This document shows, one piece after another, positions 1-64,000 of a stretch of 64,000 nt of DNA. The stretch spans positions 1,128 to 65,127 of the forward strand of contig CAZWLE010000001.1 in assembly GCA_964634305.1 (NCBI GenBank). Reading direction: 5' to 3'. The translations under genes and the position numbers were made by a program. The DNA comes from an uncultured Candidatus Saccharibacteria bacterium (GTDB lineage Bacteria > Patescibacteriota > Minisyncoccia > Phycocordibacterales > Phycocordibacteraceae). The notes below the pieces were generated by a model. The model was not told the origin of the DNA and did not search any database. It saw only the letters and a list, made by a program, of their open reading frames with translations. Position 1 is the first letter of the stretch. Each line of letters opens with the position of its first letter.

Positions 1-137
1 TTAGCTCATGTGAGCCGCGATGCAGTGGTCCGTTATGGCCATGACGAGAGTGGTGACCGCAATTTCTGTGTTCACCGTTCCTTTCTGTGCCTTGCGGCAG
101 GCTCACTATGGAGCCCCACGAAATGCTTGTCAAAAGA

Positions 138-221
138 TGGTGCCGGGAGAGAGACTCGAACTCTCAAGCCTTACGGCAGCGGGTTTTGAATCCACCGTGT
201 ATACCATTCCACCATCCCGGC
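138..221 (-). tRNA. tRNA-Leu(CAA), type II with long variable arm
   Basis: The reverse complement reads GCCGGGATGGTGGAATGGTATACACGGTGGATTCAAAACCCGCTGCCGTAAGGCTTGAGAGTTCGAGTCTCTCTCCCGGCACCA. It has a 7-bp acceptor stem, T-arm GAGAG/TTCGAGT/CTCTC, anticodon loop UUCAAAA (CAA), a long variable arm and an encoded CCA. It overlaps track ORF 20..379, which is therefore spurious. Confidence 0.8.
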
Positions 222-284
222 TTAATCGGCACCTTACCATTTTCCACCCCCTTTTTCATCTGACCTGGTGCTATACTTTCGTCC

Positions 285-1232
285 ATGAGTGCGGGCGAAC
301 CGACAAAATACGATTCGGTATTCTGGATAGATACCGACAAAATAGCTCCGAACCCGTATCAGCCACGGCGGGAATTTGACGAGGATGCGCTCAAGGCGCT
401 CGCTGATTCCATTCGTCAGTACGGTATTTTGCAGCCGCTTGTTGTGACGCGTGCGGCAGACGTTGAGCGTGCGGACGGCGGCATGGAAAGTCGCTATGAG
501 CTCATCGCGGGTGAGCGACGTCTTCGTGCCTCAAAGCTTGTTGGTCTAAAGACGGTGCCTGCGGTTATCCGTCAGGGTGAGTCTGATGCGATGAAGCTTG
601 AGCTTGCGATTATCGAGAACCTCATGCGTGAGGATTTGAATGCGATAGACCGTGCAAAGGCATTCAAACAACTTGCGGATGAATTCGGTCTCTCCCACAC
701 CGAGATTGGTCTTAAGGTGGGGCGAAGTCGTGAAATGGTTACCAACTCCATTCGTCTTCTTCAGCTTCCTGAATACATCCAGCAGGCAGTGGTGAACAAA
801 GAAATCACTGAAGGTCATGGACGTGCACTCCTCATGCTCATTGACCGTCCTCAAGAGCAGGAGACGCTCTTCAAGGAAATTCTTTTGAAGAAGACGTCGG
901 TCCGTATGGTAGAGCAGCTCGTACGGCGTATTGCTACCGATAAGATTCGTAAGCACGACAAGACGCCAGAGATGATGGAGATTGAGAAGTCACTCACTGA
1001 GCAGCTCGGAACCCGTGTCGTTATCGAGAATCGTCCAAACGGTGGTCGTGTCCTTATTGAATTCTTCTCACCTGAAGATTTGACGAATATACTTGCTGCG
1101 CTTGCAGCAGAAACGAAAGCAAAGGCAGAGGCAGAAACGATTGCTGCGGTAGAAGAAGCCGTACCTGAAGGAGTGGTGGAAGCAGAGAAGACCGACGACG
1201 AGTTGTATTCCGTGAAGAACTTCGTCGTGTAG
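285..1232 (+). CDS. parB: ParB chromosome-partitioning protein (ParB/Spo0J nuclease-like N-domain plus HTH)
   Basis: N-terminal ParB-box motifs (IAPNPYQPRREFDEDALKALADSIRQYGILQPLVV, GERRLRAS) and a central HTH. Length 315 aa. Confidence 0.85.
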   Translation: MSAGEPTKYDSVFWIDTDKIAPNPYQPRREFDEDALKALADSIRQYGILQPLVVTRAADVERADGGMESRYELIAGERRLRASKLVGLKTVPAVIRQGESDAMKLELAIIENLMREDLNAIDRAKAFKQLADEFGLSHTEIGLKVGRSREMVTNSIRLLQLPEYIQQAVVNKEITEGHGRALLMLIDRPQEQETLFKEILLKKTSVRMVEQLVRRIATDKIRKHDKTPEMMEIEKSLTEQLGTRVVIENRPNGGRVLIEFFSPEDLTNILAALAAETKAKAEAETIAAVEEAVPEGVVEAEKTDDELYSVKNFVV

Positions 1233-2879
1233 CTACGCGTCAGCGCCCCATTTCTTTTTACGTGCGCGCTCGCGTTTACGCACGAGACGACTGTCTGGTT
1301 TAGCAGCGGCACCTGGTCCGCGTTCGGTTACATCAAGGGCGGTGCGTATGTGTTTACGCGCCATAGAGGTCTTCGCCATCTCAAGCCATTTAGTGGTCGG
1401 CTTTGCAGAGTCACGACGCAAAATTTCCACGATATCGCCGTTACGCAGGACGGTATCAAAGGCAACCAGTTTGTTGTTTACCTTCGCTCCATTCATGTGA
1501 TTACCGAGGTCGCTGTGTATTGCGTAGGCAAAGTCGATAGGAGTGGAGTGTACTGGTAGGTCGATGACGTCGCCTTTTGGGGTAAACACAAACACGCGAT
1601 GTGAGAAGAAGTCTTCTTTGAGGCTGTCGACAAATTCAGATGATTCAGCGAGCGTCGTGTGTACCTCGGCAAGCTCAGAGAGCCAGCGTGGTGCCGTCTC
1701 TTCTTTAGTCTTCTTTCCGTTTTTGGTTGGTTGAGCTACCACCACCTCTCGCTTTTTGGAGAAGTTAAGAAGGGTAGGTACAAGGTCGCGTACCCACGTA
1801 AAAGAAAGGTTGGCGAAAGCACCTTTACCTGCCGTCTTTCCTAGCTGCTTATAAGACATGTGGGACGCGATACCAAACTGCGCCGCTCGATGCATTTCAT
1901 CGGTACGTACCTGTATCTCCACAATGCCCGCTTCCTGTGTAAGAACGGTCGTATGGAGCGATTGATAGCCGTTTGGCTTTGGAAACGCAATGTAGTCTTT
2001 AAATTGCCCTGGAAGGGGACGGAATCGAGCGTGGATGACGCCAAGTGCCGCATAGCAATCATCTATCGAGCGAACAATCACACGCAGCGCAGCAATATCG
2101 TGAATCTCGGTGATGTCATCACCCTTACGTTTTAGTTTCTGGTGGAGGCTCCAGAGTCCTTTCATGCGCACTTCAGTACGGAAATCACGAATCCCTCTAC
2201 GAGCGAATTCCCGTTGGATTTCTTTCTGCACGCGCATGAGTCCCGTTTCTGTCTCCTTACTTTTTAACTTCCGTACCTCGACGGCGTGAGCGTACGCATC
2301 GCCATCAACGATAGGGAAGGCAAGGTCTTCTAAGTTCTTTTTCATGCGCCCCATACCAAGACGGTCGGCAAGCGGCGCATAGATTTCAATCGTCTCAAGC
2401 GCGATGCGTCGCTGCTTTTCCTTTGGCACGTGCTCAATCGTGGTCATGTTGTGATACCGGTCGGCGAGCTTGATGATGAGTACGCGCACGTCAGCTGAGG
2501 TAGCAACGAGAAGGCGACGTAGAGATTCTGCATGGCGCTCCGCACCACGGTATTTGTGCTTTCCAAGTTTCGTTACACCGTCGACAAGAAAGAGTACCTC
2601 TGCACCAAACTGTTGCTTCACCGCATCTTCGCTCGCCTTTCCATCCTCAACGGTGTCATGGAGAAGTCCTGCAGCGATGGTCGCCGCATCCATACCCAGT
2701 TCAGCAAGGATTTTTGCGGTTGCGGACGGGTGAACGAAGTACGGCTCTCCGGAATATCGTTTGTCGTCCTTATGTGCATTCTCAGCAAATGTGTACGCTT
2801 TCTCGACGAGGGCTCGGTCCTCGTCAGTAGCGTTCTGCATCTCGGCGATTATCTCCTTCACCGGGGTCATTCTGCCCAT
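1233..2879 (-). CDS. rel: RelA/SpoT-family bifunctional (p)ppGpp synthetase/hydrolase (HD, synthetase and TGS domains)
   Basis: N-terminal HD-domain motifs (HDTVEDG), the central RelA/SpoT synthetase region and a TGS-like C-terminus. At 548 aa it is shorter than canonical Rel, apparently lacking an ACT domain. Confidence 0.8.
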   Translation of the reverse strand: MGRMTPVKEIIAEMQNATDEDRALVEKAYTFAENAHKDDKRYSGEPYFVHPSATAKILAELGMDAATIAAGLLHDTVEDGKASEDAVKQQFGAEVLFLVDGVTKLGKHKYRGAERHAESLRRLLVATSADVRVLIIKLADRYHNMTTIEHVPKEKQRRIALETIEIYAPLADRLGMGRMKKNLEDLAFPIVDGDAYAHAVEVRKLKSKETETGLMRVQKEIQREFARRGIRDFRTEVRMKGLWSLHQKLKRKGDDITEIHDIAALRVIVRSIDDCYAALGVIHARFRPLPGQFKDYIAFPKPNGYQSLHTTVLTQEAGIVEIQVRTDEMHRAAQFGIASHMSYKQLGKTAGKGAFANLSFTWVRDLVPTLLNFSKKREVVVAQPTKNGKKTKEETAPRWLSELAEVHTTLAESSEFVDSLKEDFFSHRVFVFTPKGDVIDLPVHSTPIDFAYAIHSDLGNHMNGAKVNNKLVAFDTVLRNGDIVEILRRDSAKPTTKWLEMAKTSMARKHIRTALDVTERGPGAAAKPDSRLVRKRERARKKKWGADA

Positions 2880-3170
2880 GGTAGCAGAATAGGGGCATTA
2901 ACGCTTGACGCAGGGTCTTCTGAAGAGAATACTGACCCGACTGTTCCTTCATTGAAACAGTGAGTGAGGTGAGCCATGTATCGTTTACGCTGCACAAAAT
3001 GCGGTAGGCATAATCGCAACCACCGAATCAGCTTTTGCGTTGGAGGGTGTAAAAGCGAAAACGGCCATATGGCGGCGATGGAGCCGCTTGAACCAGGCTT
3101 TTGGAAAATCCACCAGCTCGTCCCGTTCGAGCTCCTCCAATCTTCTCGCTAGCTGCATCACAGCCAGCAC

Positions 3171-3199
3171 GCAAAAGGCCGCTCCTTGTGGGCGGCCTT
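3171..3199 (-). terminator. Intrinsic terminator downstream of topA on the minus strand
   Basis: An 8-bp GC-rich stem (AAGGCCGC/GCGGCCTT) with a 9-nt loop, followed on the minus strand by a UUUU tract just after the topA stop. Confidence 0.5.
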
Positions 3200-3204
3200 C
3201 GACG

Positions 3205-5592
3205 TTAGACGAGATAACTTGCAGCTTCCTCAGGAGAAAGAGAATCCGCTTGCACGCTTTCCGGAAGGTAGATACGGCGCAGGCCTTTCTTAAGGAAGAG
3301 ACCCTGCTTTGACTTGTAGAGAACGAGTGCACGACCGGTCTTTGGGTGTTTCATTTCTTTCTCAATGGTCGCGCCTTTAGGAGGCAGTTTTGGCGTATCC
3401 ACGAGCACAACGGCGTCTTCAAGCGCGATAGTGTATGGGTCACCCTTTTTGATAGAACGGAATTCGCCGTTGTAGGCAACGTATGGACCAAAGCGACCCG
3501 TGTTAGCGACGATAGGGAATCCCGTCTTTGGATGCATGCCGAGCTCGCGAGGGAGCGAGAGATATTTAACAGCATCCTCAAGCGTGACGGATGCTGGGTT
3601 AACGCCGGGAGGAACACTTGCTCGCTTTCCGCTAAATGCAGGTTTCTTTGCTTTTTTCTTAGCTACCTTCTTCTTACCCTTAGTTGGTTCTGGTTCAGGA
3701 GCAGCCTCTTCAACCGGCGCATCGTCAGGCATTTCTACATACGGTCCAAAGCGTCCAGTGCGAATGAAAATCGCTTTACCTGTCTCAGGATGCATACCGA
3801 GTGGTTCATCACCCTTCAATTCGCTGCCGTCTTCCTGACGTGCACCATCGCAGTCTGGGTAGCGGGTACAGCTCATAAACACACCACCCCGACCAAGCTT
3901 GAATTCCATTTCACTTCCACATTTTGGACAAGGGAATTCCTTCGGTGCTTTTCCAAGGGCCGTTGCCTTTGGTAAATCACCCTTTGCATCAATAGCGGCA
4001 CGAAATGGGGTGTAGAACTCCTTCAACGTCTTTGCGTACTCACGCTCACCGCGTGATATTTCATCAAGCTCATCTTCCATCTCCGCAGTGAACGAATCAC
4101 TGATGTATTCCGCAAAATGCTCTTCAAGCCATCCAGATACCACCATGCCGGTAGCGGTTGGTTTAAGCGTACGACCATCTTTATCGACGTAGCCGCGGTC
4201 CTGAATGGTCTTCATGATGCTCGCGTAGGTAGACGGGCGTCCAATACCACGCTTCTCGAGTTCCTTGATAAGGCCTGCTTCGGTGTAGCGGTTAGGTGGT
4301 TCCGTTTGCTTCTCAAGCGCATCAATAGAGAGAAGGGTAAGTGCTGCGCCTGCTACGACTTTTGGAAGTTCTGTGTCCTCGCCGCGTGCGCGCGTATCAA
4401 GTGCCAACCAGCCAGGGAAGATAACGCGAGAACCATTTGCCGTGAATACAGGAATATCAGCATCAGCCGTGGCAGTGACCTTGGTCCGGAGTACCTTTGC
4501 ACTCGCCATTTGACTTGCGAGTGCACGGGTACGAATAAGCTCATAGAGCGCAATCTCATCAGCGGTATGGCCTGCTTTCGTTTTGCCTGCATCGGTAGGA
4601 CGCACTGCTTCGTGCGCTTCCTGTGCATTCTTCGACTTAGTCTTGTAGGCACGCGATTCGACATAGTCTTTACCAAACTCTTTTTCAACGACGCTACACA
4701 TCTTGGCGACGGCTTCCTTTGCAAGGTTAACGGAGTCAGTACGCATGTAGGTAATGTGTCCTGCTTCGTAGAGTTTCTGAGCTGCGCGCATAGTGCGGGA
4801 AGGGGCAAATCCAAGACGAGTCGATGCTACCTGCTGCATCGTTGAGGTGGTAAACGGCGGGCGTGGTGCACGCTCTTCTGCTTTCTCAGTGACGTCACCG
4901 ACAGTCCAGGTCGCCTTACGTCCCTCTTCTACGATACGGTGTGCCTCGGTTGCCTCTTTTGGCTCTTCTACACACGTGGCATCAAATTCTTCAGTGCCTG
5001 CCTTAAAACGAGCTGAGAGCACGTGATATGTCTCAGGAATAAACGCGAGTATTTCACGCTCACGTTCAGCAAGAATGCGGAGCGCTGGGGACTGCACGCG
5101 TCCTGCAGAAAGGCCGTAGCGAACTTTCTTCCAGATAAGACCGGAGAGGTCGTAGCCTACGAGACGGTCCAGTACGCGACGTGCCTCTTGTGCCTGGCGC
5201 AAATCCTCATCAATAGCGCGAGGATGTTTGAGCGCCTCTTGTACCGCATCTTTGGTAATTTCATGAAATACCACACGCTGTGGGTTCTTGAGCTTTACTG
5301 CCTCTTTAAGGTGCCATGCAATAGCTTCACCTTCGCGGTCGGGGTCGGTTGCAAGAAACACTTCCTCTGCCTTGTCGGCTGCCTTATGAATACGTTCGAT
5401 AACATCACGTTTTCCCGGGGAAATAACGTAGCGAGGGGTGAAGCCACCCTCGATATCAACGGCGTCTTTATTGGTCTTCGGAAGGTCACGGACATGACCA
5501 ACCGAAGCGAGTACCTCGTACTCGCTCCCTAGATAATGGCCAATCGTCCGCGCTTTTGCGGGAGATTCCACAATCAAAAGTTTCTTTGCCAT
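3205..5592 (-). CDS. topA: DNA topoisomerase I
   Basis: TOPRIM N-terminus (LLIVESPAKARTIGHYLG), a type IA catalytic core, C-terminal CxxC zinc ribbons and a lysine-rich tail. Length 795 aa. Confidence 0.9.
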   Translation of the reverse strand: MAKKLLIVESPAKARTIGHYLGSEYEVLASVGHVRDLPKTNKDAVDIEGGFTPRYVISPGKRDVIERIHKAADKAEEVFLATDPDREGEAIAWHLKEAVKLKNPQRVVFHEITKDAVQEALKHPRAIDEDLRQAQEARRVLDRLVGYDLSGLIWKKVRYGLSAGRVQSPALRILAEREREILAFIPETYHVLSARFKAGTEEFDATCVEEPKEATEAHRIVEEGRKATWTVGDVTEKAEERAPRPPFTTSTMQQVASTRLGFAPSRTMRAAQKLYEAGHITYMRTDSVNLAKEAVAKMCSVVEKEFGKDYVESRAYKTKSKNAQEAHEAVRPTDAGKTKAGHTADEIALYELIRTRALASQMASAKVLRTKVTATADADIPVFTANGSRVIFPGWLALDTRARGEDTELPKVVAGAALTLLSIDALEKQTEPPNRYTEAGLIKELEKRGIGRPSTYASIMKTIQDRGYVDKDGRTLKPTATGMVVSGWLEEHFAEYISDSFTAEMEDELDEISRGEREYAKTLKEFYTPFRAAIDAKGDLPKATALGKAPKEFPCPKCGSEMEFKLGRGGVFMSCTRYPDCDGARQEDGSELKGDEPLGMHPETGKAIFIRTGRFGPYVEMPDDAPVEEAAPEPEPTKGKKKVAKKKAKKPAFSGKRASVPPGVNPASVTLEDAVKYLSLPRELGMHPKTGFPIVANTGRFGPYVAYNGEFRSIKKGDPYTIALEDAVVLVDTPKLPPKGATIEKEMKHPKTGRALVLYKSKQGLFLKKGLRRIYLPESVQADSLSPEEAASYLV

Positions 5593-5654
5593 TTACCAAG
5601 GGATACCGCGATACCTTATATAGTGTCAAATCAAGATGTGTAGAACGTGAACGC

Positions 5655-5687
5655 GGCGGAGGTGTCCCTCCGCCGCTTTTGCACGCT
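5655..5687 (+). terminator. Orphan hairpin plus T-tract (terminator-like) in the topA upstream region
   Basis: GCGGCGGAGG-tgtc-CCTCCGCCGC followed by TTTT on the + strand. No + strand CDS lies upstream of it. Confidence 0.3.
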
Positions 5688-5697
5688 TCTGCGCGCA

Positions 5698-5931
5698 TTA
5701 TTCGTTCGCGGTTTCCACCGCGAGTTGGTGCAATTCGCTGACCACCGCTTTCTGAGCGGGGGTCAGGTTCGAGTGCTGGGTGTACGTACGCAGCTCGGCG
5801 GTGTCGACATCGACCGTCGGAAAGGCGGCTTTGAGACGCTCTTTCAATGCTGATGACGGACGAAGGTCATTGATGGTGGCCATCGTTACACTCCCTAGGG
5901 CGTCATGCCCATCACAGTGTTGTATGCGCAA
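5698..5931 (-). CDS. Hypothetical small protein (77 aa, or about 61 aa from the internal ATG)
   Basis: An ORF in the same orientation as topA with host-like composition and no recognisable motif. Confidence 0.2.
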   Translation of the reverse strand: MRIQHCDGHDALGSVTMATINDLRPSSALKERLKAAFPTVDVDTAELRTYTQHSNLTPAQKAVVSELHQLAVETANE

Positions 5932-6002
5932 AGTGCAGCATCGTCAAACCCGAACCTCTGCTCACACCGCCCTTGCCAGAAGTGGTATAGTACAGCCTAA
6001 CC

Positions 6003-7262
6003 ATGCTCGATATTCATTTCATCCGCGAGCACGCGGACTTGGTGAAAGAAGCGGCACGCAAAAAGCGGGTCGACGTTGATGTGACTCGTCTTCTTACCGT
6101 TGACGATGACCGCAAGCGCCTTCGCCAGGAGCTTGATGACAAGCGAGCGGAACAAAATCGTGCCAGTAAGTTGATTGCGCTTGCGAAAGGGGATGAGCGC
6201 GAAAAGCTCATTGAAGGCATGCAGCAGCTAAAGCAGGGAATGGGTACGGTAGAAGAGGAGTACGCAAAGGTCATGGAGGAGTGGCAGAAACTCATGCTCG
6301 CCATTCCGAACATTCCGGACATGACGGTGCCAGAAGGTGAGTCGGATGCGGATAACCAGGAAGTGAAGACCTGGGGCACCATTCCAGAATTCTCTTTCAC
6401 GCCAAAGGACCATGTTGAGCTCATGACCGCACTTAACATGGCTGACTTTGATCGAGGCACCAAGGTAGCTGGCTTTCGTGGCTACTACCTCAAAGGGGAC
6501 GGTGCCCTCCTTGCTTTTGCTATCTGGCGCTACGCGCAAGATTTCTTCCTGAAAAAAGAATTTGTACCGATGATAGTGCCGTCGTTGGTGCGTCGTGAGT
6601 CACTTATGGGTACCGGCATGCTGCCGCAGTCTGAAGAAGATTTGTATAAGACGCAGGATGGTGAATATCTTGCAGGTACTGCGGAGGTAGCGACTATGGG
6701 CTACTTCATGGGGGAGACGCTTGAGAAGAAAGACCTTCCTCATAAGTTCTTGTCGTTCTCGCCTTGTTTTCGTCGTGAGGCAGGAGCGCACGGTAAAGAT
6801 GTACGCGGGCTTATCCGTGTGCACGAATTTTATAAGTGGGAGCAAGTAATTTTGTGCGAAGCCTCACATGAGGAATCGGTTAAGCAGCATGAATGGCTTA
6901 ATCGCAATACTGAGGAATTTATTGAATCTCTTGAAATTCCATATCACACGGTACTTAACTGTGGCGGTGACTTGGGGCTCGGTCAGGTAAAAAAGTACGA
7001 CATTGAATTGTGGGTACCCGGTGAGAAGACGTACCGCGAGATTAGCTCAGCGTCATACTTCCATGATTTCCAAACCCGTCGCCTTGATATTCGCTATCGC
7101 GATGACGACGGTACGATGAAGTTTGCGCACTCTCTCAACTCAACCGCGATTCCTACCCCACGCATTCTTGTTTCCATTGTCGAGAACTATCAGCAGGAAG
7201 ATGGACGCGTACGCGTTCCTGCGGCCTTGGTGCCGTACATGGGCAAAGACATAATCGGGTAG
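6003..7262 (+). CDS. serS: Seryl-tRNA synthetase
   Basis: An N-terminal coiled-coil arm and class II aaRS core motifs (FRxE, GLxRVHEF, NCGGDLG). Length 419 aa. Confidence 0.9.
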   Translation: MLDIHFIREHADLVKEAARKKRVDVDVTRLLTVDDDRKRLRQELDDKRAEQNRASKLIALAKGDEREKLIEGMQQLKQGMGTVEEEYAKVMEEWQKLMLAIPNIPDMTVPEGESDADNQEVKTWGTIPEFSFTPKDHVELMTALNMADFDRGTKVAGFRGYYLKGDGALLAFAIWRYAQDFFLKKEFVPMIVPSLVRRESLMGTGMLPQSEEDLYKTQDGEYLAGTAEVATMGYFMGETLEKKDLPHKFLSFSPCFRREAGAHGKDVRGLIRVHEFYKWEQVILCEASHEESVKQHEWLNRNTEEFIESLEIPYHTVLNCGGDLGLGQVKKYDIELWVPGEKTYREISSASYFHDFQTRRLDIRYRDDDGTMKFAHSLNSTAIPTPRILVSIVENYQQEDGRVRVPAALVPYMGKDIIG

Positions 7263-7266
7263 ACTG

Positions 7267-8211
7267 ATGGCCAAATCCTTTGATATGGGTCCTCGCAAAC
7301 GCGCGGGGACAGGAAAAGGGGAGGAACCAAAACCACGAAAGCGCCGGAAGCGTCGTGCACCGAAGGAGTCCAATCATCCGGTGTTGTCTGCGCGTAACAC
7401 AAAGCGAAAGCTTCGTGACCGTCGCCGTGATGAACTCTTTTCAAAAATGGTACTTACGATTGCGGTCTTTCTCGCTATTGCGGGCGGCATCGTGTATCTC
7501 TTCTCGCTTCCGAGCGTGCGGATTTCACAAGTAGAAGCACAAGGATTCCCTGACCCTGAGCGTGTGGCGGTTATAGCCAAAGAAGAACTGTCTGGTCGCT
7601 ACTACGGTCTCATTCCGCGTGACTCATTCTTCTTCTATCCGGAGCGTGCCATTCGTCAGAGCGTGCTTGAAGAATATCCAGCCGTCTCCTCAGTATCGGT
7701 AGGCCGAAATAGCTTTGATTCCATCATTCTTGAAGGTCGTCCTCGGGTCGCTGCTTTTCACTGGTGCGGTGGTCCTGATTCGCTCGCTGCTGAAGACGTG
7801 ACCTGCTACGAGGTAGATGCAGAAGGTATGGTGTTTAAGCAGGCAATCATTGATGCCTCGTCAACGCCAATGCTGCACGTGTATGCCGTGCTTGATACGG
7901 CATCGACTACTGGTGCCTATCCGCTTAAGGCAAAAGTCGAAGGTGCCAATCATCTTCCAGACATTCTTCGATTTGTACGTTCATTAAACTCGCTTGGAGT
8001 CACCGTCGCATCAATCGCGATTCGTGGAGATGAGGCAGATTTGTTTGTGGCACCTGGCACTCGTATCACCTACGTTGTGGGTCACGAGAAAGAAGCAGAG
8101 AAGTCAGCAAAAGCTGCACTTCCAAAACTGAATCTTAAGGATGGTTCTATCCTATACATTGACCTTCGATTTGATGGCAAAGTCTATCTAAAGAGGGTTG
8201 GGGAGGAGTAG
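7267..8211 (+). CDS. FtsQ/DivIB-like cell-division protein (basic cytoplasmic tail, single TM, POTRA-like domain)
   Basis: A lysine/arginine-rich N-terminus, one TM helix (VLTIAVFLAIAGGIVYLF), then a POTRA-like region. Confidence 0.4.
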   Translation: MAKSFDMGPRKRAGTGKGEEPKPRKRRKRRAPKESNHPVLSARNTKRKLRDRRRDELFSKMVLTIAVFLAIAGGIVYLFSLPSVRISQVEAQGFPDPERVAVIAKEELSGRYYGLIPRDSFFFYPERAIRQSVLEEYPAVSSVSVGRNSFDSIILEGRPRVAAFHWCGGPDSLAAEDVTCYEVDAEGMVFKQAIIDASSTPMLHVYAVLDTASTTGAYPLKAKVEGANHLPDILRFVRSLNSLGVTVASIAIRGDEADLFVAPGTRITYVVGHEKEAEKSAKAALPKLNLKDGSILYIDLRFDGKVYLKRVGEE

Positions 8212-8232
8212 GAGCTCTGGTAGGGTAGGCAT

Positions 8233-9198
8233 ATGACGAATTTCTGGGAGACGCTCCCAAAGCCATTTTTTGTACTCGCGCCAATGGCGGACGTCACTGA
8301 CCCTGCCTACCGTGCGCTTATTGCAGAGACGCACGCGCCCGACGTTACGTGGACAGAGTTCGTGTCTGCCGACGGTCTCTTTCACACCCGTGAGAAGAAG
8401 GGGATAAAGGACGAGGAGAATCCACTCGTGCGTGACCTTCTCTACACTGAAGCAGAGCGTCCCATCATTGCGCAGTTCTTCGGTTCAAATCCTGACACCA
8501 TGGAATATGCTGCGCGCCTTGCGCTTGAACGTGGTTTTGACGGCGTCGACATTAACATGGGGTGTCCTGACCGTTCTATTGAAAAACAAGGGGCGGGTGC
8601 AGCGAATATAAAGAATCCAGAACGTGCTAAAGAAGTAATAGCAGCAGCCCTTCGAGGAACTGAAGGGAAGATACCGGTGTCCGTAAAGACCCGACTTGGA
8701 TACAACAAACTTGAGTACCGAGACTGGTTACCCCATCTTTTGTCCACCGACATTGCTGCGCTCACCGTTCACATGCGAACACGTAAAGAAATGTCGCTAG
8801 TGCCGGCGCACTGGGAGCTTGGTGCAGAGGTGGTCTCGTTTTGCCGAGAACATAACAGGGAAGTGAAGCTGCTTGGCAACGGCGATGTTCTATCGCTTGC
8901 ACAAGGCCGGACGCTTTCCGAAGAACAGGGGTGGGACGGTCTCATGCTTGGGCGCGCTATCTTTGGTAACCCATGGCTTTTTTCGGGACGCCTCCCTGCA
9001 GACCTTACAAAAGAAGAACGTCTGACTTCCCTCCTTACGCTCGCCAAAAAGTTTGATGCGCTTCGGCCACAAAAACACTACGCTATCTTAAAAAAGCATT
9101 TCAAAGCCTTTGTATCAGGCTATGACGGTGCCGCTGAACTTCGTGCCAAGCTCATGGAAACCTCTACGGTTGAGGAACTCGAAGCGTTAATTGGATAG
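8233..9198 (+). CDS. dus: tRNA-dihydrouridine synthase (Dus family)
   Basis: Dus signature (FVLAPMADVTDPAYR ... NMGCP ... catalytic K/H region) in a TIM-barrel flavoenzyme. Confidence 0.8.
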   Translation: MTNFWETLPKPFFVLAPMADVTDPAYRALIAETHAPDVTWTEFVSADGLFHTREKKGIKDEENPLVRDLLYTEAERPIIAQFFGSNPDTMEYAARLALERGFDGVDINMGCPDRSIEKQGAGAANIKNPERAKEVIAAALRGTEGKIPVSVKTRLGYNKLEYRDWLPHLLSTDIAALTVHMRTRKEMSLVPAHWELGAEVVSFCREHNREVKLLGNGDVLSLAQGRTLSEEQGWDGLMLGRAIFGNPWLFSGRLPADLTKEERLTSLLTLAKKFDALRPQKHYAILKKHFKAFVSGYDGAAELRAKLMETSTVEELEALIG

Positions 9199-9370
9199 AA
9201 AAAGGGCCGCCAAGTGAATAAGGAGAGGCGGCCCCATAAGGAAGATAGGGAATGTAGGGTGATGGCGCGTCTGTCCGTGAGGAGTCGGACGCGAGTTCCC
9301 TTCCATTGCTTAGTATAGGAAATGCGGGTGAGGCGTCTATGAATCGTGTGGGATATACTATCGGGAACCT

Positions 9371-10396
9371 ATGGCCCACCAGTCCCTCTATCGCACGTAT
9401 CGCCCTCAGAAATTCTCCGACGTAGCGGGGCAGCCGGAAGTCGTAACTGTCCTCACCGAGCAGATAAAGGAGAAGACGGTTGCGCACGCATACTTGTTTG
9501 CGGGGTCGCGTGGTCTTGGTAAGACCTCAGTAGCTCGTATCTTCGCTAAAGAATTGGGCGTCACCGATAAAGACCTGTACGAAATAGATGCAGCCTCTAA
9601 TAACAGCGTCGATGGTATCCGTGACCTTACGGAAAACGTACTCACGCTTCCCTTTGAATCTCCCTACAAATGCTATTTGCTTGACGAAGCGCACATGCTC
9701 TCAAAAGGCGCGTGGAATGCGTTCCTGAAGACACTTGAAGAACCACCTGCGTACGCGCTCTTTATTCTTGCAACGACAGAACTCGATAAGGTGCCTGAGA
9801 CGGTACAGAGTCGCTGCCAAGTCTTTGAGTTTAAAAAGCCAACGCGTGACGGCCTTGCCACGGTTGTTGAGAAAATAGCTAAGAAGGAAGGATACGTGCT
9901 TGAAGCGGGAGTAGCTGACCTGGTCGCTTTACTTGCCGACGGGTCGTATCGCGACGCGCTCTCTATACTCGAGAAACTCTTCTCTGTCGCACATGATAAG
10001 ACCGTAAGTCGCGCAGAAGCAGAGAAGGCGACAGGAGCGCCAAAACAGGCACTCGTCATTACCCTTCTGTCTGCGCTTTCTGAAGGGAAGGCCGATGGCG
10101 CACTCATGGCAATACGCAAGGCTGCTGACGGCGGCGTTGATATGCGTCTCTACCTCTCGTTGGTGCTCGACGCGATGCGTTCTGTGCTTCTTCTTCGCCA
10201 CGCGCCAGAGCTCGCAAAAGAGATTGAAGCTGAGTCAGGTGAAGCCTTTACTGAACTGTCTGCGCTTGCAAAGGGAACCGGTATCACGCACGAGACCTTG
10301 AAACGGTTCCTTGATGCGGCAGCACGTGTACGTTACTCCCCTGTTCCCGCGCTCCCGCTCGAGTTAGCAACACTAGAAAGTATTGGACATGGCTAA
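9371..10396 (+). CDS. dnaX: DNA polymerase III gamma/tau subunit, short form (clamp-loader AAA+ only)
   Basis: YRPQKFSDVAGQ, Walker A GSRGLGKTS, Walker B LLDEAHML and SRC motif. Only 341 aa, so the tau C-terminal domains are absent. Confidence 0.85.
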   Translation: MAHQSLYRTYRPQKFSDVAGQPEVVTVLTEQIKEKTVAHAYLFAGSRGLGKTSVARIFAKELGVTDKDLYEIDAASNNSVDGIRDLTENVLTLPFESPYKCYLLDEAHMLSKGAWNAFLKTLEEPPAYALFILATTELDKVPETVQSRCQVFEFKKPTRDGLATVVEKIAKKEGYVLEAGVADLVALLADGSYRDALSILEKLFSVAHDKTVSRAEAEKATGAPKQALVITLLSALSEGKADGALMAIRKAADGGVDMRLYLSLVLDAMRSVLLLRHAPELAKEIEAESGEAFTELSALAKGTGITHETLKRFLDAAARVRYSPVPALPLELATLESIGHG

Positions 10397-11297
10397 GGTG
10401 GTTAGAGCGGTACGGCTACTCGCAGCGACAGTGTTCGCGGGCGTGTCGCTTTTTGCGCTCTACACCCTTGCAGCGCCGCATCTCGCTCCTCCGTGTGAAC
10501 AGCCTATTGAGTATGTAATAGGTGAGGTCGATGCACGTTTTGGTATTTCTGAGGCAACGTTGCGTACCAGTCTCCAGAATGCGGCTGCAGTATGGAATGA
10601 AGCGGCGGGACGCGTTGTGGTAACCGCCTCCGATGATGGAAAGGGTATGCCGGTACATCTTTTGTATGGCGACGAACAACGTGCCGCACAGTTAGGTAAC
10701 ACGATTGATGCGGAGCAAGCTGCGTACGACGCCAAGAAGGCAGAGCTAGCGGACATGAAAGAGACGTTCGCTTCATTGCGACGTTCGTATGTTGCACAAC
10801 AGAATGCGTACGAACGTGAGCTTGACGCGTATGAAGCAGATATCCGCTATTGGAATGAACGGGGCGGCGCACCACCTGCGGAATATCAAGAACTACAACA
10901 GCGCTCTCGAGACCTTGATAGAGACCGTGATGCATTAAACGCTGACGCAGATGAGGTCAGTGCGTACTCTGCACGTATTAATACTGAGGTGGAGGAGTTG
11001 AACGCGCTGGCTCGGAAAATAAACGCGAAAGTGAATGTGTATAACGAAAGTGCCGGTGATGACTTCGACCAGGGAAACTTTGTATCCGACCGGGATGGTA
11101 AGCGCATCTATATCTATGAATACACTGACCGTGCAGATTTAGAGCGTGTGCTTGCTCATGAGTTTGGGCACGCGTTAGGGATTGGGCACGTCGAGAACCC
11201 AAACTCAATTATGTATTCCTTTAACATCGGCGAAGGACTCGACCTTACGGAAGAAGACCAGCTTGCGCTTACGAGCGCGTGCCGCCTTGATAAGTAA
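10389..11297 (+). CDS. Secreted/anchored zinc metalloprotease, metzincin (matrixin/M10-like)
   Basis: HEFGHALGIGH zinc-binding motif followed by a Met-turn (SIMY), an N-terminal TM/signal segment and a central coiled-coil-like region. Its ATG overlaps the dnaX stop. Confidence 0.6.
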   Translation: MAKVVRAVRLLAATVFAGVSLFALYTLAAPHLAPPCEQPIEYVIGEVDARFGISEATLRTSLQNAAAVWNEAAGRVVVTASDDGKGMPVHLLYGDEQRAAQLGNTIDAEQAAYDAKKAELADMKETFASLRRSYVAQQNAYERELDAYEADIRYWNERGGAPPAEYQELQQRSRDLDRDRDALNADADEVSAYSARINTEVEELNALARKINAKVNVYNESAGDDFDQGNFVSDRDGKRIYIYEYTDRADLERVLAHEFGHALGIGHVENPNSIMYSFNIGEGLDLTEEDQLALTSACRLDK

Positions 11298-11323
11298 GGC
11301 GTCACAGGGCACGATAGGCTCAT

Positions 11324-11394
11324 TGGGAGATCGTCTAATGGTAGGACAGCGGCCTTTGAAGCCGTGAATCTTGGTTCGATTCCAAGTCTCCCAG
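11324..11394 (+). tRNA. tRNA-Gln(TTG)
   Basis: Cloverleaf with acceptor TGGGAGA/TCTCCCA, anticodon loop CUUUGAA, T-loop GGTTCGATTCC and no encoded CCA. Confidence 0.8.
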
Positions 11395-11480
11395 CTAATT
11401 TACGTGAAGTTCGATATCTAGGCTCAAAGAATCTAATCAGCGATGGAAATATTCTGAAGCGCAGACGGAGGCCGATGCGC

Positions 11481-12194
11481 TTATAACCCAAGCGATTTCA
11501 AAAACGTCTCCAGTTCTTTACCTTCAATCTTTCGTACAGCGCCAGGTGGAAGTTTCCCGAGCATAATGTTCATCACTCGTACGCGTTTGAGCGTTTCTAC
11601 GTCGTTATGCATAGCGACGACCATGCGACGTATCTGGTGCCGCTTACCTTCCGTGAGAATAATGGAAAAGGTGCGCTCACCCATAATCTGCACCTTGGCA
11701 GGCTTAGTCATATCATCCTCGATACGAACCCCCTTCTCCATATGCTCTTTAAAGTTTGCACGAAGGGGACGTGAAGTACGCACGACATACTCTTTCTCGT
11801 GTGCACGATTTGGGTTCAGGAGGCGGTCAGTGATGCGACCGTCATTCGTGAGAATGAGTAGACCACTTGAATCCTTATCAAGGCGACCGACTGGGAACAA
11901 TCCTTTCAGTTCTGGTTCATCCTCAATGAGCATAGATATATCCTCTTCATTCTCTACGGCAGAGTGCGTCACGATGCTGCGTGGTTTGTGATAGGCGTAA
12001 TAGACGCGGGTTGCTGCTTTCTTGTCTTTGCCGCGTACCTCAACCTCGTCCGTCTCCATGACCTTATCGCCAAGTGTGGCGAGGCGGCCGTTTATGAATA
12101 CCCGTCCCCCCTCAATAAGCGTGTCCGCTTCACGCCTCGTGGCCACGCCCTTTGAGGCGAGGTATTTATTGATGCGCATCGGATATTCGTCCAT
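11481..12194 (-). CDS. rRNA pseudouridine synthase, RsuA/RluB family (S4 plus PseudoU_synth_2)
   Basis: N-terminal S4 domain (RINKYLASKGVATRREAD) and catalytic motif GRLDKDSSGLLILTNDG. Confidence 0.75.
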   Translation of the reverse strand: MDEYPMRINKYLASKGVATRREADTLIEGGRVFINGRLATLGDKVMETDEVEVRGKDKKAATRVYYAYHKPRSIVTHSAVENEEDISMLIEDEPELKGLFPVGRLDKDSSGLLILTNDGRITDRLLNPNRAHEKEYVVRTSRPLRANFKEHMEKGVRIEDDMTKPAKVQIMGERTFSIILTEGKRHQIRRMVVAMHNDVETLKRVRVMNIMLGKLPPGAVRKIEGKELETFLKSLGL

Positions 12195-12248
12195 AAAGCG
12201 ACTATAGCAGGGCTTTTCGTTCCGCGCTTACCACGCTACGGTGAGAGT

Positions 12249-12491
12249 ATGTACTTCGTGTACCTCATAGAGTGCGCCGATAAGAGTATTTACACCGGCG
12301 TTACGACCGATGTCGCACGACGCTTTGAAGAACATAAGAGTGGAAAGGGTGCGCACTACACGCGTGCACGCAAACCAGTTCGTATTCTCTATAGCGAACC
12401 GCAACCAGACCGCAGTAGCGCGCAAAAACGGGAAGCGCTCATAAAGTCATGGTCTCGAGCGCAAAAGCTCGCATTCCTGAAGAATAGTTGA
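12249..12491 (+). CDS. Stand-alone GIY-YIG domain protein (80 aa, YhbQ/UPF0213-like)
   Basis: YFVYLIECADKSIYTGVTTDVARRFEEH matches the GIY-YIG core. Confidence 0.6.
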   Translation: MYFVYLIECADKSIYTGVTTDVARRFEEHKSGKGAHYTRARKPVRILYSEPQPDRSSAQKREALIKSWSRAQKLAFLKNS

Positions 12492-12525
12492 TTTTTACAG
12501 GAGATATGACATAATCAGCACCACT

Positions 12526-12945
12526 ATGCCTGACTATCAGAATCCTCGTTTCAAAAAGCCCTTCCGCAAGGGTCCCCCTATGCGCCGTGACTCACGCGAT
12601 ATGGGTCCTAAAAAGCTCTACAAGGCCGACTGTGCCAACTGTGGGAATGTAACCGAAGTGCCCTTCCGTCCAAACGGCATGAAGCCGGTCTACTGTCGTG
12701 ACTGCTTTAAGCGCGACGATGAACCAATGCGTCCTCGCGATACCCGCACGTTCCATCGTGAGAAGCCTTCGTTCAACACTCGTCCTGTCGCTCCTGCTGC
12801 TGACCCTCGTATTGATGCGCTTGCTCGCCAGCTTGCTGCCGTTGAAGCAAAGCTTGATGGTCTTACGGCACTTATCGAAGATCTTTCGGTAGTTCCGGCG
12901 CCAAAAGCAGCACCTAAAAAGCGCGCAACCAAAAAGAAAGCGTAG
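12526..12945 (+). CDS. CxxC...CxxC zinc-ribbon protein with a basic, low-complexity C-terminus
   Basis: CANCGN...CRDC, a four-cysteine ribbon, then a Pro/Ala/Lys-rich tail. Function unknown. Confidence 0.4.
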   Translation: MPDYQNPRFKKPFRKGPPMRRDSRDMGPKKLYKADCANCGNVTEVPFRPNGMKPVYCRDCFKRDDEPMRPRDTRTFHREKPSFNTRPVAPAADPRIDALARQLAAVEAKLDGLTALIEDLSVVPAPKAAPKKRATKKKA

Positions 12946-12965
12946 GGCGTGGTAGCGTAGGAGAA

Positions 12966-14453
12966 ATGCCAGGGAAGAATACCAACGAGAGCGCCGGTGC
13001 GCCGCGCGACTTCATAGCCCGCTTCGAAGAGGTTTCCTTCGAATACGGTCATAACTACCCGATTTTGGATGCGGTGAACTTCTCTGTGCGTCGCGGTATG
13101 AAGGTGACGGTTATGGGTCAAAACGGCGCGGGGAAGTCGACGCTGTTTAAACTCATTTCTGGCGAGTATGAACCAGAACACGGCACGATAACGATTCCGC
13201 GCGGCACGTCGATTGCTATCGCGCATCAAGTCATGCCGCCGGCACTTCGTGAGAAGACTGTGCGTGAGTTTTTCGAAGCATCGTTTAGTGAGAAGGTGTA
13301 TGACATCGACCCGCGTATTGATGCGGTGCTTGAGGTCGTTAACCTCGTTGCAGCAAAAGACCGCATCATTCGCTCCTTCTCAGGTGGTCAGCAGGCACGT
13401 CTCCTGCTTGCAGGAGCGCTTATTCAAAATCCAGACCTCCTTCTTCTTGATGAGCCGACCAACAATCTTGATAAAGCAGGCATTGAGCATCTCACAACGT
13501 TCTTGAAGGCCTACGAAAAGACCGTACTGGTCATTTCCCACGATGCTGAGTTCCTCAACTCGTTCACGGACGGCATTCTCTATCTAGATGTATATACCCG
13601 TAAGGTTGAGCAGTATTTTGGCAACTACTTTGACCTTCAGAAAGAAATTCTTGCGCGTATTGAGCGTGAGAATCGAAAGAATGCGCAGTTTGCAAAGAAG
13701 ATTCAGGAGAACAAGGACAAGATTAACTACTTTGCGGCAAAGGGAGGAAAGATGCGTCTTATCGCAAAGAAGCTGCGCGATGAGGTTGAACAAATGGAAG
13801 AGGACAAAGTGGATGTGCGCCGTGAAGATAAAACTATTCGGCCATTCACCATTCCAGTACAAGACGACATTCAGGGCGACATTCTCTCTATAACGTCGTG
13901 CACCTACATGGACCCAAAGACGCACAAGCCAAAAGTCCATAAAAAGAGCCTAGCGCTCCGTAAGAACAAGCACCTTCTACTCTCGGGACCAAACGGCATA
14001 GGAAAGACGACGCTGCTTGAGGCGCTCGCTAATGGCACGGCTGAAGGTGCGTCCATACAACGCGGCATTAAAGTTGGCTACTACCGTCAGGATTTCTCAA
14101 CGCTCAATTTCAATGAGACCGTGTTTGAATCCCTTATGAGCGCAATGAAGAAGCAAAACGAAGAGCGTATGCGCTCTGTTGCTGCCGGGTTCCTTATAAC
14201 GGGAGACGTCATTGGAAAAAAGATTGGCGTATTGTCGGAAGGTCAGAAAGCACTCGTGGCATTCGCGCGCCTTATGCTCGAAGAACCAGGTCTCCTTATT
14301 CTTGATGAGCCAACCAACCACGTGAACTTCCGTCACCTGCCGGTTATTGCCAAAGCACTCGATGAATATCAGGGTGCTATGGTCCTTGTAAGTCACGTAC
14401 CAGAATTCGTCGCGGAGATTCGTATCGACGAGACCCTCGAGCTCGGAACGTAG
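12966..14453 (+). CDS. ABC-F family ATPase (tandem ABC domains, no TM domain; EttA/Uup-like)
   Basis: Two Walker A boxes (GQNGAGKST; GPNGIGKTT), two LSGGQ-like signatures (FSGGQQ; LSEGQK) and a linker between the domains. Length 495 aa. Confidence 0.8.
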   Translation: MPGKNTNESAGAPRDFIARFEEVSFEYGHNYPILDAVNFSVRRGMKVTVMGQNGAGKSTLFKLISGEYEPEHGTITIPRGTSIAIAHQVMPPALREKTVREFFEASFSEKVYDIDPRIDAVLEVVNLVAAKDRIIRSFSGGQQARLLLAGALIQNPDLLLLDEPTNNLDKAGIEHLTTFLKAYEKTVLVISHDAEFLNSFTDGILYLDVYTRKVEQYFGNYFDLQKEILARIERENRKNAQFAKKIQENKDKINYFAAKGGKMRLIAKKLRDEVEQMEEDKVDVRREDKTIRPFTIPVQDDIQGDILSITSCTYMDPKTHKPKVHKKSLALRKNKHLLLSGPNGIGKTTLLEALANGTAEGASIQRGIKVGYYRQDFSTLNFNETVFESLMSAMKKQNEERMRSVAAGFLITGDVIGKKIGVLSEGQKALVAFARLMLEEPGLLILDEPTNHVNFRHLPVIAKALDEYQGAMVLVSHVPEFVAEIRIDETLELGT

Positions 14454-14640
14454 TAGCACATCGCGCCACGTGTGGTACCGTTCTCTTACGGTCGTTCTTA
14501 CTCACCCCCTAAACCAAATCCACCATGGACGGAGACCAGAATCAGCCGACGGAGGGTGAAGTCGTTGAAACGCCTGTTGAGGCAGAAACGGCAGCCCCTG
14601 AGGCAGCACCCGAGGCGTAAGCCTCGCGAACGCGATACAC

Positions 14641-14672
14641 AAAAGGACGCTCTTCGGAGCGTCCTTTTGTGT
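14641..14672 (+). terminator. Intrinsic terminator
   Basis: AAAGGACGCTC-ttcg-GAGCGTCCTTT followed by TGTGTT. Confidence 0.5.
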
Positions 14673-14684
14673 TGAGATATACTG

Positions 14685-15227
14685 GTGGCCATGAGAATTG
14701 GGATGGGCTCGTTGAATAAGACTAAGCTTGAAGCGCTTGAGAGCGTTCTTGCTGACTATCTGCTGTTTAGAAAAGCGGAAGTGGTCGGCGTGGATGCGGT
14801 CACTGATGTTAATGGTCACCCAAAATCGTTGGAGGAAACCATTAGTGGTGCGATTGCGCGCGCTAAGAAAGCGCAGGAAGGTAATGTGTATGGATTTGGT
14901 ATTGAGGGCGGTCTTATGGCGGTGCCTTATACCAAGTCTGGCTACATGGAGGTTGCAGCCTGCGCTATTTATGACGGTGCTCAAATTCATCTTGGCCTTT
15001 CACCCGCTCTTGAATGGCCGGGAAAAGTTACGGACTGCATTGTGAACCAGGGTCTGGATGGGAGTGCAGCCATGAAAGCATGCGGTCTTGATAGTGGAGA
15101 AGGAAAATTAGGTGAGCGCGAGGGATTTATAGGCATTGTGACTAAAGGGCGTATAACACGTACGGACTACAATCGTATGGCCGTTATGATGGCGCTCACG
15201 CACCTTGAATTCCCTGAACACTACTAA
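14685..15227 (+). CDS. YjjX-family inosine/xanthosine triphosphatase (non-canonical NTPase)
   Basis: Aligns by eye to E. coli YjjX blocks (NKTKLEALESVL; EETISGAIARAKKA; EGFIGIVTKGRITRTDYNRMAVMMAL). Confidence 0.5.
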   Translation: MAMRIGMGSLNKTKLEALESVLADYLLFRKAEVVGVDAVTDVNGHPKSLEETISGAIARAKKAQEGNVYGFGIEGGLMAVPYTKSGYMEVAACAIYDGAQIHLGLSPALEWPGKVTDCIVNQGLDGSAAMKACGLDSGEGKLGEREGFIGIVTKGRITRTDYNRMAVMMALTHLEFPEHY

Positions 15228-15232
15228 TACCT

Positions 15233-15523
15233 ATGCAAGGAGACGTTGAAGACACCCAGAGAGAACTTGCACTGCTGAAAGAGCGCAATGCGCGAGTTGA
15301 AGCGGACAAGGCGTGGGAAACAAGCGTCGTACGTACCGCCTGTGTTTCTCTTCTTATTTACGGCACGGTTGTCCTCGCGCTTGTGGGAATCGGAAATGAT
15401 AATCCGTTTTTGAACGCGCTTATACCCGTGACTGGTTTTATTATCTCGCTCCAATCACTTCCGGTAGTGGAGCGAAAGTGGAAAGAGTGGTACCGTCGCA
15501 AAAAGGACGCCGCAAAGATATGA
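15233..15523 (+). CDS. Small membrane protein (2 predicted TM segments)
   Basis: Hydrophobic segments VSLLIYGTVVLALVGIG and LIPVTGFIISL. It overlaps the next gene by ATGA. Confidence 0.3.
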   Translation: MQGDVEDTQRELALLKERNARVEADKAWETSVVRTACVSLLIYGTVVLALVGIGNDNPFLNALIPVTGFIISLQSLPVVERKWKEWYRRKKDAAKI

Positions 15524-16071
15524 ACGACGAGGTCATACAGGAAGGAGAGTCGCGGACCGGGACGCACTATATTATCCGCTACCCAACCCAGGACGACCTT
15601 GAAAGTCTCTGGCGATATGCAAATCGACTCTCTCAGGAACGTACCTTTGTGCGTTTCCAAGGAGAAGAACTCACTCTTGAGCAAGAGCAAAAGGCACTTA
15701 CTACCTGGTTGGAGAATAGAGCATCAGGCGAAGCTGCTACCTTGTTTCTTATTGTCGATGGTGAAGTGCAGGGTATTGGGGGAGCTAATCGCCAATCAAG
15801 AACAGAATCACATATAGCTAGTCTCGCGCTTTCCATTGACGCTTCGGTTCGTGGCCAGGGTCTTGGTGAGACGTTGCTGCGCGCAGTGCTTGATGAGGCA
15901 AAGCGCTCAATGAAAGACCTTCGTCTCTTTGTGTTGGAATATAAAGAACCAAATACAACGGCAAAAGCGCTCTACGAGAAGCTCGGGTTCAAGGAGTACG
16001 GACAGCTTCCGGGTGGTACTCAGCAGCGTGGTGAATATGTTGATGCAGTCCTCATGTACAGAGAAGTATGA
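15520..16071 (+). CDS. GNAT-family N-acetyltransferase
   Basis: Acetyl-CoA-binding motif VRGQGLGETLL and overall GNAT fold length. The ATG at 15520 is preferred over the track's GTG at 15478. Confidence 0.6.
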   Translation: MNDEVIQEGESRTGTHYIIRYPTQDDLESLWRYANRLSQERTFVRFQGEELTLEQEQKALTTWLENRASGEAATLFLIVDGEVQGIGGANRQSRTESHIASLALSIDASVRGQGLGETLLRAVLDEAKRSMKDLRLFVLEYKEPNTTAKALYEKLGFKEYGQLPGGTQQRGEYVDAVLMYREV

Positions 16072-16574
16072 AAGCAAAAGTCATTATTGTTGATGAGAAC
16101 GACGTAGAGATTGGGCTCGCGGAGAGAGATCAATGGGAAATAGGTGCTATTCACCGTGTGTCAGCGCTCTGGCTCACTAATTCAAAAGGTGAGGTACTTC
16201 TTGCAAAGCGAGCGTTAGTGAAGCGCCATCAGCCAGGTAAGTGGGGACCGGCAGCAGCAGGTACGATTGAGGAAGGAGAGACCTATGACTCGAATATTGT
16301 TAAAGAAGCCGAGGAAGAAATCGGAGTAACTCTTTCACTAGAGCAGCTGAGGAAAGGTCCAAAGATACTAAAGGGACCAGATGATAATCGTCGGTTTATT
16401 CAGTGGTACATAGGAACAGCAGAGGTGGCTCTCGAAGATTTGAAACTTCAGGACGATGAAGTATCAGAAGCACGCTGGGTGCCGCTTCCCGAGTTGCTTT
16501 CTTGGATGAAAGAACGTCCAGATGATTTTGTTAAAACCATTCAGGCAGATTTTGTCGCTCAACTATCTGTGTAG
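16068..16574 (+). CDS. NUDIX hydrolase
   Basis: Nudix box GTIEEGETYDSNIVKEAEEEIGV. Confidence 0.65.
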   Translation: MKAKVIIVDENDVEIGLAERDQWEIGAIHRVSALWLTNSKGEVLLAKRALVKRHQPGKWGPAAAGTIEEGETYDSNIVKEAEEEIGVTLSLEQLRKGPKILKGPDDNRRFIQWYIGTAEVALEDLKLQDDEVSEARWVPLPELLSWMKERPDDFVKTIQADFVAQLSV

Positions 16575-16576
16575 AT

Positions 16577-17182
16577 ATGAAGGTTCTCGTTGCTACGAAT
16601 AACAAAGGGAAGCTTGAGCGCTATCGAAAGCTTCTACGAGGCACCGACATCACACTTCTTTCTCCAGGAGAGCTTGGTATTACTGCAGTAGACGTTGATG
16701 AGACTGGTGAGACGCTTGCCGAGAACGCGCTTCTTAAAGCACGTGCGTATCTTGGAACCGTTGATTTCCCTATTCTCGCAAATGATACCGGGGTATGGGT
16801 TCAGGGTGAGGGCATGGTAACTACACCAAAACGTTCGGGTCTTGCGGGAGCTGATGAGAGAACCCTCTCTGAAGAGGAAATGGCCACAACTGTTAAAGAT
16901 TTTTGGAAAGGGATAGCGCACAAGTATGGCGGCGAAGTTGATGCGGCGTGGCCGGAAGTATTCGCGCTTATTATGCCAGACGGTACAGAGCGCACCGTTG
17001 AATCGCGTCGTGAGATTATCCTTACCGATAGAGAGTTTGGTCCGTTGCATCTAACGATGCCGCTTCGACCACTCTATATATCAAAAATGACTGGCAAACC
17101 GGCTATTCAGCATACGCTCGAAGAGGAGGATTATGAACTCACGCCAGTACGTGAGGCGCTTCTGTCATTGCTCCATGATTAA
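16577..17182 (+). CDS. rdgB: RdgB/Ham1-family non-canonical purine NTP pyrophosphatase
   Basis: KVLVATNNKGKLERYRKLL N-terminal motif and DETGETLAENALLKA substrate-binding motif. Confidence 0.75.
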   Translation: MKVLVATNNKGKLERYRKLLRGTDITLLSPGELGITAVDVDETGETLAENALLKARAYLGTVDFPILANDTGVWVQGEGMVTTPKRSGLAGADERTLSEEEMATTVKDFWKGIAHKYGGEVDAAWPEVFALIMPDGTERTVESRREIILTDREFGPLHLTMPLRPLYISKMTGKPAIQHTLEEEDYELTPVREALLSLLHD

Positions 17183-17768
17183 AGCGATACTATTCGACCT
17201 CGACGGCGTGGTAATGGTTGGCCGCGAGAAATACTACAGTGTTCGCTACGCGGAAGAACACGACGTGCCCATTGAGCACGTGAATGAGTTTTTCCTTGGC
17301 CCATTTCGCAAGTGTGTATTTGGCTCCTGTGACCTTAAAGAAGAAATTGAACCATTTCTATCAAAATGGAAATGGACAGGAACTACTGAGGAGTTTCTCG
17401 ATAAATGGTTTGCTGCAGAATCTAAAGTAGACGAGACGGTGCTTGCGACAATCGATGCACTACGTGCAAAAGGATACCGATGCTATATCGCTAGTCGTCA
17501 GGAAAAGTATCGACTTGCCTATCTTCTCGATACCGTGGGACTCCGTGCGCATTTTGACGGATACTTCTCTACCTGTGACATTGGATTTGATAAGCATGAA
17601 CCAGCGTACTGGCATTATGTACGTGCCGAGCTTGGTGTAGCTCCTGAGGAAATACTCTTCTTGGACGATGCTCAGAAGAACATCGACTATGCACGGTCGA
17701 TAGGTGTCGATGCCCACTTCTACGACGGACGCGCGGTACTAGAGCGCGAATTAGCCAAGCTCACGTAA
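17175..17768 (+). CDS. HAD-superfamily hydrolase (phosphatase-like)
   Basis: Motif I (IKAILFDLDGVV) lies immediately after the preferred ATG, and motif IV (FLDDAQKNID) is present. The track start at 17133 overlaps rdgB. Confidence 0.6.
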   Translation: MIKAILFDLDGVVMVGREKYYSVRYAEEHDVPIEHVNEFFLGPFRKCVFGSCDLKEEIEPFLSKWKWTGTTEEFLDKWFAAESKVDETVLATIDALRAKGYRCYIASRQEKYRLAYLLDTVGLRAHFDGYFSTCDIGFDKHEPAYWHYVRAELGVAPEEILFLDDAQKNIDYARSIGVDAHFYDGRAVLERELAKLT

Positions 17769-17782
17769 GATATACTCCCGAT

Positions 17783-18040
17783 ATGACGGCAGATATTGAA
17801 TCTAAGCAACTTCGGGAACTTCGCGAGATAAGTGATGACATTGAGGTTTTGCGAGAGCAGTCAAAGCCACATGCCTCGTTTGTGCGCGGCATCTTTCATG
17901 GTGCCGGCGCAGTGCTGGGTGGTGTCATCGCGCTTGCGCTCCTTGGATTCTTGCTCGGTGTGCTGGGACTCATCCCGGGATTCGATAAGTTTGAATCGTA
18001 CATGGGCTCTCTCGTACAAGCATTTGAGCACCGCTACTAG
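17783..18040 (+). CDS. Small membrane protein
   Basis: C-terminal hydrophobic stretch GAVLGGVIALALLGFLLGVLGLIPG. Confidence 0.3.
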   Translation: MTADIESKQLRELREISDDIEVLREQSKPHASFVRGIFHGAGAVLGGVIALALLGFLLGVLGLIPGFDKFESYMGSLVQAFEHRY

Positions 18041-18042
18041 CC

Positions 18043-18600
18043 ATGCATGAGATAGAAGTAAAAGCAGCGCTAAAAGACAAGGAAGGCGTCATGCGTCTTC
18101 TCATAGAGCGCGGTGTTGTATTTTCCGAGCCAGTCACCGAAGACGACATGCTCTATGCGCTTGAGGTGGGAGATAAAGAGTCATATAACCGGAACCAAAA
18201 CTTCTTGCGCACGCGTGTGCGAGGTAATGGAGAAATCATCTTTACGCTCAAGCATCACCCCGAGCGTCATGAAGGCCGCGCTGATTCTATGCCCATTGAG
18301 CACGAAACAAGTGTTGGGTCTCGTGAGGAAATTGAAGCGATGCTGAAATATATGGGGTACCAAGAAGCTGTGCGGGTGCAGAAGACGAGACAAAAAGGGA
18401 AATTGGATAAGCGCGAGTACTGTATCGACGATGTCGAAGGACTAGGGTCGTTTATTGAGATAGAAGAACTGGGAGCCAAAGAGGATGTCTCTCGGATTGT
18501 GGAGGAGCTCCTAGAAGAACTCGCTGGACTTGGTATTGCTCGGGAGGATATGTTCGCTGAACGGTACGATATTGCAATGCTCAAGAAACGTTGGAGCTAG
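18043..18600 (+). CDS. CYTH-domain protein (triphosphate tunnel metalloenzyme / class IV adenylate cyclase-like)
   Basis: N-terminal EIEVK motif, alternating acidic/basic beta-strand pattern and a C-terminal EIEEL motif, typical of CyaB/CYTH. Confidence 0.55.
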   Translation: MHEIEVKAALKDKEGVMRLLIERGVVFSEPVTEDDMLYALEVGDKESYNRNQNFLRTRVRGNGEIIFTLKHHPERHEGRADSMPIEHETSVGSREEIEAMLKYMGYQEAVRVQKTRQKGKLDKREYCIDDVEGLGSFIEIEELGAKEDVSRIVEELLEELAGLGIAREDMFAERYDIAMLKKRWS

Positions 18601-18647
18601 CGGTATACTGGTTGCAGGTTCGTTTATCGGCATTTTTCTACGAAACC

Positions 18648-19211
18648 ATGGATATGAAGGCAATTATTGGCATCATTGTTGCAGTCGCTGTGATTGGCGG
18701 CGGCGCATGGTATGTCACGCAGCAGTCAGAGGAAGGTACTGAGGAGCAGAAGGCAACAGGTACGATGAACACGGGTACCTACGCAACTTTGCTCGCACTT
18801 GGCGGCTCACAGGAGTGTCAGGTCAGTGTTATGAATCCTGACGCACCGGCGACTGGCACCGTGTACGTCTCAGGAGATGAGGTACGTTCTGACGTGGTCG
18901 CCACCCCCGAGGGTACGTCTATAACCGCACATATGATAAAAACCGGCGGCTATCTCTACATGTGGACCGACATGATGCCGCAGGGGGTACGAGTGAAAGA
19001 AAGCGCAGCCGCAGAAATGGCAGATGAGAATCAGACCGCAACGGGCTTTAACACGAGCACGGAAGTCTCCTATTCCTGCAAGCCATGGATAGTGGATGCA
19101 TCAAAGTTTGAAGTCCCAGGCTCCGTTACGTTTATGGAATTTGGTGCGCAAGGTGGTACGGGTGGTTTCCCGATGCCAAACATGCCGCTGACGGCGCCGC
19201 AGCCAAACTAG
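18648..19211 (+). CDS. Secreted/anchored hypothetical protein
   Basis: N-terminal TM/signal segment (KAIIGIIVAVAVIGGGAWYV) and a Gly/Thr-rich C-terminus. Confidence 0.35.
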   Translation: MDMKAIIGIIVAVAVIGGGAWYVTQQSEEGTEEQKATGTMNTGTYATLLALGGSQECQVSVMNPDAPATGTVYVSGDEVRSDVVATPEGTSITAHMIKTGGYLYMWTDMMPQGVRVKESAAAEMADENQTATGFNTSTEVSYSCKPWIVDASKFEVPGSVTFMEFGAQGGTGGFPMPNMPLTAPQPN

Positions 19212-19230
19212 TACGTGTCATAAAAACGTT

Positions 19231-19253
19231 AGCGCCCCCAGTCGGGGGCGCTT
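19231..19253. terminator. Bidirectional terminator between convergent genes
   Basis: AGCGCCCCC-agtc-GGGGGCGCT flanked by A-rich and T-rich tracts. Confidence 0.5.
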
Positions 19254-19276
19254 TCGCTTAGAGTATTGTCGTAGCG

Positions 19277-19690
19277 TTAGACCGTGTTCTTGCTGTCGAC
19301 TTGCGGAGGCATTGGCACGGGGACGAGCACATAGAATTGCCGACCCGTGAGATTGCTGCCACCAGCGAGGACACGGGCGCGCACGACGATAAGCTCGACG
19401 TTTTGATGAGCGTACGGCGTGTTTGCTTCGCGGTCGAGCACTGCATCAACGCGAATGATGGCCGGTGTTGACCCATTTGAGAGACACCGTTGCTCAGTCA
19501 GTTGCGTGAGCATGGTCGCGATGAAGACTTCATCGCCGCCAGATTGGAACGCACGGCCGATAGCGCGCGCGTCTTCTTCTTGCGAACAGAAGATGCCGTC
19601 GTACGGAATAGACGGATTTGCGTCTTGTGCGTAACTGAAGCCAGTGGTGAAAATCCACCCCGCAGCGAGTGCGGTGCAAAAGCGCATCAT
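19277..19690 (-). CDS. Secreted hypothetical protein (signal peptide)
   Basis: N-terminal signal-like MMRFCTALAAGWIFTTGFSYA. No recognisable domain. Confidence 0.35.
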   Translation of the reverse strand: MMRFCTALAAGWIFTTGFSYAQDANPSIPYDGIFCSQEEDARAIGRAFQSGGDEVFIATMLTQLTEQRCLSNGSTPAIIRVDAVLDREANTPYAHQNVELIVVRARVLAGGSNLTGRQFYVLVPVPMPPQVDSKNTV

Positions 19691-19849
19691 GATATGTCCT
19701 CCAAGTGGAGAGCCTAGCTGAGAAAGTACAGCTCGGCACAGTATGCACCCGCTCTATCTACGTTGGTGCATTATCCACAGCTCATTTGACGCATCACTGT
19801 ACCGGTCTATACTTGGGCTTTAATGGCCGGCACGATAAGTAAGAGCAGC

Positions 19850-19872
19850 ACCTCCTTGGCGGAGGTATTTTT
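19850..19872 (+). promoter_or_regulatory. Leader hairpin plus U-tract immediately upstream of carA (attenuator candidate)
   Basis: ACCTCC-ttggc-GGAGGT followed by ATTTTTGTG, ending about 15 nt before the carA ATG. Confidence 0.35.
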
Positions 19873-19887
19873 GTGCCCAGTCTCGAT

Positions 19888-20931
19888 ATGAAGCTCCATC
19901 TTGAAAACGGCGAATCGTTTGAGGGAGCATCATTTGGTGCGAAGAAAACAATGACAGGTGAAGTCGTATTCAACACCGGTATGGTTGGATACGTAGAAAC
20001 GCTTACCGACCCGTCATACCGAGGACAAATTCTCGTATGTACCTATCCGCTCGTTGGTAACTACGGTGTGCCTGACAAGAAAGGATTTGAATCAGAGCGT
20101 ATTCAGGTAGCAGGGCTCGTCGTGTCGGAATACTGCGAAGCGTATTCGCATGCAGACGCAAAAGAATCGCTTGGTGCGTGGCTGACGCGTTCTGGAGTTC
20201 CGGCAATGACCGGCGCTGATACGCGCGCTATCACGAAGATGCTCCGCGAGAAGGGCGTCATGCTTGGTGCTCTTTCATACGACGGCAAGAAGCCAAAGCT
20301 CAAGGACCCGAACGAAGGGAATTTGGTAGCAGACGTATCGCTTTCCAAAAAGAAGATCTATGGTTCCGGCAAGAAGCGCATTATTGCGGTTGATTGCGGC
20401 ATGAAGGAGAACATTGCGCGCATGCTCGCCGTACCAGGAGCGACCGTGACGCGTGTGCCATGGGATTACGATTTCACTAAGGAGAAGTACGACGGACTCT
20501 TCATTAGTAACGGTCCGGGGAATCCAGAACAATGTGAGGCCACGATTCAACATCTGCGTAAAGCAATGAAGAAAGACACGCCGATACTTGGTATCTGTCT
20601 TGGTACGCAGCTGCTTGCGCTTGCGGCAGGAGGAAAGACCTACAAGCTCAAGTATGGTCATCGTTCTCAAAATCAGCCGTGCACCATTGTGAAGTCAGGC
20701 GCAAAGCGTTCCTACATCACGAGTCAAAACCACGGCTACGCTGTTGATGCCGCATCACTCCCTAAGGAATGGAAGGTGTGGTTCACCAATGCCAATGATG
20801 GCTCAGTGGAAGGTATACGCCATACCACTAAGCCGTGGCAGGCAGTGCAATTTCATCCTGAGGCAGCACCAGGCCCAACTGACACGGCGTGGGTACTGCA
20901 GGATTTTCTTAAGAAAGTAGGCGCTATATGA
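19888..20931 (+). CDS. carA: Carbamoyl-phosphate synthase small (glutaminase) subunit
   Basis: N-terminal GEVVFNTGMVGY, class I GATase Cys-His-Glu region (GICLGTQLLA ... HGY). The ATG at 19888 aligns with the E. coli CarA N-terminus, whereas the track's GTG at 19873 lies inside the leader hairpin. Confidence 0.9.
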   Translation: MKLHLENGESFEGASFGAKKTMTGEVVFNTGMVGYVETLTDPSYRGQILVCTYPLVGNYGVPDKKGFESERIQVAGLVVSEYCEAYSHADAKESLGAWLTRSGVPAMTGADTRAITKMLREKGVMLGALSYDGKKPKLKDPNEGNLVADVSLSKKKIYGSGKKRIIAVDCGMKENIARMLAVPGATVTRVPWDYDFTKEKYDGLFISNGPGNPEQCEATIQHLRKAMKKDTPILGICLGTQLLALAAGGKTYKLKYGHRSQNQPCTIVKSGAKRSYITSQNHGYAVDAASLPKEWKVWFTNANDGSVEGIRHTTKPWQAVQFHPEAAPGPTDTAWVLQDFLKKVGAI

Positions 20932-23900
20932 AACTAGACAAGCCAAAGAAGGTGCTGCTCCTTGGATCAGGCGGCCTTCGTATTGGTCAGGCAGGTGAGT
21001 TTGATTACTCCGGTTCTCAGGCCATTAAGGCGTTTAAGCAGGAGGGGATTGAGGTCATCCTCATGAATCCAAACATTGCGACGGTCCAGACGGACGAAGG
21101 ACTCGCAGACCGCGTGTACTTCCTGCCGCTCACGATAGAGTTCGCGACCGACATCATTAAAAAAGAACGCCCTGACGCTATCTCCCTTTCGTTTGGTGGC
21201 CAGACGGCGCTCAATCTTGGCTTGGCGCTTGAAGAAAAAGGGGTTCTAAAGAAATACGATGTTCGCGTGCTGGGTACGCCAGTGTCGGTGATTCGCGATA
21301 CCGAAGACCGTGACCTCTTTAAAAAGCGTCTCGACGAAATAGAGGTAAAGACGGCACGCTCGTTTGCAGTACGAAATGTCGCGGATGCCAAAGAAGCAGC
21401 AAAAAAGCTGGGCTACCCGATTATGTCGCGCTCAGGCTTTGCGCTTGGTGGCGAAGGCTCAGGTCTCGTGCGCACTGAGGCAGACTTGGTCGCCAAACTC
21501 TCCGAGGTATTTCATACAAACCCGCAGGTGCTTATCGAAGAATATCTCGAGGGCTGGAAGGAAGTGGAGTACGAAGTGGTACGTGACGCGTACGACAACT
21601 GCATCACGGTCTGTAACATGGAGAATCTTGACCCTATGGGAGTACACACGGGTGAGTCTATTGTCGTTGCGCCATCCCAGACCCTTACGAATGCCGAATA
21701 TCACAACCTTCGCGAGGTCGCGATTAAAACGATTCGTCACCTTGGCATCGTCGGTGAATGCAACATTCAGTACGCACTGCACCCTAAGACCGGTGACTAT
21801 CGCGTCATTGAAGTAAATGCTCGTCTCTCTCGTTCGTCAGCGCTCGCCTCAAAAGCAACCGGCTACCCGCTCGCCTACGTTGCGGCAAAGCTCGCGCTCG
21901 GCCACGCACTCCCTGACCTGCCAAACGCCGTCACTCGCTCAACGTCTGCGTGTTTTGAACCAGCACTCGACTACATCGTTATTAAGATGCCGCGCTGGGA
22001 CCTCAATAAATTTGAGAACGCGAATCATCAGATAGGAACAGAAATGAAGAGTGTGGGTGAAGTAATGGCAATAGGACGCTCGTTTGAAGAGGTGTTTCAG
22101 AAGGGTCTGCGCATGCTCTCGATTGGTGCTGATGGGTTTACGGCGCAACGTAATAGCAACTTCAAGATTGAAGACTACGAGAAGCAGATTAAGCATCCGA
22201 CTACTCGCCGTGTCTTTGCGATAGCGGAAGCACTCCGTAACGGCGTTACGGTAGAGCGCATTCACAAACTCTCTGGCATTGACCCATGGTTTTTGGAGAA
22301 GATGCGCAACCTTATCGCTATCGAGCGAAAACTTAAGCGTTCAACCCTTAACCGTGCTGACCTTCTGCTTGCAAAGCGCGCAGGGTTCTCTGACCGACAG
22401 ATTGCTAACCTTTCAAAGAAAACCGAAGCAGCCGTTCGTAAGTTGCGCGCGCGCGCAAAGATACGTCCGTACATAAAACAGATTGATACGCTCGCGGGTG
22501 AGTACCCAGCAGAAACAAACTACCTCTATCTCACTTATCACGGTGACCGCGACGACATCCTGCCGTCAAAGAAGAAGAGCGTTATCGTACTCGGCTCTGG
22601 TCCCTACGCGATTGGTTCTTCGGTTGAGTTTGATTGGTCGAGTGTGCAGGCACTCAAAACACTTGGCGACAATGGTTACGAAACCGTCATGGTCAATTAC
22701 AACCCGGAGACGGTGTCGACTGACTACGACATGAGTGACCGTCTCTACTTTGATGAACTCTCGCTTGAACGGGTGCTCGATATTGTTGCCTTTGAACAAC
22801 CAGCAGGGTTGGTAGTGTCTACCGGCGGACAGATTCCAAACAATCTTGCGCTCGCCCTCCACGAAGAAGGAGTAAAGATTCTCGGTACCTCACCTGCGGA
22901 TATTAATCGTGCGGAAGACCGCCATGTGTTTTCAGCACTCTTGGATAAACTTGGTATCGACCAGCCACGCTGGGTTGAGCTCTCTTCTCTTAATCAGGCG
23001 GCTAAGACAGCGGCAGAGATAGGGTATCCAGTGCTGATTCGCCCGTCGTACGTGCTCTCAGGTGCTGCCATGAGTGTAGCCTTTGATGAAGCATCGCTGC
23101 GTAAGTTCCTCCAGCGTGCGACGAAGGTGTCATCTGACCACCCGATTGTTATCTCTAAGTTTATTGAGAATGCGCGTGAAATTGAAATAGATGGTGTAGC
23201 GTCAAAAGGAAAGCTTGAGCTCTATGCGTTTAGTGAGCACGTAGAGAACGCCGGCACGCACTCAGGTGACGCGACGATAGTGCTTCCTGCGCAGCGCACT
23301 TACTTGGAAACAATTCGCCGTGCAAAACATATTGCAAAGCAGATTGTAAAAGAATTGAAGATAACAGGACCGTTTAATATTCAATTCCTTGCTAAAGACA
23401 ACAATATTCAGGTGATTGAGTGTAACGTGCGTGCCTCTCGTTCGTTCCCATTCGTCTCAAAAGTCACACGTTACAACTTCATTCGTATTGCGATTGAAGC
23501 AATGCTTGGAAAGAATATTTCGAGCGACTACAAAACGCTGGAGCTTGATTACGTCGGTGTAAAAAGCCCACAGTTCTCGCATAGTCGTATTAAGGGCGCC
23601 GACCCACTCTTGTATGTGGAAATGGCATCAACCGGTGAAGTAGCAGCCTTTGGTGAGAACTATCACCATGCACTCCTTAAATCGATGATGGCAGCGGGTA
23701 TGCGGTTGCCGAAGAAGAACGTCCTTGTCTCTCTTGGTGGTGATGAGAACAAAATAAAACTGCTCCCATCACTTCGAACACTGCACGATATGGGTTTTGT
23801 ACTCTTTGCGTCAGAGGGTACGCATGACTTCTTGGCTGAACACAACATTCCGTCAAAGAAAGTGCATAAAATTAATGCGCACAAAGAACCAAACATTCTG

Positions 23901-24128
23901 TCACTTATTGAAGATGGAGATGTAGACCTCATTGTTAACATTCCGACGCGCCCGCTCGCGCGTGAGACGGAAGACGGCTTTGTTATTCGTCGAAAAGCAG
24001 TCGACCTTGGTATTCCACTCATCACCAACCGCCAGCTTGCCGAAGCATTTATCACGGCACTCTCTGAAACGGGTGTAGGAGAGAAGCTACACGCCAAGGC
24101 GTGGGACGAATATAAGAAGGAAGCGTAA
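20928..24128 (+). CDS. carB: Carbamoyl-phosphate synthase large subunit
   Basis: Two ATP-grasp halves, an oligomerisation domain and a C-terminal MGS-like domain. The start overlaps the carA stop (ATGA). Length 1066 aa. Confidence 0.95.
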   Translation: MKLDKPKKVLLLGSGGLRIGQAGEFDYSGSQAIKAFKQEGIEVILMNPNIATVQTDEGLADRVYFLPLTIEFATDIIKKERPDAISLSFGGQTALNLGLALEEKGVLKKYDVRVLGTPVSVIRDTEDRDLFKKRLDEIEVKTARSFAVRNVADAKEAAKKLGYPIMSRSGFALGGEGSGLVRTEADLVAKLSEVFHTNPQVLIEEYLEGWKEVEYEVVRDAYDNCITVCNMENLDPMGVHTGESIVVAPSQTLTNAEYHNLREVAIKTIRHLGIVGECNIQYALHPKTGDYRVIEVNARLSRSSALASKATGYPLAYVAAKLALGHALPDLPNAVTRSTSACFEPALDYIVIKMPRWDLNKFENANHQIGTEMKSVGEVMAIGRSFEEVFQKGLRMLSIGADGFTAQRNSNFKIEDYEKQIKHPTTRRVFAIAEALRNGVTVERIHKLSGIDPWFLEKMRNLIAIERKLKRSTLNRADLLLAKRAGFSDRQIANLSKKTEAAVRKLRARAKIRPYIKQIDTLAGEYPAETNYLYLTYHGDRDDILPSKKKSVIVLGSGPYAIGSSVEFDWSSVQALKTLGDNGYETVMVNYNPETVSTDYDMSDRLYFDELSLERVLDIVAFEQPAGLVVSTGGQIPNNLALALHEEGVKILGTSPADINRAEDRHVFSALLDKLGIDQPRWVELSSLNQAAKTAAEIGYPVLIRPSYVLSGAAMSVAFDEASLRKFLQRATKVSSDHPIVISKFIENAREIEIDGVASKGKLELYAFSEHVENAGTHSGDATIVLPAQRTYLETIRRAKHIAKQIVKELKITGPFNIQFLAKDNNIQVIECNVRASRSFPFVSKVTRYNFIRIAIEAMLGKNISSDYKTLELDYVGVKSPQFSHSRIKGADPLLYVEMASTGEVAAFGENYHHALLKSMMAAGMRLPKKNVLVSLGGDENKIKLLPSLRTLHDMGFVLFASEGTHDFLAEHNIPSKKVHKINAHKEPNILSLIEDGDVDLIVNIPTRPLARETEDGFVIRRKAVDLGIPLITNRQLAEAFITALSETGVGEKLHAKAWDEYKKEA

Positions 24129-24199
24129 GTGCGCCTTCACCCGCCCTTCACTAGGCGTTCGCGGTATAATGGGTGGGATTACCGGCTAGCCTCGCATAC

Positions 24200-24700
24200 A
24201 TGAACAAAAACACGCTTTGGATTATCGGTGGCGTCATTGTGGTTCTCGCACTTGGCTGGTGGGCGTATGCATCCATGAATGCTCCTACGGCCGTTGAGAA
24301 CAGCAGCCAGCAAGTCGCGGGAGAAAACGAAGAAGGATTTGTTGACGGCTCAAAAGACGGTGCTGCAGCCTCTCCTTCCACGCCAACGGGCGCAGTCGTT
24401 ATCACTCACAGTGAGAATGGCTTCTCTCCGGCATCTGTTACGGTGAAGCAGGGAACGACTGTCACGTTTATTAATGAGGACGGTAGTCGTATGTGGGTTG
24501 GCTCTGATGAGCACCCAACTCACACCGGGTATGCAGGCACCTCTCGCAGTGAGCACTGTACGAACGGTCCAAGCGCAACGGCGTTTGACCAGTGTGGTGC
24601 AACTGCAACCTACATGTTTACGTTCAACAAGACAGGAACGTGGGGGTATCACAACCACGTAGCGGCTGACCAGAAGGGTACCGTCGTTGTTACGCCATAG
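24200..24700 (+). CDS. Membrane-anchored cupredoxin-like domain protein
   Basis: N-terminal TM segment, a Ser/Gly-rich linker and a C-terminal beta-sandwich (VTVKQGTTVTFINEDGS ... GTWGYHNHV) resembling the cupredoxin fold. A TATAAT box at 24165–24170 favours the ATG at 24200. Confidence 0.35.
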   Translation: MNKNTLWIIGGVIVVLALGWWAYASMNAPTAVENSSQQVAGENEEGFVDGSKDGAAASPSTPTGAVVITHSENGFSPASVTVKQGTTVTFINEDGSRMWVGSDEHPTHTGYAGTSRSEHCTNGPSATAFDQCGATATYMFTFNKTGTWGYHNHVAADQKGTVVVTP

Positions 24701-24702
24701 GT

Positions 24703-25059
24703 ATGCGTTTCTCTGGAGTGCCTGAGCTTCTCCTTCGTCTAGGCGTTGCGTTTGCGTTTCTGTATCCGCCGGTTAACGCCATCATCGATCCGTATGCGTG
24801 GGTAGGATACTTCCCATCGTTTGTGCGCGACATAGGTTCAGAGATGCTCATCTTGCATATCTTTGGACTTATCGAGGTCATCATTGGTCTCTGGATACTG
24901 TCGGGTCGCAAGATATTCCTGCCATCAGTAGCCGCAACGGTGGCATTGCTTGGCATCGTGGTCTTTAACCTTGGTGACTTCCAGGTACTTTTCCGCGACC
25001 TCTCGATAGCAGCAATGTCACTTGCGCTTGCCTTGCTGCATCGGCCGCAGAAAGCCTAA
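24703..25059 (+). CDS. DoxX-family membrane protein
   Basis: Four hydrophobic helices in the DoxX size range (118 aa). Confidence 0.4.
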   Translation: MRFSGVPELLLRLGVAFAFLYPPVNAIIDPYAWVGYFPSFVRDIGSEMLILHIFGLIEVIIGLWILSGRKIFLPSVAATVALLGIVVFNLGDFQVLFRDLSIAAMSLALALLHRPQKA

Positions 25060-25106
25060 AGGAGGCGTGTGGGTGGGGATAGTGCGACACGTATAATGGG
25101 CGGGCT

Positions 25107-26765
25107 ATGACGCAGGACGAGGCACTCTCGATTCTAAAGACCGGTGCGAACGCATTTCTGACCGGAGAGCCGGGCAGCGGCAAGACGCATACAGTAAACG
25201 CATATGTACGGTGGCTGCGGTCGCATGGTATCGAACCAGCGATTACTGCCTCAACGGGTATTGCTGCAACGCACGTAGGCGGCATGACCATTCATGCGTG
25301 GAGTGGTATTGGTATCCGTGAATATTTGTCGCCCTCTGATGTTGATGCGATTGCGTCCAAAGAGCATGTGGCTCGTCGTATTGGGAAAGCAACGACGCTC
25401 ATCATCGATGAAATCTCAATGCTCTCTGGCGAAGCACTTACTATGGTTGATAGTGTGTTGCGTGAAGTACGTCGCGATGACCGTGCGTTTGGTGGGCTTC
25501 AGGTCGTTATGGTGGGTGACTTCTTCCAGTTGCCGCCGGTCGGGAAAGCCGGACGCCCGGCTTCTTTTGCGTTCCAATCCGCTGCGTGGAATGCACTCAA
25601 TCCCCTGACGCTCTATCTAGAAGAACAACACCGTCAGGAAGATACGGAGTTTACTGACCTTCTCGGTCGCATACGAAGCGGTACGGCGGACCATAGTGAC
25701 GTATCGCGCATCATGTCCCGTGAGACAGAAGACGATGAAGGTACGCGTGAGTTGCCGCGCCTTTACACGCATAACGCTGACGCTGACCGCGAGAATGCGA
25801 GTAAGCTCGCGGCACTCCCCGGCACAGTGCGTACGTGCTACATGGACGCCACCGGTCCTGATGCGTTGGTAGACGCTCTAAAACGTGGCTGTTTGTCGCC
25901 AGAGCAGCTTGAACTTAAAGAAGGGGCGGTGGTGATGTTCACGAAGAACAATCCGATGAGTGGCTACAGTAACGGCACGATTGGGGTTGTGGAGGGATTT
26001 GAAGGAGGGAGCGGGTATCCCGTCGTGCGCACTCGCGATGAGCGCACGCTTATCGTGATGCCCCAAGACTGGGCCGTTGAAGAGAACGGTAAGGTGCGTG
26101 CAAAGCTCTCTCAGGTGCCACTGCGTTTGGCGTGGGCTATCACCGTGCATAAAAGCCAAGGCCAATCGATTGATGCTGCTCTCATAGACCTTTCACGCGC
26201 GTTTGAATACGGTCAAGGATATGTAGCACTCTCTCGCTTACGTTCGCTTGAAGGGTTGCATCTTCTTGGCTGGAACGAAAATGCCCTCATGGTGCATCCT
26301 CTGGTTGCGCAAATGGATACTATATTTCGCGCGTCCTCTCATGAAGCGGCACGAATTTTTGGTGCTCTCCCAGACCGTGCACAGTTAGAGAACGATTTCA
26401 TACGAGCGTCTGGCGGAACGCTTCAAGCGTCGAGCGATGGCGAGCGAAAGGGAAAGCCCTCCACCTATGACACTACCTACGAACTCATAACGGAAGGTAA
26501 AAGTCTGTTGCTCATCGCTAAAGAGCGAAACATGACGGTTGGCACTATCGTCACGCATCTTGAGAAGCTCTACGAAGCGGGACGGCTTGAGCTAGATGCA
26601 ATTGCAGAGCTTTCACCAAAGGCAGTGGTAGACGGTCTTGGGGTTATTGGCGAGGCATTTACCAAAGCGAAGACCTCATCGCTCACTCCGGTGTTTAAAC
26701 GCCTTAAAGGGAAGTACACCTTCGACGAATTGAAACTCGCACGACTCCTCCTTTCGGACTCCTGA
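25107..26765 (+). CDS. PIF1/RecD-family SF1B DNA helicase with C-terminal HTH-like extension
   Basis: Walker A GEPGSGKTH, Walker B LIIDEISM, MVGDFFQLPPV and AITVHKSQGQS motifs, plus a roughly 150-aa C-terminal tail. Confidence 0.7.
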   Translation: MTQDEALSILKTGANAFLTGEPGSGKTHTVNAYVRWLRSHGIEPAITASTGIAATHVGGMTIHAWSGIGIREYLSPSDVDAIASKEHVARRIGKATTLIIDEISMLSGEALTMVDSVLREVRRDDRAFGGLQVVMVGDFFQLPPVGKAGRPASFAFQSAAWNALNPLTLYLEEQHRQEDTEFTDLLGRIRSGTADHSDVSRIMSRETEDDEGTRELPRLYTHNADADRENASKLAALPGTVRTCYMDATGPDALVDALKRGCLSPEQLELKEGAVVMFTKNNPMSGYSNGTIGVVEGFEGGSGYPVVRTRDERTLIVMPQDWAVEENGKVRAKLSQVPLRLAWAITVHKSQGQSIDAALIDLSRAFEYGQGYVALSRLRSLEGLHLLGWNENALMVHPLVAQMDTIFRASSHEAARIFGALPDRAQLENDFIRASGGTLQASSDGERKGKPSTYDTTYELITEGKSLLLIAKERNMTVGTIVTHLEKLYEAGRLELDAIAELSPKAVVDGLGVIGEAFTKAKTSSLTPVFKRLKGKYTFDELKLARLLLSDS

Positions 26766-26784
26766 CCCTTGGTATACTAGGTAT

Positions 26785-27456
26785 ATGAACTGGAAGGGCT
26801 GGACGCTGTTTGCCATTATCCTCGCGCTCGCCGGAGCGATAACAGCCTTTATACTCGTTGCGAACGATACACCGCCCCCTGCGCCGGTAGTAGAGGAAGA
26901 AGTACCAAATCTTGAAGGTCAGAATCTGTACGCAAGTGGTGAGTATGGTTTTACGCTCCGCTATCCTGCGTCTGCGCGTCTTGAAGAAGCATTCTCTGCG
27001 GAGTATCACCTCGCTCCAACCTGGCGTGCGTCAGCGCGTGAAGATACCGGTACTCCTGTGCTTGCGCTCGTTGCGTATGAGACGGAAAGCGATAGTTCGT
27101 ACCCTCGTTACTACCGGGCGCTCGTGCGTCTTGGGGTGTCAGACGATGCAGCGGATGTGTCATCGTGTGAGTCAGTAACGCCTGATTCAGGGGAAGAGGC
27201 CCTTGCAGATGTCGTATTGAATGGCACGACTTGGAGTGCGTTCTCCTTTGCAGATGCTGGCATGCAGCAGTACGTCAAAGGTGTCTCATATCGCACCGTG
27301 CATAACGGCAAGTGTTACGCACTCGAGAAGATTGCCGCTGGTTCCTCGTATCGTGATGACCCAGAAAGTGGAAGTGATATCCCTGACGAAGAGCTCGACG
27401 CAGAATATGCGCAGCTTGATGCGATTGTTTCCACCTTCACGTTCTCTGCGCCATAG
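26785..27456 (+). CDS. Secreted hypothetical protein (N-terminal TM/signal)
   Basis: WTLFAIILALAGAITAFILVA anchor. No recognisable domain. Confidence 0.35.
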   Translation: MNWKGWTLFAIILALAGAITAFILVANDTPPPAPVVEEEVPNLEGQNLYASGEYGFTLRYPASARLEEAFSAEYHLAPTWRASAREDTGTPVLALVAYETESDSSYPRYYRALVRLGVSDDAADVSSCESVTPDSGEEALADVVLNGTTWSAFSFADAGMQQYVKGVSYRTVHNGKCYALEKIAAGSSYRDDPESGSDIPDEELDAEYAQLDAIVSTFTFSAP

Positions 27457-27501
27457 TTTCGTTCTTGGTAGTCGTGTGCTAGAGTAGCCCGCAATACAGG
27501 T

Positions 27502-28497
27502 ATGGAAACATCCTACGAGTCTGAGCTCGTTAAGGTCAGAAATGGCCGGGATGTCTCGTTTTTCGACCTTTACTCCATAGACCAGTTGTCGCGCGAGGAT
27601 ATCGCGCTTCTTTTTGACCTAGCAAAGACCTTTAAGAAGGCAAAGACCGCAAAGCTCACTCTCCTTAAAGGGAAGTCTCAAGTGAACGCCTTCTTTGAAG
27701 CGTCGACCCGTACGATGTCGTCGTTTGACCTTGCGGCAAAGCACCTCGGTATGGATACGACCAGTGTGAGTGGGAGTAACTCTTCATCTAAGAAGGGAGA
27801 GAGTTTTATAGATACGGTGGAGACGCTCGACGCATACAATCTTTCAACGATTGTTATCCGCTGCACGCAGGCGGGCGGTCCAGAGCTTGCGTCACGCCAT
27901 ATTGGCGCTGCAGTTATTAACGCCGGTGACGGTTGGCACGAGCACCCTACGCAGGGTCTTCTTGATGCGTTCACTATCTGCGAGGAGTTCGGCACCCTCG
28001 ACCTCTCGGGTCGCACCGTGACGATAGTAGGTGACATTACGCACTCGCGCGTGTTTGGCTCTCTCGTACGTATTCTTAAGAAGCTTGGCGCAACGGTGCG
28101 TGTTGCGGCGCCTGAAACCTTCTTTCCGCAAGGCGTCGAAGCATTTGGCATTGAGACCTTTACCGATGTTGATGCAGCGGTGACGGGGGTGGATGTCATT
28201 TACGCACTACGCGTTCAGGAAGAGCGTGGTGCAAAGGGCGATATTCCAACGATGCGTGAATACTCTAAAACCTTTGGCGTTAATCCTCGTCGTCTCGCAC
28301 TCGCTAAGCCAACCGCGATAGTTATGCATCCAGGACCTGTCATGCGCGATATCGATGTGCATTCCTCTCTCGTGTCTCGTCACCCACAGTCACGCATTCT
28401 TGCGCAGGTAGAGAACGGCATGGCGATTCGCAAAGCCATTTTGTACGTCCTCGCGGAGCGCTGTGACGGTAAAACTAAGGACTACACCCTCGTATGA
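27502..28497 (+). CDS. pyrB: Aspartate carbamoyltransferase catalytic subunit
   Basis: STRT motif (FEASTRTMSSF), HPTQ motif and HPGP motif. Confidence 0.9.
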   Translation: METSYESELVKVRNGRDVSFFDLYSIDQLSREDIALLFDLAKTFKKAKTAKLTLLKGKSQVNAFFEASTRTMSSFDLAAKHLGMDTTSVSGSNSSSKKGESFIDTVETLDAYNLSTIVIRCTQAGGPELASRHIGAAVINAGDGWHEHPTQGLLDAFTICEEFGTLDLSGRTVTIVGDITHSRVFGSLVRILKKLGATVRVAAPETFFPQGVEAFGIETFTDVDAAVTGVDVIYALRVQEERGAKGDIPTMREYSKTFGVNPRRLALAKPTAIVMHPGPVMRDIDVHSSLVSRHPQSRILAQVENGMAIRKAILYVLAERCDGKTKDYTLV

Positions 28498-29786
28498 GCA
28501 CGCTGCTTATAAAAAACGGACATGTTATCGACCCAGCAAATGGGATTGATGACGTTATGGATATCTACGTCGAAGACGGAACGATAGCAGCGGTTGGCAC
28601 GAGTCTGAAGCAAAACGCAGAAGAGACGATTGATGCTACTGGTCTTGTCGTCACTCCAGGGTTGGTCGACATGCATGTGCACCTGCGAGAGCCAGGTCGT
28701 GAAGACCAGGAAACGATAGAGACCGGCGCAAAAGCAGCGATAGCGGGTGGGGTTACGTCGATTGCGGCGATGCCAAATACTGCGCAAGTTGCAGACAATC
28801 AGACGGTGATTGAGTTTGTGCGCAATCGCGCGGCGGCACTTGGCCTGGCAAACGTATATCCGGTTGGTGCAACGACTAAGCGCATAGAAGGCGAGATGCT
28901 TGCTGAGATGTGGGAAATGAAGCGCTCTGGAGCGGTTGCAGTTACTGATGACGGCGCGGATGTCGACAACGACAATCTCCTTCTCAAGGCCATGGAGTAC
29001 GCGAAGACGCACGACATGCTTGTTATTAGTCACTGCGAGACAGAAGACTTGTCTGACGGTGGCGTCATGCATGAAGGCTGGGTATCAACGCAGCTTGGTC
29101 TTCCGGGTATCCCGGAAGTGGCGGAAGATCTTGCGGCACATAAGAGTATTCTTCTTGCACGTCGTTCCGGTGCTCGCTCGCACCTCACGCATCTTTCAAC
29201 AAAAGGTGCGGTGCAGTCGTTACGCGACGCAAAAGCTACGGGCATGACGAATGTCACCGGTGATGCCTCTATTCAGCACCTCTGCCTTACGGACGAAGAA
29301 TGTTTTGGATACAACACGGCCGCTAAGATGTATCCGCCGCTTCGTCCTGACGACCATCGTCTTGAAGTCGTGAAGGCACTCAAGGACGGAACGATAGATG
29401 CGATAACGACTGACCATGCGCCACATATTGAACCGGACAAGCTAAAGCCATTCCAGGATGCAGCGCGCGGCACGATAGGCCTTGAGACGTCATTTGCTGC
29501 AGCAAACACCTACCTTGTTGGTGAAGGACATCTCACGCTTGCTGAGGTTGTTGCGCTGATGACCCACAAGCCTGCAGCAATACTTCGTATCCCGAAGGGT
29601 ACCCTCGCTGTCGGTGCTGATGCAGACATTGCGTTGTTTGATACTAAGAAGAAATGGACGGTAGACCCGTCGGTATTCCAGTCGAAGAGTAAGAACTCTG
29701 TGTTCGCTGGTAAGGAGCTTGTCGGTAAGGCGGTGCACACGGTCGTTGCTGGCGTGGTGAAGTATCGAGATGGGGCGATAGTGTAG
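28494..29786 (+). CDS. pyrC: Dihydroorotase
   Basis: Metal-dependent amidohydrolase motifs (DMHVHLREPG; DHAPH). Length 430 aa. It overlaps the pyrB stop. Confidence 0.9.
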   Translation: MSTLLIKNGHVIDPANGIDDVMDIYVEDGTIAAVGTSLKQNAEETIDATGLVVTPGLVDMHVHLREPGREDQETIETGAKAAIAGGVTSIAAMPNTAQVADNQTVIEFVRNRAAALGLANVYPVGATTKRIEGEMLAEMWEMKRSGAVAVTDDGADVDNDNLLLKAMEYAKTHDMLVISHCETEDLSDGGVMHEGWVSTQLGLPGIPEVAEDLAAHKSILLARRSGARSHLTHLSTKGAVQSLRDAKATGMTNVTGDASIQHLCLTDEECFGYNTAAKMYPPLRPDDHRLEVVKALKDGTIDAITTDHAPHIEPDKLKPFQDAARGTIGLETSFAAANTYLVGEGHLTLAEVVALMTHKPAAILRIPKGTLAVGADADIALFDTKKKWTVDPSVFQSKSKNSVFAGKELVGKAVHTVVAGVVKYRDGAIV

Positions 29787-29790
29787 TCGT

Positions 29791-30567
29791 ATGGATGTCG
29801 TCGCATTCCTTGAGGCCACTCCTAGGCTTCTTGAAGCGAACGCATCAATCGTACTCGTCATCGCGGGTGTATGTACCGGTATCATTGCAACTGTAATAGG
29901 AGGCGGGATGTTCTTTGCTCTCCCCGTCTTTCAGTTTTTATATCCTGGCGTACCAGCGGGTGTACTGGTGGGAAATATTAAAGTTGGGTCACTCATTCGT
30001 GGTATTGGCTCAGCGCTTTCTACGTTCCGACTCATCGATTTTCGGCACACGATTCGTATCTCGCTCGTTGCCTTTATTGGAACGATTATTGGCGCAAGTA
30101 TTGTTGCAGACCTAGACCAGCGGTGGCTGTTTTTCATAACGGTTGTCTCGGTACTGGTTGCGGAGTTTTCTCCACGTCTTGCGCGCTACGTCACCGAGCG
30201 AACATTTGCGATAGCGTCCTTTCTTATTGGTGTGTACACGGGTTTTCTTGGTGCGGGGACGGGTATCTTGTTGGTTGCACTGCTTCGTCTTAAGCATGCT
30301 GCTGATACGGATATAGGAAAGGTGAAAGCGAACGCACGATTCGCAGAAACCTTTCTGGGTATTAGCGCGGTAGCGGTTCATTTCTTTCATGGAAATCTTG
30401 TGCCGGCGCTATGGATTCCTTGGTCGATTGGTGCACTCATTGGCGGCGTGATTGGTGGTGTGGTGCTGGTACACATTAGTAACCTCTCAGGACCGCTCCA
30501 GAAGCTTATCCTTCGCGTAGGGTTCGGGTTTGCGATACTAGTGTCGGCGCTCGCGTTCGTGCGCTAG
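29791..30567 (+). CDS. TSUP-family (TauE/SafE, DUF81) membrane permease
   Basis: Repeated 4-TM halves with Gly-rich helices (GGGMFFALPVF; GAGTGILLVALL). Confidence 0.55.
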   Translation: MDVVAFLEATPRLLEANASIVLVIAGVCTGIIATVIGGGMFFALPVFQFLYPGVPAGVLVGNIKVGSLIRGIGSALSTFRLIDFRHTIRISLVAFIGTIIGASIVADLDQRWLFFITVVSVLVAEFSPRLARYVTERTFAIASFLIGVYTGFLGAGTGILLVALLRLKHAADTDIGKVKANARFAETFLGISAVAVHFFHGNLVPALWIPWSIGALIGGVIGGVVLVHISNLSGPLQKLILRVGFGFAILVSALAFVR

Positions 30568-30576
30568 AATCGAGGC

Positions 30577-31650
30577 ATGTTACAGACCCCCTTCTTCGAC
30601 CCGAAGAAAACGTATTACGAGAACTGGGAGGAAGGCCCCTTTGCTGGATTTGCGGATGGGGTCGTTCTTGAGGAACCTGCGCCGCGCTTTACGTTCCTTG
30701 GTGAGAAGATTGCGTACCCGCTTGGTATCCCTGCAGGGCCGCTGCTTAACGGAAAGTATGTTGATGCAGCACTAGATAAGGGATGGAGTGTGCCGGTGCA
30801 TAAGACGGTGCGCAGCGCTATACATCCCTGCAACGAGTGGCCAAACGTTCTTGCACTCAAAGATTTTCCTGGTGCGCTTTCCATAGAGCGAGCGCAGGAA
30901 CCAGTTGTGGTTAACGATGTCTACGAGGAACCGCTTTCTATTACGAACTCATTCGGTAATCCTTCGTACGACCCTACGGTCTGGCAGAACGATTTGCGTG
31001 CATCGCTTGCGCATGCGAAAGAAGGGCAGCTCGTTATGTGTTCATTTGAAGGTACGAAACGGGAAGGCATGTCGAGCGATGATTATGTCGCTGAGTGGGC
31101 AAACGGCATGAAAAGTGTTGCTGATACAGGCGTGAAGGTGGTTGAAGCGAATTTTAGTTGTCCGAACGAAGGCGCCGCCACGTTGCTCTGTTTTGATGTA
31201 CCAAAGGTAAAGACCGTCGTGACCGCGATAAAGGAGAAGATAGGTGACACAAAGCTCATTATTAAGATTGCGTTCTTTCAGCCTGACGCGCTTCGTAAAC
31301 TTGTCACGGAGGTTGGCAGTATCGTAGACGGATTTTCTGCCATTAACACTATTGCAGCGCCGGTCGTAAACGAAGACGGGTCACAGGCGCTCCCTGGTGC
31401 GCATCGCGTGAAGAGTGGTATCTGTGGCCATGCCATAAAGTGGGCAGGCCTTGATATGACGCGTCGTCTCGCGTCGCTCCGTGAGGAGCTTGGCATGAGC
31501 TACGGCATCATCGGATGTGGTGGGGTGACGGTACCGAGTGATTTCAAGGAGTTCCGTGACGCCGGTGCTGACATTGTTATGAGCGCTACGGGCGCTATGT
31601 GGAATCCGTACCTCGCCAAGGAGATAAAGGAGGCGTATCCTGACGCGTGA
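30577..31650 (+). CDS. pyrD: Dihydroorotate dehydrogenase-family protein (PyrD-like TIM-barrel flavoenzyme)
   Basis: PLGIPAGPL substrate-loop-like motif, C-terminal GIIGCGGV...AGADIVM FMN-binding motif and its position inside the pyr cluster. Confidence 0.5.
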   Translation: MLQTPFFDPKKTYYENWEEGPFAGFADGVVLEEPAPRFTFLGEKIAYPLGIPAGPLLNGKYVDAALDKGWSVPVHKTVRSAIHPCNEWPNVLALKDFPGALSIERAQEPVVVNDVYEEPLSITNSFGNPSYDPTVWQNDLRASLAHAKEGQLVMCSFEGTKREGMSSDDYVAEWANGMKSVADTGVKVVEANFSCPNEGAATLLCFDVPKVKTVVTAIKEKIGDTKLIIKIAFFQPDALRKLVTEVGSIVDGFSAINTIAAPVVNEDGSQALPGAHRVKSGICGHAIKWAGLDMTRRLASLREELGMSYGIIGCGGVTVPSDFKEFRDAGADIVMSATGAMWNPYLAKEIKEAYPDA

Positions 31651-31651
31651 T

Positions 31652-32281
31652 ATGGAACAAGAACTCATCCGCATTTTGAAAGAAACGGGTGCTCTTATCC
31701 CTGATAGTCACTTTGTCGGTGTCTCCGGGCGTCACATGGATACGTATGTGAACAAAGATGCGCTTCTCACGCATCCAGAGGCTGCGTGTCGTGTAGGTGA
31801 GATGTTTGCGGAACTTAATAAGGAGCTAGACATTGAAGCTGTCATTGCACCTGCTATGGGCGCCATCATTCTTGGTCAGTGGACCGCGTATCACCTTGGA
31901 AAGTTAAAAGGGAAAGAAATCCTCTCGGTATATACCGACAAGGCTGACGGGGACGAGCAAGTGCTGAAGCGTGGCTACGATAAAGCGATTGCCGGTAAAA
32001 AGGTGCTCGCTATTGAAGACGTTATTACGACCGGAGGGTCGGTTAAGAAAAGTGCGGTAAAGGCTGCAGAAGCAGGGGCGATTGTGCTTCAGGCGTCGGT
32101 CATGATGAACAAGAATCCTGACGAAGTGACGAGTGAGTCACTTGGTATCCCGCTCTCATCTATAGCAACAATGGTCGTACCGACTTACACCGAAGAAGAA
32201 TGTCCACTTTGTGCGAGTGGTGTACCGGTTAATACAACGGTAGGACACGGAAAGCAGTTTATGCAGAAGAAGAATGCATGA
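31652..32281 (+). CDS. pyrE: Orotate phosphoribosyltransferase
   Basis: PRPP-binding motif VLAIEDVITTGGS. Length 209 aa. Confidence 0.75.
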   Translation: MEQELIRILKETGALIPDSHFVGVSGRHMDTYVNKDALLTHPEAACRVGEMFAELNKELDIEAVIAPAMGAIILGQWTAYHLGKLKGKEILSVYTDKADGDEQVLKRGYDKAIAGKKVLAIEDVITTGGSVKKSAVKAAEAGAIVLQASVMMNKNPDEVTSESLGIPLSSIATMVVPTYTEEECPLCASGVPVNTTVGHGKQFMQKKNA

Positions 32282-32856
32282 CGACCTACCTGCTTCACGG
32301 CGGCATGGTGCGATATGACAACGAACACAACGATGCCTTTTTCAAGGCCATAGCCGACGCTATTCCGGAAAACGGTAAGGCGCTTGTGGTGTTATTTGCT
32401 TCAAAAGAAAATAATTGGCCTGAACAACTCGAAAACATGCAGGAACTGGTGCTTGCGCAGGCAGGAGGTAAATCAATTACGTTCTCCATCGCATCACGCG
32501 AGCATCTTATGGAGGAAATTGCCGCTTCTGATGCAGTGCTCATTCGTGGTGGTAGCACCAATATGTTGCTTGAAGCGCTGAGGAAATATCCTCTTTCAAG
32601 AGAATCGCTTGATGGGAAAGTGGTGGCAGGCTCGTCAGCTGGTGCATACGTACTTGCGGCATATGGATATGACAAATCAGAGAAAGCAGTGCGAGTGGGA
32701 CTTGGGTTGGTGCCAGTGAGAGTGCTATGCCACTATTTGAGTGATACGCCTGAAGAACGAACAGATGATACGGGAATAGCGGTTATGAATAGTGTGCATC
32801 AAGAACTTGAGCTAGTGGTATTAAAAGAGTGCGAATGGAAGCAATTTTCACTATGA
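32278..32856 (+). CDS. Peptidase S51 (dipeptidase E / cyanophycinase-like) family protein
   Basis: Class I glutamine amidotransferase-like fold with GSSAGAY nucleophile motif and RGGSTN. Confidence 0.5.
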   Translation: MTTYLLHGGMVRYDNEHNDAFFKAIADAIPENGKALVVLFASKENNWPEQLENMQELVLAQAGGKSITFSIASREHLMEEIAASDAVLIRGGSTNMLLEALRKYPLSRESLDGKVVAGSSAGAYVLAAYGYDKSEKAVRVGLGLVPVRVLCHYLSDTPEERTDDTGIAVMNSVHQELELVVLKECEWKQFSL

Positions 32857-33533
32857 CCGACCGCATTGTTATTTCGGCCGATGAGCTAGGGGAGCAGGAG
32901 CTTCTCGCGCTCACGAGTGCCGTAGGGTCTGAGGTGTATGCAATAAAAATTCATGACCGGTACGACGCACTCGGTCCCTCTATCGTCGGTGCCCTTAAAG
33001 ATGCAGGGGCGCAGCGCGTATGGATGGACGCTAAGCTCCATGACATTCCAAATACGGCACGCGCACGCGCAAAGGCATTTGCCGAGAATGGGGTTGATAT
33101 TCTCACAGTGCATGCCTCTGGTGGCGTCGACATGATGCGTGCTGCAAAAGAAGGAGCACCGAACGCGGAAATCTTTGCTGTAACGGTACTCACATCACTC
33201 TCTGAGGAAACGACGGGGTTAGTGTATGGACGGTCATCTATGGAAACGGTACGTACCCTCGCGCATCTTGCTCAGGAAGCCGGTATTGACGGTGTGGTGT
33301 GTTCGGCAAAAGAAGTCGGCGTACTCTCCAAAGAACCAGCCCTCGACGGTCTTAAGTTCGTCGTGCCAGGGGTTCGCTCACCGGGCGCCGATGCGCACGA
33401 CCAGAAACGCGTGGCTACCCCTGCTGAAGCCATCAAGGACGGTGCATCTCTGCTCGTTATTGGTCGTCAGGTCACTACGGCTCAGGACCCAGTAGAAGCG
33501 CTCGCTGCTATTCGTGCGGAGCTTTCTTCATAA
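32829..33533 (+). CDS. pyrF: Orotidine-5'-phosphate decarboxylase
   Basis: Catalytic DAKLHDIPNT motif. TIM-barrel length 234 aa. Confidence 0.8.
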   Translation: MRMEAIFTMTDRIVISADELGEQELLALTSAVGSEVYAIKIHDRYDALGPSIVGALKDAGAQRVWMDAKLHDIPNTARARAKAFAENGVDILTVHASGGVDMMRAAKEGAPNAEIFAVTVLTSLSEETTGLVYGRSSMETVRTLAHLAQEAGIDGVVCSAKEVGVLSKEPALDGLKFVVPGVRSPGADAHDQKRVATPAEAIKDGASLLVIGRQVTTAQDPVEALAAIRAELSS

Positions 33534-33580
33534 TTCATTCATTCAGTCTCAGTATTCTTACAGGCCTAACAGCAACCATT

Positions 33581-33916
33581 ATGACCATCATTCATTGGAT
33601 AGTGTCCGCGGCTGCGATTCTTATCGCTGCTTACCTTATTCCGGGTGTGACTGTAACGCTTGTGGGCGCATTGGTGCTCGCTATCGTACTCGCGCTCATC
33701 AACATCTTCCTTAAGCCAGTCATTTCACTTCTGACGCTGCCGATTAACATCGTGACGCTCGGACTCTTCTCACTGGTTGTTAACGCGCTTCTTATCCTGC
33801 TTGCTGGCATGATTGTCCCTGGTTTTTCTGTGGACGGCTTCTGGCCCGCATTCTTCTTCGCTATTGTCGTCTCACTCATCACGGCACTATTTGGTGGACT
33901 TGGTAAACGCGACTAA
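33581..33916 (+). CDS. Phage-holin-family-IV-like 4-TM membrane protein
   Basis: 111 aa with four hydrophobic helices and a conserved-looking GxxxG-rich pattern (LIAAYLIPGV ... LLAGMIVPGF). Confidence 0.45.
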   Translation: MTIIHWIVSAAAILIAAYLIPGVTVTLVGALVLAIVLALINIFLKPVISLLTLPINIVTLGLFSLVVNALLILLAGMIVPGFSVDGFWPAFFFAIVVSLITALFGGLGKRD

Positions 33917-33939
33917 GTCTCTCTACATTCAAAATGACG

Positions 33940-33970
33940 AAAGGCGGAGCTGTGGCTCCGCCTTTCTCGC
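33940..33970 (+). terminator. Intrinsic terminator
   Basis: AAAGGCGGAGC-tgtg-GCTCCGCCTTT followed by a CTCGCGTTT tail. Confidence 0.5.
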
Positions 33971-34272
33971 GTTTGTCACGCGTGCGCTGTGCTGTGTGCG
34001 TGCGTTTTGGTGCGCCGCCATTCCAGGTTCCGCCGGTAGGTCTCTCGCTCAGTTTCTGACATGCAGCACATGATGCCTATGTCCATATTGAGCGAGTGAT
34101 GTGAACACGAACGGGGAATGAGGAAGCGGCCAATGAGCCGCCAATGCCACAAGCGCAGGTACTCGTCGAGGTCTTCAATAATATCGACCATAGCGACACC
34201 TCCAGAACCGACTATAAAGGATATCCTCTTCATGTGCGAGACGACGCCACTTAGCGCGTATACTGTGTCGTA

Positions 34273-37017
34273 ATGGCAATGACCTACGAGGGTCCAAAAG
34301 CTCCGCTATCTTCTCATGAGGAGGAGCTGGCACACTTGCGTGCGCAGGTAGAAGCAAAGGAACGTGAGCTGGAGGGAATGAAGCAAGGGAAGCCGCGCGA
34401 AACGGTCGTGCGAGAGCGTCTTCGTCATCACCTTGAGACACCCGTTGAATCGGTTACGCACCCCGAATTTCGTGTGAGTAGCGACGAAGCGCGCGAGATT
34501 GCGCTGAACCTCGACCCGGAAAGTGATGACGAAACCATGGAGGAACTCCGTCGCATTATGGAAGAACGGGGTATTCATGGGGCGTTTTCGGTCCTCGTAC
34601 AGATGAAGAGTCCGCATCTTGAAGATGACTTCCATCGCTTCCTCGTTGCGTACATTGGTGCGGGTATGAAAGTGAAAGGGCTTGGTGAGAACCAGCCAGA
34701 GTGGCGTGCTCTTCACATGACGCTCTATGAGGTCGCACTTCCCGAGCCTGATAGCGACCCGGACCAGGATGAGCGCTACAAGCACTTCAAGGAGCTAGTG
34801 TCCGCCATGGAGCAGTTTTATAGCGCCATGATGGCAGTAGAAGAAGCGTACGCGGGTGAGCCGCCGTACTTCTCTATGGAGCTTGCGGTACCTACCGATG
34901 CTCCGTACTTGCGGTTCTATGCGTCCGTGCCGCGCAGTCGCAAGGACCTCTTTGAAAAGCAGGTGCTCGCCATTTACCCAAAGGCCGTCATTCAAGAACA
35001 GCCAAACGATTACAACATCTTCCCGCAGGACGGATATTTTGCCGGTTCCTATGGAAAGCTTGCGTTGCCGCACCCACTCTCCCTTCGTGATTACACTGAG
35101 TTTGATTACGACCCGATAAACCTATTGCTTAACTCCTTCGACAAAATTCAAGGTGAAGGTGAGGGTGCAGCAGTGCAAATCATCATGAAGCCACGTGGTG
35201 ACCGCTACACTCGTGATTATCGCAAGATTCTTCGCCACCTTCGTAAAGGAGAGCAGCGCGACTATGCATTTGAGGTATCCGATGATCTCTTGTCTGAGCT
35301 TGGTCGTGAGTTTCGATGGATGTTCCGTTCAAAAGATAACGAACAAGCACGACACCCAGACGAACAGTCAGTAAAGTCGGTGGAACGGAAGATGAGCTCA
35401 CCGGTTATTGATACGAATATTCGTATCCTCTCTTCATCCCGTGACCATGGACGTGCTGAACAGGTACTGGGGGAACTTGAGGCAACATTTAATCAGTATG
35501 AGAGCACGGAAGGGAATCGTATTGTCTGGAAGCGGGTGACTAAGGGCGCGGCAAAGCGATTCTCTCGAGCGTTCTCATTCCGGTTGTTCTCGCACGAGTC
35601 GAAGATGCCGTTGTCGTTGAAAGAGGTAACGACGATGTATCACTTCCCACCAAAGGGTATTAAGTCGTCGCCACACCTCAAGCAATCCCGCTTTACGGCA
35701 AGCTCAGCACCTATTGAGCTATCAAAGGATGGCGTATTGCTTGGGACCAATACCTTCCGTGGTCAGACAACCGAGGTACGTCTCTCGCCTGCTGATCGTC
35801 TACGTCATCTGTATGTCATCGGACAGACCGGTACCGGTAAGACGTCGTTTATGAAAACGCTCATTGAGCAGGATATACGCGCAGGAAACGGTGTCTGCTT
35901 TATAGACCCGCACGGTAACGATATTTTGGATGTGCTCGCGTCCGTCCCGCCAGAACGCTATGAGGACGTTATCTACTTTGACCCCGCGTACCTCGACCGT
36001 CCGTACGGCTTGAACCTCCTTGAGTACGACCCACGCTTCCCTGAACAAAAGACCTTCATCGTTAACGAGCTCCTCGCTATCTTCAAACGTCTCTATGGTG
36101 ACGTGCCTGAGTCTATGGGTCCTGCCTTCGAACAGTACTTCCGCAACGCCACCATGCTCGTGATGGAAGACCCGGCGTCTGGTTCAACGATGTTTGATAT
36201 TGCGCGCGTACTTTCAAACAGTGAGTTCCGTAACCAGAAGCTCGCACGAAGCAATAACCCAGTCGTCAATCAGTTCTGGACTGAAATTGCGACGCGTGCA
36301 GAAGGCGAGGCGTCGCTTGCAAACATCGTGCCGTACATCACGAACAAGTTCGACGACTTCACGGCTAACGATTTCATGCGTCCGATTGTGGGTCAGCAGA
36401 ACTCGTCCTTTAACTTCCGTGAACTGATGGACAACAAGAAGATTCTTCTCGTGAATCTTTCTAAAGGTCGTCTTGGTGAGCGTAACGCGAACCTCCTTGG
36501 TCTTATCGTGGTCGGTAAGCTCTTTATGGCGGCACTCTCGCGTGCCGATAGTCCTGGCAAAGACTTCCCACCGTTCTACCTCTACATCGACGAGTTCCAG
36601 AACATCACGACGGATTCCATTCCTGGCATTCTCTCTGAAGCAAGAAAGTACAAGTTGTCTCTTACCATTGCGCACCAGTTCTTGAAGCAGATTGATGAAA
36701 AGATTCGTGACGCGGTCTTCGGTAACGTTGGTTCGATGGCGGTGTTCCGCGTCGGTGAAGAAGATGGTGAATTCTTTGCAAAGCAATTCGCACCGGTCTT
36801 CAAGGCACTTGATTTCGTAAATATCGAGAACTACAACGCCTACATCCGCATGCTCGCAAACGGCGTCCCGCAAAAGCCGTTCAATATTAAGAGTTTGGCG
36901 CCAGTCGCGGGCGATAAGGGCCAGATTGATGACCTTCGTGAGCTCTCATACCTCACGTATGGCCGGGACCGCGATGAGATTGAGACGATGATTCGCTCTC
37001 GCTACCTCAGCTGGTAG
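34273..37017 (+). CDS. Large orphan P-loop ATPase of the FtsK/HerA/TraD-VirD4 (T4CP-like) superfamily with an approximately 480-aa N-terminal domain of unknown function
   Basis: Walker A VIGQTGTGKTS, downstream FIDPHGND (the DPxG motif of HerA/T4CP), Walker B LYIDEFQN and RKYKLSLTIAHQ (arginine finger / Q motif). No motif is recognisable in aa 1–480. Confidence 0.6.
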   Translation: MAMTYEGPKAPLSSHEEELAHLRAQVEAKERELEGMKQGKPRETVVRERLRHHLETPVESVTHPEFRVSSDEAREIALNLDPESDDETMEELRRIMEERGIHGAFSVLVQMKSPHLEDDFHRFLVAYIGAGMKVKGLGENQPEWRALHMTLYEVALPEPDSDPDQDERYKHFKELVSAMEQFYSAMMAVEEAYAGEPPYFSMELAVPTDAPYLRFYASVPRSRKDLFEKQVLAIYPKAVIQEQPNDYNIFPQDGYFAGSYGKLALPHPLSLRDYTEFDYDPINLLLNSFDKIQGEGEGAAVQIIMKPRGDRYTRDYRKILRHLRKGEQRDYAFEVSDDLLSELGREFRWMFRSKDNEQARHPDEQSVKSVERKMSSPVIDTNIRILSSSRDHGRAEQVLGELEATFNQYESTEGNRIVWKRVTKGAAKRFSRAFSFRLFSHESKMPLSLKEVTTMYHFPPKGIKSSPHLKQSRFTASSAPIELSKDGVLLGTNTFRGQTTEVRLSPADRLRHLYVIGQTGTGKTSFMKTLIEQDIRAGNGVCFIDPHGNDILDVLASVPPERYEDVIYFDPAYLDRPYGLNLLEYDPRFPEQKTFIVNELLAIFKRLYGDVPESMGPAFEQYFRNATMLVMEDPASGSTMFDIARVLSNSEFRNQKLARSNNPVVNQFWTEIATRAEGEASLANIVPYITNKFDDFTANDFMRPIVGQQNSSFNFRELMDNKKILLVNLSKGRLGERNANLLGLIVVGKLFMAALSRADSPGKDFPPFYLYIDEFQNITTDSIPGILSEARKYKLSLTIAHQFLKQIDEKIRDAVFGNVGSMAVFRVGEEDGEFFAKQFAPVFKALDFVNIENYNAYIRMLANGVPQKPFNIKSLAPVAGDKGQIDDLRELSYLTYGRDRDEIETMIRSRYLSW

Positions 37018-37058
37018 GAGGGTCTTGTAGTAATTAGGCTGGTGGTATACTGCCGGAT

Positions 37059-37547
37059 ATGACCAAGGAAGCACCCGTGAATGTGACCCCAACCGCTATA
37101 GCTGTCGCGATAGCCGTGGTAGTAGCAATTGGATTCCTGTTCTTCGGCTCAGCTATCTTTACGCCGTTTTCACCGCCTGCCGGTGAGACGATGGAGATGA
37201 CGGCCGATTCTAATAATCAAGGTAACGGCACATCAATGATTACGGATACGGTGGTAGGAACGGGCGAGGTAGCAGTACCTGGTAAGACGGTAACGCTCAA
37301 TTACGTTGGTATGTTTGAAGACGGCACCATCTTTGATGCAAGTGAGCGTCATGGTCAGCCAATCTCCTTCGTACTCGGACAGGGCATGGTGATTCAGGGA
37401 TGGGAGCAGGGTATTGAAGGTATGAAGGTTGGCGGTAAGCGTCATCTTGTTATTCCTCCAGAACTCGCCTACGGCGCCGCTGGTCGCGGTTCTATCCCAC
37501 CAAACTCTACGCTCGTCTTCGACGTCGAGTTGCTTGAAGTTCGCTAG
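37059..37547 (+). CDS. FKBP-type peptidyl-prolyl cis-trans isomerase (membrane-anchored)
   Basis: N-terminal TM segment and FKBP core (VTLNYVGMFEDGTIFDAS ... VIPPELAYG). Confidence 0.75.
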   Translation: MTKEAPVNVTPTAIAVAIAVVVAIGFLFFGSAIFTPFSPPAGETMEMTADSNNQGNGTSMITDTVVGTGEVAVPGKTVTLNYVGMFEDGTIFDASERHGQPISFVLGQGMVIQGWEQGIEGMKVGGKRHLVIPPELAYGAAGRGSIPPNSTLVFDVELLEVR

Positions 37548-37592
37548 CACTCGCGCTTGCCGCTACGTGCGGCTGTAGCGTAAGGTGCTCGT

Positions 37593-38816
37593 ATGGACCG
37601 CCCGATAGCATTTGCCATAGGCGCGCGCGAAGGTCGCGCGCGCTCTGGCGTACTTACAACGCCTCATGGCGTCATAGAAACCCCTGCGTTCGTGCCGGTC
37701 GGAACTAAGGCCGATGTAAAGGGAGTATTTCCAAGCGCGCTCAAGGCTCTCGGTGCCCAGGTAGTGCTCGCTAACACCTATCATCTCTATTTGCAGCCAG
37801 GCGCCGACATTGTAAAAGCGGGCGGCGGTCTCGCCTCCTTTATGAACTGGGAAGGCCCTACCATGACTGACTCTGGTGGCTTTCAGGTCTTCTCGCTTGG
37901 CGCAGGTTTTGGCAAGAAAGTATCTAAATTTTCTGCCGAAGACGCGTCAGTAGATGAAGGCGTTACGGTCTTTGATGATGATGTAGCGTCGCAGCATGGG
38001 CAGCTTGCGATTGTGGATGATGAAGGTGTCACCTTTACCTCGCACCACGACGGCTCTCTTCATCGCTTTACGCCAGAACGCTCCATAGAGATTCAGCACG
38101 CACTAGGCGCAGATATGTTCTTTGCGTTTGATGAGTGTACGGCACCAACGGAATCCTACGAGTATCAGAAGGAAGCGATGTACCGCACGCATCGGTGGGC
38201 TGAGCGTTCGCTAAAAGCGCATCGACAGGACATTGAGGCGAACCGTCGCCAGGGTATTTTTGGCATTGCACAGGGTGGACAGTTTGATGATTTACGAAAA
38301 ATTAGTGCGCGCGAGATTGGCGCTATGGGATTTGATGGCTTTGGCCTTGGTGGCTCGTTTAGCAAAAAGTACGGGGATGACTCGCTTGAGTCAGCACTCC
38401 GCATGCTCGACGAGATTCCTCCAGAGATGCCGGTGCATGGTCTTGGGGTGGGAGAGCCAACCGATGTGCTGCTTGGTATCGCGCATGGCGTGGATACATT
38501 TGATTGCGTTGCAGCAACGCGTATTGGTCGCCACGGATCAATCTATACTCGTCGTGGTATCCGTCATCTGCGTGGGGAAGACTATCGAACCGATTATGGT
38601 CCTCTCGACCCAGAAACTATCGTTCCGGGTACCGAAGGCTTTACGCGTGCCTACGTCTCTCACCTGGTGCGGTCAAAGGAAATGCTTGGCTCAATTATTT
38701 GTTCGATACATAACCTTGGCTTCATTCTTTCGCTGGTGGATGGTGCTCGAGAGGCGATTAAGGAGGGACGGTTTGCTGCGTACCGTGACTCCTTCTTGTC
38801 CGACTACACGGCTTGA
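37593..38816 (+). CDS. tgt: Queuine tRNA-ribosyltransferase (tRNA-guanine transglycosylase)
   Basis: LTTPHGVIETPAFVPVGT, DSGGFQV, catalytic Asp region and zinc-site region. Length 407 aa with an insertion. Confidence 0.85.
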   Translation: MDRPIAFAIGAREGRARSGVLTTPHGVIETPAFVPVGTKADVKGVFPSALKALGAQVVLANTYHLYLQPGADIVKAGGGLASFMNWEGPTMTDSGGFQVFSLGAGFGKKVSKFSAEDASVDEGVTVFDDDVASQHGQLAIVDDEGVTFTSHHDGSLHRFTPERSIEIQHALGADMFFAFDECTAPTESYEYQKEAMYRTHRWAERSLKAHRQDIEANRRQGIFGIAQGGQFDDLRKISAREIGAMGFDGFGLGGSFSKKYGDDSLESALRMLDEIPPEMPVHGLGVGEPTDVLLGIAHGVDTFDCVAATRIGRHGSIYTRRGIRHLRGEDYRTDYGPLDPETIVPGTEGFTRAYVSHLVRSKEMLGSIICSIHNLGFILSLVDGAREAIKEGRFAAYRDSFLSDYTA

Positions 38817-38907
38817 TTTCTAAAAAAGGTACGGCATAGTACGCAGGTTGTCCGTGAGCTCGGACAGCAATACGCCCTTGGGGGCTATTTTTGAGAAGGA
38901 ACGCACC

Positions 38908-39117
38908 ATGCAGCAAGCTCTTTCGACTCCCGACCAACTGGATGTGATTCGTTTCCTCCTGTCGGCCGCCGAAGTCGGCGAGATGCATCCGGGCCTCGGC
39001 GACGCGCTCGCCGACAACACCTCCGACGCCGTTCTCGTGGAGGCGTACCGGACGCCCATTGCGACGGTGTACAAGAAGCTCGACACCAAGACGAAGCCGA
39101 AGGCGCGCGCCGTCTGA
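38908..39117 (+). CDS. Hypothetical small protein in a locally GC-rich segment
   Basis: The ORF from the internal ATG is about 70 aa. It is followed by two hairpin terminators, one with a TTTTT tail. No recognisable domain. Confidence 0.25.
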   Translation: MQQALSTPDQLDVIRFLLSAAEVGEMHPGLGDALADNTSDAVLVEAYRTPIATVYKKLDTKTKPKARAV

Positions 39118-39254
39118 CGCATCGGGAACGGGAGCGGCACGAGCCGCTCCCGAACCCACCCAAAGCGACCTGAGGAGACTCAGGCGTTTTTCATATATAC
39201 ACGAGGAGGCGGGACACATGCCCGTCTCCGCATCTTGCGGTTAACGACAATGAA

Positions 39255-39283
39255 CGCTCCCGGTCCTGCCGGGGGCGTTTTTG
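39255..39283 (+). terminator. Hairpin plus T-tract about 17 nt upstream of the uvrB ATG (terminator/attenuator)
   Basis: CGCTCCCGG-tcctg-CCGGGGGCG followed by TTTTTG. Confidence 0.4.
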
Positions 39284-39299
39284 TTATACTGACTAGCCA

Positions 39300-41363
39300 A
39301 TGGCCAATTTTAAGCTTCACACTCCTTTTCCTCCGGCAGGTGACCAGCCGGAAGCTATCAAAGCACTTACTAAAGGTGTTGCGGACGGTCTCATGCATCA
39401 GACCCTTCTTGGGGCGACGGGTACCGGAAAGACCTACAGTGTCGCAAACGTAATTGCAGCGGTTGATAAGCCGACGCTCGTCTTGGCGCATAACAAAACG
39501 CTCGCGGCACAGCTTGCGCAGGAGTATCGCGAGTTTTTCCCTGAGAACGCAGTGCACTACTTCGTTTCCTACTACGACTTCTATCAGCCAGAAGCATATA
39601 TCGCGCACTCTGATACCTACATTGAGAAAGAAGCACAGATTAATGCAGAGATTGATCGTCTACGTCATGCGACCGCACAGTCCTTGCTGACGCGTAAGGA
39701 TGTGATTGTGGTGGCTTCTGTATCTGCTATCTATGGTCTCGGGTCACCAAAGGAGTACGCGAACGCTATTTTGAAACTGGAGAAAGGTGGGGAAGAGAAT
39801 CGTGCGGCACTCGTGCGTAAACTGGTGAATATTTATTTCGAGCGCACCAATGCTGACCTTCTCCCAGGTACCTTTCGCGCGGTTGGTAACAGCCTCGAGC
39901 TCATGCCGGTCAACGAGCAGGTTATCTTCCGCTTTGCATTCGACGGCTCGCAGATTGCCGCTATTGAGTGCTTGGACCCGGTGAGTCGTGCCAAGAAGAG
40001 CGAACCCGATTCCCTCTTTGTGTTTCCTGCTAAGCACTTTGTGACCACTGAAGATGACCGCAATCGCGCGATGGAAGACATTAAGCTTGAACTTGATGAA
40101 CAACTAGAACGATTTAAGCGTCTTGAAAAACCGCTTGAGGCAGAGCGCTTGAAGCGCCGCACGCTCCATGACCTCGCGCTTATACGCGAGATTGGCTACA
40201 CGAACGGTATTGAGAACTATTCGCGTCACTTTGACGGACGTAGCGCGGGTGAGCCACCACACACCCTCCTTTCGTACTTCCCGCACAAGAAGGATGGAAG
40301 TCCCGACTTCCTTACGGTCGTCGACGAATCGCACGTCACCATTCCGCAGATAGGCGGCATGTTTGCGGGAGACCGTTCTCGTAAGGACAACTTGGTGGAA
40401 TTTGGATTCCGTCTCCCGTCTGCACGCGATAACCGTCCCCTTACCTTTGATGAGTTTGAGACGCGTGTCGGTCAGCGCATCTACACCTCTGCAACCCCAG
40501 GACAGTATGAGAAAGAGCACTCAGTGGCTCCCCACGGACAAATCGTGCAGCAGATTATTCGTCCGACGGGTCTCGTTGACCCAGAGCTCACGATTCGTCC
40601 GGTTGCGGAAACGGGTGAGTACAAGGGTCAAATTGCTGACTTCATTGCTGAAACCGAAGCCGTGATTGCTCGCGGTGGTCGTGCCATTGCGACAACGCTC
40701 ACGAAGCAGATGGCAGAAGACCTCACCGAATTTCTTAAGGAGCGCAAGATTAAGGCGGAGTACCTTCACTCTGATGTGAAGACCATAGACCGCATCACAA
40801 TTCTTACGGAGTTCCGTAAAGGTACATTCGATATTCTTATCGGTGTGAATCTCTTGCGTGAAGGCCTCGACCTTCCGGAGGTAGAGCTCGTTGGTATTCT
40901 CGACGCCGATAAGGAAGGCTTCCTCCGCTCTGAAACCTCGCTTATTCAGACCATAGGGCGCGCCGCACGTAACGTGCTTGGCCGTGTGATTCTCTATGCC
41001 GATGTGATGACCGGGTCACTGACGCGCGCTATTGAGGAAACCAACCGTCGTCGCGCTATACAGCTCGCATACAACGAGAAGCACGGCATTACGCCAAAGA
41101 CGGTGGTAAAGAAAATCCACGATATTGCTGAAGGCATGCGCAGTGAGCACGACAAAACAGTTAATGCGTTGCTCTCGCTTGATAAGAAGCTGTTTGAGAA
41201 GGACCCAGAACGCTTTGCAAAGGAACTTCGTGCACGCATGGCAGAGGCAGTAGAGTCTTTAGATTTTGAGACCGCTGCCCTTATTCGCGATGAGCTCTAC
41301 GAGTTGGAAGGGAACGCACCGAAGACCAAGAAGCTTCGCAAGAAGCGATTTGGCACAGGATAA
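39300..41363 (+). CDS. uvrB: Excinuclease ABC subunit B
   Basis: SF2 helicase motifs (GATGTGKT, DESH), a beta-hairpin region and a C-terminal UVR domain (ALIRDELYELEG). Length 687 aa. Confidence 0.95.
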   Translation: MANFKLHTPFPPAGDQPEAIKALTKGVADGLMHQTLLGATGTGKTYSVANVIAAVDKPTLVLAHNKTLAAQLAQEYREFFPENAVHYFVSYYDFYQPEAYIAHSDTYIEKEAQINAEIDRLRHATAQSLLTRKDVIVVASVSAIYGLGSPKEYANAILKLEKGGEENRAALVRKLVNIYFERTNADLLPGTFRAVGNSLELMPVNEQVIFRFAFDGSQIAAIECLDPVSRAKKSEPDSLFVFPAKHFVTTEDDRNRAMEDIKLELDEQLERFKRLEKPLEAERLKRRTLHDLALIREIGYTNGIENYSRHFDGRSAGEPPHTLLSYFPHKKDGSPDFLTVVDESHVTIPQIGGMFAGDRSRKDNLVEFGFRLPSARDNRPLTFDEFETRVGQRIYTSATPGQYEKEHSVAPHGQIVQQIIRPTGLVDPELTIRPVAETGEYKGQIADFIAETEAVIARGGRAIATTLTKQMAEDLTEFLKERKIKAEYLHSDVKTIDRITILTEFRKGTFDILIGVNLLREGLDLPEVELVGILDADKEGFLRSETSLIQTIGRAARNVLGRVILYADVMTGSLTRAIEETNRRRAIQLAYNEKHGITPKTVVKKIHDIAEGMRSEHDKTVNALLSLDKKLFEKDPERFAKELRARMAEAVESLDFETAALIRDELYELEGNAPKTKKLRKKRFGTG

Positions 41364-41381
41364 GGGTGCTACCATTACGTC

Positions 41382-42473
41382 ATGAGCTTTAGGGCTATCC
41401 TTGGCATTGTCCTCGTTGTAGCGGTGGCCATCGCTATTGCCGTCATTGTTCTCACGATGGTGTACCTTCGTGTGGAAGTAACCGCTCTCTTTTCAACAGA
41501 GGTTGCTCTTGAGATTCAACACTCCCTTTCTCGCATACTGATGATGCAGGCCGGTGCACTACTCGCGCTCACCATCATTCTTTCAGGAGCCACTTTTATG
41601 ATTGTAGGTTCTCTCGTTGCAAAGCCGTTAAAGCGCCTTGCACATGCTATTGATACCTACGCTGAAACAGGCACACGAGAAGAAATCCCTGGTATTAGTG
41701 AAGCACCGACGGAAATTCGTCGGATTGCAGTGTCGTTCGATAAGTTGATTGAGCGACTCGATATGTCACATAAGCGTGATACGGAAATGGCACGAGTGAA
41801 GTCTGACTTTATTTCAACCGCTGCGCACCAATTTCGTACACCCCTGACCGGTATTCGCTGGGCTCTTGAAGCACTCCAGAAGGAACAACTAACGGAGAGC
41901 CAGAAGGCTCTTGTGGAGAGTGCCGTTGGTAAGTCAAAGGATTTGGTGGGTATTGTAGGTACGTTGCTCGATGTCTCTGCGATAGAGTCAGGGAAGTATA
42001 AATATGCGTTCCAGCCTACCGACATCGATGCTCTTCTTAAAGAACTTGCAACGGATTTTGGTCCCCTTGCGGCTAAAACCCAGGTATCCCTTTTTTATTC
42101 GCATGAGTCTCCCGGTGCCATCATGGCGCGTGCTGACCGCGAACGCATTAAGTGGGTGCTAAACAATCTCATTGAGAACGCAATTACCTACACGCCCGCA
42201 GGCGGTACGGTCCGTATTTCTATGGAGGAATCAGAACAGCGCATTTATGTGCGCGTGAAGGATACCGGTATCGGTATTCTTGCTACTGACCGCGCTAACA
42301 TCTTTGAGCGCTTCTACCGTGCACAGAACGCTATTGCTAAGCAAAACCAAGGGAACGGTCTTGGCCTCTATATCGCTCGCACTATCGCTACCGACCATGG
42401 CGGAGAGCTCAATTTTGCGCCAAATGAGGAGGGCCCAGGTACTACCTTCACTCTCTCCTTGCCACGAGCGTAG
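41382..42473 (+). CDS. Sensor histidine kinase (2 TM, HAMP-like linker, HisKA, HATPase_c)
   Basis: H-box STAAHQFRTPL, N-box NLIENAITYT, and G1/G2 boxes (DTGIGI; GNGLGL). Confidence 0.8.
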   Translation: MSFRAILGIVLVVAVAIAIAVIVLTMVYLRVEVTALFSTEVALEIQHSLSRILMMQAGALLALTIILSGATFMIVGSLVAKPLKRLAHAIDTYAETGTREEIPGISEAPTEIRRIAVSFDKLIERLDMSHKRDTEMARVKSDFISTAAHQFRTPLTGIRWALEALQKEQLTESQKALVESAVGKSKDLVGIVGTLLDVSAIESGKYKYAFQPTDIDALLKELATDFGPLAAKTQVSLFYSHESPGAIMARADRERIKWVLNNLIENAITYTPAGGTVRISMEESEQRIYVRVKDTGIGILATDRANIFERFYRAQNAIAKQNQGNGLGLYIARTIATDHGGELNFAPNEEGPGTTFTLSLPRA

Positions 42474-42491
42474 AGTGCTATCATTGAGGCT

Positions 42492-42899
42492 ATGGCTGAC
42501 ACTAAGTTTATCCTCGTCGTTGAGGACGACCCTATCCTCAAGAACCTCCTTGGGCACACCTTTGCAGGAAAGTACCAGACGCTCTACGCGTCTGACGGTA
42601 ATGAAGCACTTTCGCTCTTTGAGGCGAATAAGCCGTCACTCGTACTTCTCGACCTCATGCTGCCAACCATGGATGGGTTTGCAGTCCTTGAAACTATCCG
42701 AAAGCGCACAGATGCATTGAAAGATGTGCCAATTATTGTCGTCTCCAACCTTGGCGCTGATACCGATAAGGAACGTGCGAAGACGCTTGGCGCGACGGAA
42801 TACCTCGTGAAGGCAGAAGTATCAGTAGAAGAAATTGTTGCGAAGATTGAAGGCATGCTCGCGACTCTTTCTGCCACAGAAGCGACTCCTGCCGCATAA
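42492..42899 (+). CDS. Single-domain response regulator (CheY-like receiver only)
   Basis: Receiver fold with EDD acidic pocket, phospho-acceptor D in LVLLDLMLP, and conserved T/K positions. No output domain. Length 135 aa. Confidence 0.8.
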   Translation: MADTKFILVVEDDPILKNLLGHTFAGKYQTLYASDGNEALSLFEANKPSLVLLDLMLPTMDGFAVLETIRKRTDALKDVPIIVVSNLGADTDKERAKTLGATEYLVKAEVSVEEIVAKIEGMLATLSATEATPAA

Positions 42900-42979
42900 C
42901 GTGTGTAGTCGCTTGGGATAACCCAATTTGCTATACTCCATACTGAACCGGTCCCGCCAAGGACTGGCTATTCTCATAG

Positions 42980-45613
42980 ATGACGGCAAAGAAACCAAAA
43001 CCTGAGCACGAGCAATTCACCGGAGAAGACTGGATTACGGTGAAGGGTGCGCGTACCCACAACCTCAAAAACCTCTCGGTAGAAATGCCACGAGGGACTA
43101 TGACTGTGCTTACCGGTCTATCTGGCTCAGGTAAGTCATCACTTGCCTTCGACACTATTTTTGCCGAAGGACAGCGTCGCTATGTAGAAAGCCTCTCCGC
43201 GTACGCTCGCCAGTTCTTGAATCAGATGCAAAAGCCAGACGTGGATGAAATCACGGGCCTCTCTCCAGCTATCTCTATTGATCAGAAATCACGCTCCAAT
43301 AACCCACGTTCAACGGTAGCAACGGTTACGGAAATCTATGACTATCTGCGCGTGCTCTATGCGCGTGCAGGTCAGCCGTACTGTGTAAATCACGATGTGC
43401 CTATTTCAAAACTCTCTAAGGAAGAAATGATTGGCATGGTGATGAAGCGAGTAAGTGAGAAGACGAATCCAAAGGGAGAGAAGGTGATGGATGTGACGCT
43501 TGATAGGACACAGGTGGTGCTCTATGCGCCGGTCGTGGTTGGTCGTAAGGGCGAGTACTACCAGCTGCTCTATGACCTCCTTGGTAAGGGATACGAACGC
43601 GTTGTCATCGACGGTAAGCAGCAGTCACTTCGTGAGAAGGTGTCGCTCGACCGTAACAAGCGCCATGACATTGATGCGGTCGTAGACTCTATTTTTGTTT
43701 CTGAGTTCGCTCGTACCCCTGATGCAGCGCGTGAGCGTCTCTCAGAAGCGCTTGAGCTCGCACTCAAAGAAAGCGATGGGCTTGTAAAGATTGGTCATGC
43801 TGACGGCACAGTAGAAACCCTTTCTTCTCGCTTTATCTGTCCCGAGGATGGTGCGTCCTTCCCAGAAGTAGAGCCACGTCTCTTCTCGTTTAATAGTCCG
43901 TACGGTGCTTGTCCTACCTGTAACGGTCTTGGCACGGAGTCACTTTTTTCAGATGCGATTTGTCCTGAATGTAACGGAAAGCGTCTTCGTCCTGAGGCAC
44001 TGCGTGTCTACCTCAAGGATAAGAAGGACAAGACGCTCGGCAAGAACGTCGTTGAAGTGACGCATATGTCGATAAAAGAAGCGAAAGACTTCATGGATGG
44101 TCTCCATCTCTCTGAAATGCGTGCAGAGATTGCGGCGCCAATCATTCGCGAAATCACCTCTCGCTTGGAGTTCATGCTAAATGTGGGTCTTGATTACCTT
44201 ACCCTCGACCGTTCTGCAGCGACCTTGTCTGGCGGTGAAGCGCAGCGTATTCGTCTTGCTTCGCAGCTTGGTACGGGACTCGTAGGTGCGTTGTACGTGC
44301 TTGATGAGCCAACGATTGGTCTCCATCAACGCGATAACGACCGCCTTATCAAAACGCTCATATCATTGAAGGAGCTTGGTAATACGATTCTTGTCGTTGA
44401 GCACGACGAAGATACGATTTATGCGGCTGATTACATCGTAGACATTGGTCCTGGAGCGGGCGTTCATGGCGGTACGGTTGTCGCCTCTGGATGGCTTGAT
44501 GAACTGCTTACCGCTCCAAAAAACACCTCAGGTTCACTCACGCTGTCCTATCTTCGTGGGGAGAAGGAAATAGCCGTACCAGAAGAGCGTCGTACGAGTG
44601 AAAAGGGGACGATTAAGGTGCGTGGTGCAACGCTGCACAATCTTAAGAATCAGAATGTTGATGTGCCGCTTGGTAAGCTCGTGTGCATCACGGGCGTATC
44701 AGGTTCCGGTAAATCAACGTTCCTGTACGACATTCTCCATAAGAATGTAGCGGCACGCTTTGCTAAGCGCGAGGCGAAGCCAGAACATATCGCCTCTATT
44801 ACCGGTACTGAGTACGTCTCTCGTACGGTACTCATCGACCAGTCTCCGATTGGTCGTACGCCACGCTCTAACCCTGCCACGTACACCGGTGCATTCACGC
44901 ATATTCGTGACCTCTTTGCGGCAACGCCTGAAGCACGTGCACGTGGCTGGAAGCCAGGACGCTTCTCGTTCAACGTTGCAGGTGGCCGTTGTGAGACCTG
45001 TCAGGGTAATGGCGTTATTGCAGTTGAGATGCACTTCTTGCCGACCGTCTATGTGACCTGTGACGTCTGTAACGGTACGCGGTTTATGAAAGAGACGCTG
45101 GAGGTTCGTTATCGTCAGAAGAACATCTTTGAAGTACTGCAGATGACGATTGAAGAGGCAGAGACCTTCTTCAAAGATATTCCGGCTATTCAGGAGCGTT
45201 TGGAGCAGCTCAACCTCACGGGTCTTGAATACCTCACGCTCGGTCAGTCAGCCACCACGCTATCAGGCGGTGAAGCACAGCGCGTGAAGATTGCGTCTGA
45301 ACTCTATCGTCCGACGACCGCAAAGACGCTCTACCTTCTCGATGAGCCAACCGTAGGACTCCACTACGAGGACGTTCGTAAATTGATTGAAATCCTTCAG
45401 GAGCTTGTGCGCCGTGGCAACACCGTTGTAGTTATTGAGCACAATCTCGACCTCATTAAGTGCGCTGACTATCTCATCGACTTTGGTCCAGAAGGAGGCG
45501 TTGGTGGCGGTAAGGTGGTTGCAAAGGGTACACCAGAGGAAGTTGCAGATACTGAGGGCTCACACACTGGAGAATATCTTTCAAAGATGTTCCGTAAGAA
45601 AAAGAAGAAATAG
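42980..45613 (+). CDS. uvrA: Excinuclease ABC subunit A
   Basis: Two ABC ATPase modules, each with Walker A (GLSGSGKSS; GVSGSGKST), LSGGE signatures and interdigitated zinc fingers (CPTCNGLG; CETCQGNG). Length 877 aa. Confidence 0.95.
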
Positions 45614-45747
45614 CAATCGGCGCGACTAGGTCATAGTCACGCCGGCGCTTCGGAATGAGCTGGTTCCCGATAAAGGGAGCTGAATCCGTTGCATGCGCAC
45701 AATACCTTAATATTTTAGAGTGTCAAATTTGATGGTACTATAGGCAT

Positions 45748-47040
45748 ATGCAGCGTGCAGAGTTAGCGAAATTCGAGCTTCCTGACTGTCCTGGCGTCTA
45801 CCTATTCACGAAGGGTAAAGGACGGTCAAAAAAGATTCTCTATGTAGGTAAAGCAACGTCGCTTCGGGACCGTACCCGAAGCTATTTTGACGATGACCTC
45901 ATAGCAACGCGTGGGCCTCGCATCGTCGATATGGTCACACTTGCTGACGGTATCAGCTATGAGACGGCACCGACCGTGCTTGAGGCGCTTGTGCGTGAAG
46001 CAGCGCTTATTCGTGAGCATCGTCCCAAGGCGAATGTTGAAGGGAAGGACGATAAGACGTTTTTGTATGCCGTCATTACTGACGAATCCATCCCGCGCGT
46101 GCTTGCGGTTCGTGGTGGAGAGCTTGATTTCAAAAAGAAGTGTTGGAACACCTCACCAAAGGTGAAACTCCGCGCTATCCATGGTCCGTTCCCGTCTGGG
46201 TATCAGCTGCGCGAGGCATTGCGTCTTATTCGTCGTATTTTCCCCTTCTACGACACGCAGCGGCCGGTAGGTGAAGGTTCTCGCTTTACGGAAGGCAAGG
46301 TGGAATTCAATCGTCAAATTGGTCAGTACCCGCGTGACCTCGACCGTACGGGCTATCTTCGCTCCATACGAAACGTATCCATGTATCTGTCTGGACGGGT
46401 GAAAACGCTTCGTAAGGACCTGGAGAAGCAGATGCGGGACGCAGTGAAAGCAGAGCGCTTTGAAGACGCAGGACTTGCCCGTAATCAGCTGTTTGCGCTC
46501 GACCATGTCCAAGATATCTCTCTTATCCGTGAAGACCGCAAAGAGGAGCAAGATGAGCCACGTATTGAGGCATATGACACGGCACATCTTTCAGGCACGA
46601 ACGCGATAGGCGTCATGGTGGTTATTGAGAATGGTCTCCCTAACAAGAAGGAGTACCGCACCTTCCGTATTCGTGGCTGGGGTGGCACTGCAGTAAGCGC
46701 GGGAGGTAAGCAGGTAAAGCAGCTCAATGACGACATTGCGTCGCTGAAGGAATTGCTCTCACGTCGATTTGGCCATCCAGAATGGCAGTACCCGAAGGCG
46801 ATTGTCGTGGACGGCGGTAAGACGCATAAGAAAGCAGCAGAAGAAACACTTGCAGAGATGGGCATCAAGATTCCCGTTATTGCGGTGGTAAAAGACGAGA
46901 AGCACCGCCCCCGTGAGGTTATTGGAAGTCTTCGCGCGGGTATTCCTGATGCGTCGGTGGTGCTTGCAAACTCTGAGGCGCATCGCTTCTCCATCACGCT
47001 TCATAGGAAGGCACGCTCTCGGCGTATGCGGGCAGCTTGA
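45748..47040 (+). CDS. uvrC: Excinuclease ABC subunit C, compact form
   Basis: N-terminal GIY-YIG (GVYLFTKGKGRSKKILYVGKATSLRDR), UVR domain (RFEDAGLARNQLFAL) and RNase H-like endonuclease domain (RIEAYDTAHLSGTNAIGVMVV). Only 430 aa with no C-terminal (HhH)2. Confidence 0.8.
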   Translation: MQRAELAKFELPDCPGVYLFTKGKGRSKKILYVGKATSLRDRTRSYFDDDLIATRGPRIVDMVTLADGISYETAPTVLEALVREAALIREHRPKANVEGKDDKTFLYAVITDESIPRVLAVRGGELDFKKKCWNTSPKVKLRAIHGPFPSGYQLREALRLIRRIFPFYDTQRPVGEGSRFTEGKVEFNRQIGQYPRDLDRTGYLRSIRNVSMYLSGRVKTLRKDLEKQMRDAVKAERFEDAGLARNQLFALDHVQDISLIREDRKEEQDEPRIEAYDTAHLSGTNAIGVMVVIENGLPNKKEYRTFRIRGWGGTAVSAGGKQVKQLNDDIASLKELLSRRFGHPEWQYPKAIVVDGGKTHKKAAEETLAEMGIKIPVIAVVKDEKHRPREVIGSLRAGIPDASVVLANSEAHRFSITLHRKARSRRMRAA

Positions 47041-47117
47041 CGTACCACTTCGTTAGGTAGAGACTACGCAAGTCACGTGGTGCCAAGCCAGCGCCCCTCG
47101 GCTGATGGCAGGTGACA

Positions 47118-47150
47118 GGCGACGTCTTTCGGGACGTCGCCTTTTCCTTT
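47118..47150 (+). terminator. Strong intrinsic terminator after uvrC
   Basis: A perfect 9-bp stem GGCGACGTC-tttcgg-GACGTCGCC followed by TTTTCCTTT. It lies inside the track's longer ddl ORF, supporting the downstream ddl start. Confidence 0.6.
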
Positions 47151-47164
47151 GGTACACTAGTCGT

Positions 47165-48136
47165 ATGAGAGGCACGATTGTTGGGGTGTTGCGTGGTGGA
47201 CCGTCGAGGGAGCATGAGGTATCGCTTGCAACTGGTGCGGCGATACTCGCTCATCTGCCAAAAGAACACTTCACAGCGCGAGATATTTATATAGACAAGC
47301 AAGGGAACTGGCATCTCTTTGGAAAACCGGTTACGCCTGCAGAAGCGCTTCGTTCGCTTGATACGGTCATTGTCGGTTTGCATGGCGAATACGGAGAAGA
47401 TGGTGAGGTACAGAAAGTACTGGAGCGATTCGGTGTTCCGTACACGGGGTCTGCCTCGTTCCCTTCCTTTGTAGCGATGCATAAGCTGATGGCGAAGAAG
47501 AAAGCGGAGGAGCTTGGCGTACTCACGCCTCGCTATCGCTATGTCGACGAAGGAAGTGATATCGAGGCCATACTTGCTGACGTGACGCGTTCCTTTCATC
47601 AGCCGGTCGTCGTAAAACCTGTGCGTTGGGGCTCTTCGGTAGGCGTGTCTCTGTCGCACGGCTACGCACCCATGCATCGCGCCGTTACTGACCTGCTCGC
47701 ACAGGGCGCGGGAGGCGTCCTTATTGAGGAGTACATAAAAGGAACGGAAGCGACGCAGGGCGTGGTGGCGCATCTGCGGGGCGAAGAGCTGTATGCGCTT
47801 CCTTCGATTGAAATCATTCCGCCAGAGGAAGCAGGCTTCTTTGCGTCGCACGTAAAGTACTCAGGAGATACACGCGAAATCTGTCCTGCACGCTTCTCAA
47901 AGAAGGAGAATGAAGAGTTGGTGCGTGTCGCCCGCCTTATGCACGAAGGTCTTGGGCTCCGTCACTACTCTCGCAGTGATTTCATCATCTCTCCTAAGGG
48001 TATCTACTATCTTGAAACCAATGCGCTTCCAGGCATGACGAGTGAATCACTCCTTCCAAAATCCCTTGCTGCGGTAGGGGTCTCGTACCCTGATTTCCTT
48101 AGCCACATTGTTAACCTCTCACTCAATCGTCTATGA
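47165..48136 (+). CDS. ddl: D-alanine--D-alanine ligase
   Basis: ATP-grasp enzyme with N-terminal GGPSREHEVSL motif and C-terminal catalytic region (ETNALPGMT). The ATG at 47165 is preferred. The 285-aa antisense ORF 46994..47851 is rejected. Confidence 0.85.
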   Translation: MRGTIVGVLRGGPSREHEVSLATGAAILAHLPKEHFTARDIYIDKQGNWHLFGKPVTPAEALRSLDTVIVGLHGEYGEDGEVQKVLERFGVPYTGSASFPSFVAMHKLMAKKKAEELGVLTPRYRYVDEGSDIEAILADVTRSFHQPVVVKPVRWGSSVGVSLSHGYAPMHRAVTDLLAQGAGGVLIEEYIKGTEATQGVVAHLRGEELYALPSIEIIPPEEAGFFASHVKYSGDTREICPARFSKKENEELVRVARLMHEGLGLRHYSRSDFIISPKGIYYLETNALPGMTSESLLPKSLAAVGVSYPDFLSHIVNLSLNRL

Positions 48137-48465
48137 GCGAACTCTCTCACAAGCGTTGCATACCGTGTGAAGGAGGAGCGGTGAAGATGACGCGTGATGA
48201 AGCAGCCGTCATGCATAAACAAGTTCCAGACTGGACGCTGTCTGAAGATGCCACAACTCTCTCTCGTTCGTTCCCATTTAAGGACTTTCAAGCAGCACTC
48301 GATTTCGTAAATGCGGTAGGAAAGGTCGCACAAGAAGAATGGCATCATCCAGACATTAAGCTTGGCTGGGGTCGTGCCGACATTACGTTTACTACTCACT
48401 CCATTCGAGGTCTCTCTGAGAACGATTTCATCATGGCGTCTAAAGTGGACGCGATAGGTACGTAA
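48133..48465 (+). CDS. Pterin-4a-carbinolamine dehydratase (PCD/DCoH)
   Basis: EEWHHPDI ... signature with the three conserved His of PCD. Length 110 aa. Confidence 0.75.
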   Translation: MSELSHKRCIPCEGGAVKMTRDEAAVMHKQVPDWTLSEDATTLSRSFPFKDFQAALDFVNAVGKVAQEEWHHPDIKLGWGRADITFTTHSIRGLSENDFIMASKVDAIGT

Positions 48466-48821
48466 ATGGAGAGGGGCCCAGCTGTTCGCCAGGCCCCTGT
48501 TATGAGGTGATCGTCAGAGCGCCTTTGTGTTGACCGCGCATAAATGGCCGGAGCCACTGCGCTGTCGCGAATAGGCGGTGGTCACGTTTCTACACTATGA
48601 TTCCAGTAGCACTGCTTGCACAATGAAGTGCGCTCTTGCATGACGCGGTTTATCCCTAACGTGTCGAACTGGCGACGGATATTCCCGAAGGCCCAGAGCA
48701 GCAGCCCACCTTTCTCGTAGGTACGGATGCCCATATCATCCTTAGGTATAGGATGTCTCGGCCTGGCATCTTCTGTCAATTCCGTGTTATATTCTCCCTG
48801 TTCGCAGGGACAGCCCTAAAA

Positions 48822-48896
48822 GGGCCTTTAGCTCAGTTGGTAGAGCACCTCATTTGCAATGAGGGGGTCAGGAGTTCGAATCTCCTAAGGTCCACC
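48822..48896 (+). tRNA. tRNA-Ala(TGC)
   Basis: GGGCCTTTAGCTCAGTTGGTAGAGCACCTCATTTGCAATGAGGGGGTCAGGAGTTCGAATCTCCTAAGGTCCACC, with the G3:U70 identity pair, anticodon loop UUUGCAA and discriminator A. Coordinates cross-checked against the track ORF 48753 frame. Confidence 0.9.
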
Positions 48897-48903
48897 TTTC
48901 TTC

Positions 48904-48933
48904 AAAACAGGCACGAAAGTGCCTGTTTTGTTA
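48904..48933. terminator. Terminator hairpin after tRNA-Ala
   Basis: AAAACAGGCAC-gaaa-GTGCCTGTTTT (A-tract/T-tract symmetric). Confidence 0.5.
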
Positions 48934-48952
48934 TATCGCGCTTAACAGTTTG

Positions 48953-48964
48953 GAGGTTCTAATC
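48953..48964 (+). repeat. Direct repeat copy 1 (GAGGTTCTAATC), 53 nt upstream of the protease ATG
   Basis: Exact 12-mer shared with 49947..49958. A CTAGG motif also follows both copies. Confidence 0.6.
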
Positions 48965-49017
48965 CTTACCTAGGGTTTTGTGCAAAACGTCATATTTAGA
49001 CGTAAAATCTAGGTGCT

Positions 49018-49947
49018 ATGGAATCCCAATCCTTTTCTGAGCGCTATCAAAAGATAAAGCCTAGCGTGGTTGCAATTGTGGCAACCATCTCTAAGAACGG
49101 AGATTTTCCTGACATTCTCGGTACTGGGTTTATAGCCAGAGAAGATGGATTGATAATAACTAACAATCACGTTGTTCAGTTGATCAAAAAGCTCCCAAAG
49201 AGAAAGGATGCGCCAAAAGATGAGTGGCCTATTAAAGTACTCTACTTAGAAAATATTCCAGAAAAGGGAATGGCTTCCGCATATCTGGAAGTCGAAGGAG
49301 TCGGAACACTTGAACGCGAACAACCAATAGAGGGTCACTATTATGGACCAGATATTCCCGATGTAGGATTTATCTTTGTGAAAGTTCGAGGACTGCCGTT
49401 TCTTGAAGTTGAAGAGACAATCGAATTAAAAGAGGGCGATGAGATATACGTAGCCGGATTTCCAATGGGTACACGAACTTTACGCGCCCCGGGCTGGATA
49501 CATCAAATCAATCCCGTTTTGCAAAGAGGCATACTTAGTGCAATGCAACCGTTTCCATGCGATAAGCCCCATGGATACTTAGTAGACGTGGTTGCACAGG
49601 GTGGCTCTAGTGGTTCTCCAATTTTTAACCCTAAAACAGGGAAGGTTGCCGCCTTATTGTATGGAGGTATTCCAGAGAGGAACATAATTCCTTTGCCAGG
49701 AGGATCCGGACTACCCTATACCTACGGAACTTCACTCACGTTAGCTATACCAAGTCCGATCATGAGCGCTCTATTGAAAATGGATATGCATGACAGAAAA
49801 ACAAATCAAATTGATCAGCGTGACACAAGTACATATCCCACCCTTGCTGAATTCTTTGAGTCGCATGAAATGAAGATGCGTACACCAAGGTCGAGTGAAC
49901 CGGATGTCACGAAGGTGTCTGCCGCTGACCTGAATGAAGAGGTATAG
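49018..49947 (+). CDS. Trypsin-like (S1/chymotrypsin-fold) serine protease
   Basis: Catalytic His (ITNNHVV) and GGSSGSP serine motif. The codon usage is visibly AT-richer than the neighbours. Confidence 0.65.
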   Translation: MESQSFSERYQKIKPSVVAIVATISKNGDFPDILGTGFIAREDGLIITNNHVVQLIKKLPKRKDAPKDEWPIKVLYLENIPEKGMASAYLEVEGVGTLEREQPIEGHYYGPDIPDVGFIFVKVRGLPFLEVEETIELKEGDEIYVAGFPMGTRTLRAPGWIHQINPVLQRGILSAMQPFPCDKPHGYLVDVVAQGGSSGSPIFNPKTGKVAALLYGGIPERNIIPLPGGSGLPYTYGTSLTLAIPSPIMSALLKMDMHDRKTNQIDQRDTSTYPTLAEFFESHEMKMRTPRSSEPDVTKVSAADLNEEV

Positions 49948-49958
49948 AGGTTCTAATC
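49947..49958 (+). repeat. Direct repeat copy 2 (GAGGTTCTAATC), overlapping the protease stop codon
   Basis: Exact 12-mer match to 48953..48964. Confidence 0.6.
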
Positions 49959-50102
49959 TCCGAGAGTCTCTAGGCCCTAAAGCCCATTTCGGTCCTTCAG
50001 ACCACCCCACGAATCCACCACTCTAAGAAACCGTATTGGCCACGATTGAATCAAGGAAGTTCTAAAATGGTGTAAGAAACACCACATTCTTTCATTTCGT
50101 CC

Positions 50103-50342
50103 TTGGTATACTTTAACCACATGGCACGTTCCCCTGAAGGTCCTAGTAATCCGTTAGAACAGCAGCGTGCTGCGCTTTTGCGGCGTGTGTTTAGGCTCCG
50201 ACAAAACCCTAAGATTTTTGGTAACCCCGTATCTTCTCAGCATCTAACCAACATAGAAAATCTTATTAAGAAAGCTCCTGAGAAACTAGAACTCAGTACC
50301 TACGAGTTAGTGCTTTCTGAACTGGAAGAAAATTTGAAGTAG
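50103..50342 (+). CDS. Hypothetical small protein (79 aa), AT-rich
   Basis: ORF only. No motif. Confidence 0.25.
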   Translation: MVYFNHMARSPEGPSNPLEQQRAALLRRVFRLRQNPKIFGNPVSSQHLTNIENLIKKAPEKLELSTYELVLSELEENLK

Positions 50343-50370
50343 GAAAGTTGTGTATGTTGTGTGGAATAGT

Positions 50371-50384
50371 TGTGTAGATACACA
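50371..50384 (+). promoter_or_regulatory. Inverted repeat TGTGTA-GA-TACACA (candidate LexA operator) within a cluster of TGTGTA hexamers (50348–50410)
   Basis: A near-perfect palindrome 24 nt upstream of the lexA-like ATG. Additional TGTGTA copies lie at about 50351, 50393 and overlapping the start. Confidence 0.4.
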
Positions 50385-50401
50385 CTTTCGAGTGCTAAGG
50401 T

Positions 50402-51100
50402 GTGTATATGTCTCACAACGACTCACTCACTGCTGCACAGGAAGAGACGCTCGCCCTTATCAAGCGTCACATCGCCCGCCATGGACAATCACCGACCATC
50501 TTGGAGCTTAAGCAAGCTCTTTCGCTCCGTTCTATCCGCTCTGTCACTCAGCGCCTCGAAGCGCTCGAGCGCAAAGGATTCATCTCTCGAGACCGGTTTC
50601 AGCACCGAAGCATTAAGGTCTTGGGAACCATCTCCACCCAGTACCTCGCGTCGGATTTCATAGCGGTTCCTGTCATCGCGTCTGCAGGCTGTGACGCGAT
50701 GGAGGTATTCGCTCAGGATGAATTTGGAGAGTTTATTGCGGTTGACCGGAAGCTTGTCGGTCGTGCGACCTCAATTGCTGGTATTAAAGCAGTAGGAGAT
50801 TCGATGATAGACGCTGGTATACATAATGGCGATTACGTTATCGTAGAAGTCACTGACCAGGTAGGAAATGGTGACCGTGTGGTAGCTATCATTGGGAATA
50901 TGGCAGTCATAAAGCGTTATGAGCAGGCACAGGGCGTTACGCTCCTGCACCCTGAGAACGCGAAGGAAAGCTACACACCTATTGTGGTTAGCGAGGAAGA
51001 TTCAAAGATATTTGGAAAAGTACTCTCCATAATTCCAGGAATAGAATGGCAGGATGACGTAAAAATCGAGTATTACGACGGCTACGGACCATCTCTCTAA
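50402..51100 (+). CDS. lexA: LexA-type repressor (wHTH plus S24 peptidase)
   Basis: N-terminal LexA DNA-binding domain (LTAAQEETLALIKRHIARHGQSPTILELKQALSLRSIRSVTQRLEALERKGFISR), Ala-Gly cleavage site (ASAGCDA), and Ser (VGDSM) and Lys (AVIKRY) catalytic dyad. The start is probably the ATG at 50408, preceded by an AAGGTG Shine-Dalgarno. Confidence 0.8.
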   Translation: MYMSHNDSLTAAQEETLALIKRHIARHGQSPTILELKQALSLRSIRSVTQRLEALERKGFISRDRFQHRSIKVLGTISTQYLASDFIAVPVIASAGCDAMEVFAQDEFGEFIAVDRKLVGRATSIAGIKAVGDSMIDAGIHNGDYVIVEVTDQVGNGDRVVAIIGNMAVIKRYEQAQGVTLLHPENAKESYTPIVVSEEDSKIFGKVLSIIPGIEWQDDVKIEYYDGYGPSL

Positions 51101-51147
51101 GCTCCTCAGCCTCTTTTAAGCAATATTTGGTATAAAGAAATGGTCGC

Positions 51148-52443
51148 ATGCAGGCCACCTCTTTTACATTCTGTTCATACAAGATAGATACAGAGCGTTC
51201 GATTGTGACGTTTTCGTACAGGGTAGAGTTTGCATTTGGTTTGCACTATACCTTCACTGATTCTCTTGTTTTCAAAGGAGTACCGTCTACTGCGTGGGCG
51301 AAGATACCAAAGGAAGTACTTGAACCAACGCTTCAAGCATTGCTTCTCATGCTCGGTATCAACTACTGGAGCTTTTTTCGTGCCAAAGATATTCGTATAG
51401 AAGGATTTACCCTTACCTGTGAACAAGCTCATTTCTGGGATACGCTCTACCTCAATGGACTAGCTGAGTTCTTTTATCTTGCAAAGATTGATTTCCGTAA
51501 CCTCATAGCGTTTCCCTATAGCGAAACGGTAGATGCGCCTCACCCCATAGAGTTCAAGCGACCATCACGCTCACTCCTGCTAAACGGCGCAGGCAAAGAC
51601 TCAATACTGTCAGCAGAAATGCTAAAAGAACAAGGACGGTCTTTTGACTTTTTTGCCTTTTCTCCTACACGCGCTCACCACCGAATTGCAAAGCTGGTAG
51701 GCGCAAAGTCTATAGAAGTCGAGCGCCGATACGACCCGTTGCTGAAATCGTTTGTGACGGGTGCTTACCCCTCAGTCTCTACCTTTACCTTCATTGCAGT
51801 ACTGCTTGCGGAACTCCTTGGGTACGACTCCATTGTTTTCTCTAATGAACGAAGTGCCGATATTGGAAATCTCGACTACCTGGGGCTACCGGTAAACCAC
51901 CAATGGTGCAAATCATCTGAGGCAGAGAAGCTCATAAACGACTACCTTCAGAGGTACATAACCCGCGATATCACCACGAGTTCCTTATTGCGACCGTACA
52001 GCGAGCTAGCGATAGTGCAGCGCTTCGTGCGCTATCCGCAGTACCACCACTATGTAACGAGCTGTAATACCTACTTTTGGCTTAGTCCTCTAGAGCAGTT
52101 CTTTGCACCCACCAATTACTGGTGTAAACGCTGCCCGAAATGTGTCTTTCTTTTCGCGTGCTTTGCAGCCTTTCTTCCAAAAAAGGAGGTTGTTTCTATC
52201 TTTAGGGGTAACGTGCACAGTAAAAAGCACCTTTTACCTCTATACAAAAGCATCCTGGGCATCGAAGGCTTTAAACCACTCGATTGTGTGGGGGAACCAG
52301 AAGAAATGATACTTGCTATGCACTATGCCTTAGAGCGAGGGGAGTATGGGGAAGAGCCTGCTATGAAGCTCTTTACTGAGCATTTCCCTAATAAGCATGA
52401 CTATGCCTCACTTGAGAAGAAAGTCTTCACGGACACGGTATAA
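51148..52443 (+). CDS. Hypothetical 431-aa protein with a PP-loop-like (SGGxDS-type: LNGAGKDS) motif and a C-terminal CxxCxxC cluster
   Basis: LLLNGAGKDSILSAEML resembles the adenine-nucleotide alpha-hydrolase / PAPS-reductase-like P-loop, and WCKRCPKC looks like a metal site. The rest is not recognisable. AT-richer than neighbours. Confidence 0.35.
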   Translation: MQATSFTFCSYKIDTERSIVTFSYRVEFAFGLHYTFTDSLVFKGVPSTAWAKIPKEVLEPTLQALLLMLGINYWSFFRAKDIRIEGFTLTCEQAHFWDTLYLNGLAEFFYLAKIDFRNLIAFPYSETVDAPHPIEFKRPSRSLLLNGAGKDSILSAEMLKEQGRSFDFFAFSPTRAHHRIAKLVGAKSIEVERRYDPLLKSFVTGAYPSVSTFTFIAVLLAELLGYDSIVFSNERSADIGNLDYLGLPVNHQWCKSSEAEKLINDYLQRYITRDITTSSLLRPYSELAIVQRFVRYPQYHHYVTSCNTYFWLSPLEQFFAPTNYWCKRCPKCVFLFACFAAFLPKKEVVSIFRGNVHSKKHLLPLYKSILGIEGFKPLDCVGEPEEMILAMHYALERGEYGEEPAMKLFTEHFPNKHDYASLEKKVFTDTV

Positions 52444-52462
52444 CCGTTGGTATACTTAGCGT

Positions 52463-52705
52463 ATGGCTGACGAACAAGACCAAAAAGCACTAAAAGAGGC
52501 GCGGGAGCGATATACCAATGCGCGTGCGAGTATAGGTGACCTATACGGCAAACTTGATGAAATTATTAAAGAATATAAGAGAGATGAGAAGCTCTCCTCA
52601 CTAGAAGCGTTCAGGGAATTTCGTGCTTTTTGTCGTAAGCGACTTGTGGAGGATGAAGATACGCTACGCCTCGTATTGAACGGCTCTCTACGGAACGACA
52701 ACTAA
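52463..52705 (+). CDS. Hypothetical small helical protein (80 aa)
   Basis: ORF followed by a strong terminator. Charged, helical composition. Confidence 0.3.
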   Translation: MADEQDQKALKEARERYTNARASIGDLYGKLDEIIKEYKRDEKLSSLEAFREFRAFCRKRLVEDEDTLRLVLNGSLRNDN

Positions 52706-52710
52706 TAAAG

Positions 52711-52737
52711 AAAAAGCCCGCTCGCGCGGGCTTTTTC
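52711..52737. terminator. Bidirectional intrinsic terminator
   Basis: AAAAAGCCCGC-tcgc-GCGGGCTTTTT between convergent genes. Confidence 0.55.
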
Positions 52738-52756
52738 TTTAGTTAAGCCGTAGGGC

Positions 52757-53014
52757 TTAGGAGAGGTGAGCCGAGACGAGCTTAGTCATCTCGAACATGG
52801 TTACCTCACCCTTACCACCAAAGATAGCCTTAAGCTTGTCATCCGCGAGAATGTTGCGCTTGTTAGCAGGATTCTGGAGGTCATTCTTCTTGATGTACTC
52901 CCAAATCTTCTTGGTAACTTCGGAACGAGGCATAGGGCCCTTACCTACAACCGCTTCGAGGTCTGCGGAAAGGTTCATTGGCTTTGAAAGGGCCGGATTG
53001 AGTGCTCTTGGCAT
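52757..53014 (-). CDS. SWIB/MDM2-domain protein
   Basis: KKIWEYIKKNDLQNPANKRNILADDKLKAIFGGKGEVTMFEMTKLVSAHL matches the SWIB fold signature. Length 85 aa. Confidence 0.6.
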   Translation of the reverse strand: MPRALNPALSKPMNLSADLEAVVGKGPMPRSEVTKKIWEYIKKNDLQNPANKRNILADDKLKAIFGGKGEVTMFEMTKLVSAHLS

Positions 53015-53089
53015 AATGTGTCTTAATTTGGTCAGTTCCTAATGGACCGCGTCAGTATACCCCAATTATCCTTAGGATAGAGGGGGGCT

Positions 53090-53746
53090 GTGTATAGGAT
53101 AGGAAAAGGAGACAGGTATCGATTTTGCTGTTATAGTCCAAACCACCCCGTTTTATCTCCTATGGATATTTCTCGCCCTGCGTCAAAACAGCCTATTCCC
53201 GCGCACGCACAGCGTGTGTTTAAGGGCGATATCTTCGATGTGTGGCAGTGGGAGCAGGAGTTGTACGACGGCAGCACCAAAATATTCGAAAAGGTGCAGC
53301 GTCAGGACACTGTCGTCATTATTCCGTCCACGTCAGACGGCAAACTTATCTTCGTTGAAGATGAACAGCCTGCTCGTAGCACGATTCTGACCTTCCCTGC
53401 AGGAAGAATGGATAAGGAAGGGGAAAATCCTCTTGAGTGTGCGCAGCGCGAACTCCTTGAAGAGACGGGCTACGCGTCAGAGGACTGGAGCCTCTATAAA
53501 GCCCACCAGCCCATTACAAAAGTAGATTGGGCAATCTATATCTTTGTGGCTAGAGGATGCCAGAAGGTAGCTGAAGCAGACCCTGGCCCTGGAGAACGCA
53601 TCACCGTCTCTCTTGTGACGCTTGATGACATCATTGCAAAGGTCGGAGACCCTCGTCTCATCCATGATGACCTTGATGTAGAGCTCATCGAAGCTAAATA
53701 CAATCCCGAAGCACGTACACGTCTTGAACAGATACTGTTTGGATAA
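53090..53746 (+). CDS. NUDIX hydrolase (ADP-ribose pyrophosphatase-like)
   Basis: Nudix box GRMDKEGENPLECAQRELLEETGY. An alternative ATG start lies at 53162. Confidence 0.65.
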   Translation: MYRIGKGDRYRFCCYSPNHPVLSPMDISRPASKQPIPAHAQRVFKGDIFDVWQWEQELYDGSTKIFEKVQRQDTVVIIPSTSDGKLIFVEDEQPARSTILTFPAGRMDKEGENPLECAQRELLEETGYASEDWSLYKAHQPITKVDWAIYIFVARGCQKVAEADPGPGERITVSLVTLDDIIAKVGDPRLIHDDLDVELIEAKYNPEARTRLEQILFG

Positions 53747-53783
53747 CAAATGAGAGTACGTCATACGGGTATACTTACGAAAG

Positions 53784-54311
53784 ATGAAAACACCTCGCGC
53801 TATTAGCATTGTCGAACGCATAACGACCTGGACAGGGTCGGTGTCTTCCGTCATCGTTCACACCCTGCTATTTCTTGGTGCGTTCGCGATTGGCATCGTT
53901 GGTATTGCGGAGTGGGAGATTGTCCTCCTTGTGCTCACCACTATCGTCTCCCTTGAAGCTATCTATCTCTCCCTCTTTATCCAGATGTCCGTGAATCGCA
54001 ACACGGCTCAGCTTCGTGAGGTTGAGGAGGATATCGATGAAATTCAGGAAGACGTGGAAGAGATTAGCGAAGATCTTGATGAGATTCAGGAGGACGTCGA
54101 AGAAATCAGCGAGGACTTGGATGAAATTCAAGAAGATGTGGAAGAAATGTCTGAAGACATTGATGAACTCCAGGAAGACGTTGAGGAAATGACTGAGGAA
54201 GACGCAGCGGAAGACAAACGAGAAGAAGCGCAGGCAAAAACGCTCGAAGAACTTACGGGTGATATTCGTCGTATCCTCGACGACCTTGAAGCGCTAAAAA
54301 AGAAGAAGTAA
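53784..54311 (+). CDS. DUF1003-like 2-TM membrane protein with a C-terminal acidic tandem-repeat tail
   Basis: Two TM helices (LLFLGAFAIGIVGIAEW; VLLVLTTIVSLEAIYLSLFIQ), the conserved MSVNRNTAQL segment, then 4 copies of EDxDEIQEDVEEIS. Confidence 0.45.
   Translation: MKTPRAISIVERITTWTGSVSSVIVHTLLFLGAFAIGIVGIAEWEIVLLVLTTIVSLEAIYLSLFIQMSVNRNTAQLREVEEDIDEIQEDVEEISEDLDEIQEDVEEISEDLDEIQEDVEEMSEDIDELQEDVEEMTEEDAAEDKREEAQAKTLEELTGDIRRILDDLEALKKKK
54027..54194 (+). repeat. Four imperfect copies of a 42-bp tandem repeat inside the CDS, encoding 14-aa acidic units
   Basis: gaggatatcgatgaaattcaggaagacgtggaagagattagc and three variants, read directly from the sequence. Confidence 0.7.
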
Positions 54312-54326
54312 AGTGCGCATACGTCT

Positions 54327-54402
54327 GGGCCTTTAGCTCATCTGGTAGAGCGCATCCATGGCATGGATGAGGTGAGGGGTTCGAGTCCCCTAAGGTCCAC
54401 CA
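54327..54402 (+). tRNA. tRNA-Ala(GGC)
   Basis: GGGCCTTTAGCTCATCTGGTAGAGCGCATCCATGGCATGGATGAGGTGAGGGGTTCGAGTCCCCTAAGGTCCACCA, with G3:U70, anticodon loop AUGGCAU and encoded CCA. Confidence 0.9.
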
Positions 54403-54484
54403 AAACGTGCGAGTTTTCCTCATTTTACCCAAGGGCGAAGGCCTGCTAGTATGCCTATAACCCCCGGGCACGGGATATTTTTCT

Positions 54485-55580
<1,096 letters not shown>

Positions 55581-55597
55581 GTAACTGAGGTCTCTAT

Positions 55598-56044
55598 ATG
55601 GATCAGCTTCTCGAGGCGTTCGGCATAGACTGGAAGCTCCTCATCGCTCAGGCGGTGAACTTCGGGCTGCTCCTTGTCGTGCTCTGGTACTTCCTCTACA
55701 AGCCGGTCATGAAGACCTTGGATGAGCGTGCCGCACGCATTGCAAAGGGTGTTGAAGACGCACAACGTGCTGAGGAGAAACTTGCTGGTGCTGATACTGC
55801 TGCTGCGGACATCGTAGCCAAGGCAGACACAGAAGCGGGTGAGATTCTTTCTTCTGCGCGCGACGCGGCAGGCACTGAGCGTGCACGCCTTGTAAAAGAG
55901 GCAGAAGCACGTGCAGCCGCTATTGCTGCTGACGCAGAAGCGCGCGCCGCAGAAGCATCCGCAAAAGCCCTTCGCGAAAGCGAGAAGGAAATTGCACGCC
56001 TTGCAACGCTTGCAGCGGCGAAAGTACTCCAGGAAAAAGCATGA
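55598..56044 (+). CDS. atpF: F-type ATP synthase Fo subunit b
   Basis: An N-terminal TM helix followed by a long Ala/Glu/Arg-rich helix. Confidence 0.7.
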   Translation: MDQLLEAFGIDWKLLIAQAVNFGLLLVVLWYFLYKPVMKTLDERAARIAKGVEDAQRAEEKLAGADTAAADIVAKADTEAGEILSSARDAAGTERARLVKEAEARAAAIAADAEARAAEASAKALRESEKEIARLATLAAAKVLQEKA

Positions 56045-56283
56045 ACGTATCCTTCGACGAGCTAAAGGCACACTTGGAGCGTACCGGCAGGATGAAACTC
56101 CTCCCGGCCATTCTTCGTGAACTTAAAGAGCGTGCCGCTCTCGAAGCAACGCGTGCACCAAAGAAAGAAACCGCAAAAGAGAATCCTTCACTCATTTCTG
56201 GGTGGCGCAGTCTTGAAAACGGTATCTTGGAGGACCATACCGGTAAGCGGGCACTCCTTCACATTTATAAGAATAGTATCTAG
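56041..56283 (+). CDS. atpH: Very short ATP synthase delta (OSCP)-position protein (80 aa)
   Basis: It occupies the delta slot between atpF and atpA with overlapping start and stop codons. It is only about half the usual delta length. Confidence 0.4.
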
Positions 56284-56285
56284 CT

Positions 56286-57830
56286 ATGCAGTCGATAATC
56301 GAGAGAATAGAGCGAGAAATTGCGACCTGGAAGCCTGAAGAAGGCGCTGAGGTCGGCATCGTGCGTGCTGCCGGCGACGGTATCGCGGAAATAGACGGCC
56401 TTGATAAGGCGGTCTTGACCGAGATGGTCATGTTCGACGCAACCCACGACCGCACGCTCGAAGAAGCGTTGAAGGATGATGCGCCGGTCTACGGTCTTAT
56501 CCTCAACCTTGAAGAGGGCGGTGTTCGCGCGGCTATTCTCGGCGACGCAACAAAAGTGTACGAAGGCATGCTGGTCCGCCGACTCGGCCGTCTTCTCTCC
56601 ATCCCTGTTTCTGACAGCATGATTGGTCGCGTGGTAAACCCCCTTGGCGAACCAGTCGACGGTAAGGGTCCAATCGCGGACACGAAGTATCGTCCGATTG
56701 AGCGCGAAGCATACGGCGTTATTGACCGCGCGCCGGTGAACACGCCACTCCATACCGGTATCAAGGCTATCGACGCCATGATTCCAATTGGTCGTGGTCA
56801 GCGTGAGCTCATCATTGGTGACCGCGGTGTCGGTAAGACGACGATTGCGATTGATACGATTCTCAACCAGAAGTCTGAGCCGAAGGAGAAGCGTCCTATT
56901 TGTATTTACGTTGCTATCGGGCAGAAGGAATCAAAGACCGCAAAGATTGTGGCAGATCTTGCTGAGAAGGGAGCTATGGAGTACTCCATAGTGGTTACGG
57001 CACCAGCATCTTCTCCAGCAGCCTTCCAGTTCCTCGCACCGTTTGCAGGAGCTGCTATTGGTGAGCACTTTATGGAGCAGGGTAAGGACGCACTCGTTAT
57101 CTACGACGACCTTTCTAAGCAGGCCGTTGCCTACCGCCAGCTCTCGCTGCTTCTTCGCCGCCCACCAGGTCGCGAAGCGTATCCGGGAGACATCTTCTAC
57201 CTCCACTCACGCCTTCTTGAGCGTGCGGCAAAGCTCAACGACAAGCTTGGCGGTGGATCGTTGACCGCGCTTCCTATCATCGAAACCCAGGAGGGTGACG
57301 TCTCGGCGTACATTCCAACTAACGTGATTTCGATTACGGACGGTCAGATCTTCCTCATCACCGACCTCTTCAACAAGGGTATGCGCCCTGCAATCGACGT
57401 CGGTATCTCCGTATCTCGCGTGGGTTCTGCCGCACAGACGAAGGCGATGAAGAAGGTGTCCGGCAAGATTAAACTTGAGCTCGCTCAGTTCCGTGAACTC
57501 GAAGCCTTCATGCAGTTCGCGTCTGATCTTGATGAAGGCACCAAGAAGCAGATTGATGCCGGTCGTCGTATGACGGAGGTATTGAAGCAGAAGAACGGCG
57601 AGCCACTCGCGTTTGAAATGGAGGCAGCGGTCATTTGGGCAGCAACGAACGGTCACTTCGATACGTTTGCTCCTGAAGAGACGAGTGCTATGGAGCGCAA
57701 GCTCCAGGACTTCCTTACTCGTGAAGGCGGCGATGCACTCGCATCCATTCGTGAGAAGAAGGAAATCACTGAAGAGACGGCCGCACTTCTTACCTCACTT
57801 ATGGAGAAGTTCGTCGGACGTGCGAAGTAA
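56286..57830 (+). CDS. atpA: F1 ATP synthase alpha subunit
   Basis: GDRGVGKT Walker A and alpha-subunit signature. Length 514 aa. Confidence 0.95.
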
Positions 57831-57836
57831 ACACTC

Positions 57837-60138
<2,302 letters not shown>

Positions 60139-60151
60139 CCTTCTCTGCGTT

Positions 60152-60400
60152 ATGGCAAAAAGCTTTCATCTCACCATAGCGCGCGTTGGAGAAAACCTCT
60201 TTGACGGTGAGGCCTATTCCGTAGTGCTTCCTGGAAAGGAGGGTGTCTTCACGGTACTTGCCGGGCACGAAGCGTTTGTATCAGAACTTGCTGTGGGTGA
60301 AGCAAAAGTCGAAGCCGCAGATGGCACCAAGCATCATGTTGAAATTCCGCACGGCGGAGTAGCAGAAGTATCGGGCAATCAAGCAACAGTACTGTTGTAG
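60152..60400 (+). CDS. atpC: F1 ATP synthase epsilon subunit, beta-sandwich domain only (82 aa)
   Basis: N-terminal epsilon beta-sandwich pattern. The C-terminal helical hairpin is absent. Confidence 0.7.
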   Translation: MAKSFHLTIARVGENLFDGEAYSVVLPGKEGVFTVLAGHEAFVSELAVGEAKVEAADGTKHHVEIPHGGVAEVSGNQATVLL

Positions 60401-60420
60401 AAAGTTCATAAAAGAGAGAA

Positions 60421-60452
60421 AGCCCCACTGGCGACAGTGGGGCTTTCTGCTT
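60421..60452 (+). terminator. Intrinsic terminator ending the atp operon
   Basis: AGCCCCACTG-gcga-CAGTGGGGCT followed by TTCTGCTT. Confidence 0.6.
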
Positions 60453-60551
60453 AGTGGAGGCATGGTTCCTGCAGTCGGTCGTCGGGGACGTAGAGTACCA
60501 CTTTTCAAAATTACCGCTTGCACTCCATATAACACGTGTCATGCTTAATAC

Positions 60552-60962
60552 ATGAGCGAAGACATACCATTCCCAGTTGAGCATCAGGGCGTGAGTCATT
60601 ATTACGGTGACACCGTTCGTCTTCTGTTTGTAGTTGCAGCAGTACTTATCATTGTTTCGATGTTTGCTGGCGCACCATTTCTAGCGCCTGTCCCAGCAGT
60701 CTTCATGGCAGTGCTTCTAATCATCGCCGCAGGCCTTACGAATCCTGTGCAGGTATCGATTCAGTGGGTTAATGCAGGACTCTCAGTGCTTGGCGTACTA
60801 CTCTTCAGCTCGCTTGCACTCATGCGGTATCAGGAACAAGGCGGTGCAGAACCGTCTTCAATACTGTTGTTCCTCCTCGTACTCGATTTCGTTGTTGCTC
60901 TCTACTTCGCGATTCGTACTCTTCGTGGTGTGCTCATGCGCGACGCGCCTTTCATACGCTGA
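60552..60962 (+). CDS. Hypothetical 4-TM membrane protein
   Basis: Four hydrophobic helices. No motif. Confidence 0.35.
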   Translation: MSEDIPFPVEHQGVSHYYGDTVRLLFVVAAVLIIVSMFAGAPFLAPVPAVFMAVLLIIAAGLTNPVQVSIQWVNAGLSVLGVLLFSSLALMRYQEQGGAEPSSILLFLLVLDFVVALYFAIRTLRGVLMRDAPFIR

Positions 60963-61001
60963 CGCTCAGTTTTTGAGTGCGTAGCGAGCCTAGGACGCAC
61001 C

Positions 61002-61253
61002 ATGGTAGAATCGACATATATGGGTATTCAGAACTTCCTCCTCAAACAGGTCGCTAAGCAGAAAATGAAAGATGTCCCAGAGGGACAGCGTGAGCAAATA
61101 CTGGCGTTTCTTGAGAAGGACCCACAGCTCATGAAGAAAATCGGTGAAGAAATAGAGCGACGCGTGAAGAAAGGCGGCGAACCGCAGATGAAGGCAACGA
61201 TGGAAGTAATGAAGAAGTATCGTACGGAGATTGCTGCAATAATGCAGAAGTAG
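61002..61253 (+). CDS. Hypothetical small helical protein (83 aa)
   Basis: ORF with good coding composition. No motif. Confidence 0.3.
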   Translation: MVESTYMGIQNFLLKQVAKQKMKDVPEGQREQILAFLEKDPQLMKKIGEEIERRVKKGGEPQMKATMEVMKKYRTEIAAIMQK

Positions 61254-61302
61254 TGTTCGTCCACAGTTATAGCTCACCGTCTTCCGGTATAATCGGAACA
61301 GC

Positions 61303-61890
61303 ATGAAAATTTATATTTTGCTTGGGCATCCGAACAAGGACGCCACGCTCTCTTCGGCATTTGCTGACGCGTATCAGAAAGCTGCAGAAGACGCAGGCCA
61401 TGAAGTACGCCGTGCAAATATTGGCGACCTGCAGTTTGATCCTATTTTGCATAAGGGATATCGCGAGATTCAGGCGCTTGAGCCTGACTTGGTACAGAGT
61501 CAGGAAGATATCAAATGGTGTGACCATTTCGTCCTTATCTACCCGCTCTGGTGGGCATCAGTGCCTGCCCTTTTGAAGGGATACATGGATCGTATGTGGC
61601 TGCCGCGTTTTGCGTTTAGCTTCATCAAGACGCCAGACGGTAAGTCGACCATGGGTTGGCACAAGCTATTGAAGGGACGTTCAGCACGCATGATTGTGCT
61701 TTCTAAAACAGTTCCTATTGTTGAGCACTTCCTCTATGGTGATTACACCTCAGACATCGCTAATGCACTCCTTCGCTTCTCTGGATTTAGAGTAGCCATA
61801 ACAAAGATTGGTACCTCAGAAGCACTGAGCGACGCACAGAAAGCATCGTGGACTAAGCGGATTGCCGCACTCGCGCGCAAAGGGAAATAG
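61303..61890 (+). CDS. Flavodoxin-like-fold NAD(P)H:quinone oxidoreductase (Flavodoxin_2 / KefF / azoreductase-like)
   Basis: MKIYILLGHPNKDATLSSAFADAY N-terminus typical of the family. Length 195 aa. Confidence 0.65.
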   Translation: MKIYILLGHPNKDATLSSAFADAYQKAAEDAGHEVRRANIGDLQFDPILHKGYREIQALEPDLVQSQEDIKWCDHFVLIYPLWWASVPALLKGYMDRMWLPRFAFSFIKTPDGKSTMGWHKLLKGRSARMIVLSKTVPIVEHFLYGDYTSDIANALLRFSGFRVAITKIGTSEALSDAQKASWTKRIAALARKGK

Positions 61891-61932
61891 GCGTATATCT
61901 ATAGAGCCTTTGGCTTTGGTCAAAGGAAGGAG

Positions 61933-62130
61933 ATGGCAATGAGATCACTCCTGACCGTTATCATCCTCTTGCTCTCGGCTTGCGAAGAGCCTGTCCTAGT
62001 GCGAGTAGAACCACCTCCCTCAGTACAGTTGCAGGAAAAGTACCGAGATTGTAGTGCTCGCAACGAAAGAGGCGAGTTCACCACTGACAAGCAATACTTT
62101 GACTGCTTCCATAAAGCGCAGGGAGGTTAG
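61933..62130 (+). CDS. Small lipoprotein (lipobox LLLSAC)
   Basis: Signal peptide plus Cys lipobox. Length 65 aa. Confidence 0.3.
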   Translation: MAMRSLLTVIILLLSACEEPVLVRVEPPPSVQLQEKYRDCSARNERGEFTTDKQYFDCFHKAQGG

Positions 62131-62195
62131 ATGACGGGGAGCTCCGCTGCAACGCGGGGCTTCTTGTTTCTCCGATTTTCCTGTAGTGTCTAGCA

Positions 62196-63293
62196 ATGTT
62201 GAAGATAGGTATCGTTGGTCTGCCAAACGTCGGGAAATCGACGCTTTTTAATGCACTTACCAAAGCAGCCGTGCCTGCAGAGAACTACCCGTTCTGCACC
62301 ATTGACCCATCGGTGGGTGTTGTTGGGGTACCAGACGCACGCCTCGATAAACTTGCTGCGTTTTCCAAAAGCGAGAAGGTAATTCCTGCAGCGATAGAGT
62401 TCGTCGATATTGCAGGCCTTGTGAAGGGTGCAAGTGAAGGTGAAGGTCTTGGCAACCAATTTCTCTCGAACATCCGTGAGACAGACGCCATTCTTCAAAT
62501 GGTGCGCTTTTTCGATGACCCAGACGTGACGCATGTGCATGGCGACGTAGATCCAGTGCGCGATATTGAAGTCATCAACCTTGAACTTATATTGTCTGAT
62601 CGAGAGCAGGTGGGTAAGCGTCGAGAGAAACTAATACGTGACATACGCGCGGGGCTTAAGGAAGCGGTTGCAGAAGACGCTGCACTTACCAAAGTTGAAC
62701 AAACCCTTGATGCCGGAAAGCTAGCCCTTGCAGCGGGACTTTCAGCTGACGAAGCTAAGCTCGTAAAGCATCTGAATCTGCTTACCTTAAAGCCGATTCT
62801 CTATGCCCTAAACGGCAAAGCAGGCGGTCACAACCTTAAGGAAGCGAACGATGACCGTGCGCAGCGTGCCTACGACTACATTGAGTCACTTGGTGGCCGT
62901 TATGTACATGTTGATGCACGCACTGAGCACGAACTTAACGACGTTGCTGAGGGAGATAAGGAGATGTTTCGTCAGGAGCTTGGTGTGCAAATCGACGGTC
63001 TCACTGATCTTATTCGTGGCGCCTATGCAACGCTTGGTCTCATGACCTTCTTTACGACCGGACCGAAGGAATCTCGTGCATGGACGGTGCCTATTGGTTC
63101 AACGGCTCCAGAAGCAGGCGCTGCTATCCATACCGATTTCAAGGATAAGTTCATTCGCGCTGAGGTTATTGGTACCGAAACGCTTCTTGAAGACGGTTCC
63201 TACGCTACCGCACGCGAAAAAGGACATGTACGCACGGAAGGAAAAACCTATGTGGTCTCAGACGGCGACGTAATGGTCTTCCTCCACTCCTAA
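62196..63293 (+). CDS. ychF: Ribosome-binding ATPase YchF (Obg-family GTPase)
   Basis: GLPNVGKST G1 motif, DIAGLV, NxxE (YchF-type G4) and a C-terminal TGS domain. Length 365 aa. Confidence 0.9.
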   Translation: MLKIGIVGLPNVGKSTLFNALTKAAVPAENYPFCTIDPSVGVVGVPDARLDKLAAFSKSEKVIPAAIEFVDIAGLVKGASEGEGLGNQFLSNIRETDAILQMVRFFDDPDVTHVHGDVDPVRDIEVINLELILSDREQVGKRREKLIRDIRAGLKEAVAEDAALTKVEQTLDAGKLALAAGLSADEAKLVKHLNLLTLKPILYALNGKAGGHNLKEANDDRAQRAYDYIESLGGRYVHVDARTEHELNDVAEGDKEMFRQELGVQIDGLTDLIRGAYATLGLMTFFTTGPKESRAWTVPIGSTAPEAGAAIHTDFKDKFIRAEVIGTETLLEDGSYATAREKGHVRTEGKTYVVSDGDVMVFLHS

Positions 63294-64000
63294 CCGCCGC
63301 GACGCTGTCGACGAATTGAATCAAGCAGAAGTGCAAACGCTAGGCTACGTGCAAAGAAATTGATACTCTCGTGTGCATTAAAGTGCGTTAAACCATTGTC
63401 TCTTTTGTCGCTATCGTCAGGAAGATTTCCTACCTCAGTAGCGAAATGATAGAAGACATCAAGTGCTTTCACATTTTCTTTTGGTACGTCAGCAACGTAA
63501 CGTATGAAATTGCGTATGGTGCCGAGTCCTGCCTGATGACGAGTCACCATGCACGGCATAAGAAATAGTTTACGCATTTGCACTTCGTCGCCATCAAAAT
63601 AGCGCGTCGTTATAGTGGCGAGAGAATCCTTGGCTCCGGTCCACTCAGAAGAATCACCAGCTGCCGGCGCATCCTCTTGCCAATTCAACATGCGGTCAGC
63701 GTCGCGCAAGAAACTACGCATGAGCGCAAGCTGTGCAGGCGCTTCTTTCATCTCTTCTCTGGTATACCCAGCATCAATCATGGTGCTTTCAAGGACTTGA
63801 ATTCGATAACGAGCACCTGTTTCTGGATTTACCCGAGTGTTGTCGTATCTCGATTCTGTCGCAGGCAATCCAGATATGAGAAGACGCAGCTCTTCTCGTA
63901 TGTCAGGAATTTCATCAGCGGGTACCGTGTCGAACAGATGGTCAAAAAAGTATTCAGCACATGGTTTTCCGTTTACGCGGTCTTTGTCGCTCTCACGCAA
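63290..64000 (-). CDS. Hypothetical protein, 5' end beyond the window edge
   Basis: The ORF runs off the window. No recognisable motif. Confidence 0.35.
   Translation of the reverse strand: MRESDKDRVNGKPCAEYFFDHLFDTVPADEIPDIREELRLLISGLPATESRYDNTRVNPETGARYRIQVLESTMIDAGYTREEMKEAPAQLALMRSFLRDADRMLNWQEDAPAAGDSSEWTGAKDSLATITTRYFDGDEVQMRKLFLMPCMVTRHQAGLGTIRNFIRYVADVPKENVKALDVFYHFATEVGNLPDDSDKRDNGLTHFNAHESINFFARSLAFALLLDSIRRQRRGG

What the first reader, a model, noticed from the sequence alone, without database searches (positions are those of the whole stretch)
14685..18600. Contiguous cluster of six nucleotide house-cleaning/phosphohydrolase genes, including two unrelated ITPase families
Back-to-back on one strand with overlapping stops and starts are: a YjjX-family ITPase/XTPase, a small membrane protein, a GNAT acetyltransferase, a NUDIX hydrolase, an RdgB/Ham1 ITPase, a HAD phosphatase, a small membrane protein and a CYTH triphosphate-tunnel enzyme. 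Having both YjjX and RdgB (functionally redundant non-canonical purine NTPases) plus NUDIX and CYTH in one apparent operon is unusual. The block is also visibly AT-richer than the ABC-F gene and carAB on either side, which suggests acquisition as a unit. It could be a nucleotide-pool sanitation or signalling-nucleotide degradation module.
Basis: partly seen in the sequence, partly recalled or inferred. Interest (0 to 1): 0.5.

Follow-up and report, generated by a model that had tools for sequence, protein, structure and literature searches.

The report
Conserved phosphohydrolase operon in a Paceibacteria genome
A tightly packed string of five small phosphate-cleaving enzymes in a tiny-genome (CPR) bacterium is real and inherited vertically, not recently imported, and its central "ITPase" belongs to a divergent, uncharacterised subfamily that elsewhere sits inside essential proteins such as leucyl-tRNA synthetase.

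Summary
On the + strand, 14691-19211, lie YjjX/NTPase_I-T, a small membrane protein, GNAT, NUDIX, a Ham1-like protein, HAD-IA, a second small membrane protein, CYTH and a membrane-anchored protein. Gaps are -8 to +47 nt, and strong hairpins bracket the unit.

Three points need correction.
- Only five genes are phosphohydrolases.
- YjjX and Ham1 are remote structural homologues, not unrelated families.
- The Ham1-like protein keeps the fold and the triphosphate/metal residues but lacks the ITPase signatures (FGYDP, SHR), so redundancy with YjjX is unlikely.

By published motifs the CYTH protein is a triphosphatase, not a class IV adenylate cyclase.

The organism is a Paceibacteria (Patescibacteria/CPR). 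At least five related genomes (GC 55-61%) share the order YjjX…Ham1-like…HAD-TM-CYTH-p206-carA. Individual slots hold other phosphohydrolases (NUDIX, His_Phos_1, LMW phosphatase), and block composition tracks each host. The window's GC dip is small (0.490 vs 0.515). Acquisition as a unit is therefore not supported.

Best reading: an ancestral nucleotide and phosphoester house-cleaning operon; substrates are inferred.

Side result: the same Ham1-like domain, with NUDIX and HAD, occurs in-frame inside LeuRS, AlaRS, TopA and other proteins.

The parts
14637..14672 (+). Terminator-like hairpin (16-bp stem, UUCG loop) ending 18 nt before the YjjX ATG. It marks the upstream boundary of the unit.
   Evidence: Sequence read. 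Fold -29.1 kcal/mol, z -5.12, 0 of 200 shuffles as stable.
14691..15227 (+). YjjX / NTPase_I-T family NTPase (178 aa from the ATG; an upstream GTG at 14685 is also possible).
   Evidence: PF01931 117 bits. TIGR00258 scores 107.4, just under its 117.1 cut-off. AF2 pLDDT 93.4 and TM 0.80-0.86 to E. coli YjjX 1u5w and VC0702. 488 homologues, mostly Paceibacteria, 60-80% identical.
15233..15523 (+). Small membrane protein sm96 (96 aa), no family.
   Evidence: No Pfam or NCBIfam hit. Hydrophobic segment at residues 30-56. Homologues lie next to YjjX in L113, L140 and L141.
15520..16071 (+). GNAT N-acetyltransferase (183 aa from the ATG that overlaps the previous stop by 4 nt; a GTG at 15478 is also possible).
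   Evidence: PF00583 48.8 bits, plus other GNAT models. Orthologues sit in the same position in L007 and L013.
16068..16574 (+). NUDIX hydrolase of the IDI/YfcD/DR0079-like branch. It has an intact Nudix box and lacks the catalytic Cys/His of isopentenyl-diphosphate isomerase.
   Evidence: PF00293 71.4 bits. Nudix box GTIEEGETYDSNIVKEAEEEIG. Closest solved structures are type-1 IDI, YfcD and DR0079. WGPAAAGTI replaces WTNSVCGHP (sequence; the IDI motif is recalled from memory).
16577..17182 (+). Divergent Ham1-like NTP pyrophosphatase-fold protein ('Ham1L', 201 aa), the most constant gene of the neighbourhood.
   Evidence: PF01725 matches residues 4-76 only. AF2 pLDDT 94.5 and TM 0.75 to E. 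coli RdgB-ITP 2q16. K12, K54, R86 and D70 are kept. E15, D68, GxPGxxSxR, GFGYDP and KNxxSHR are replaced.
17175..17768 (+). HAD-IA phosphatase (197 aa); substrate not assignable.
   Evidence: PF00702 66 bits; TIGR01509 55 bits, above its cut-off. Motif I FDLDGV. Start taken from the gene call on L001. Nearest solved structures are the sEH N-terminal phosphatase, YihX and beta-PGM.
17783..18040 (+). Small membrane protein sm85 (85 aa), conserved partner downstream of Ham1L/HAD.
   Evidence: Hydrophobic segment at residues 33-70. Orthologues sit in the same slot in L002, L004, L007, L008, L087 and L088. Unverified 84-85 aa ORFs occupy that slot in L170 and L171. Only a non-significant DUF5665 hint.
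18043..18600 (+). CYTH / triphosphate-tunnel metalloenzyme, phosphatase type rather than adenylate cyclase.
   Evidence: PF01928 55 bits; TIGR00318 64.4, above 57.95. ExExK at residues 3-7 with no room for an HF motif; F54-L-R-T-R58; E-I-E kept; all conserved in orthologues, judged against the criteria of PMC8233210. Nearest solved structures are PH1819 and the triphosphatase SaTTM.
18648..19211 (+). p206: N-terminally anchored or exported protein of unknown function, last gene of the unit (a TTG at 18591 is an alternative start).
   Evidence: Hydrophobic residues 1-25. Orthologues lie between the block and carA in L002, L004, L007, L008, L013, L087 and L088. No significant Pfam hit.
19231..19252 (.). 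G+C-rich hairpin between the convergent p206 and the minus-strand ORF 19277-19690. It marks the downstream boundary, ahead of a promoter-like site at 19786 and carA.
   Evidence: Terminator scan. Fold -23.6 kcal/mol, z -5.14.

Best explanation
The block is a vertically inherited, terminator-bounded nine-gene transcription unit of a Paceibacteria (Patescibacteria/CPR) chromosome. It collects soluble 'house-cleaning' phosphohydrolases directly upstream of the de novo pyrimidine genes.

**Shown**
- The gene families, the packing and the flanking hairpins.
- Conservation of the core order YjjX … Ham1-like … HAD - small TM protein - CYTH - p206 - carAB in several related genomes.
- Slot-wise replacement by other phosphohydrolases.
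- A lineage-wide association of the Ham1-like gene with NUDIX genes.

**Inferred mechanism**
- YjjX removes deaminated purine NTPs (ITP/XTP).
- The Ham1-like protein is still an Mg-dependent NTP pyrophosphatase, because its triphosphate-binding Lys/Lys/Arg and catalytic Asp are retained. Its remodelled base pocket means it acts on a different, unknown, non-canonical nucleotide.
- NUDIX cleaves nucleoside di- or triphosphate derivatives.
- CYTH hydrolyses a triphosphate (PPPi or an organic triphosphate).
- HAD removes the remaining monophosphate.

Together these steps would convert aberrant or surplus nucleotides to harmless, recyclable products. The GNAT and the three membrane or exported proteins have no assigned role.
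For: - **Families and fold:**
- **Unit structure:**
- **Taxon:**
- **Conserved arrangement:**
  - L087: YjjX-His_Phos_1-Ham1L-HAD-sm85-CYTH-p206-carAB.
  - L088: YjjX-Ham1L-NUDIX-HAD-sm85-CYTH-p206-carAB.
  - L089.
  - L170: YjjX-NUDIX-Ham1L-HAD-84/85-aa ORF-CYTH-…-carA.
  - L171.
  - L007, with GNAT, orthologous NUDIX, Ham1L, a second NUDIX, sm85, CYTH, p206 and carA.
  - L002, L004, L008 and L013, where the slots hold His_Phos_1, LMW phosphatase or NUDIX.
- **Composition:** the block tracks its host in relatives. Block vs flank GC3 is 0.81/0.83, 0.71/0.71, 0.65/0.61 and 0.59/0.66.
- **NUDIX enrichment within 2 kb of Ham1L:**
  - 0.130 vs 0.040 per kb in 17 loci outside the clade, Poisson P 0.004.
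  - 0.295 vs 0.034 per kb inside the clade.
  - None in 777 kb around canonical rdgB genes.
- **Domain fusions:** Ham1L is fused with NUDIX, HAD and Ser_hydrolase in single polypeptides.
- **Catalytic residues:** the triphosphate triad and Asp are retained (with PMC3899018).
- **Context:** the complete UMP pathway lies immediately downstream.
Against: - No substrate is demonstrated for any of the five enzymes.
- The HAD has no nucleotide-specific signature; its nearest structures are sugar- and lipid-phosphate phosphatases.
- Co-directional tight packing is the genomic norm here, so co-transcription alone says little about a shared pathway.
- In more distant Paceibacteria the neighbours of Ham1L are heterogeneous: PNPOx, RNaseH-like, GrpB, APH, peptidase S51, MBL, Obg.
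- YjjX is next to Ham1L in only 1 of 80 metagenomic YjjX loci.
- No promoter was identified upstream of the unit.
- The GNAT and the membrane proteins do not fit the model.
Confidence: 0.6

Rival explanations
1. There is no shared function. The block is a run of unrelated small housekeeping genes that sit together only because this streamlined genome packs nearly all genes head-to-tail on one strand, and the synteny merely reflects recent common ancestry of the compared genomes.
For: - 56 of 65 genes are on the + strand, and the median same-strand gap is 20.5 nt.
- The full arrangement is seen only in relatives whose proteins are 62-80% identical.
- Neighbours of Ham1L are heterogeneous in distant lineages.
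- YjjX-Ham1L linkage is found in 1 of 80 distant YjjX loci.
Against: - The slots around Ham1L are refilled with different phosphohydrolase superfamilies rather than with random genes.
- NUDIX is enriched about 3-fold near Ham1L outside the clade.
- Ham1L, NUDIX and HAD are fused into single proteins elsewhere.
- YjjX-Ham1L adjacency also arose in Taylorbacteria L017 and in L109.
Confidence: 0.22
2. This is the first reader's view: the block is a horizontally acquired, AT-richer island that entered the genome as a unit.
For: - Lowest GC3 of 58 eight-gene runs (0.461 vs 0.530).
- Codon-usage divergence at about the 93rd percentile.
- Raw GC 1.5 SD below the window mean.
- The CYTH gene has a narrow distribution, 46 homologues against 284-488 for Ham1L and YjjX, and its nearest solved relatives are archaeal.
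Against: - The same locus, between peptidase M10/ABC-F and carAB, holds the cluster in relatives with 55-61% GC, and the block there matches flank composition.
- Content varies gene by gene.
- There is no integrase, transposase or repeat boundary in the block.
- Ham1L and YjjX are widespread, well-conserved Paceibacteria genes.
- Raw GC is lower elsewhere in the window, at 49-53 kb.
Confidence: 0.05
3. It is a signalling-nucleotide module. The CYTH protein would be a class IV adenylate cyclase, as NCBI names its orthologues, and the NUDIX, HAD and Ham1-like enzymes would degrade the messenger.
For: - TIGR00318 'class IV adenylate cyclase' is matched above its cut-off.
- Orthologues are annotated that way.
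- A RelA/SpoT homologue is present in the window.
Against: By the motif criteria of PMC8233210, the protein lacks the HFxxxxExExK extension. It also keeps the first Arg of xRxR and keeps ExE rather than ExA. Its nearest characterised relative, SaTTM, makes no cyclic nucleotide. In sister genomes the CYTH slot is occupied by a NUDIX hydrolase, which fits a hydrolytic role.
Confidence: 0.06
4. It is an anti-phage defence locus in which a Ham1-like protein senses dITP, as KomC does in the Kongming system, or in which nucleotide-depleting enzymes act on phage.
For: KomBC structures appear among the weaker structural neighbours of both models. The NUDIX and GNAT proteins give weak hits to PADLOC candidate models.
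Against: - No PADLOC system matches. The hits are domain-level only, at 20-27 bits.
- There is no SIR2-like, deaminase or other effector partner in the block.
- The locus is a stable core-genome neighbourhood, not a variable defence island.
- Ham1L is a near-universal single gene of the lineage.
Confidence: 0.03

Closest known systems
E. coli YjjX / V. cholerae VC0702 (NTPase_I-T, PF01931; ITPase/XTPase)
   Same: The Pfam match is full-length (117 bits). The predicted fold superposes at TM 0.80-0.86. The N-terminal S-x-N-x-x-K, the GIEGG motif and the C-terminal G-x-x-T-x-G-R motif are present.
   Different: About 22-25% identity. The score is below the NCBIfam equivalog cut-offs (107 vs 117). 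Here it is linked to a Ham1-like gene, which is not the case in E. coli (my knowledge). Activity is untested.
RdgB / Ham1 / ITPA non-canonical purine NTP pyrophosphatases (PF01725, TIGR00042)
   Same: Same overall fold (TM 0.70-0.75 to 2q16, 1k7k, 4bnq). It shares the N-terminal T/S-x-N-x-x-K, the E-x-G-x-T-x-x-E-N-A-x-x-K motif and the catalytic Asp. Lys/Lys/Arg align with RdgB Lys13/Lys53/Arg87 (PMC3899018).
   Different: The invariant GFGYDP and KNxxSHR motifs, including the 'SHR signature' that reads the 6-keto group of ITP (PMC5075207), are replaced by the invariant (M/F)PxRxLYxSK and (T/A/K)P(V/I). D68 becomes N and E15 becomes R. The GxPGxxSxR loop is replaced. TIGR00042 scores 37 against a cut-off of 145. 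It therefore works like an NTP pyrophosphatase but is not a member of the ITPase equivalog.
CYTH triphosphate-tunnel metalloenzymes of the phosphatase type (SaTTM Saci_0718, PH1819; NeuTTM/CthTTM-like)
   Same: The ExExK, xRxR and ExE motifs are present. The nearest solved sequences are PH1819 and SaTTM. It is a single-domain protein of about 185 aa.
   Different: An aromatic Phe sits at the position that is Ala in SaTTM and Trp in thiamine triphosphatase. This hints at an organic rather than inorganic triphosphate substrate. Databases annotate it as a class IV adenylate cyclase.
The 'house-cleaning' enzyme guild (Nudix, ITPase/Maf/YjjX, MazG/dUTPase, HAD nucleotidases) as described for model bacteria
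   Same: Same enzyme superfamilies and the same presumed role of removing non-canonical nucleotides. PMC3899018 lists Nudix, ITPases and Maf together.
   Different: In model organisms these genes are dispersed (my knowledge). Here five of them form one conserved unit with membrane proteins. In other CPR lineages the same domains are inserted in-frame into aminoacyl-tRNA synthetases and topoisomerase I.

Membership tests
YjjX / NTPase_I-T (PF01931) | Full-length match to the family profile above the curated cut-off | tested here: met
   117.2 bits against a cut-off of 25; residues 8-173 on profile positions 1-160 of 162.
YjjX / NTPase_I-T (PF01931) | YjjX fold | tested here: met
   AF2 pLDDT 93.4; TM 0.80-0.86 to 1u5w, 1u14 and 1zwy.
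YjjX / NTPase_I-T (PF01931) | Equivalog-level identity with inosine/xanthosine triphosphatase (TIGR00258), and ITP/XTP hydrolysis | tested here: inconclusive
   107.4 bits against a cut-off of 117.1. Enzyme activity cannot be tested with these tools.
RdgB/Ham1/ITPA ITPase | Ham1 fold with the N-terminal phosphate- and metal-binding motifs (Lys13, Lys53, Arg87 and Asp69 of RdgB) | tested here: met
   TM 0.75 to 2q16. K12, K54, R86 and D70 are invariant and aligned (residues named in PMC3899018).
RdgB/Ham1/ITPA ITPase | SHR signature and GFGYDP base-specificity pocket | tested here: not met
   The canonical set has invariant G153-F-G-Y-D157 and S181-H-R183. The window's subfamily has (M/F)PxRxLY and (T/A/K)P(V/I) in those columns. 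Significance of SHR: PMC5075207.
RdgB/Ham1/ITPA ITPase | Equivalog score (TIGR00042 and the NF0113xx models) | tested here: not met
   37-58 bits against cut-offs of 145-272, and only the first ~76 residues match.
NUDIX hydrolase | Nudix box GX5EX7REUXEEXGU and a Pfam match | tested here: met
   GTIEEGETYDSNIVKEAEEEIG, with K in place of R. PF00293 71.4 bits.
Type 1 isopentenyl-diphosphate isomerase (nearest solved relatives of the NUDIX protein) | Catalytic Cys67 and metal-ligand His69 (E. coli numbering, from memory), and the equivalog score | tested here: not met
   WGPAAAGTI stands where IDI has WTNSVCGHP (sequence). PRK03759 scores 61.8 against 127.
CYTH / triphosphate tunnel metalloenzyme | N-terminal ExExK, basic xRxR and acidic ExE motifs; Pfam match | tested here: met
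   E3-I-E-V-K7, R56-T-R58 and E-I-E in FIEIEEL; conserved in L007, L087 and L088.
Class IV adenylate cyclase (CyaB) | HFxxxxExExK extension; first Arg of xRxR replaced by a small residue; ExA instead of ExE (PMC8233210) | tested here: not met
   ExExK starts at residue 3, so there is no HF motif. The Arg is retained and ExE is retained. The TIGR00318 hit above its cut-off is therefore a family-level match only.
Thiamine triphosphatase branch of CYTH | W/YxRxR aromatic residue that stacks on the thiazolium ring | tested here: inconclusive
   F54-L-R-T-R58: aromatic, but Phe rather than Trp or Tyr. Conserved in four orthologues.
HAD-IA phosphatase | Motif I DxDG(T/V) and a family profile match | tested here: met
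   FDLDGV. PF00702 66 bits; TIGR01509 55.4 against 29.4. Nucleotidase specificity: not testable.
Operon (single transcription unit) | Co-directional genes with minimal gaps, bounded by terminators; one transcript | tested here: inconclusive
   Gaps are -8 to +47 nt, with flanking hairpins. No promoter was found and no RNA data are available.
Horizontally acquired genomic island | Atypical composition, absence from the same site in relatives, mobility genes or boundaries | tested here: not met
   Composition is only mildly low. The cluster is present at the same site in relatives and is compositionally ameliorated there. The block contains no mobility genes.
Known anti-phage defence systems (PADLOC) | Match to system-specific protein models | tested here: not met
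   Only weak domain-level hits of GNAT and NUDIX to candidate models.

The most novel reading that the evidence does not exclude
The Ham1-like protein at the centre of the block may represent a CPR-wide, uncharacterised branch of the ITPase fold with a new substrate specificity. Together with NUDIX and HAD (and Ser_hydrolase) enzymes it may form a functional module that is encoded in either of two ways. One is an operon, as in this window. The other is a set of whole domains inserted in-frame into essential enzymes: LeuRS at several sites, AlaRS, topoisomerase I, Cbf5/TruB and a TrxB-like protein.

If that coupling is functional, the module could act on by-products of the host enzymes, for example dinucleoside polyphosphates or mis-activated adenylates from aminoacyl-tRNA synthetases, rather than on deaminated purine NTPs.
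Probability: 0.2. Interest if true: 0.75.

Novelty: new variant of a known kind. Interest (0 to 1): 0.5.

Why it matters
CPR/Patescibacteria have minimal genomes and are thought to depend on scavenged nucleotides. Yet this lineage keeps, in one conserved unit next to a complete UMP pathway, five phosphohydrolases from four folds. That argues that nucleotide-pool quality control is under strong selection in these organisms.

The work also flags two likely systematic mis-annotations in public databases:
- 'non-canonical purine NTP pyrophosphatase' for a subfamily that lacks the ITPase specificity signature;
- 'class IV adenylate cyclase' for a phosphatase-type CYTH.

Finally, it gives a concrete, testable set of proteins. 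The in-frame occurrence of the same domains inside LeuRS, AlaRS and TopA was not found in the searchable literature. If functional, it would be an unusual way of coupling house-cleaning enzymes to essential machinery.

Tried and rejected
- **Recent HGT.** Tested by GC, GC3 and codon divergence in the window and in four relatives. Rejected because of synteny and compositional tracking.
- **Paralogues elsewhere in the window.** phmmer found none. A NUDIX HMM found one further NUDIX at 53090-53746. A window-wide Pfam tally showed only the top 25 families, so it could not give a full count of phosphohydrolases. I therefore make no formal enrichment claim within the window.
- **Defence system.** PADLOC was negative. 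A Kongming-like reading was rejected for lack of partner genes.
- **cAMP signalling.** Rejected on the CYTH motifs.
- **Type-1 IDI identity of the NUDIX protein.** Rejected because the catalytic Cys and His are absent.
- **Sequence-level test that YjjX and Ham1L are homologous.** hhalign gave E 0.002 and probability 13%, which is inconclusive. Structure comparison and the literature settle the shared fold.
- **Sigma-70 promoter upstream of the unit.** None was found. A TATACT at 14678-14683 lies 7 nt before the ATG (sequence), but I did not pursue a leaderless-mRNA idea.
- **p108, the membrane protein between ABC-F and YjjX in L087 and L089.** No remnant was found in the 231-nt spacer.
- **Literature searches** for the operon, and for Ham1/NUDIX insertions in aminoacyl-tRNA synthetases of CPR, returned nothing relevant. 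This covers only the searchable library.
- **Greedy ORF calling** mis-called some loci, for example an antisense 410-aa ORF over the L007 NUDIX. Those calls were replaced by HMM-based calls.

Full report
**1. What is in the window**

ORF listing and profile searches (Pfam; NCBIfam) confirm a co-directional run on the + strand:
- YjjX/NTPase_I-T, 14691-15227 (PF01931, 117 bits).
- A 96-aa protein without family, 15233-15523.
- GNAT, 15520-16071.
- NUDIX, 16068-16574 (71 bits).
- A Ham1-like protein, 16577-17182. PF01725 scores 45 bits, but only residues 4-76 match profile positions 2-72 of 186.
- HAD-IA, 17175-17768.
- An 85-aa protein without family, 17783-18040.
- CYTH, 18043-18600 (PF01928 55 bits; TIGR00318 64.4, above 57.95).
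- A ninth gene, p206, 18648-19211.

Other features of the unit:
- The two small proteins and p206 carry hydrophobic segments; the enzymes do not.
- Gaps inside the run are 5, -4, -4, 2, -8, 14, 2 and 47 nt.
- A perfect 16-bp hairpin (14637-14672; -29.1 kcal/mol, z -5.1) lies just upstream of the YjjX start.
- A G+C-rich hairpin (19231-19252; -23.6 kcal/mol, z -5.1) follows p206.
- A promoter-like site at 19786 precedes carA.

The count of 'six phosphohydrolases' is really five plus an acetyltransferase.

**2. Organism and context**

Homologues of the Ham1-like and YjjX proteins are named Paceibacterota, Minisyncoccia, Yonathbacteria, Sungbacteria or 'Patescibacteria group'. The window therefore comes from a CPR bacterium of the Paceibacteria.

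Upstream of the block lie SerRS, a 314-aa protein, Dus, holB, a peptidase M10, tRNA-Gln, a pseudouridine synthase on the minus strand, a small GIY-YIG protein, a treble-clef zinc-finger protein and an ABC-F ATPase.

Downstream lie carA, carB, pyrB, pyrC, pyrD, a phosphoribosyltransferase and pyrF. This is a complete de novo UMP pathway, interspersed with a cupredoxin-like protein, DoxX, PIF1, TauE and a peptidase S51.

Tight same-strand packing is normal here. 56 of 65 genes are on the + strand, and the median same-strand gap is 20.5 nt.

**3. Composition**

| Measure | Block | Comparison |
|---|---|---|
| Raw GC | 0.490 | window 0.515 (SD of equal-sized windows 0.016) |
| Equal-sized windows at or below block GC | – | 7% |
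| GC of neighbours | – | ABC-F 0.500, carB 0.501 |
| GC3 | 0.461 | 0.530 (lowest of 58 eight-gene runs) |
| Codon-usage divergence | about 93rd percentile | – |

The 49-53 kb region is more AT-rich than the block.

In four relatives whose loci have 55-61% GC, block GC3 follows flank GC3: 0.81/0.83, 0.71/0.71, 0.65/0.61 and 0.59/0.66. A cluster that has equilibrated to such different host compositions is an old resident. The small dip in this window does not indicate recent import.

**4. Conservation of the arrangement**

Exact-protein look-ups and locus scans give these maps.

| Locus | Gene order |
|---|---|
| L087 | peptidase M10 - zf - ABC-F - TM protein - YjjX - His_Phos_1 - Ham1L - HAD - sm85 - CYTH - p206 - (minus-strand ORF) - carAB |
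| L088 | YjjX - Ham1L - NUDIX - HAD - sm85 - CYTH - p206 - carAB |
| L171 | As L088, with an extra polytopic membrane protein |
| L170 | YjjX - NUDIX - Ham1L - HAD - 85-aa ORF - CYTH - 179-aa ORF - carA-sized ORF (cut at the contig end) |
| L089 | YjjX - His_Phos_1 - Ham1L - NUDIX (contig end) |
| L007 | zf - GNAT - ? - NUDIX (orthologue of the window's) - Ham1L - second NUDIX - sm85 - CYTH - p206 - carA |
| L013 | zf - GNAT - Ham1L - NUDIX - p206 - carAB |
| L002, L008 | (His_Phos_1) - Ham1L - NUDIX - HAD - sm85 - NUDIX - p206 - carA |
| L004 | LMW phosphatase - Ham1L - sm85 - NUDIX - p206 |

What is constant and what varies:
- Ham1L and p206 occur in every locus that reaches them. sm85 is present in all of these except L013.
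- YjjX, HAD and CYTH are frequent.
- The slots before and after Ham1L, and the slot after sm85, hold one of several unrelated phosphohydrolases. The slot after sm85 holds either CYTH or one particular NUDIX.
The pattern, however, is vertical inheritance with gene-by-gene turnover, not a mobile cassette.

Farther away:
- YjjX is not normally next to Ham1L. This occurs in 1 of 80 metagenomic YjjX loci (L109) and in 1 of the 17 Ham1L loci outside the window's clade, the Taylorbacteria locus L017.
- NUDIX genes remain enriched within 2 kb of Ham1L. The density is 0.130 vs 0.040 per kb in 17 loci outside the clade (Poisson P 0.004) and 0.295 vs 0.034 per kb inside it. No NUDIX was detected in 777 kb around canonical rdgB genes of other phyla. 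The NUDIX HMM was built from CPR sequences, so that last control may under-detect.
- Other immediate neighbours of Ham1L in distant loci are His_Phos_1, HD, metallo-beta-lactamase-fold, Ser_hydrolase, PNPOx, RNaseH-like, GrpB, APH, peptidase S51 and Obg. The association is therefore a tendency, not a fixed operon.

**5. The 'RdgB' is not a canonical ITPase**

The window's protein belongs to a well-conserved subfamily (53-79% identity over the full length). Pfam and PDB sequence searches recognise only its first ~80 residues.

The AlphaFold model is confident (pLDDT 94.5). It superposes on RdgB, Ham1 and ITPA over the whole chain (TM 0.70-0.75), so the fold is intact.

Profile-profile and joint alignments with 20 canonical RdgB sequences show what is kept and what is lost.
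- *Kept:* N9, K12, E42, N50, K54, D70 and R86. These include the counterparts of the RdgB triphosphate triad Lys13/Lys53/Arg87 and of the catalytic Asp (PMC3899018).
- *Replaced:* the canonical invariants E15, D68, the GxPGxxSxR loop, GFGYDP and KNxxSHR give way to other invariant residues (R15, N69, APKR, (M/F)PxRxLYxSK, (T/A/K)P(V/I)).

The SHR motif is the ITPase signature. Its Arg reads the 6-keto group of ITP and is essential (PMC5075207).

My inference is that the protein is still an NTP pyrophosphatase but with a different base specificity. The proposed redundancy with YjjX is therefore unlikely.

YjjX, by contrast, is an ordinary family member. After YjjX structures themselves, the next structural neighbours of its model are Ham1/ITPase and Maf proteins. 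This agrees with the published statement that the three families share a fold. They are not 'unrelated'.

**6. The other enzymes**

*CYTH.* The criteria of Vogt et al. (PMC8233210) distinguish cyclases from phosphatases.
- A true class IV cyclase needs an HF motif four residues before ExExK. It also has a small residue in place of the first Arg of xRxR, and ExA instead of ExE.
- The window's protein starts MHEIEVK, so there is no room for an HF motif. It has F-L-R-T-R and keeps E-I-E. All of this is conserved in three orthologues.
- It is therefore a phosphatase-type tunnel enzyme, despite passing the TIGR00318 cut-off and despite the database name of its orthologues.
- The conserved Phe at the position that is Trp in thiamine triphosphatase and Ala in SaTTM is unexplained.

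*NUDIX.* It is closest to type-1 IDI, YfcD and DR0079. It has a complete Nudix box and lacks the IDI catalytic Cys and His.

*HAD.* It is a generic HAD-IA phosphatase. Its nearest structures act on lipid or sugar phosphates, so a nucleotidase role is only a guess.

*Defence.* No PADLOC defence model matches.

**7. A side result that bears on function**

A profile of the Ham1L subfamily was searched against 1.84 billion representative proteins and returned 35 hits at E <= 1e-30. Roughly a third of these are not free-standing.

In those proteins the whole domain (profile positions ~3-203) lies in-frame inside leucyl-tRNA synthetases. The usual site is just before the CP1 editing domain; other sites also occur. 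Co-inserted domains are frequent:
- NUDIX: P0300, P0301, P0375, P0388.
- HAD: P0326, P0375.
- Ser_hydrolase: P0301, P0315.
- A nucleotidyltransferase: P0305.

Weaker but full-length hits lie inside other proteins:
- topoisomerase I (P0325, P0356);
- an alanyl-tRNA synthetase that also carries guanylate kinase and Ser_hydrolase (P0364);
- an archaeal-type Cbf5/TruB (P0332);
- a TrxB-like reductase (P0350).

There are also a Ham1L-Ser_hydrolase fusion (P0292) and a protein with three Ham1-family stretches (P0344).

These proteins are real:
- P0301 is OGZ35000.1 / UniRef A0A1G2FBJ3, 'Leucine--tRNA ligase', from Candidatus Portnoybacteria.
- Several clusters have members from independent assemblies.
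- The DNA of one (L172) encodes the 1027-aa protein as one uninterrupted ORF, and the insert has host-like composition.

The fusions bring together the same enzyme set as the operon (Ham1L, NUDIX, HAD) and the neighbour seen in L018 (Ser_hydrolase). This independently supports a functional guild.

Why the hosts are essential enzymes is unknown. I found no description of this in the searchable literature.

**8. Verdict**

- The most likely function is nucleotide and phosphoester house-cleaning by a lineage-specific operon (confidence about 0.6).
- 'Acquired as a unit', 'redundant ITPases' and 'signalling' are not supported.
- The families are known. What is new is the conserved co-localisation in Paceibacteria, the divergent Ham1-like subfamily without the ITPase signature, and its recurrent fusion or insertion with NUDIX and HAD domains.
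- All substrate assignments remain inference and need biochemistry.

Noticed in passing
Outside the window: proteins P0295, P0300, P0301, P0305, P0308, P0315, P0326, P0375, P0388, P0325, P0356, P0364, P0332, P0350; DNA of one case at L172:3399-6482: The complete CPR-type Ham1-like domain is inserted in-frame into LeuRS (several sites), TopA, AlaRS, Cbf5/TruB and a TrxB-like protein. It is often accompanied by NUDIX, HAD, Ser_hydrolase, guanylate kinase or nucleotidyltransferase domains. One example is the Candidatus Portnoybacteria LeuRS OGZ35000.1. Nothing on this was found in the searchable literature.
   Followed up: partly
window 19873-33533: A complete de novo UMP pathway lies directly downstream of the block: carA, carB, pyrB, pyrC, pyrD, a phosphoribosyltransferase (pyrE-like) and pyrF. 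Interspersed are a cupredoxin-like protein, DoxX, a PIF1 helicase, TauE and a peptidase S51. This is noteworthy for a CPR genome.
   Followed up: partly
window 14454-14690: The 231-nt spacer before the unit holds a 30-codon, very acidic ORF (14525-14617, MDGDQNQPTEGEVVETPVEAETAAPEAAPEA). After it come the strong hairpin and a TATACT at 14678-14683, 7 nt before the YjjX ATG. No -35 element was found; a short-leader or leaderless transcript is possible.
   Followed up: no
window 49000-53000: This is the most AT-rich stretch of the window (GC 0.44-0.47; genes at 49018-49947 and 50103-50342 have GC 0.43-0.44). It is lower than the block under study and follows tRNA-Ala at 48822-48896.
   Followed up: no
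window 53090-53746: A second NUDIX gene (PF00293, 50.9 bits, 218 aa) lies outside the block, next to a 175-aa ORF and tRNA-Ala (54327-54402).
   Followed up: partly
window 19277-19690 (- strand): A 137-aa minus-strand ORF with no Pfam hit sits between p206 and carA. Minus-strand ORFs of 130-133 aa occupy the same position in L002, L008 and L087, but phmmer detected no similarity to the window's ORF.
   Followed up: no
L113:5196-5450, L140:6512-6850, L141:6512-6850, L109:10489-10743: Homologues of the 96-aa membrane protein sm96 (conserved EADKAWE(T/L)S motif) lie directly beside YjjX in L113, L140 and L141, which are otherwise unrelated Paceibacteria loci, and about 4 kb downstream of YjjX in L109. 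This suggests a YjjX-sm96 pairing independent of the rest of the block.
   Followed up: no
L171:3404-4012: In one relative a 202-aa polytopic membrane protein without a Pfam hit is inserted between the NUDIX and HAD genes of the cluster. It may be a transporter.
   Followed up: no
Structure searches for window 16577-17182 and 14691-15227: KomBC (Kongming anti-phage system, dITP-binding HAM1-like subunit) structures 8zsg, 9v0g and 9xvc appear among the weaker structural neighbours of both models. No partner genes of that system are present in the block.
   Followed up: partly
window 12249-12491 and 12526-12945: A stand-alone 80-aa GIY-YIG protein and a treble-clef zinc-finger protein (PF23477) precede the ABC-F gene. 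The zinc-finger gene is syntenic in L007, L013 and L087. The tRNA-Gln, the minus-strand pseudouridine synthase and the GIY-YIG gene are not called at this position in L087.
   Followed up: no

Follow-up and report, generated by a model that had tools for sequence, protein, structure and literature searches.

A tRNA-associated gene-turnover hotspot with an integrase-less islet in a small Parcubacteria (CPR) genome

Integrases that target tRNA and tmRNA genes, and hotspots of horizontal gene transfer between core genes, are well established. A locus sharing features with both lies in the window, the whole 64-kb stretch of DNA that was analysed. As in tRNA-targeted islands and islets, a cassette sits on a tRNA 3′ end, with a partial direct repeat of that end on the opposite flank; the cassette deviates in composition and is missing from closer relatives, and at the same tRNA of one related genome (L027) there is apparent tandem accretion. 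As in integration hotspots, the flanking core genes are collinear whilst the interior turns over. Unlike such islands, however, the window cassette has no integrase, the insert is a single 1.1-kb gene, far below typical island size, the host has a CPR genome of ~0.7 Mb, and the hotspot sits inside a dispersed tRNA cluster whose LexA, SWIB, NUDIX and DUF948-like residents are conserved.

Integrase-less, att-flanked elements (CIMEs) and their accretion-mobilization are described for streptococcal ICEs, and tandem modules at one site are expected if an integrase-bearing element integrates beside a resident and later leaves or decays. The window cassette is likewise an att-flanked module without its own recombinase, and its L027 counterpart shares the tRNA site with a second AT-rich module, the two lying in tandem. 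It differs from CIMEs in that no cognate ICE or integrase was identified for it, its repeats are degenerate (17–20 of 23 positions), and its only signs of mobility are sequence divergence and a patchy distribution. Integron cassette arrays offer a looser parallel: the units here are short, single-gene and in one orientation, with a ~130-nt repeat-bounded element after each stop codon, and the arrays vary among genomes. Yet the motifs are direct repeats and not inverted R″/R′ core sites (RYYYAAC / GTTRRRY), the ~130-nt element does not fold (z = 0.05), neither IntI nor attI is present here, and the array is anchored on a tRNA gene.

The locus is a tRNA-associated gene-turnover hotspot with an integrase-less islet, and is known in kind. 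It encloses 5.43 kb between two tRNA-Ala genes, and its features outside the cassette are as follows.

48822..48896, + strand: tRNA-Ala(TGC), left boundary of the locus (ARAGORN; Rfam, 72.7 bits)
50103..50342, + strand: o79, a genome-specific 79-aa ORF in the variable zone between tRNA-Ala(TGC) and lexA
50371..50384, + strand: candidate LexA operator, the palindrome TGTGTAGATACACA, in the lexA promoter and unique in the window
50402..51100, + strand: LexA repressor (wHTH and S24 peptidase), ancestral resident (TIGR00498, 143 bits against a cut-off of 111; Pfam LexA_DNA_bind and Peptidase_S24)
51148..52443, + strand: MurL-family epimerase, 431 aa (NF041275, E 1.5e-74)
52463..52705, + strand: o80, a genome-specific 80-aa ORF
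52706-52741: bidirectional terminator with a perfect 16-bp stem, directly after o80 (inverted-repeat and terminator scans)
52757..53014, − strand: SWIB-domain protein, ancestral resident (PF02201, E 4e-31)
53090..53746, + strand: NUDIX hydrolase, ancestral resident (PF00293)
53784..54311, + strand: DUF948/DUF1003-like membrane protein with an acidic heptad-repeat coiled coil, ancestral resident (21-nt tandem repeat at 54027-54194)
54327..54402, + strand: tRNA-Ala(GGC), right boundary, just 5′ of the atp operon (ARAGORN; Rfam, 59.3 bits)

Both tRNA genes named in the original prediction are real according to ARAGORN and Rfam, with the positions it gave, and its gene list was right for the protease (Trypsin_2), the 79-aa ORF, LexA, the 80-aa ORF, SWIB, NUDIX and the transmembrane protein with acidic heptad repeats. 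The 431-aa protein it had left as unknown is instead a MurL-family epimerase by its NF041275 match, and the two tRNAs, said to have identical halves, are identical only over their first 14 nt and final 13 nt, which cover the acceptor stem and part of the D arm, with 80 % identity overall. Its statement that no integrase or recombinase is present was borne out in the segment and among the 49 window ORFs scanned. Its eye estimate of AT-richness agrees with the computed GC for the segment (46.6 % versus 51.9 % in the rest of the window) and for the protease; in murL the low GC lies outside the third codon position. The sliding-window checks that it proposed do single the segment out: its GC is the minimum among all 5.4-kb windows (about 3.5 SD under the mean), and nowhere else in the window does tetranucleotide usage deviate as much.

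By gene, the protease is the only codon-level outlier (GC3 and Karlin B); in LexA (GC3 0.515), SWIB, NUDIX and the membrane protein, GC3 and codon bias resemble those of the host. Three causes account for the dip in GC. GC is ~43 % in the foreign cassette and o79 (41.9 % for the o79 region, 50087-50401), the amino-acid composition of MurL makes codon positions 1 and 2 of its gene GC-poor, the deficit being confined to them (GC3 0.491 and B 0.287 are normal), and GC at this locus is generally low, some 3–6 points under the flanks in all relatives (interval 3.4–5.7 points below flanks in 5/5 genomes).

The relatives compared were L027, L036, L037, L038 and L039 (L028 being the same genome as L027), of which L027 is the phylogenetic outgroup (Atp identity 78 %) and L036–L038 are closer to the window. 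Gene tables and tRNA scans place the tRNA-Ala(TGC)…tRNA-Ala(GGC) bracket between ddl(-PCD) and atpB in 5/6 related genomes: in L027, L036, L037 and L038, tRNA-Ala(TGC) follows ddl/PCD and tRNA-Ala(GGC) likewise holds its position, so that four other genomes carry the same pair around the same chromosomal position. The flanks form collinear blocks, uvrA-uvrC-ddl-PCD on one side and atpBEFHAGDC on the other. Inside the bracket, tblastn identities are 69–73 % for LexA (69 % to L036 and 73 % to L039, same locus), 82–88 % for SWIB (L036–L039, place and orientation the same), 44–63 % for NUDIX (L027, L036, L037 and L038, relative position the same) and 55–63 % for the DUF948-like protein (all five relatives), values typical of vertical descent. 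Because the bracket occurs in 5/6 genomes and these four genes recur with host-like GC3, bracket and backbone are ancestral: the interval is a tRNA-rich locus of a small Parcubacteria (CPR) genome, inherited vertically in these parts. In the relatives the backbone genes are interleaved with tRNA-Val(CAC), tRNA-Pro and tRNA-Ala(CGC); these three internal tRNAs have been lost from the window.

Several smaller observations concern the backbone genes. A related palindrome, TTGTGTAT…ATACACAA, lies 5′ of lexA in L039, and direct TGTGTA repeats occupy this position in L036; the conservation of an operator-like palindrome at lexA was counted in favour of the ancestral backbone. NUDIX alignments to the relatives start at about residue 30, and the real start of the gene is probably the ATG at 53162. 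The DUF948-like gene is directly 5′ of atpB, with only tRNA-Ala(GGC) between them, in 5/6 genomes; L036 has two extra genes between the DUF948-like gene and atpB.

Between the backbone genes the locus is a hotspot of gene turnover, with slots that are filled differently genome by genome. Slot-filling genes are unique to each genome, with the exception of RimK in the sister pair L036/L037. Those just 3′ of tRNA-Ala(TGC) are genome-specific everywhere and AT-rich in 4/5 cases (0.38–0.46 GC); in L037 the gene after this tRNA is RimK, at 0.47 GC. Three changes are specific to the lineage of the window, namely the protease cassette, the MurL epimerase with o80 in the LexA–SWIB slot, and the loss of internal tRNAs. 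For o79, profile searches gave no family match and tblastn no match in any related locus, and for o80 there was no Pfam, NCBIfam or PADLOC match, with a single weak and partial PHROG match (E 1.7e-4).

The protease cassette has the following anatomy.

about 48870-49968: protease cassette, a single gene in ~1.1 kb, between the tRNA 3′ end and a degenerate copy of that end
about 48870-48896, + strand: attL-like left repeat, the 3′ end of tRNA-Ala(TGC)
48897..49017, + strand: cassette leader, with a terminator-like hairpin (48906-48925) and the T-arm-like motif GAGGTTCTAATC (48953-48964)
49018..49947, + strand: trypsin-fold serine protease (Trypsin_2; Pfam PF13365, E 2e-16), the cassette cargo
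49946..49968, + strand: attR-like repeat, in which T-arm and 3′ acceptor strand of tRNA-Ala(TGC) recur in direct orientation and degenerate form, overlapping the protease stop codon
49943..50086, + strand: ~130-nt repeat-bounded element, two T-arm-like motif copies ~103 nt apart followed by a small hairpin (50068-50084), marking where the block shared with L027 ends on the right

The protease, in which H51, D115 and S198 are invariant in 20/20 homologs, lacks a PDZ domain and any evident signal peptide, and is predicted to be cytoplasmic. Its GC is 0.442, its GC3 of 0.387 is the lowest of all called genes, and its Karlin B is 0.52, against 0.2–0.3 in genes of similar size. GAGGTTCTAATC occurs only twice in the 64-kb window; in the leader it lies 57 nt past the tRNA end, a spacing also found in L027, and 65 nt before the protease start codon. 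The attR-like copy agrees with AGGAGTTCGAATCTCCTAAGGTC at 17/23 positions in the window and at 20/23 in the orthologous L027 site (10926-10948), the latter a score reached by 0/100 shuffles. Three copies of the ~130-nt element (window, L027 9735-9866 and L027 10923-11060) have a mean column identity of 79 %, with no Rfam or viral-contig match and no stable fold. Of eight occurrences of the 9-mer GTTCTAATC in 650 kb of loci, seven fall in the two arrays, all on the + strand; the motif was not found in relatives without the protease.

The cassette is common only to the window and its most distant relative, L027, a comparison of two genomes by which it is defined; tblastn at the locus shows the protease to be absent from the closer relatives L036–L038. 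The shared block runs from 48883, inside the tRNA 3′ end, to 50086 at 83.6 % nucleotide identity, against 65–75 % for core genes. Its non-coding flanks are 79–86 % identical, and the leader alone 86 % (to L027 9881-10000), whilst control spacers reach 51–57 %. The proteases share 88 % of their amino acids (dN 0.063, dN/dS 0.08), and their dS of 0.80 is the lowest of 11 genes, the other ten ranging from 1.1 to saturated. Homologs at 63–69 % identity adjoin large serine recombinases, Schlafen/AlbA_2 genes or terminase; none of the family was found in phage, plasmid or IMG/VR records. Codon usage, identity to L027, patchy presence and recombinase context thus supply independent evidence of horizontal transfer, marking the cassette, as far as sequence can tell, as foreign and mobile. 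At L027 9849-9930, a decayed tRNA 3′ end is followed by 50 nt identical to the post-tRNA sequence of the window; this 3′ end is of the window type and not that of L027's own tRNA.

Taken as a whole, the locus is best explained, with a probability of roughly 0.68, as an ancestral tRNA-rich locus and gene-turnover hotspot at which the cassette arrived by recombination at a tRNA 3′ end. Entry would have been site-specific, at the 3′ end of tRNA-Ala(TGC), and would have produced the present flanks, the tRNA 3′ end to the left and its degenerate copy to the right. As the cassette is without an integrase, it may have been mobilised in trans or may be what is left of a larger element. A second AT-rich element would later have integrated at the same tRNA in L027, so that the protease cassette, together with the old tRNA 3′ end and terminator that it carried, came to lie 2.3 kb further downstream. 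Since no integrase or recombinase occurs in the segment or the scanned ORFs, the recombination step is drawn only from repeat anatomy.

Some observations count against this account, among them the two-genome basis of the comparison that defines the cassette and the lack of protease-family matches in the phage, plasmid and IMG/VR records. At 17/23, the window's attR-like copy is weak, and a dS of 0.80 is not recent, with strong constraint and multiple losses as an alternative. A simple attR model predicts host-specific ends, whereas the far-right pseudo-ends of the window and of L027 are homologous to each other. Motif copies are also found ~65 nt upstream of the start of each AT-rich gene, with a −10-like TCTAAT/TATAAT, and could be promoter elements instead of recombination scars.

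This last point leads to the most durable of the alternatives, itself unlikely, by which the cassette was indeed transferred horizontally, yet through homologous recombination of DNA from a related cell, anchored in the conserved tRNA and the sequence next to it; copies of GAGGTTCTAATC would then be promoter or operator elements of imported AT-rich genes and not att scars. In the AT-rich arrays every start codon does have a motif copy 53–108 nt upstream, with the −10-like hexamer inside it (a perfect TATAAT at L027 9936), and a sigma-70-type scan nonetheless gives no promoter at these motifs. Several others are at gene 3′ ends, over stop codons, and the post-stop copy in L027 matches T-arm and acceptor strand at 20/23 positions, well past the −10-like core, which is unexpected for a promoter. 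That the right-hand pseudo-ends belong to the transferred block, that the ~130-nt element is without structure and that no recombinase is present all suit homologous recombination; the displaced tRNA 3′ end and terminator in L027 are, however, a classic footprint of tRNA-gene integration.

Markedly less probable is a history without any horizontal transfer, in which a vertically inherited locus underwent differential loss, low GC stems from weakly expressed short genes and AT-rich spacers, and a constrained protease was lost in L036–L038. CPR genomes are known for gene loss, the protease is indeed under strong constraint (dN/dS 0.08), and the interval is below its flanks in GC in 5/5 genomes whether the protease is present or not. 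Protein constraint nevertheless leaves unexplained why its dS is the lowest of 11 genes, and the flank identity is equally unaccounted for when other spacers are at the random level. At least two or three independent losses in closer relatives would be needed, and the outlying B and GC3, the window-type tRNA 3′ end of the L027 cassette and the recombinase-rich contexts of protease homologs also speak against it.

The leading idea of the original prediction, that the whole 5.4-kb segment is one decayed island which entered at a tRNA-Ala, duplicated or captured the second at the opposite end and was afterwards stripped of its integrase, is very improbable and already largely refuted by the relatives' loci: for all its deviant GC and tetranucleotides, its two same-strand tRNA bounds with identical acceptor ends and its want of essential translation or replication genes, the bounds are different isoacceptors (TGC and GGC) and no att duplication, aligning the relatives shows the same pair inside the ddl(-PCD)–atpB interval in 5/6 genomes with LexA, SWIB, NUDIX and the membrane protein recurring inside at vertical-like identities and normal GC3, and the cryptic att repeats that it had proposed to search for do exist but bracket only the ~1.1-kb cassette at tRNA-Ala(TGC). 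Its other suggestion, a tRNA-gene-associated variable region, has fared well, given slot genes that differ across genomes, att-like repeats and a cassette that appears horizontally transferred.

With regard to the MurL-family epimerase, the protein aligns with the NF041275 model end to end (E 1.5e-74; residues 4-421 to model positions 8-420 of 447), contains NGAGKDS, an SGGxDS-like motif that fits the proposed adenylation chemistry, and is encoded 3 kb from ddl, all in keeping with the known MurL system. It departs from it in scoring 251 bits against an equivalog cut-off of 700 set for Xanthomonadales, in having no murD2-like ligase adjacent or anywhere in the 64 kb, and in belonging to a CPR bacterium, outside the taxa listed in the review of that system. 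Its best non-self homologs plateau at 70–72 % identity and are spread over many CPR lineages; none is on the relatives' large, near-complete contigs, and 26 loci with homologs share no other synteny with the window. In the relatives the slot holds RimK (L036 and L037) or DUF2283 (L039). This cell-wall gene is therefore probably a lineage-specific arrival from elsewhere. It may alternatively have been present ancestrally and then lost in the relatives, its codon usage being host-like.

The 5.4-kb segment bracketed by the two tRNA-Ala genes had been proposed to be either a decayed island or a tRNA-associated variable region, and it is the latter that is supported, by gene turnover across the corresponding loci of relatives. 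The ORFs between the tRNAs are as first described and their families were confirmed by profile searches, except for the 431-aa protein, wrongly labelled an unknown, which is a MurL-family epimerase (NF041275 match). It also holds true that no integrase or recombinase is present among the domains of the segment or of the scanned window ORFs.

Features of the segment (strand given where recorded)
48822-48896, +, tRNA-Ala(TGC) (ARAGORN; Rfam 72.7 bits)
49018-49947, Trypsin_2 protease
50103-50342, 79-aa ORF (o79), without credible family
50402-51100, LexA (TIGR00498, above cut-off)
51148-52443, 431-aa MurL-family protein
52463-52705, 80-aa ORF (o80), without credible family
52757-53014, -, SWIB-domain protein
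53090-53746, NUDIX hydrolase
53784-54311, TMcc, a membrane protein with acidic repeats of 21-nt period (repeat 54027-54194)
54327-54402, +, tRNA-Ala(GGC) (ARAGORN; Rfam 59.3 bits)

The suggestion that the two tRNA genes share identical halves overstates their likeness, as they agree fully over no more than the first 14 nt and the last 13 nt, with an overall identity of 80 %. The stretch common to both is the acceptor stem with its G3:U70 pair. Rather than an integration-made direct repeat, the right end is a complete and different isoacceptor, tRNA-Ala(GGC), which is conserved in relatives.

Homologues of MurL place the window within the CPR/Parcubacteria (MAGs labelled Nomurabacteria, Kaiserbacteria and Paceibacteria). 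For comparison of the locus, L027 was found by a protease search, via an 88 %-identical protein on a 675-kb contig, and L036-L039 are four genomes chosen from the many relatives returned by an AtpB search at 80-90 % identity; the comparison takes in the 64-kb window and, in the relatives, ±10 kb around each locus. Identity of concatenated AtpB/F/A/G/D to the window is 84 % for L037, 83 % for L036, 82 % for L038, 81 % for L039 and 78 % for L027, the last being the outgroup in a neighbour-joining tree of the Atp proteins.

Gene order at the locus in six genomes (tA, tV and tP, tRNA-Ala, tRNA-Val and tRNA-Pro; (-), minus strand)
Window: uvrA uvrC ddl PCD, tA-TGC, protease o79 LexA MurL o80 SWIB(-) NUDIX TMcc, tA-GGC, atpB
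L037: uvrA uvrC ddl PCD, tA-TGC, RimK(-) 73aa SWIB(-), tV-CAC, C39 peptidase, tP-CGG, NUDIX, tA-CGC, TMcc, tA-GGC, atpB
L036: ddl PCD, tA-TGC, 254aa 480aa(-) LexA RimK 78aa(-) SWIB(-), tV-CAC tP-CGG, NUDIX, tP-GGG tA-CGC, TMcc, tA-GGC, 147aa(-) DUF5667 atpB
L038: uvrA uvrC ddl PCD TauD(-), tA-TGC, DUF4760 64aa Pyr_excise 274aa(-) SWIB(-), tP-CGG(-), 103aa, tV-CAC(-), NUDIX, tP-TGG(-), TMcc, tA-GGC, atpB
L039 (contig begins 3.7 kb upstream of atpB): LexA DUF2283 SWIB(-) TMcc atpB; no tRNAs
L027: uvrA uvrC ddl, tA-TGC, Exo_endo_phos 385aa protease NUDIX DUF2177 TspO YceG(-) TMcc, tA-GGC, atpB

Both the tRNA-Ala pair and the place it occupies on the chromosome are ancestral, and LexA, SWIB, NUDIX and TMcc, with identities to relatives of 69-73 %, 82-88 %, 44-63 % and 55-63 % respectively (tblastn), are resident genes of the locus. 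The pair is adjacent in no genome, with intervals of 3.8-6.7 kb. The alignment against relatives, which the original prediction had itself named as the test that could refute it, thus largely speaks against a single island: the bracket and four interior genes are present elsewhere, and none of the compared genomes has an empty site. A synteny comparison through MurL was set aside, since the 26 loci carrying homologues (60-72 % identity) share nothing else with the window and so provide no test of an island.

Turnover is confined to this tRNA-rich interval between two rigidly collinear core blocks, and the locus is thereby a clean, small example of gene flux being channelled in a streamlined CPR genome of ~0.7 Mb. 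Genes filling the variable slots are each unique to one genome, with the exception of RimK in the sister pair L036/L037. Those immediately following tRNA-Ala(TGC) are genome-specific everywhere, and AT-rich in four of five cases (0.38-0.46 GC), the RimK gene of L037 having a value of 0.47. In relatives, genes for tRNA-Val(CAC), tRNA-Pro(CGG/GGG/TGG) and tRNA-Ala(CGC) are interleaved with SWIB, NUDIX and TMcc (L036 6769-7701, L037 7747-9362, L038 8064-9271), and in L038 these tRNAs are inverted. The internal tRNA-Val, tRNA-Pro and tRNA-Ala(CGC) genes are absent from the window locus, with no recognisable remnants at 53015-53161 or 53747-53783.

The AT-richness originally judged by eye was borne out by computation, with the 5,430 bp between the tRNAs having 46.6 % GC against 51.9 % for the rest of the window. 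By sliding-window GC this is the lowest of all 5.4-kb windows, about 3.5 SD under the mean, and it is also the largest tetranucleotide deviation in the window. Per-gene statistics, however, do not show a segment that is foreign throughout: GC3 and codon bias deviate only in the protease (and the o79 region), with the remaining genes being host-like. The protease is the sole codon-level outlier (GC 0.442; GC3 0.387, lower than in any other called gene; Karlin codon bias 0.52 versus 0.2-0.3 for genes of similar length), and the spacer plus o79 (50087-50401) has 41.9 % GC. MurL has a GC of 0.462 with normal GC3 (0.491) and bias (0.287); its GC is low at codon positions 1 and 2, and therefore reflects amino-acid composition. 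LexA (0.499), SWIB (0.496) and NUDIX (0.495) lie within one SD of the window mean, and TMcc is low only at position 2, owing to its acidic repeats. The interval lies 3.4-5.7 GC points under its flanks in all five genomes compared, and most of the dip is no evidence of foreign origin. In its composition, as in the absence of an empty site among the compared genomes and of boundary repeats, the 5.4-kb segment differs from a classical single island.

The cryptic att repeats for which a search had been suggested do exist next to tRNA-Ala(TGC), but they delimit about 1.1 kb and not 5.4 kb. Window positions 48883-50086 align with L027 9866-11067 at 83.6 % nucleotide identity, compared with 65-75 % for flanking core genes, and the shared block starts inside the 3′ end of the window's tRNA-Ala(TGC). 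In L027 the matching start point lies 2.26 kb downstream of its own tRNA-Ala(TGC) and is a decayed tRNA 3′ end (...GTCCTAGGTTCCACC), of the window type and not the type of L027's own tRNA; the following 50 nt, including a terminator-like hairpin, are identical to the post-tRNA sequence of the window. Right after the protease stop, the window-type T-arm and 3′ acceptor strand recur in part, with matches at 17/23 positions in the window (49946-49968) and at 20/23 in L027, the latter being reached by 0/100 shuffles.

A T-arm-like motif, GAGGTTCTAATC, recurs across this unit. There are two copies in the window (48953 and 49947), with a degenerate copy near 50050 and none elsewhere in the 64 kb, and seven in L027, where every gap between genes of the AT-rich array has at least one. 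L036-L039, in whose compared loci the protease is absent, have no copy, and no exact copy is found in the loci of distant protease homologues (L029-L035). The 9-mer GTTCTAATC occurs eight times in 650 kb of compared loci, with 7/8 falling in the window and L027 arrays, all on the plus strand. Within L027, positions 7608-9865 are a 2.26-kb, AT-rich (44-46 % GC), L027-specific insert between tRNA-Ala(TGC) and the displaced tRNA 3′ end. It encodes a nuclease/phosphatase (Exo_endo_phos) and a helical 385-aa protein, acidic at its tail and without family; a T-arm-like motif copy precedes each gene. This latter protein, considered as a hidden recombinase, gives no Pfam signal and carries no recombinase signature, and has a helical, acidic look.

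The divergence of the cassette is incongruent with that of its host. Between the window and L027 the protease has a dS of 0.80 and a dN of 0.063 (Nei-Gojobori), the lowest of 11 genes, with core-gene dS values of 1.10 (atpD), 1.14 (atpB), 1.70 (atpA) and 2.04 (uvrA), and others saturated. Its non-coding flanks are 86 % and 79 % identical, versus 51-57 % for control spacers. Distribution is patchy: of the genomes compared, only the window and L027 carry the cassette, and L036-L038 are without it next to tRNA-Ala(TGC) (the L039 contig stops short of that site). That the outgroup carries a cassette which the closer L036-L038 lack argues, from sequence comparison, that it is younger than the host split and moved horizontally.

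As to how this came about, the cassette would have entered by site-specific recombination within the tRNA 3′ end, an event that would regenerate the tRNA on one side and leave a decaying copy on the other. L027 has a tandem arrangement of tRNA, Exo_endo_phos and 385-aa genes, displaced tRNA 3′ end, protease and 20/23 repeat, an order seen in one genome and with degenerate repeats; here a second AT-rich element (Exo_endo_phos plus 385 aa) may later have inserted into that tRNA too, pushing the older junction downstream. As no recombinase is present, the cassette would be a remnant or an element mobilised in trans, as in CIMEs. Among known concepts the locus comes closest to tRNA-targeted genomic islets, to chromosomal integration hotspots with core genes on either side, and to CIME-like accretion of integrase-less, att-flanked elements. 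The cassette resembles a tRNA-integrated islet in site, repeat, composition and distribution, but not in possession of an integrase, consisting as it does of one ORF (the protease), with no recombinase domain in the segment or scanned window ORFs. The outcome clarifies more than it surprises, and it leaves two leads: a possible cassette array anchored on a tRNA gene in CPR genomes, and the apparent spread of MurL among Parcubacteria.

The pseudo-ends at the far right of the window and L027 blocks are homologous to each other and not host-specific. A simple attR model does not predict this, and the transfer may instead have occurred by homologous recombination. Possibly, too, the motif copies act as promoters, as they also lie 53-108 nt upstream of start codons with -10-like TCTAAT/TATAAT sequences, although a simple scan reports no sigma-70 promoter at them. 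A bolder reading of the same repeats is that the tRNA-Ala(TGC) 3′ flank in some Parcubacteria hosts an integron-like, mechanistically distinct array, in which integrase-less, single-gene, AT-rich cassettes (protease; Exo_endo_phos; the 385-aa helical protein; o79), each between short direct repeats from the tRNA T-arm (GAGGTTCTAATC...), would be captured and shuffled in trans by a recombinase encoded elsewhere. We regard this as improbable, at roughly one chance in ten; if true, it would be a tRNA-anchored cassette system in ultra-small genomes. It would differ from integrons, where attC has inverted core sites, a foldable strand and IntI, whereas here there are direct repeats and no integrase, and the ~130-nt element is no structured RNA, as it has no Rfam match (the tRNAs being the only ones) and folds no better than shuffles (z-score 0.05). 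A search of IMG/VR with the element pattern for a phage attP gave 0 matches. If the cassette reading extends to further genomes, it would open a way into the mobilome and recombinases of CPR bacteria, about which little is known.

A dN/dS of 0.08 for the protease, and an H51/D115/S198 triad that is invariant across 20 homologues, indicate a working enzyme as judged by sequence. It is no more than a distant relation of HtrA protease domains, without a PDZ domain or an evident signal peptide. Homologues at 63-69 % identity come second, without exception, in closely linked gene pairs. The leading gene varies and encodes a 387-aa Schlafen/AlbA_2 protein, or unknowns of 289 aa and 418 aa.

Protease-homologue pairs
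L029, 3349-5441
L031, 6205-8005
L034, 7451-9652
L033, 6011-6958

Around these pairs lie large serine recombinases, or else resolvase fragments together with a terminase, and the loci have only the protease itself in common with the window. This points to the protease being a mobilome gene, possibly defence-linked, and the pairs look like a sensor and protease module of the mobilome, possibly for defence. Matches to named defence systems in PADLOC (PDC-M35A, PDC-S45, RT-Protease) and to PHROG were weak and partial, and membership is not claimed. With regard to a phage or plasmid carrier, the protease profile was unmatched in IMG/VR, INPHARED phages and PLSDB plasmids. When metagenomes were scanned with the protease, the sole match was the 675-kb genome already compared, this time from a sister sample (L028), and exact-sequence look-up recorded neither the window's protease nor its MurL.

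The MurL protein matches NF041275 (E 1.5e-74) over residues 4-421 against model positions 8-420 of 447, with a score under the Xanthomonadales-specific equivalog cut-off, and strict orthology is therefore not claimed. The identical database protein P0241 carries PF26298 and PF26299, and one homologue is named an epimerase by JGI. For MurL, an ATP-dependent epimerase, adenylation is the proposed mode of action (PMC8788868), which makes the first impression of a PP-loop-like protein a reasonable one. Annotation is corrected on three counts: no single island spans the segment, the protein taken for a PP-loop-like unknown belongs to the MurL-family peptidoglycan epimerases, and the GC dip is for the most part no sign of foreign origin.

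The best non-self homologues of MurL plateau at 70-72 % identity across many CPR lineages, and none is found on the near-complete contigs of three relatives (674,607, 659,246 and 742,240 bp), in whose genomes AtpB and UvrA reach 82-90 %. The slot between LexA and SWIB is filled by RimK in L036 and L037 and by DUF2283 in L039. The simplest reading is that MurL reached this variable slot in the window's lineage alone, through acquisition or relocation; it is now compositionally host-like. The RimK-type ATP-grasp ligase of the equivalent LexA/SWIB-adjacent slot (L036 5064-6173; L037 6022-7116, minus strand) shows 46 % mutual identity between the two genomes, and both enzyme types act on glutamate-containing substrates. 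No Mur ligase other than ddl is present in the 64 kb, and thus none of the L-Glu-adding murD2 type that would partner MurL.

Homologues of MurL number at least 459 proteins at E ≤ 1e-60, with a plateau of 66-72 %, across Nomura-, Kaiser-, Doudna-, Azam- and Staskawicz-bacteria labels. According to a 2021 review (PMC8788868), the MurD2/MurL pathway is restricted to Xanthomonadales, a few Alphaproteobacteria and rare actinomycetes, and our literature search found no publication pairing MurL with Patescibacteria. MurL-family epimerases are thus apparently widely present, and under-reported, in Parcubacteria. This could affect understanding of D-glutamate supply for CPR cell walls, and may matter more than the cassette.

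LexA scores 143 bits against TIGR00498 (cut-off 110.95) and carries PF01726 and PF00717. Its promoter (50343-50401) contains repeated TTGTGTA units and a palindrome, TGTGTAGATACACA, at 50371-50384, which occurs nowhere else in the window and would fit a host repressor that regulates its own gene. A palindrome of the TTGTGTA...TACACAA type precedes lexA in both the window and L039, where it takes the form CTTGTGTATCTCATACACAAG, and direct TGTGTA repeats lie upstream of lexA in L036. We consider TGTGTAGATACACA a candidate LexA box of this lineage; no SOS box of its type precedes uvrA, uvrB or uvrC in the window.

The NUDIX ORF as listed uses a GTG start and has a 24-residue extension (53090-53161) without counterpart in relatives; the true start is probably ATG 53162, giving a 147-nt spacer after SWIB. 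TMcc, a TM protein with an acidic heptad-repeat coiled coil and weak DUF948/DUF1003 similarity, lies directly upstream of atpB, with only tRNA-Ala(GGC) between them, in five of six genomes, the exception being L036, where a 147-aa gene and a DUF5667 gene intervene. In this lineage it may serve the ATP synthase operon as an AtpI-like accessory. Also in L036, ARAGORN makes a starred (permuted-type) tmRNA call at 8178-8742, overlapping tRNA-Ala(GGC) and a minus-strand ORF; the call is probably spurious, with the tRNA-Ala-like acceptor as its seed. Elsewhere in the window, positions 19873-33533 harbour a seemingly complete de novo pyrimidine set (carA, carB, pyrB, a pyrC-like amidohydrolase, pyrD, a phosphoribosyltransferase and pyrF), which is notable given that CPR bacteria are usually described as being without nucleotide biosynthesis.

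Follow-up and report, generated by a model that had tools for sequence, protein, structure and literature searches.

A direct-repeat array upstream of lexA in Patescibacteria, a probable autoregulatory LexA operator

The lexA gene described here is preceded by a cluster of TGTGTA words, which raises two questions: whether these words form the site through which LexA regulates its own gene and, if they do, which arrangement of them constitutes that site. LexA stands out among bacterial regulators for the many changes that its binding motif has undergone, and around 17 LexA motifs, direct repeats included, are on record. The first-pass annotation of the window, i.e., the whole stretch of 64,000 nucleotides analysed, proposed the inverted pair TGTGTA-GA-TACACA as a possible autoregulatory site, which would then define a lineage-specific SOS box unlike the canonical ones. 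Here the cluster is compared with the promoters of related lexA genes, with the DNA surrounding those genes and with the LexA boxes described in other bacteria.

The gene downstream of the repeats had been called lexA-like, and its product bears this out. Domain searches found the LexA N-terminal winged-helix DNA-binding domain (PF01726, 1.5e-16, residues 6-66) and the C-terminal S24 peptidase domain (PF00717, 1.3e-20, residues 93-205), and the protein scores 143 bits against the NCBIfam lexA equivalog TIGR00498, which passes the cutoff of 110.95. Inspection of the translation places a predicted Ala-Gly cleavage site (VIASAG/C) and a putative Ser/Lys dyad (GDSM and AVIKR) where they are expected in LexA, and ortholog alignment fixes the start codon as the ATG at 50408. 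The recognition helix, S-[ILV]-R-S-V-T-Q-R, is conserved across the family; that of E. coli LexA is S-P-N-A-A-E-E-H. A single family member, locus L003, carries a substitution (V to L) in this otherwise invariant helix, and it is also the sole locus with GGTGTGTAT half-sites. The window comes from a Patescibacteria genome of the Paceibacteria type, and all related contigs are likewise from Patescibacteria, under the labels Paceibacterota, Kaiserbacteria, Taylorbacteria or Parcubacteria.

The stretch 50346-50407 reads AGTTGTGTAT-GTTGTGTGG-AAT-AGTTGTGTAG-ATACACACTT-tcgag-TGcTAAGGT-GTGTAT, and the ATG follows directly. Its elements are listed in Table 1.

Table 1. The lexA gene and the sequence elements upstream of it, in window coordinates.
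Feature	Sequence	Position	Strand	Basis
lexA CDS, 230 aa		50408..51100	+	PF01726 and PF00717; TIGR00498 equivalog
R1 half-site	AGTTGTGTAT, core TTGTGTA at 50348-50354	50346..50355	+	18.6 bits of maximum 18.6
R2 half-site	TGTTGTGTGG, core TTGTGTG at 50357-50363	50355..50364	+	9 bp after R1
R3 half-site	AGTTGTGTAG, core TTGTGTA at 50370-50376	50368..50377	+	12.8 bits; 22 bp after R1
Inverted half-site	AAGTGTGTAT, plus-strand TACACA at 50379-50384	50378..50387	-	9.2 bits
Palindrome (R3 and inverted arm)	TGTGTAgaTACACA, TGTGTA-GA-TACACA	50371..50384	.	exact match, pattern search
Fifth half-site, between -10 and start codon	AGGTGTGTAT	50398..50407	+	14.4 bits
Extended -10, ending 6 nt before ATG	TGcTAAGGT	50393..50401	+	TGnTAnnnT family conservation
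Proposed LexA dimer site, R2-R3	TGTGTG-GAATAGT-TGTGTA	50358..50376	+	direct repeat, 13-bp period, A-rich spacer

Counted from the start codon, R1 and R2 occupy -60 to -45, R3 with the inverted arm -38 to -24, and the fifth half-site -10 to -1. R3 (-38 to -32) overlies the -35 position, and the fifth half-site overlies the presumed transcription start. Within the R2-R3 pair the two hexamers, TGTGTG at 50358-63 and TGTGTA at 50371-76, are separated by the spacer GAATAGT. The palindrome lies exactly where the first-pass annotation had placed it, both by reading and by pattern search. Of the two further TGTGTA hexamers it reported at about 50351 and 50393, the first stands, at 50349-50354, and the second does not, the letters there being GTGCTA, part of the TGcTAAGGT element. 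Another hexamer had been said to overlap the start codon; this word, at 50401-50406, ends 2 nt before the ATG and overlaps just an unused in-frame GTG at 50402.

Single words of this kind are not unusual in the window, their crowding at lexA is. TGTGTA occurs 24 times in the window against 22 expected, and the palindrome with up to two mismatches twice against 1.8 expected, so that neither is enriched. A half-site matrix applied at a threshold of at least 9 bits, at which about 7.75 sites are expected over 64 kb, returned six sites, of which four fall within the 62 bp upstream of lexA. This local clustering of half-sites far exceeds chance. The 15-mer TTGTGTATGTTGTGT from the R2 region occurs once in the 64-kb window; its matches in a small viral collection (at least 120) are background.

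The arrangement of the words becomes clearer among relatives. We assembled a set of 34 lexA promoters, free of redundancy, from relatives whose LexA shares 53-83% protein identity; the promoter alignment and its information content cover 27 promoters, and the counts of spacing and of the -10 element 28. All 34 carry a conserved block, AAR-TTGTGTAT-G-TTGTGTR-GATAA-S-TTGTGTA, made of three direct repeats at offsets of 0, 9 and 21-22 bp. The offset from R1 to R2 is 9 bp in 22 of the 28 promoters, and in the family R3 lies 21-22 bp after R1 and 12-13 bp after R2. Information content is highest on R1 and R2, and R1, near-invariant in the 27 aligned promoters, is the best conserved element of the array. 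At the position of the fifth half-site, a TGTGT or ACACA word is found in about half of the relatives.

The inverted arm behaves differently from the direct repeats, and this bears on whether the site is a classic palindromic SOS box, i.e., one LexA dimer on TGTGTA-N2-TACACA with the other TGTGTA words accessory or incidental. Most relatives do have an inverted arm, the arms are perfect over 10 bp in L003, L006 and L194 (e.g., ACTTGTGTAT-ctc-ATACACAAGT), and the bases flanking them co-vary within a locus. However, the co-variation is shared by R1, which lies outside the palindrome: the two bases preceding TGTGTA change together among the copies of a locus, giving AGG in L003 and ACT in L006 and L194. 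Furthermore, the inverted arm follows R3 at a spacing of 0, 4, 7, 8 or 18 bp (TGTGT to ACACA) among relatives with the same recognition helix, and roughly a third of the promoters have no inverted arm at all, whereas the direct repeats are far better conserved. Since the arm varies in spacing and is often missing while R1-R2-R3 are near-invariant, the palindrome is the variable part of the block and the direct repeats are its constant part. The palindrome is thus displaced as the core of the site, and we regard a classic palindromic box as unlikely. In L201 and L202 the other strand carries a further direct-repeat pair, formed by the inverted arms themselves.

Whether the array is specific to lexA was addressed in 268 kb of family DNA and then in approximately 160 kb more, giving about 425 kb in total, centred on lexA. 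Clusters of at least three half-sites occur exclusively at lexA promoters in the 268 kb, and this holds for the added loci. A direct-repeat model, TGTGTA-N6/7-TGTGTA with up to one mismatch, which has a chance rate of approximately 0.8 matches per 64 kb, gave 18 matches at lexA promoters and one unrelated match in the ~425 kb. In the window, pattern and matrix scans found no array or half-site cluster upstream of uvrB (39300), uvrA (42980) or uvrC (45748), in agreement with the earlier statement that the palindrome is absent upstream of these three genes. No site was found upstream of any gene other than lexA in the window or the flanks that make up the ~425 kb centred on lexA, and neither the window nor the flanking DNA around the family lexA genes holds a recA or translesion polymerase gene. 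The upstream neighbours of lexA vary between loci and the 431-aa gene downstream of it is not syntenic in the relatives, so the array travels with lexA alone; an operon of lexA with that downstream gene was rejected on the same lack of synteny.

The approach has a positive control in the distant LexA homologs returned by the same searches, which have GAAC-N4-GTTC upstream and no TGTGT clusters. With the cluster present in every family promoter, found nowhere else in the related DNA scanned, and replaced by GAAC-N4-GTTC at distant lexA genes, two further claims of the first-pass annotation, that the cluster belongs to lexA and that it is lineage-specific, are upheld. As no second target occurs in the ~425 kb, the site is tied to lexA by position only, and any factor regulating lexA would give the same pattern of position.

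A link to LexA itself comes from comparison with known boxes. The LexA of Balneolaeota binds the direct repeat TTACACATATTTTWTACATA, which on the other strand is TGTGTA-N7-TGTGTA, as demonstrated by EMSA and site-directed mutagenesis at the Balneola vulgaris lexA promoter (Kilic et al. 2020, PMC7739468). A Balneolaeota site given in the same paper, TTACACATACCTTTTACACA, reads TGTGTA-AAAGGTA-TGTGTAA on the other strand, and the targets of this LexA include recA and polymerases IV and V (PMC7739468). All 34 family lexA promoters contain a site of this form, with two half-sites sharing the TACACA/TGTGTA core in direct orientation, a period of 12-13 bp and an A/T-rich spacer, and 13 of 20 positions agree between R2-R3 of the window and a Balneolaeota site. 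The LexA proteins come from unrelated phyla, and the likeness of the sites is incomplete. Unlike the Balneolaeota site, the array in the window has at least three direct copies, an inverted copy and the extra 9-bp period between R1 and R2; the half-sites are flanked by S-T before TGTGTA in the window family and by T-A after it in Balneolaeota; and lexA is the only target found in the ~425 kb around lexA, in contrast to the recA and polymerase targets of Balneolaeota. The 9-bp R1-R2 period, being without counterpart in the Balneolaeota site, counts against reading the array as a LexA operator.

Other LexA boxes are less alike. The GTTC-N7-GTTC box of Alphaproteobacteria and Acidobacterium, a direct repeat with an 11-bp period, resembles the array in not being a palindrome but differs in its GTTC half-site and in consisting of a single pair. 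The Gram-positive (Cheo) box CGAAC-N4-GTTCG and the E. coli box CTGT-N8-ACAG are autoregulatory sites of lexA promoters, where more than one copy may occur, but they are palindromic with fixed spacing and other half-sites, unlike the array in the window. Neither of these two patterns occurs within 50300-50410, and the cluster indeed differs from them, as had been stated.

The LexA network of Patescibacteria has itself been studied (Sanchez-Osuna, Barbe and Erill 2017, Environ Microbiol 19:3465, PMID 28618189). The LexA KKW01361.1 from a member of Parcubacteria (GW2011_GWA2_48_9) and a Collierbacteria LexA are reported to have been validated experimentally, and in a subsequent publication the same group cited this work as an instance of direct-repeat recognition by LexA. 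The published motif, as described in that citing paper, and the array in the window thus have direct repetition in common. KKW01361.1 is not among the best 120 matches of two homolog lists, nor is it in the homolog clusters inspected. In our judgement it is rather likely that the 2017 motif is the same as that of the window, or a close variant. The array therefore resembles a validated LexA motif of another phylum, within a superphylum whose LexA network is already published, and it is not a new kind of box, given the EMSA-validated TGTGTA-type repeat of Balneolaeota and the direct-repeat motif that, by the citing description, was published for Patescibacteria.

The promoter into which the array is built is also conserved. 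A TGnTAnnnT element, i.e., an extended -10, lies at -14 to -17 from the ATG in 24 of the 28 promoters and leaves 6-8 nt up to the start codon; loci L001-L012, L192-L211 and L274-L278 share this position. No Shine-Dalgarno sequence is present between the extended -10 and the ATG in the family promoters, and given the 6-8 nt available, the lexA mRNA is probably leaderless. A promoter scan requiring two hexamers found nothing at lexA, which is as expected because such a scan needs both a -35 and a -10, and extended -10 promoters may lack a -35. By the distance between R1 and the -10, the family promoters form three classes, of 35-36, 44-46 and 55-58 bp. These classes lie approximately 10-11 bp apart, so that, with respect to the promoter, the array would keep to a single face of the helix, which suggests a face-of-helix constraint between the two.

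One locus shows an unusual variation of this promoter. In L211, a stretch of ~145 bp at 9837-9985 (Ga0172374_1000008) is inserted directly after the leaderless ATG of lexA, leaving the operator and the -10 intact and shifting the LexA open reading frame downstream. The ends of the insertion are terminal inverted repeats of ~21 bp, CCAGTAGGACAACTTCGGAT ... ATCCGAAGTTGTCCTAACTGG. Its close relative L197 is without the insertion, and no other copy was found among 278 loci.

Given these observations, we consider it likely that the 62 bp at 50346-50407 are the autoregulatory operator array of a Patescibacteria lexA and are organised as direct repeats. LexA would recognise a word of approximately 7-10 bp, A-S-K-TGTGTA-T, which is present three times in direct orientation (R1, R2 at +9 bp and R3 at +21-22 bp), once inverted, and once between the -10 and the start codon. 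By analogy with Balneolaeota LexA, the R2-R3 pair (TGTGTG-N7-TGTGTA, 13-bp period) would be the likeliest site for one LexA dimer bound head to tail, and R1, the inverted arm and the fifth site would probably recruit more LexA cooperatively. Transcription is predicted to start from the extended -10 TGcTAAGGT at or next to the ATG, yielding a leaderless mRNA, so bound LexA covering -60 to -2 would block RNA polymerase. Self-cleavage of LexA, stimulated by RecA, would then free the promoter. The placement of the block is not the same throughout the family: about a quarter of the relatives have it upstream of the core promoter, at -72 to -43, an unusual position for simple steric repression that counts against a repressor array.

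This placement is what brings in a second regulator of lexA, e.g., an activator, that would bind the array upstream of the core promoter with spacing by helical turns, as in class I activation. The steps of approximately 10-11 bp between the R1-to--10 classes fit an activator or a looping mechanism as well, and in loci of class C, e.g., L009, a good -35 (TTGCAA-N17-TATAAT) begins just after the end of the block. Against this, autoregulation by LexA is near-universal, a validated LexA site has a matching half-site, period and spacer, and the window and most relatives have extra half-sites over the -35 region and the transcription start. No candidate for a second regulator is linked to the lexA locus, and we give such a regulator only a small chance of being the binder, LexA being the more probable one.

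The repeats might also be DnaA boxes, which would either make lexA a DnaA-controlled gene or place a DnaA box inside a LexA operator, with replication status linked to lexA expression in both cases. In one register the block offers three 9-mers 11 bp apart in the same orientation, as DnaA arrays do. The sequence following R2, TGTGGATAA / TGTGTATAA (reverse complement of TTATNCACA), is perfect in 9 of 28 promoters and within one mismatch in 27 of 28; this DnaA-like sequence, TGTGnATAA, amounts to one near-consensus box per family promoter. In the window promoter, however, the best match to TTATNCACA has two mismatches, R1 is invariably TGTGTATGT, with two mismatches at the TT end of the box, and R3 also has two. 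The conserved S-T that precedes each TGTGT is foreign to the DnaA box, and the ATAA part, with just 0.2-1.2 bits, falls where the Balneolaeota LexA site has its A-rich spacer. The surroundings offer little more: GC skew keeps its sign and points to no origin here, the neighbours of lexA are uvrC, ddl and SWIB, and the genes upstream differ from one locus to another. DnaA control is accordingly quite improbable. A replication origin at lexA was likewise rejected on GC skew.

A role of the inverted repeat at the RNA level, whether in terminating the upstream open reading frame or as a leader hairpin, is extremely improbable: R1 and the inverted arm can be drawn as a hairpin, but its fold energy is no better than that of shuffled sequences (z = -1.17), there is neither a T tract nor a terminator call, the conserved -10 puts the array upstream of the transcript, and the directly repeated copies are unable to pair with one another.

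Two other candidates were considered and rejected. In an NrdR box the half-sites are oriented as ACAC...GTGT, and both NrdR and CRP-like sites require a fixed spacing; neither fits the array in half-site orientation and spacing. Among viral sequences (IMG/VR), the loci L092, L103, L107, L151 and L156 look like a lexA promoter. They are near-identical AT-rich phage copies of the form GTTGTGTAT-GTTGTGTCA...CTTGTGTAT-GT-TGATATCAT, i.e., three repeats followed by TGATATCAT, and the match was judged coincidental because every downstream frame on that strand is broken by stops.

Returning to the LexA operator array, what it would mean depends on how far it departs from the sites already described. 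It is possible, but we put it forward tentatively and with more doubt than confidence, that the array differs from the 2017 motif and is an unreported LexA operator of a large Paceibacteria clade (Kaiserbacteria-/Taylorbacteria-type, hundreds of members), in which a rigid three-copy direct repeat keeps helical phase with an extended -10 promoter giving a leaderless mRNA, and which arose by convergence on the Balneolaeota type or by transfer from it. If this were true, lexA may be the main or sole target in these streamlined genomes, and the near-consensus DnaA box between R2 and R3 may couple replication initiation to LexA levels. A defined operator for a large uncultured clade would make the SOS regulon of reduced genomes readable from metagenomes. 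With it there would also be two independent cases of a direct-repeat LexA site of the TGTGTA type, which has a bearing on the way in which a repressor that binds as a dimer changes between palindromic and head-to-tail binding. In practice the gain is modest, in that the principle is known, a study of Patescibacteria exists and lexA is the only target found in the ~425 kb.

Several observations were made on the genes around lexA. The 431-aa gene just 3' of lexA (51148-52443, +) resembles MurL, the UDP-MurNAc-L-Ala-L-Glu epimerase; it matches NF041275 with E = 1.5e-74 and 251 bits, far under the 700-bit equivalog cutoff, has no Pfam match and is missing at that position in all relatives. Beyond it, at 52757-53014 (-), an 85-aa SWIB/MDM2-domain protein is encoded, which lies close 3' of lexA in nearly all close relatives and has 85-94% protein identity, much above that of neighbouring genes. 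On the other side of lexA, uvrB, uvrA and uvrC span 39300-47040. The UvrC (45748-47040, +) is short, at 430 aa; its matches at E <= 1e-5 cover the UvrC RNase H-like endonuclease domain only, and its N-terminus appears GIY-YIG-like by eye.

Farther from lexA, the half-site scan came upon a long inverted repeat at 14636-14672, TACACAAAAGGACGCTCTTCGGAGCGTCCTTTTGTGT, which resembles a hairpin terminator acting in both directions and has nothing to do with the lexA array. At 25107-26765 (+) the window encodes a PIF1-like helicase with a C-terminal HTH_40 domain, an architecture that is also found just 3' of lexA in L275 (11479-13155). In that locus, lexA is situated between two copies of an rve transposase. 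In a divergent subfamily (L271, L273 and L278, with LexA of ~224-233 aa), lexA is divergent from a gene for a fusion of ParB_N with an N6_N4 methyltransferase and adjoins large serine recombinases, together with a rolling-circle Rep in L278. The context of lexA in this subfamily and in L275 looks like that of a mobile element, unlike the housekeeping synteny of the clade of the window, yet the repeat block is the same.
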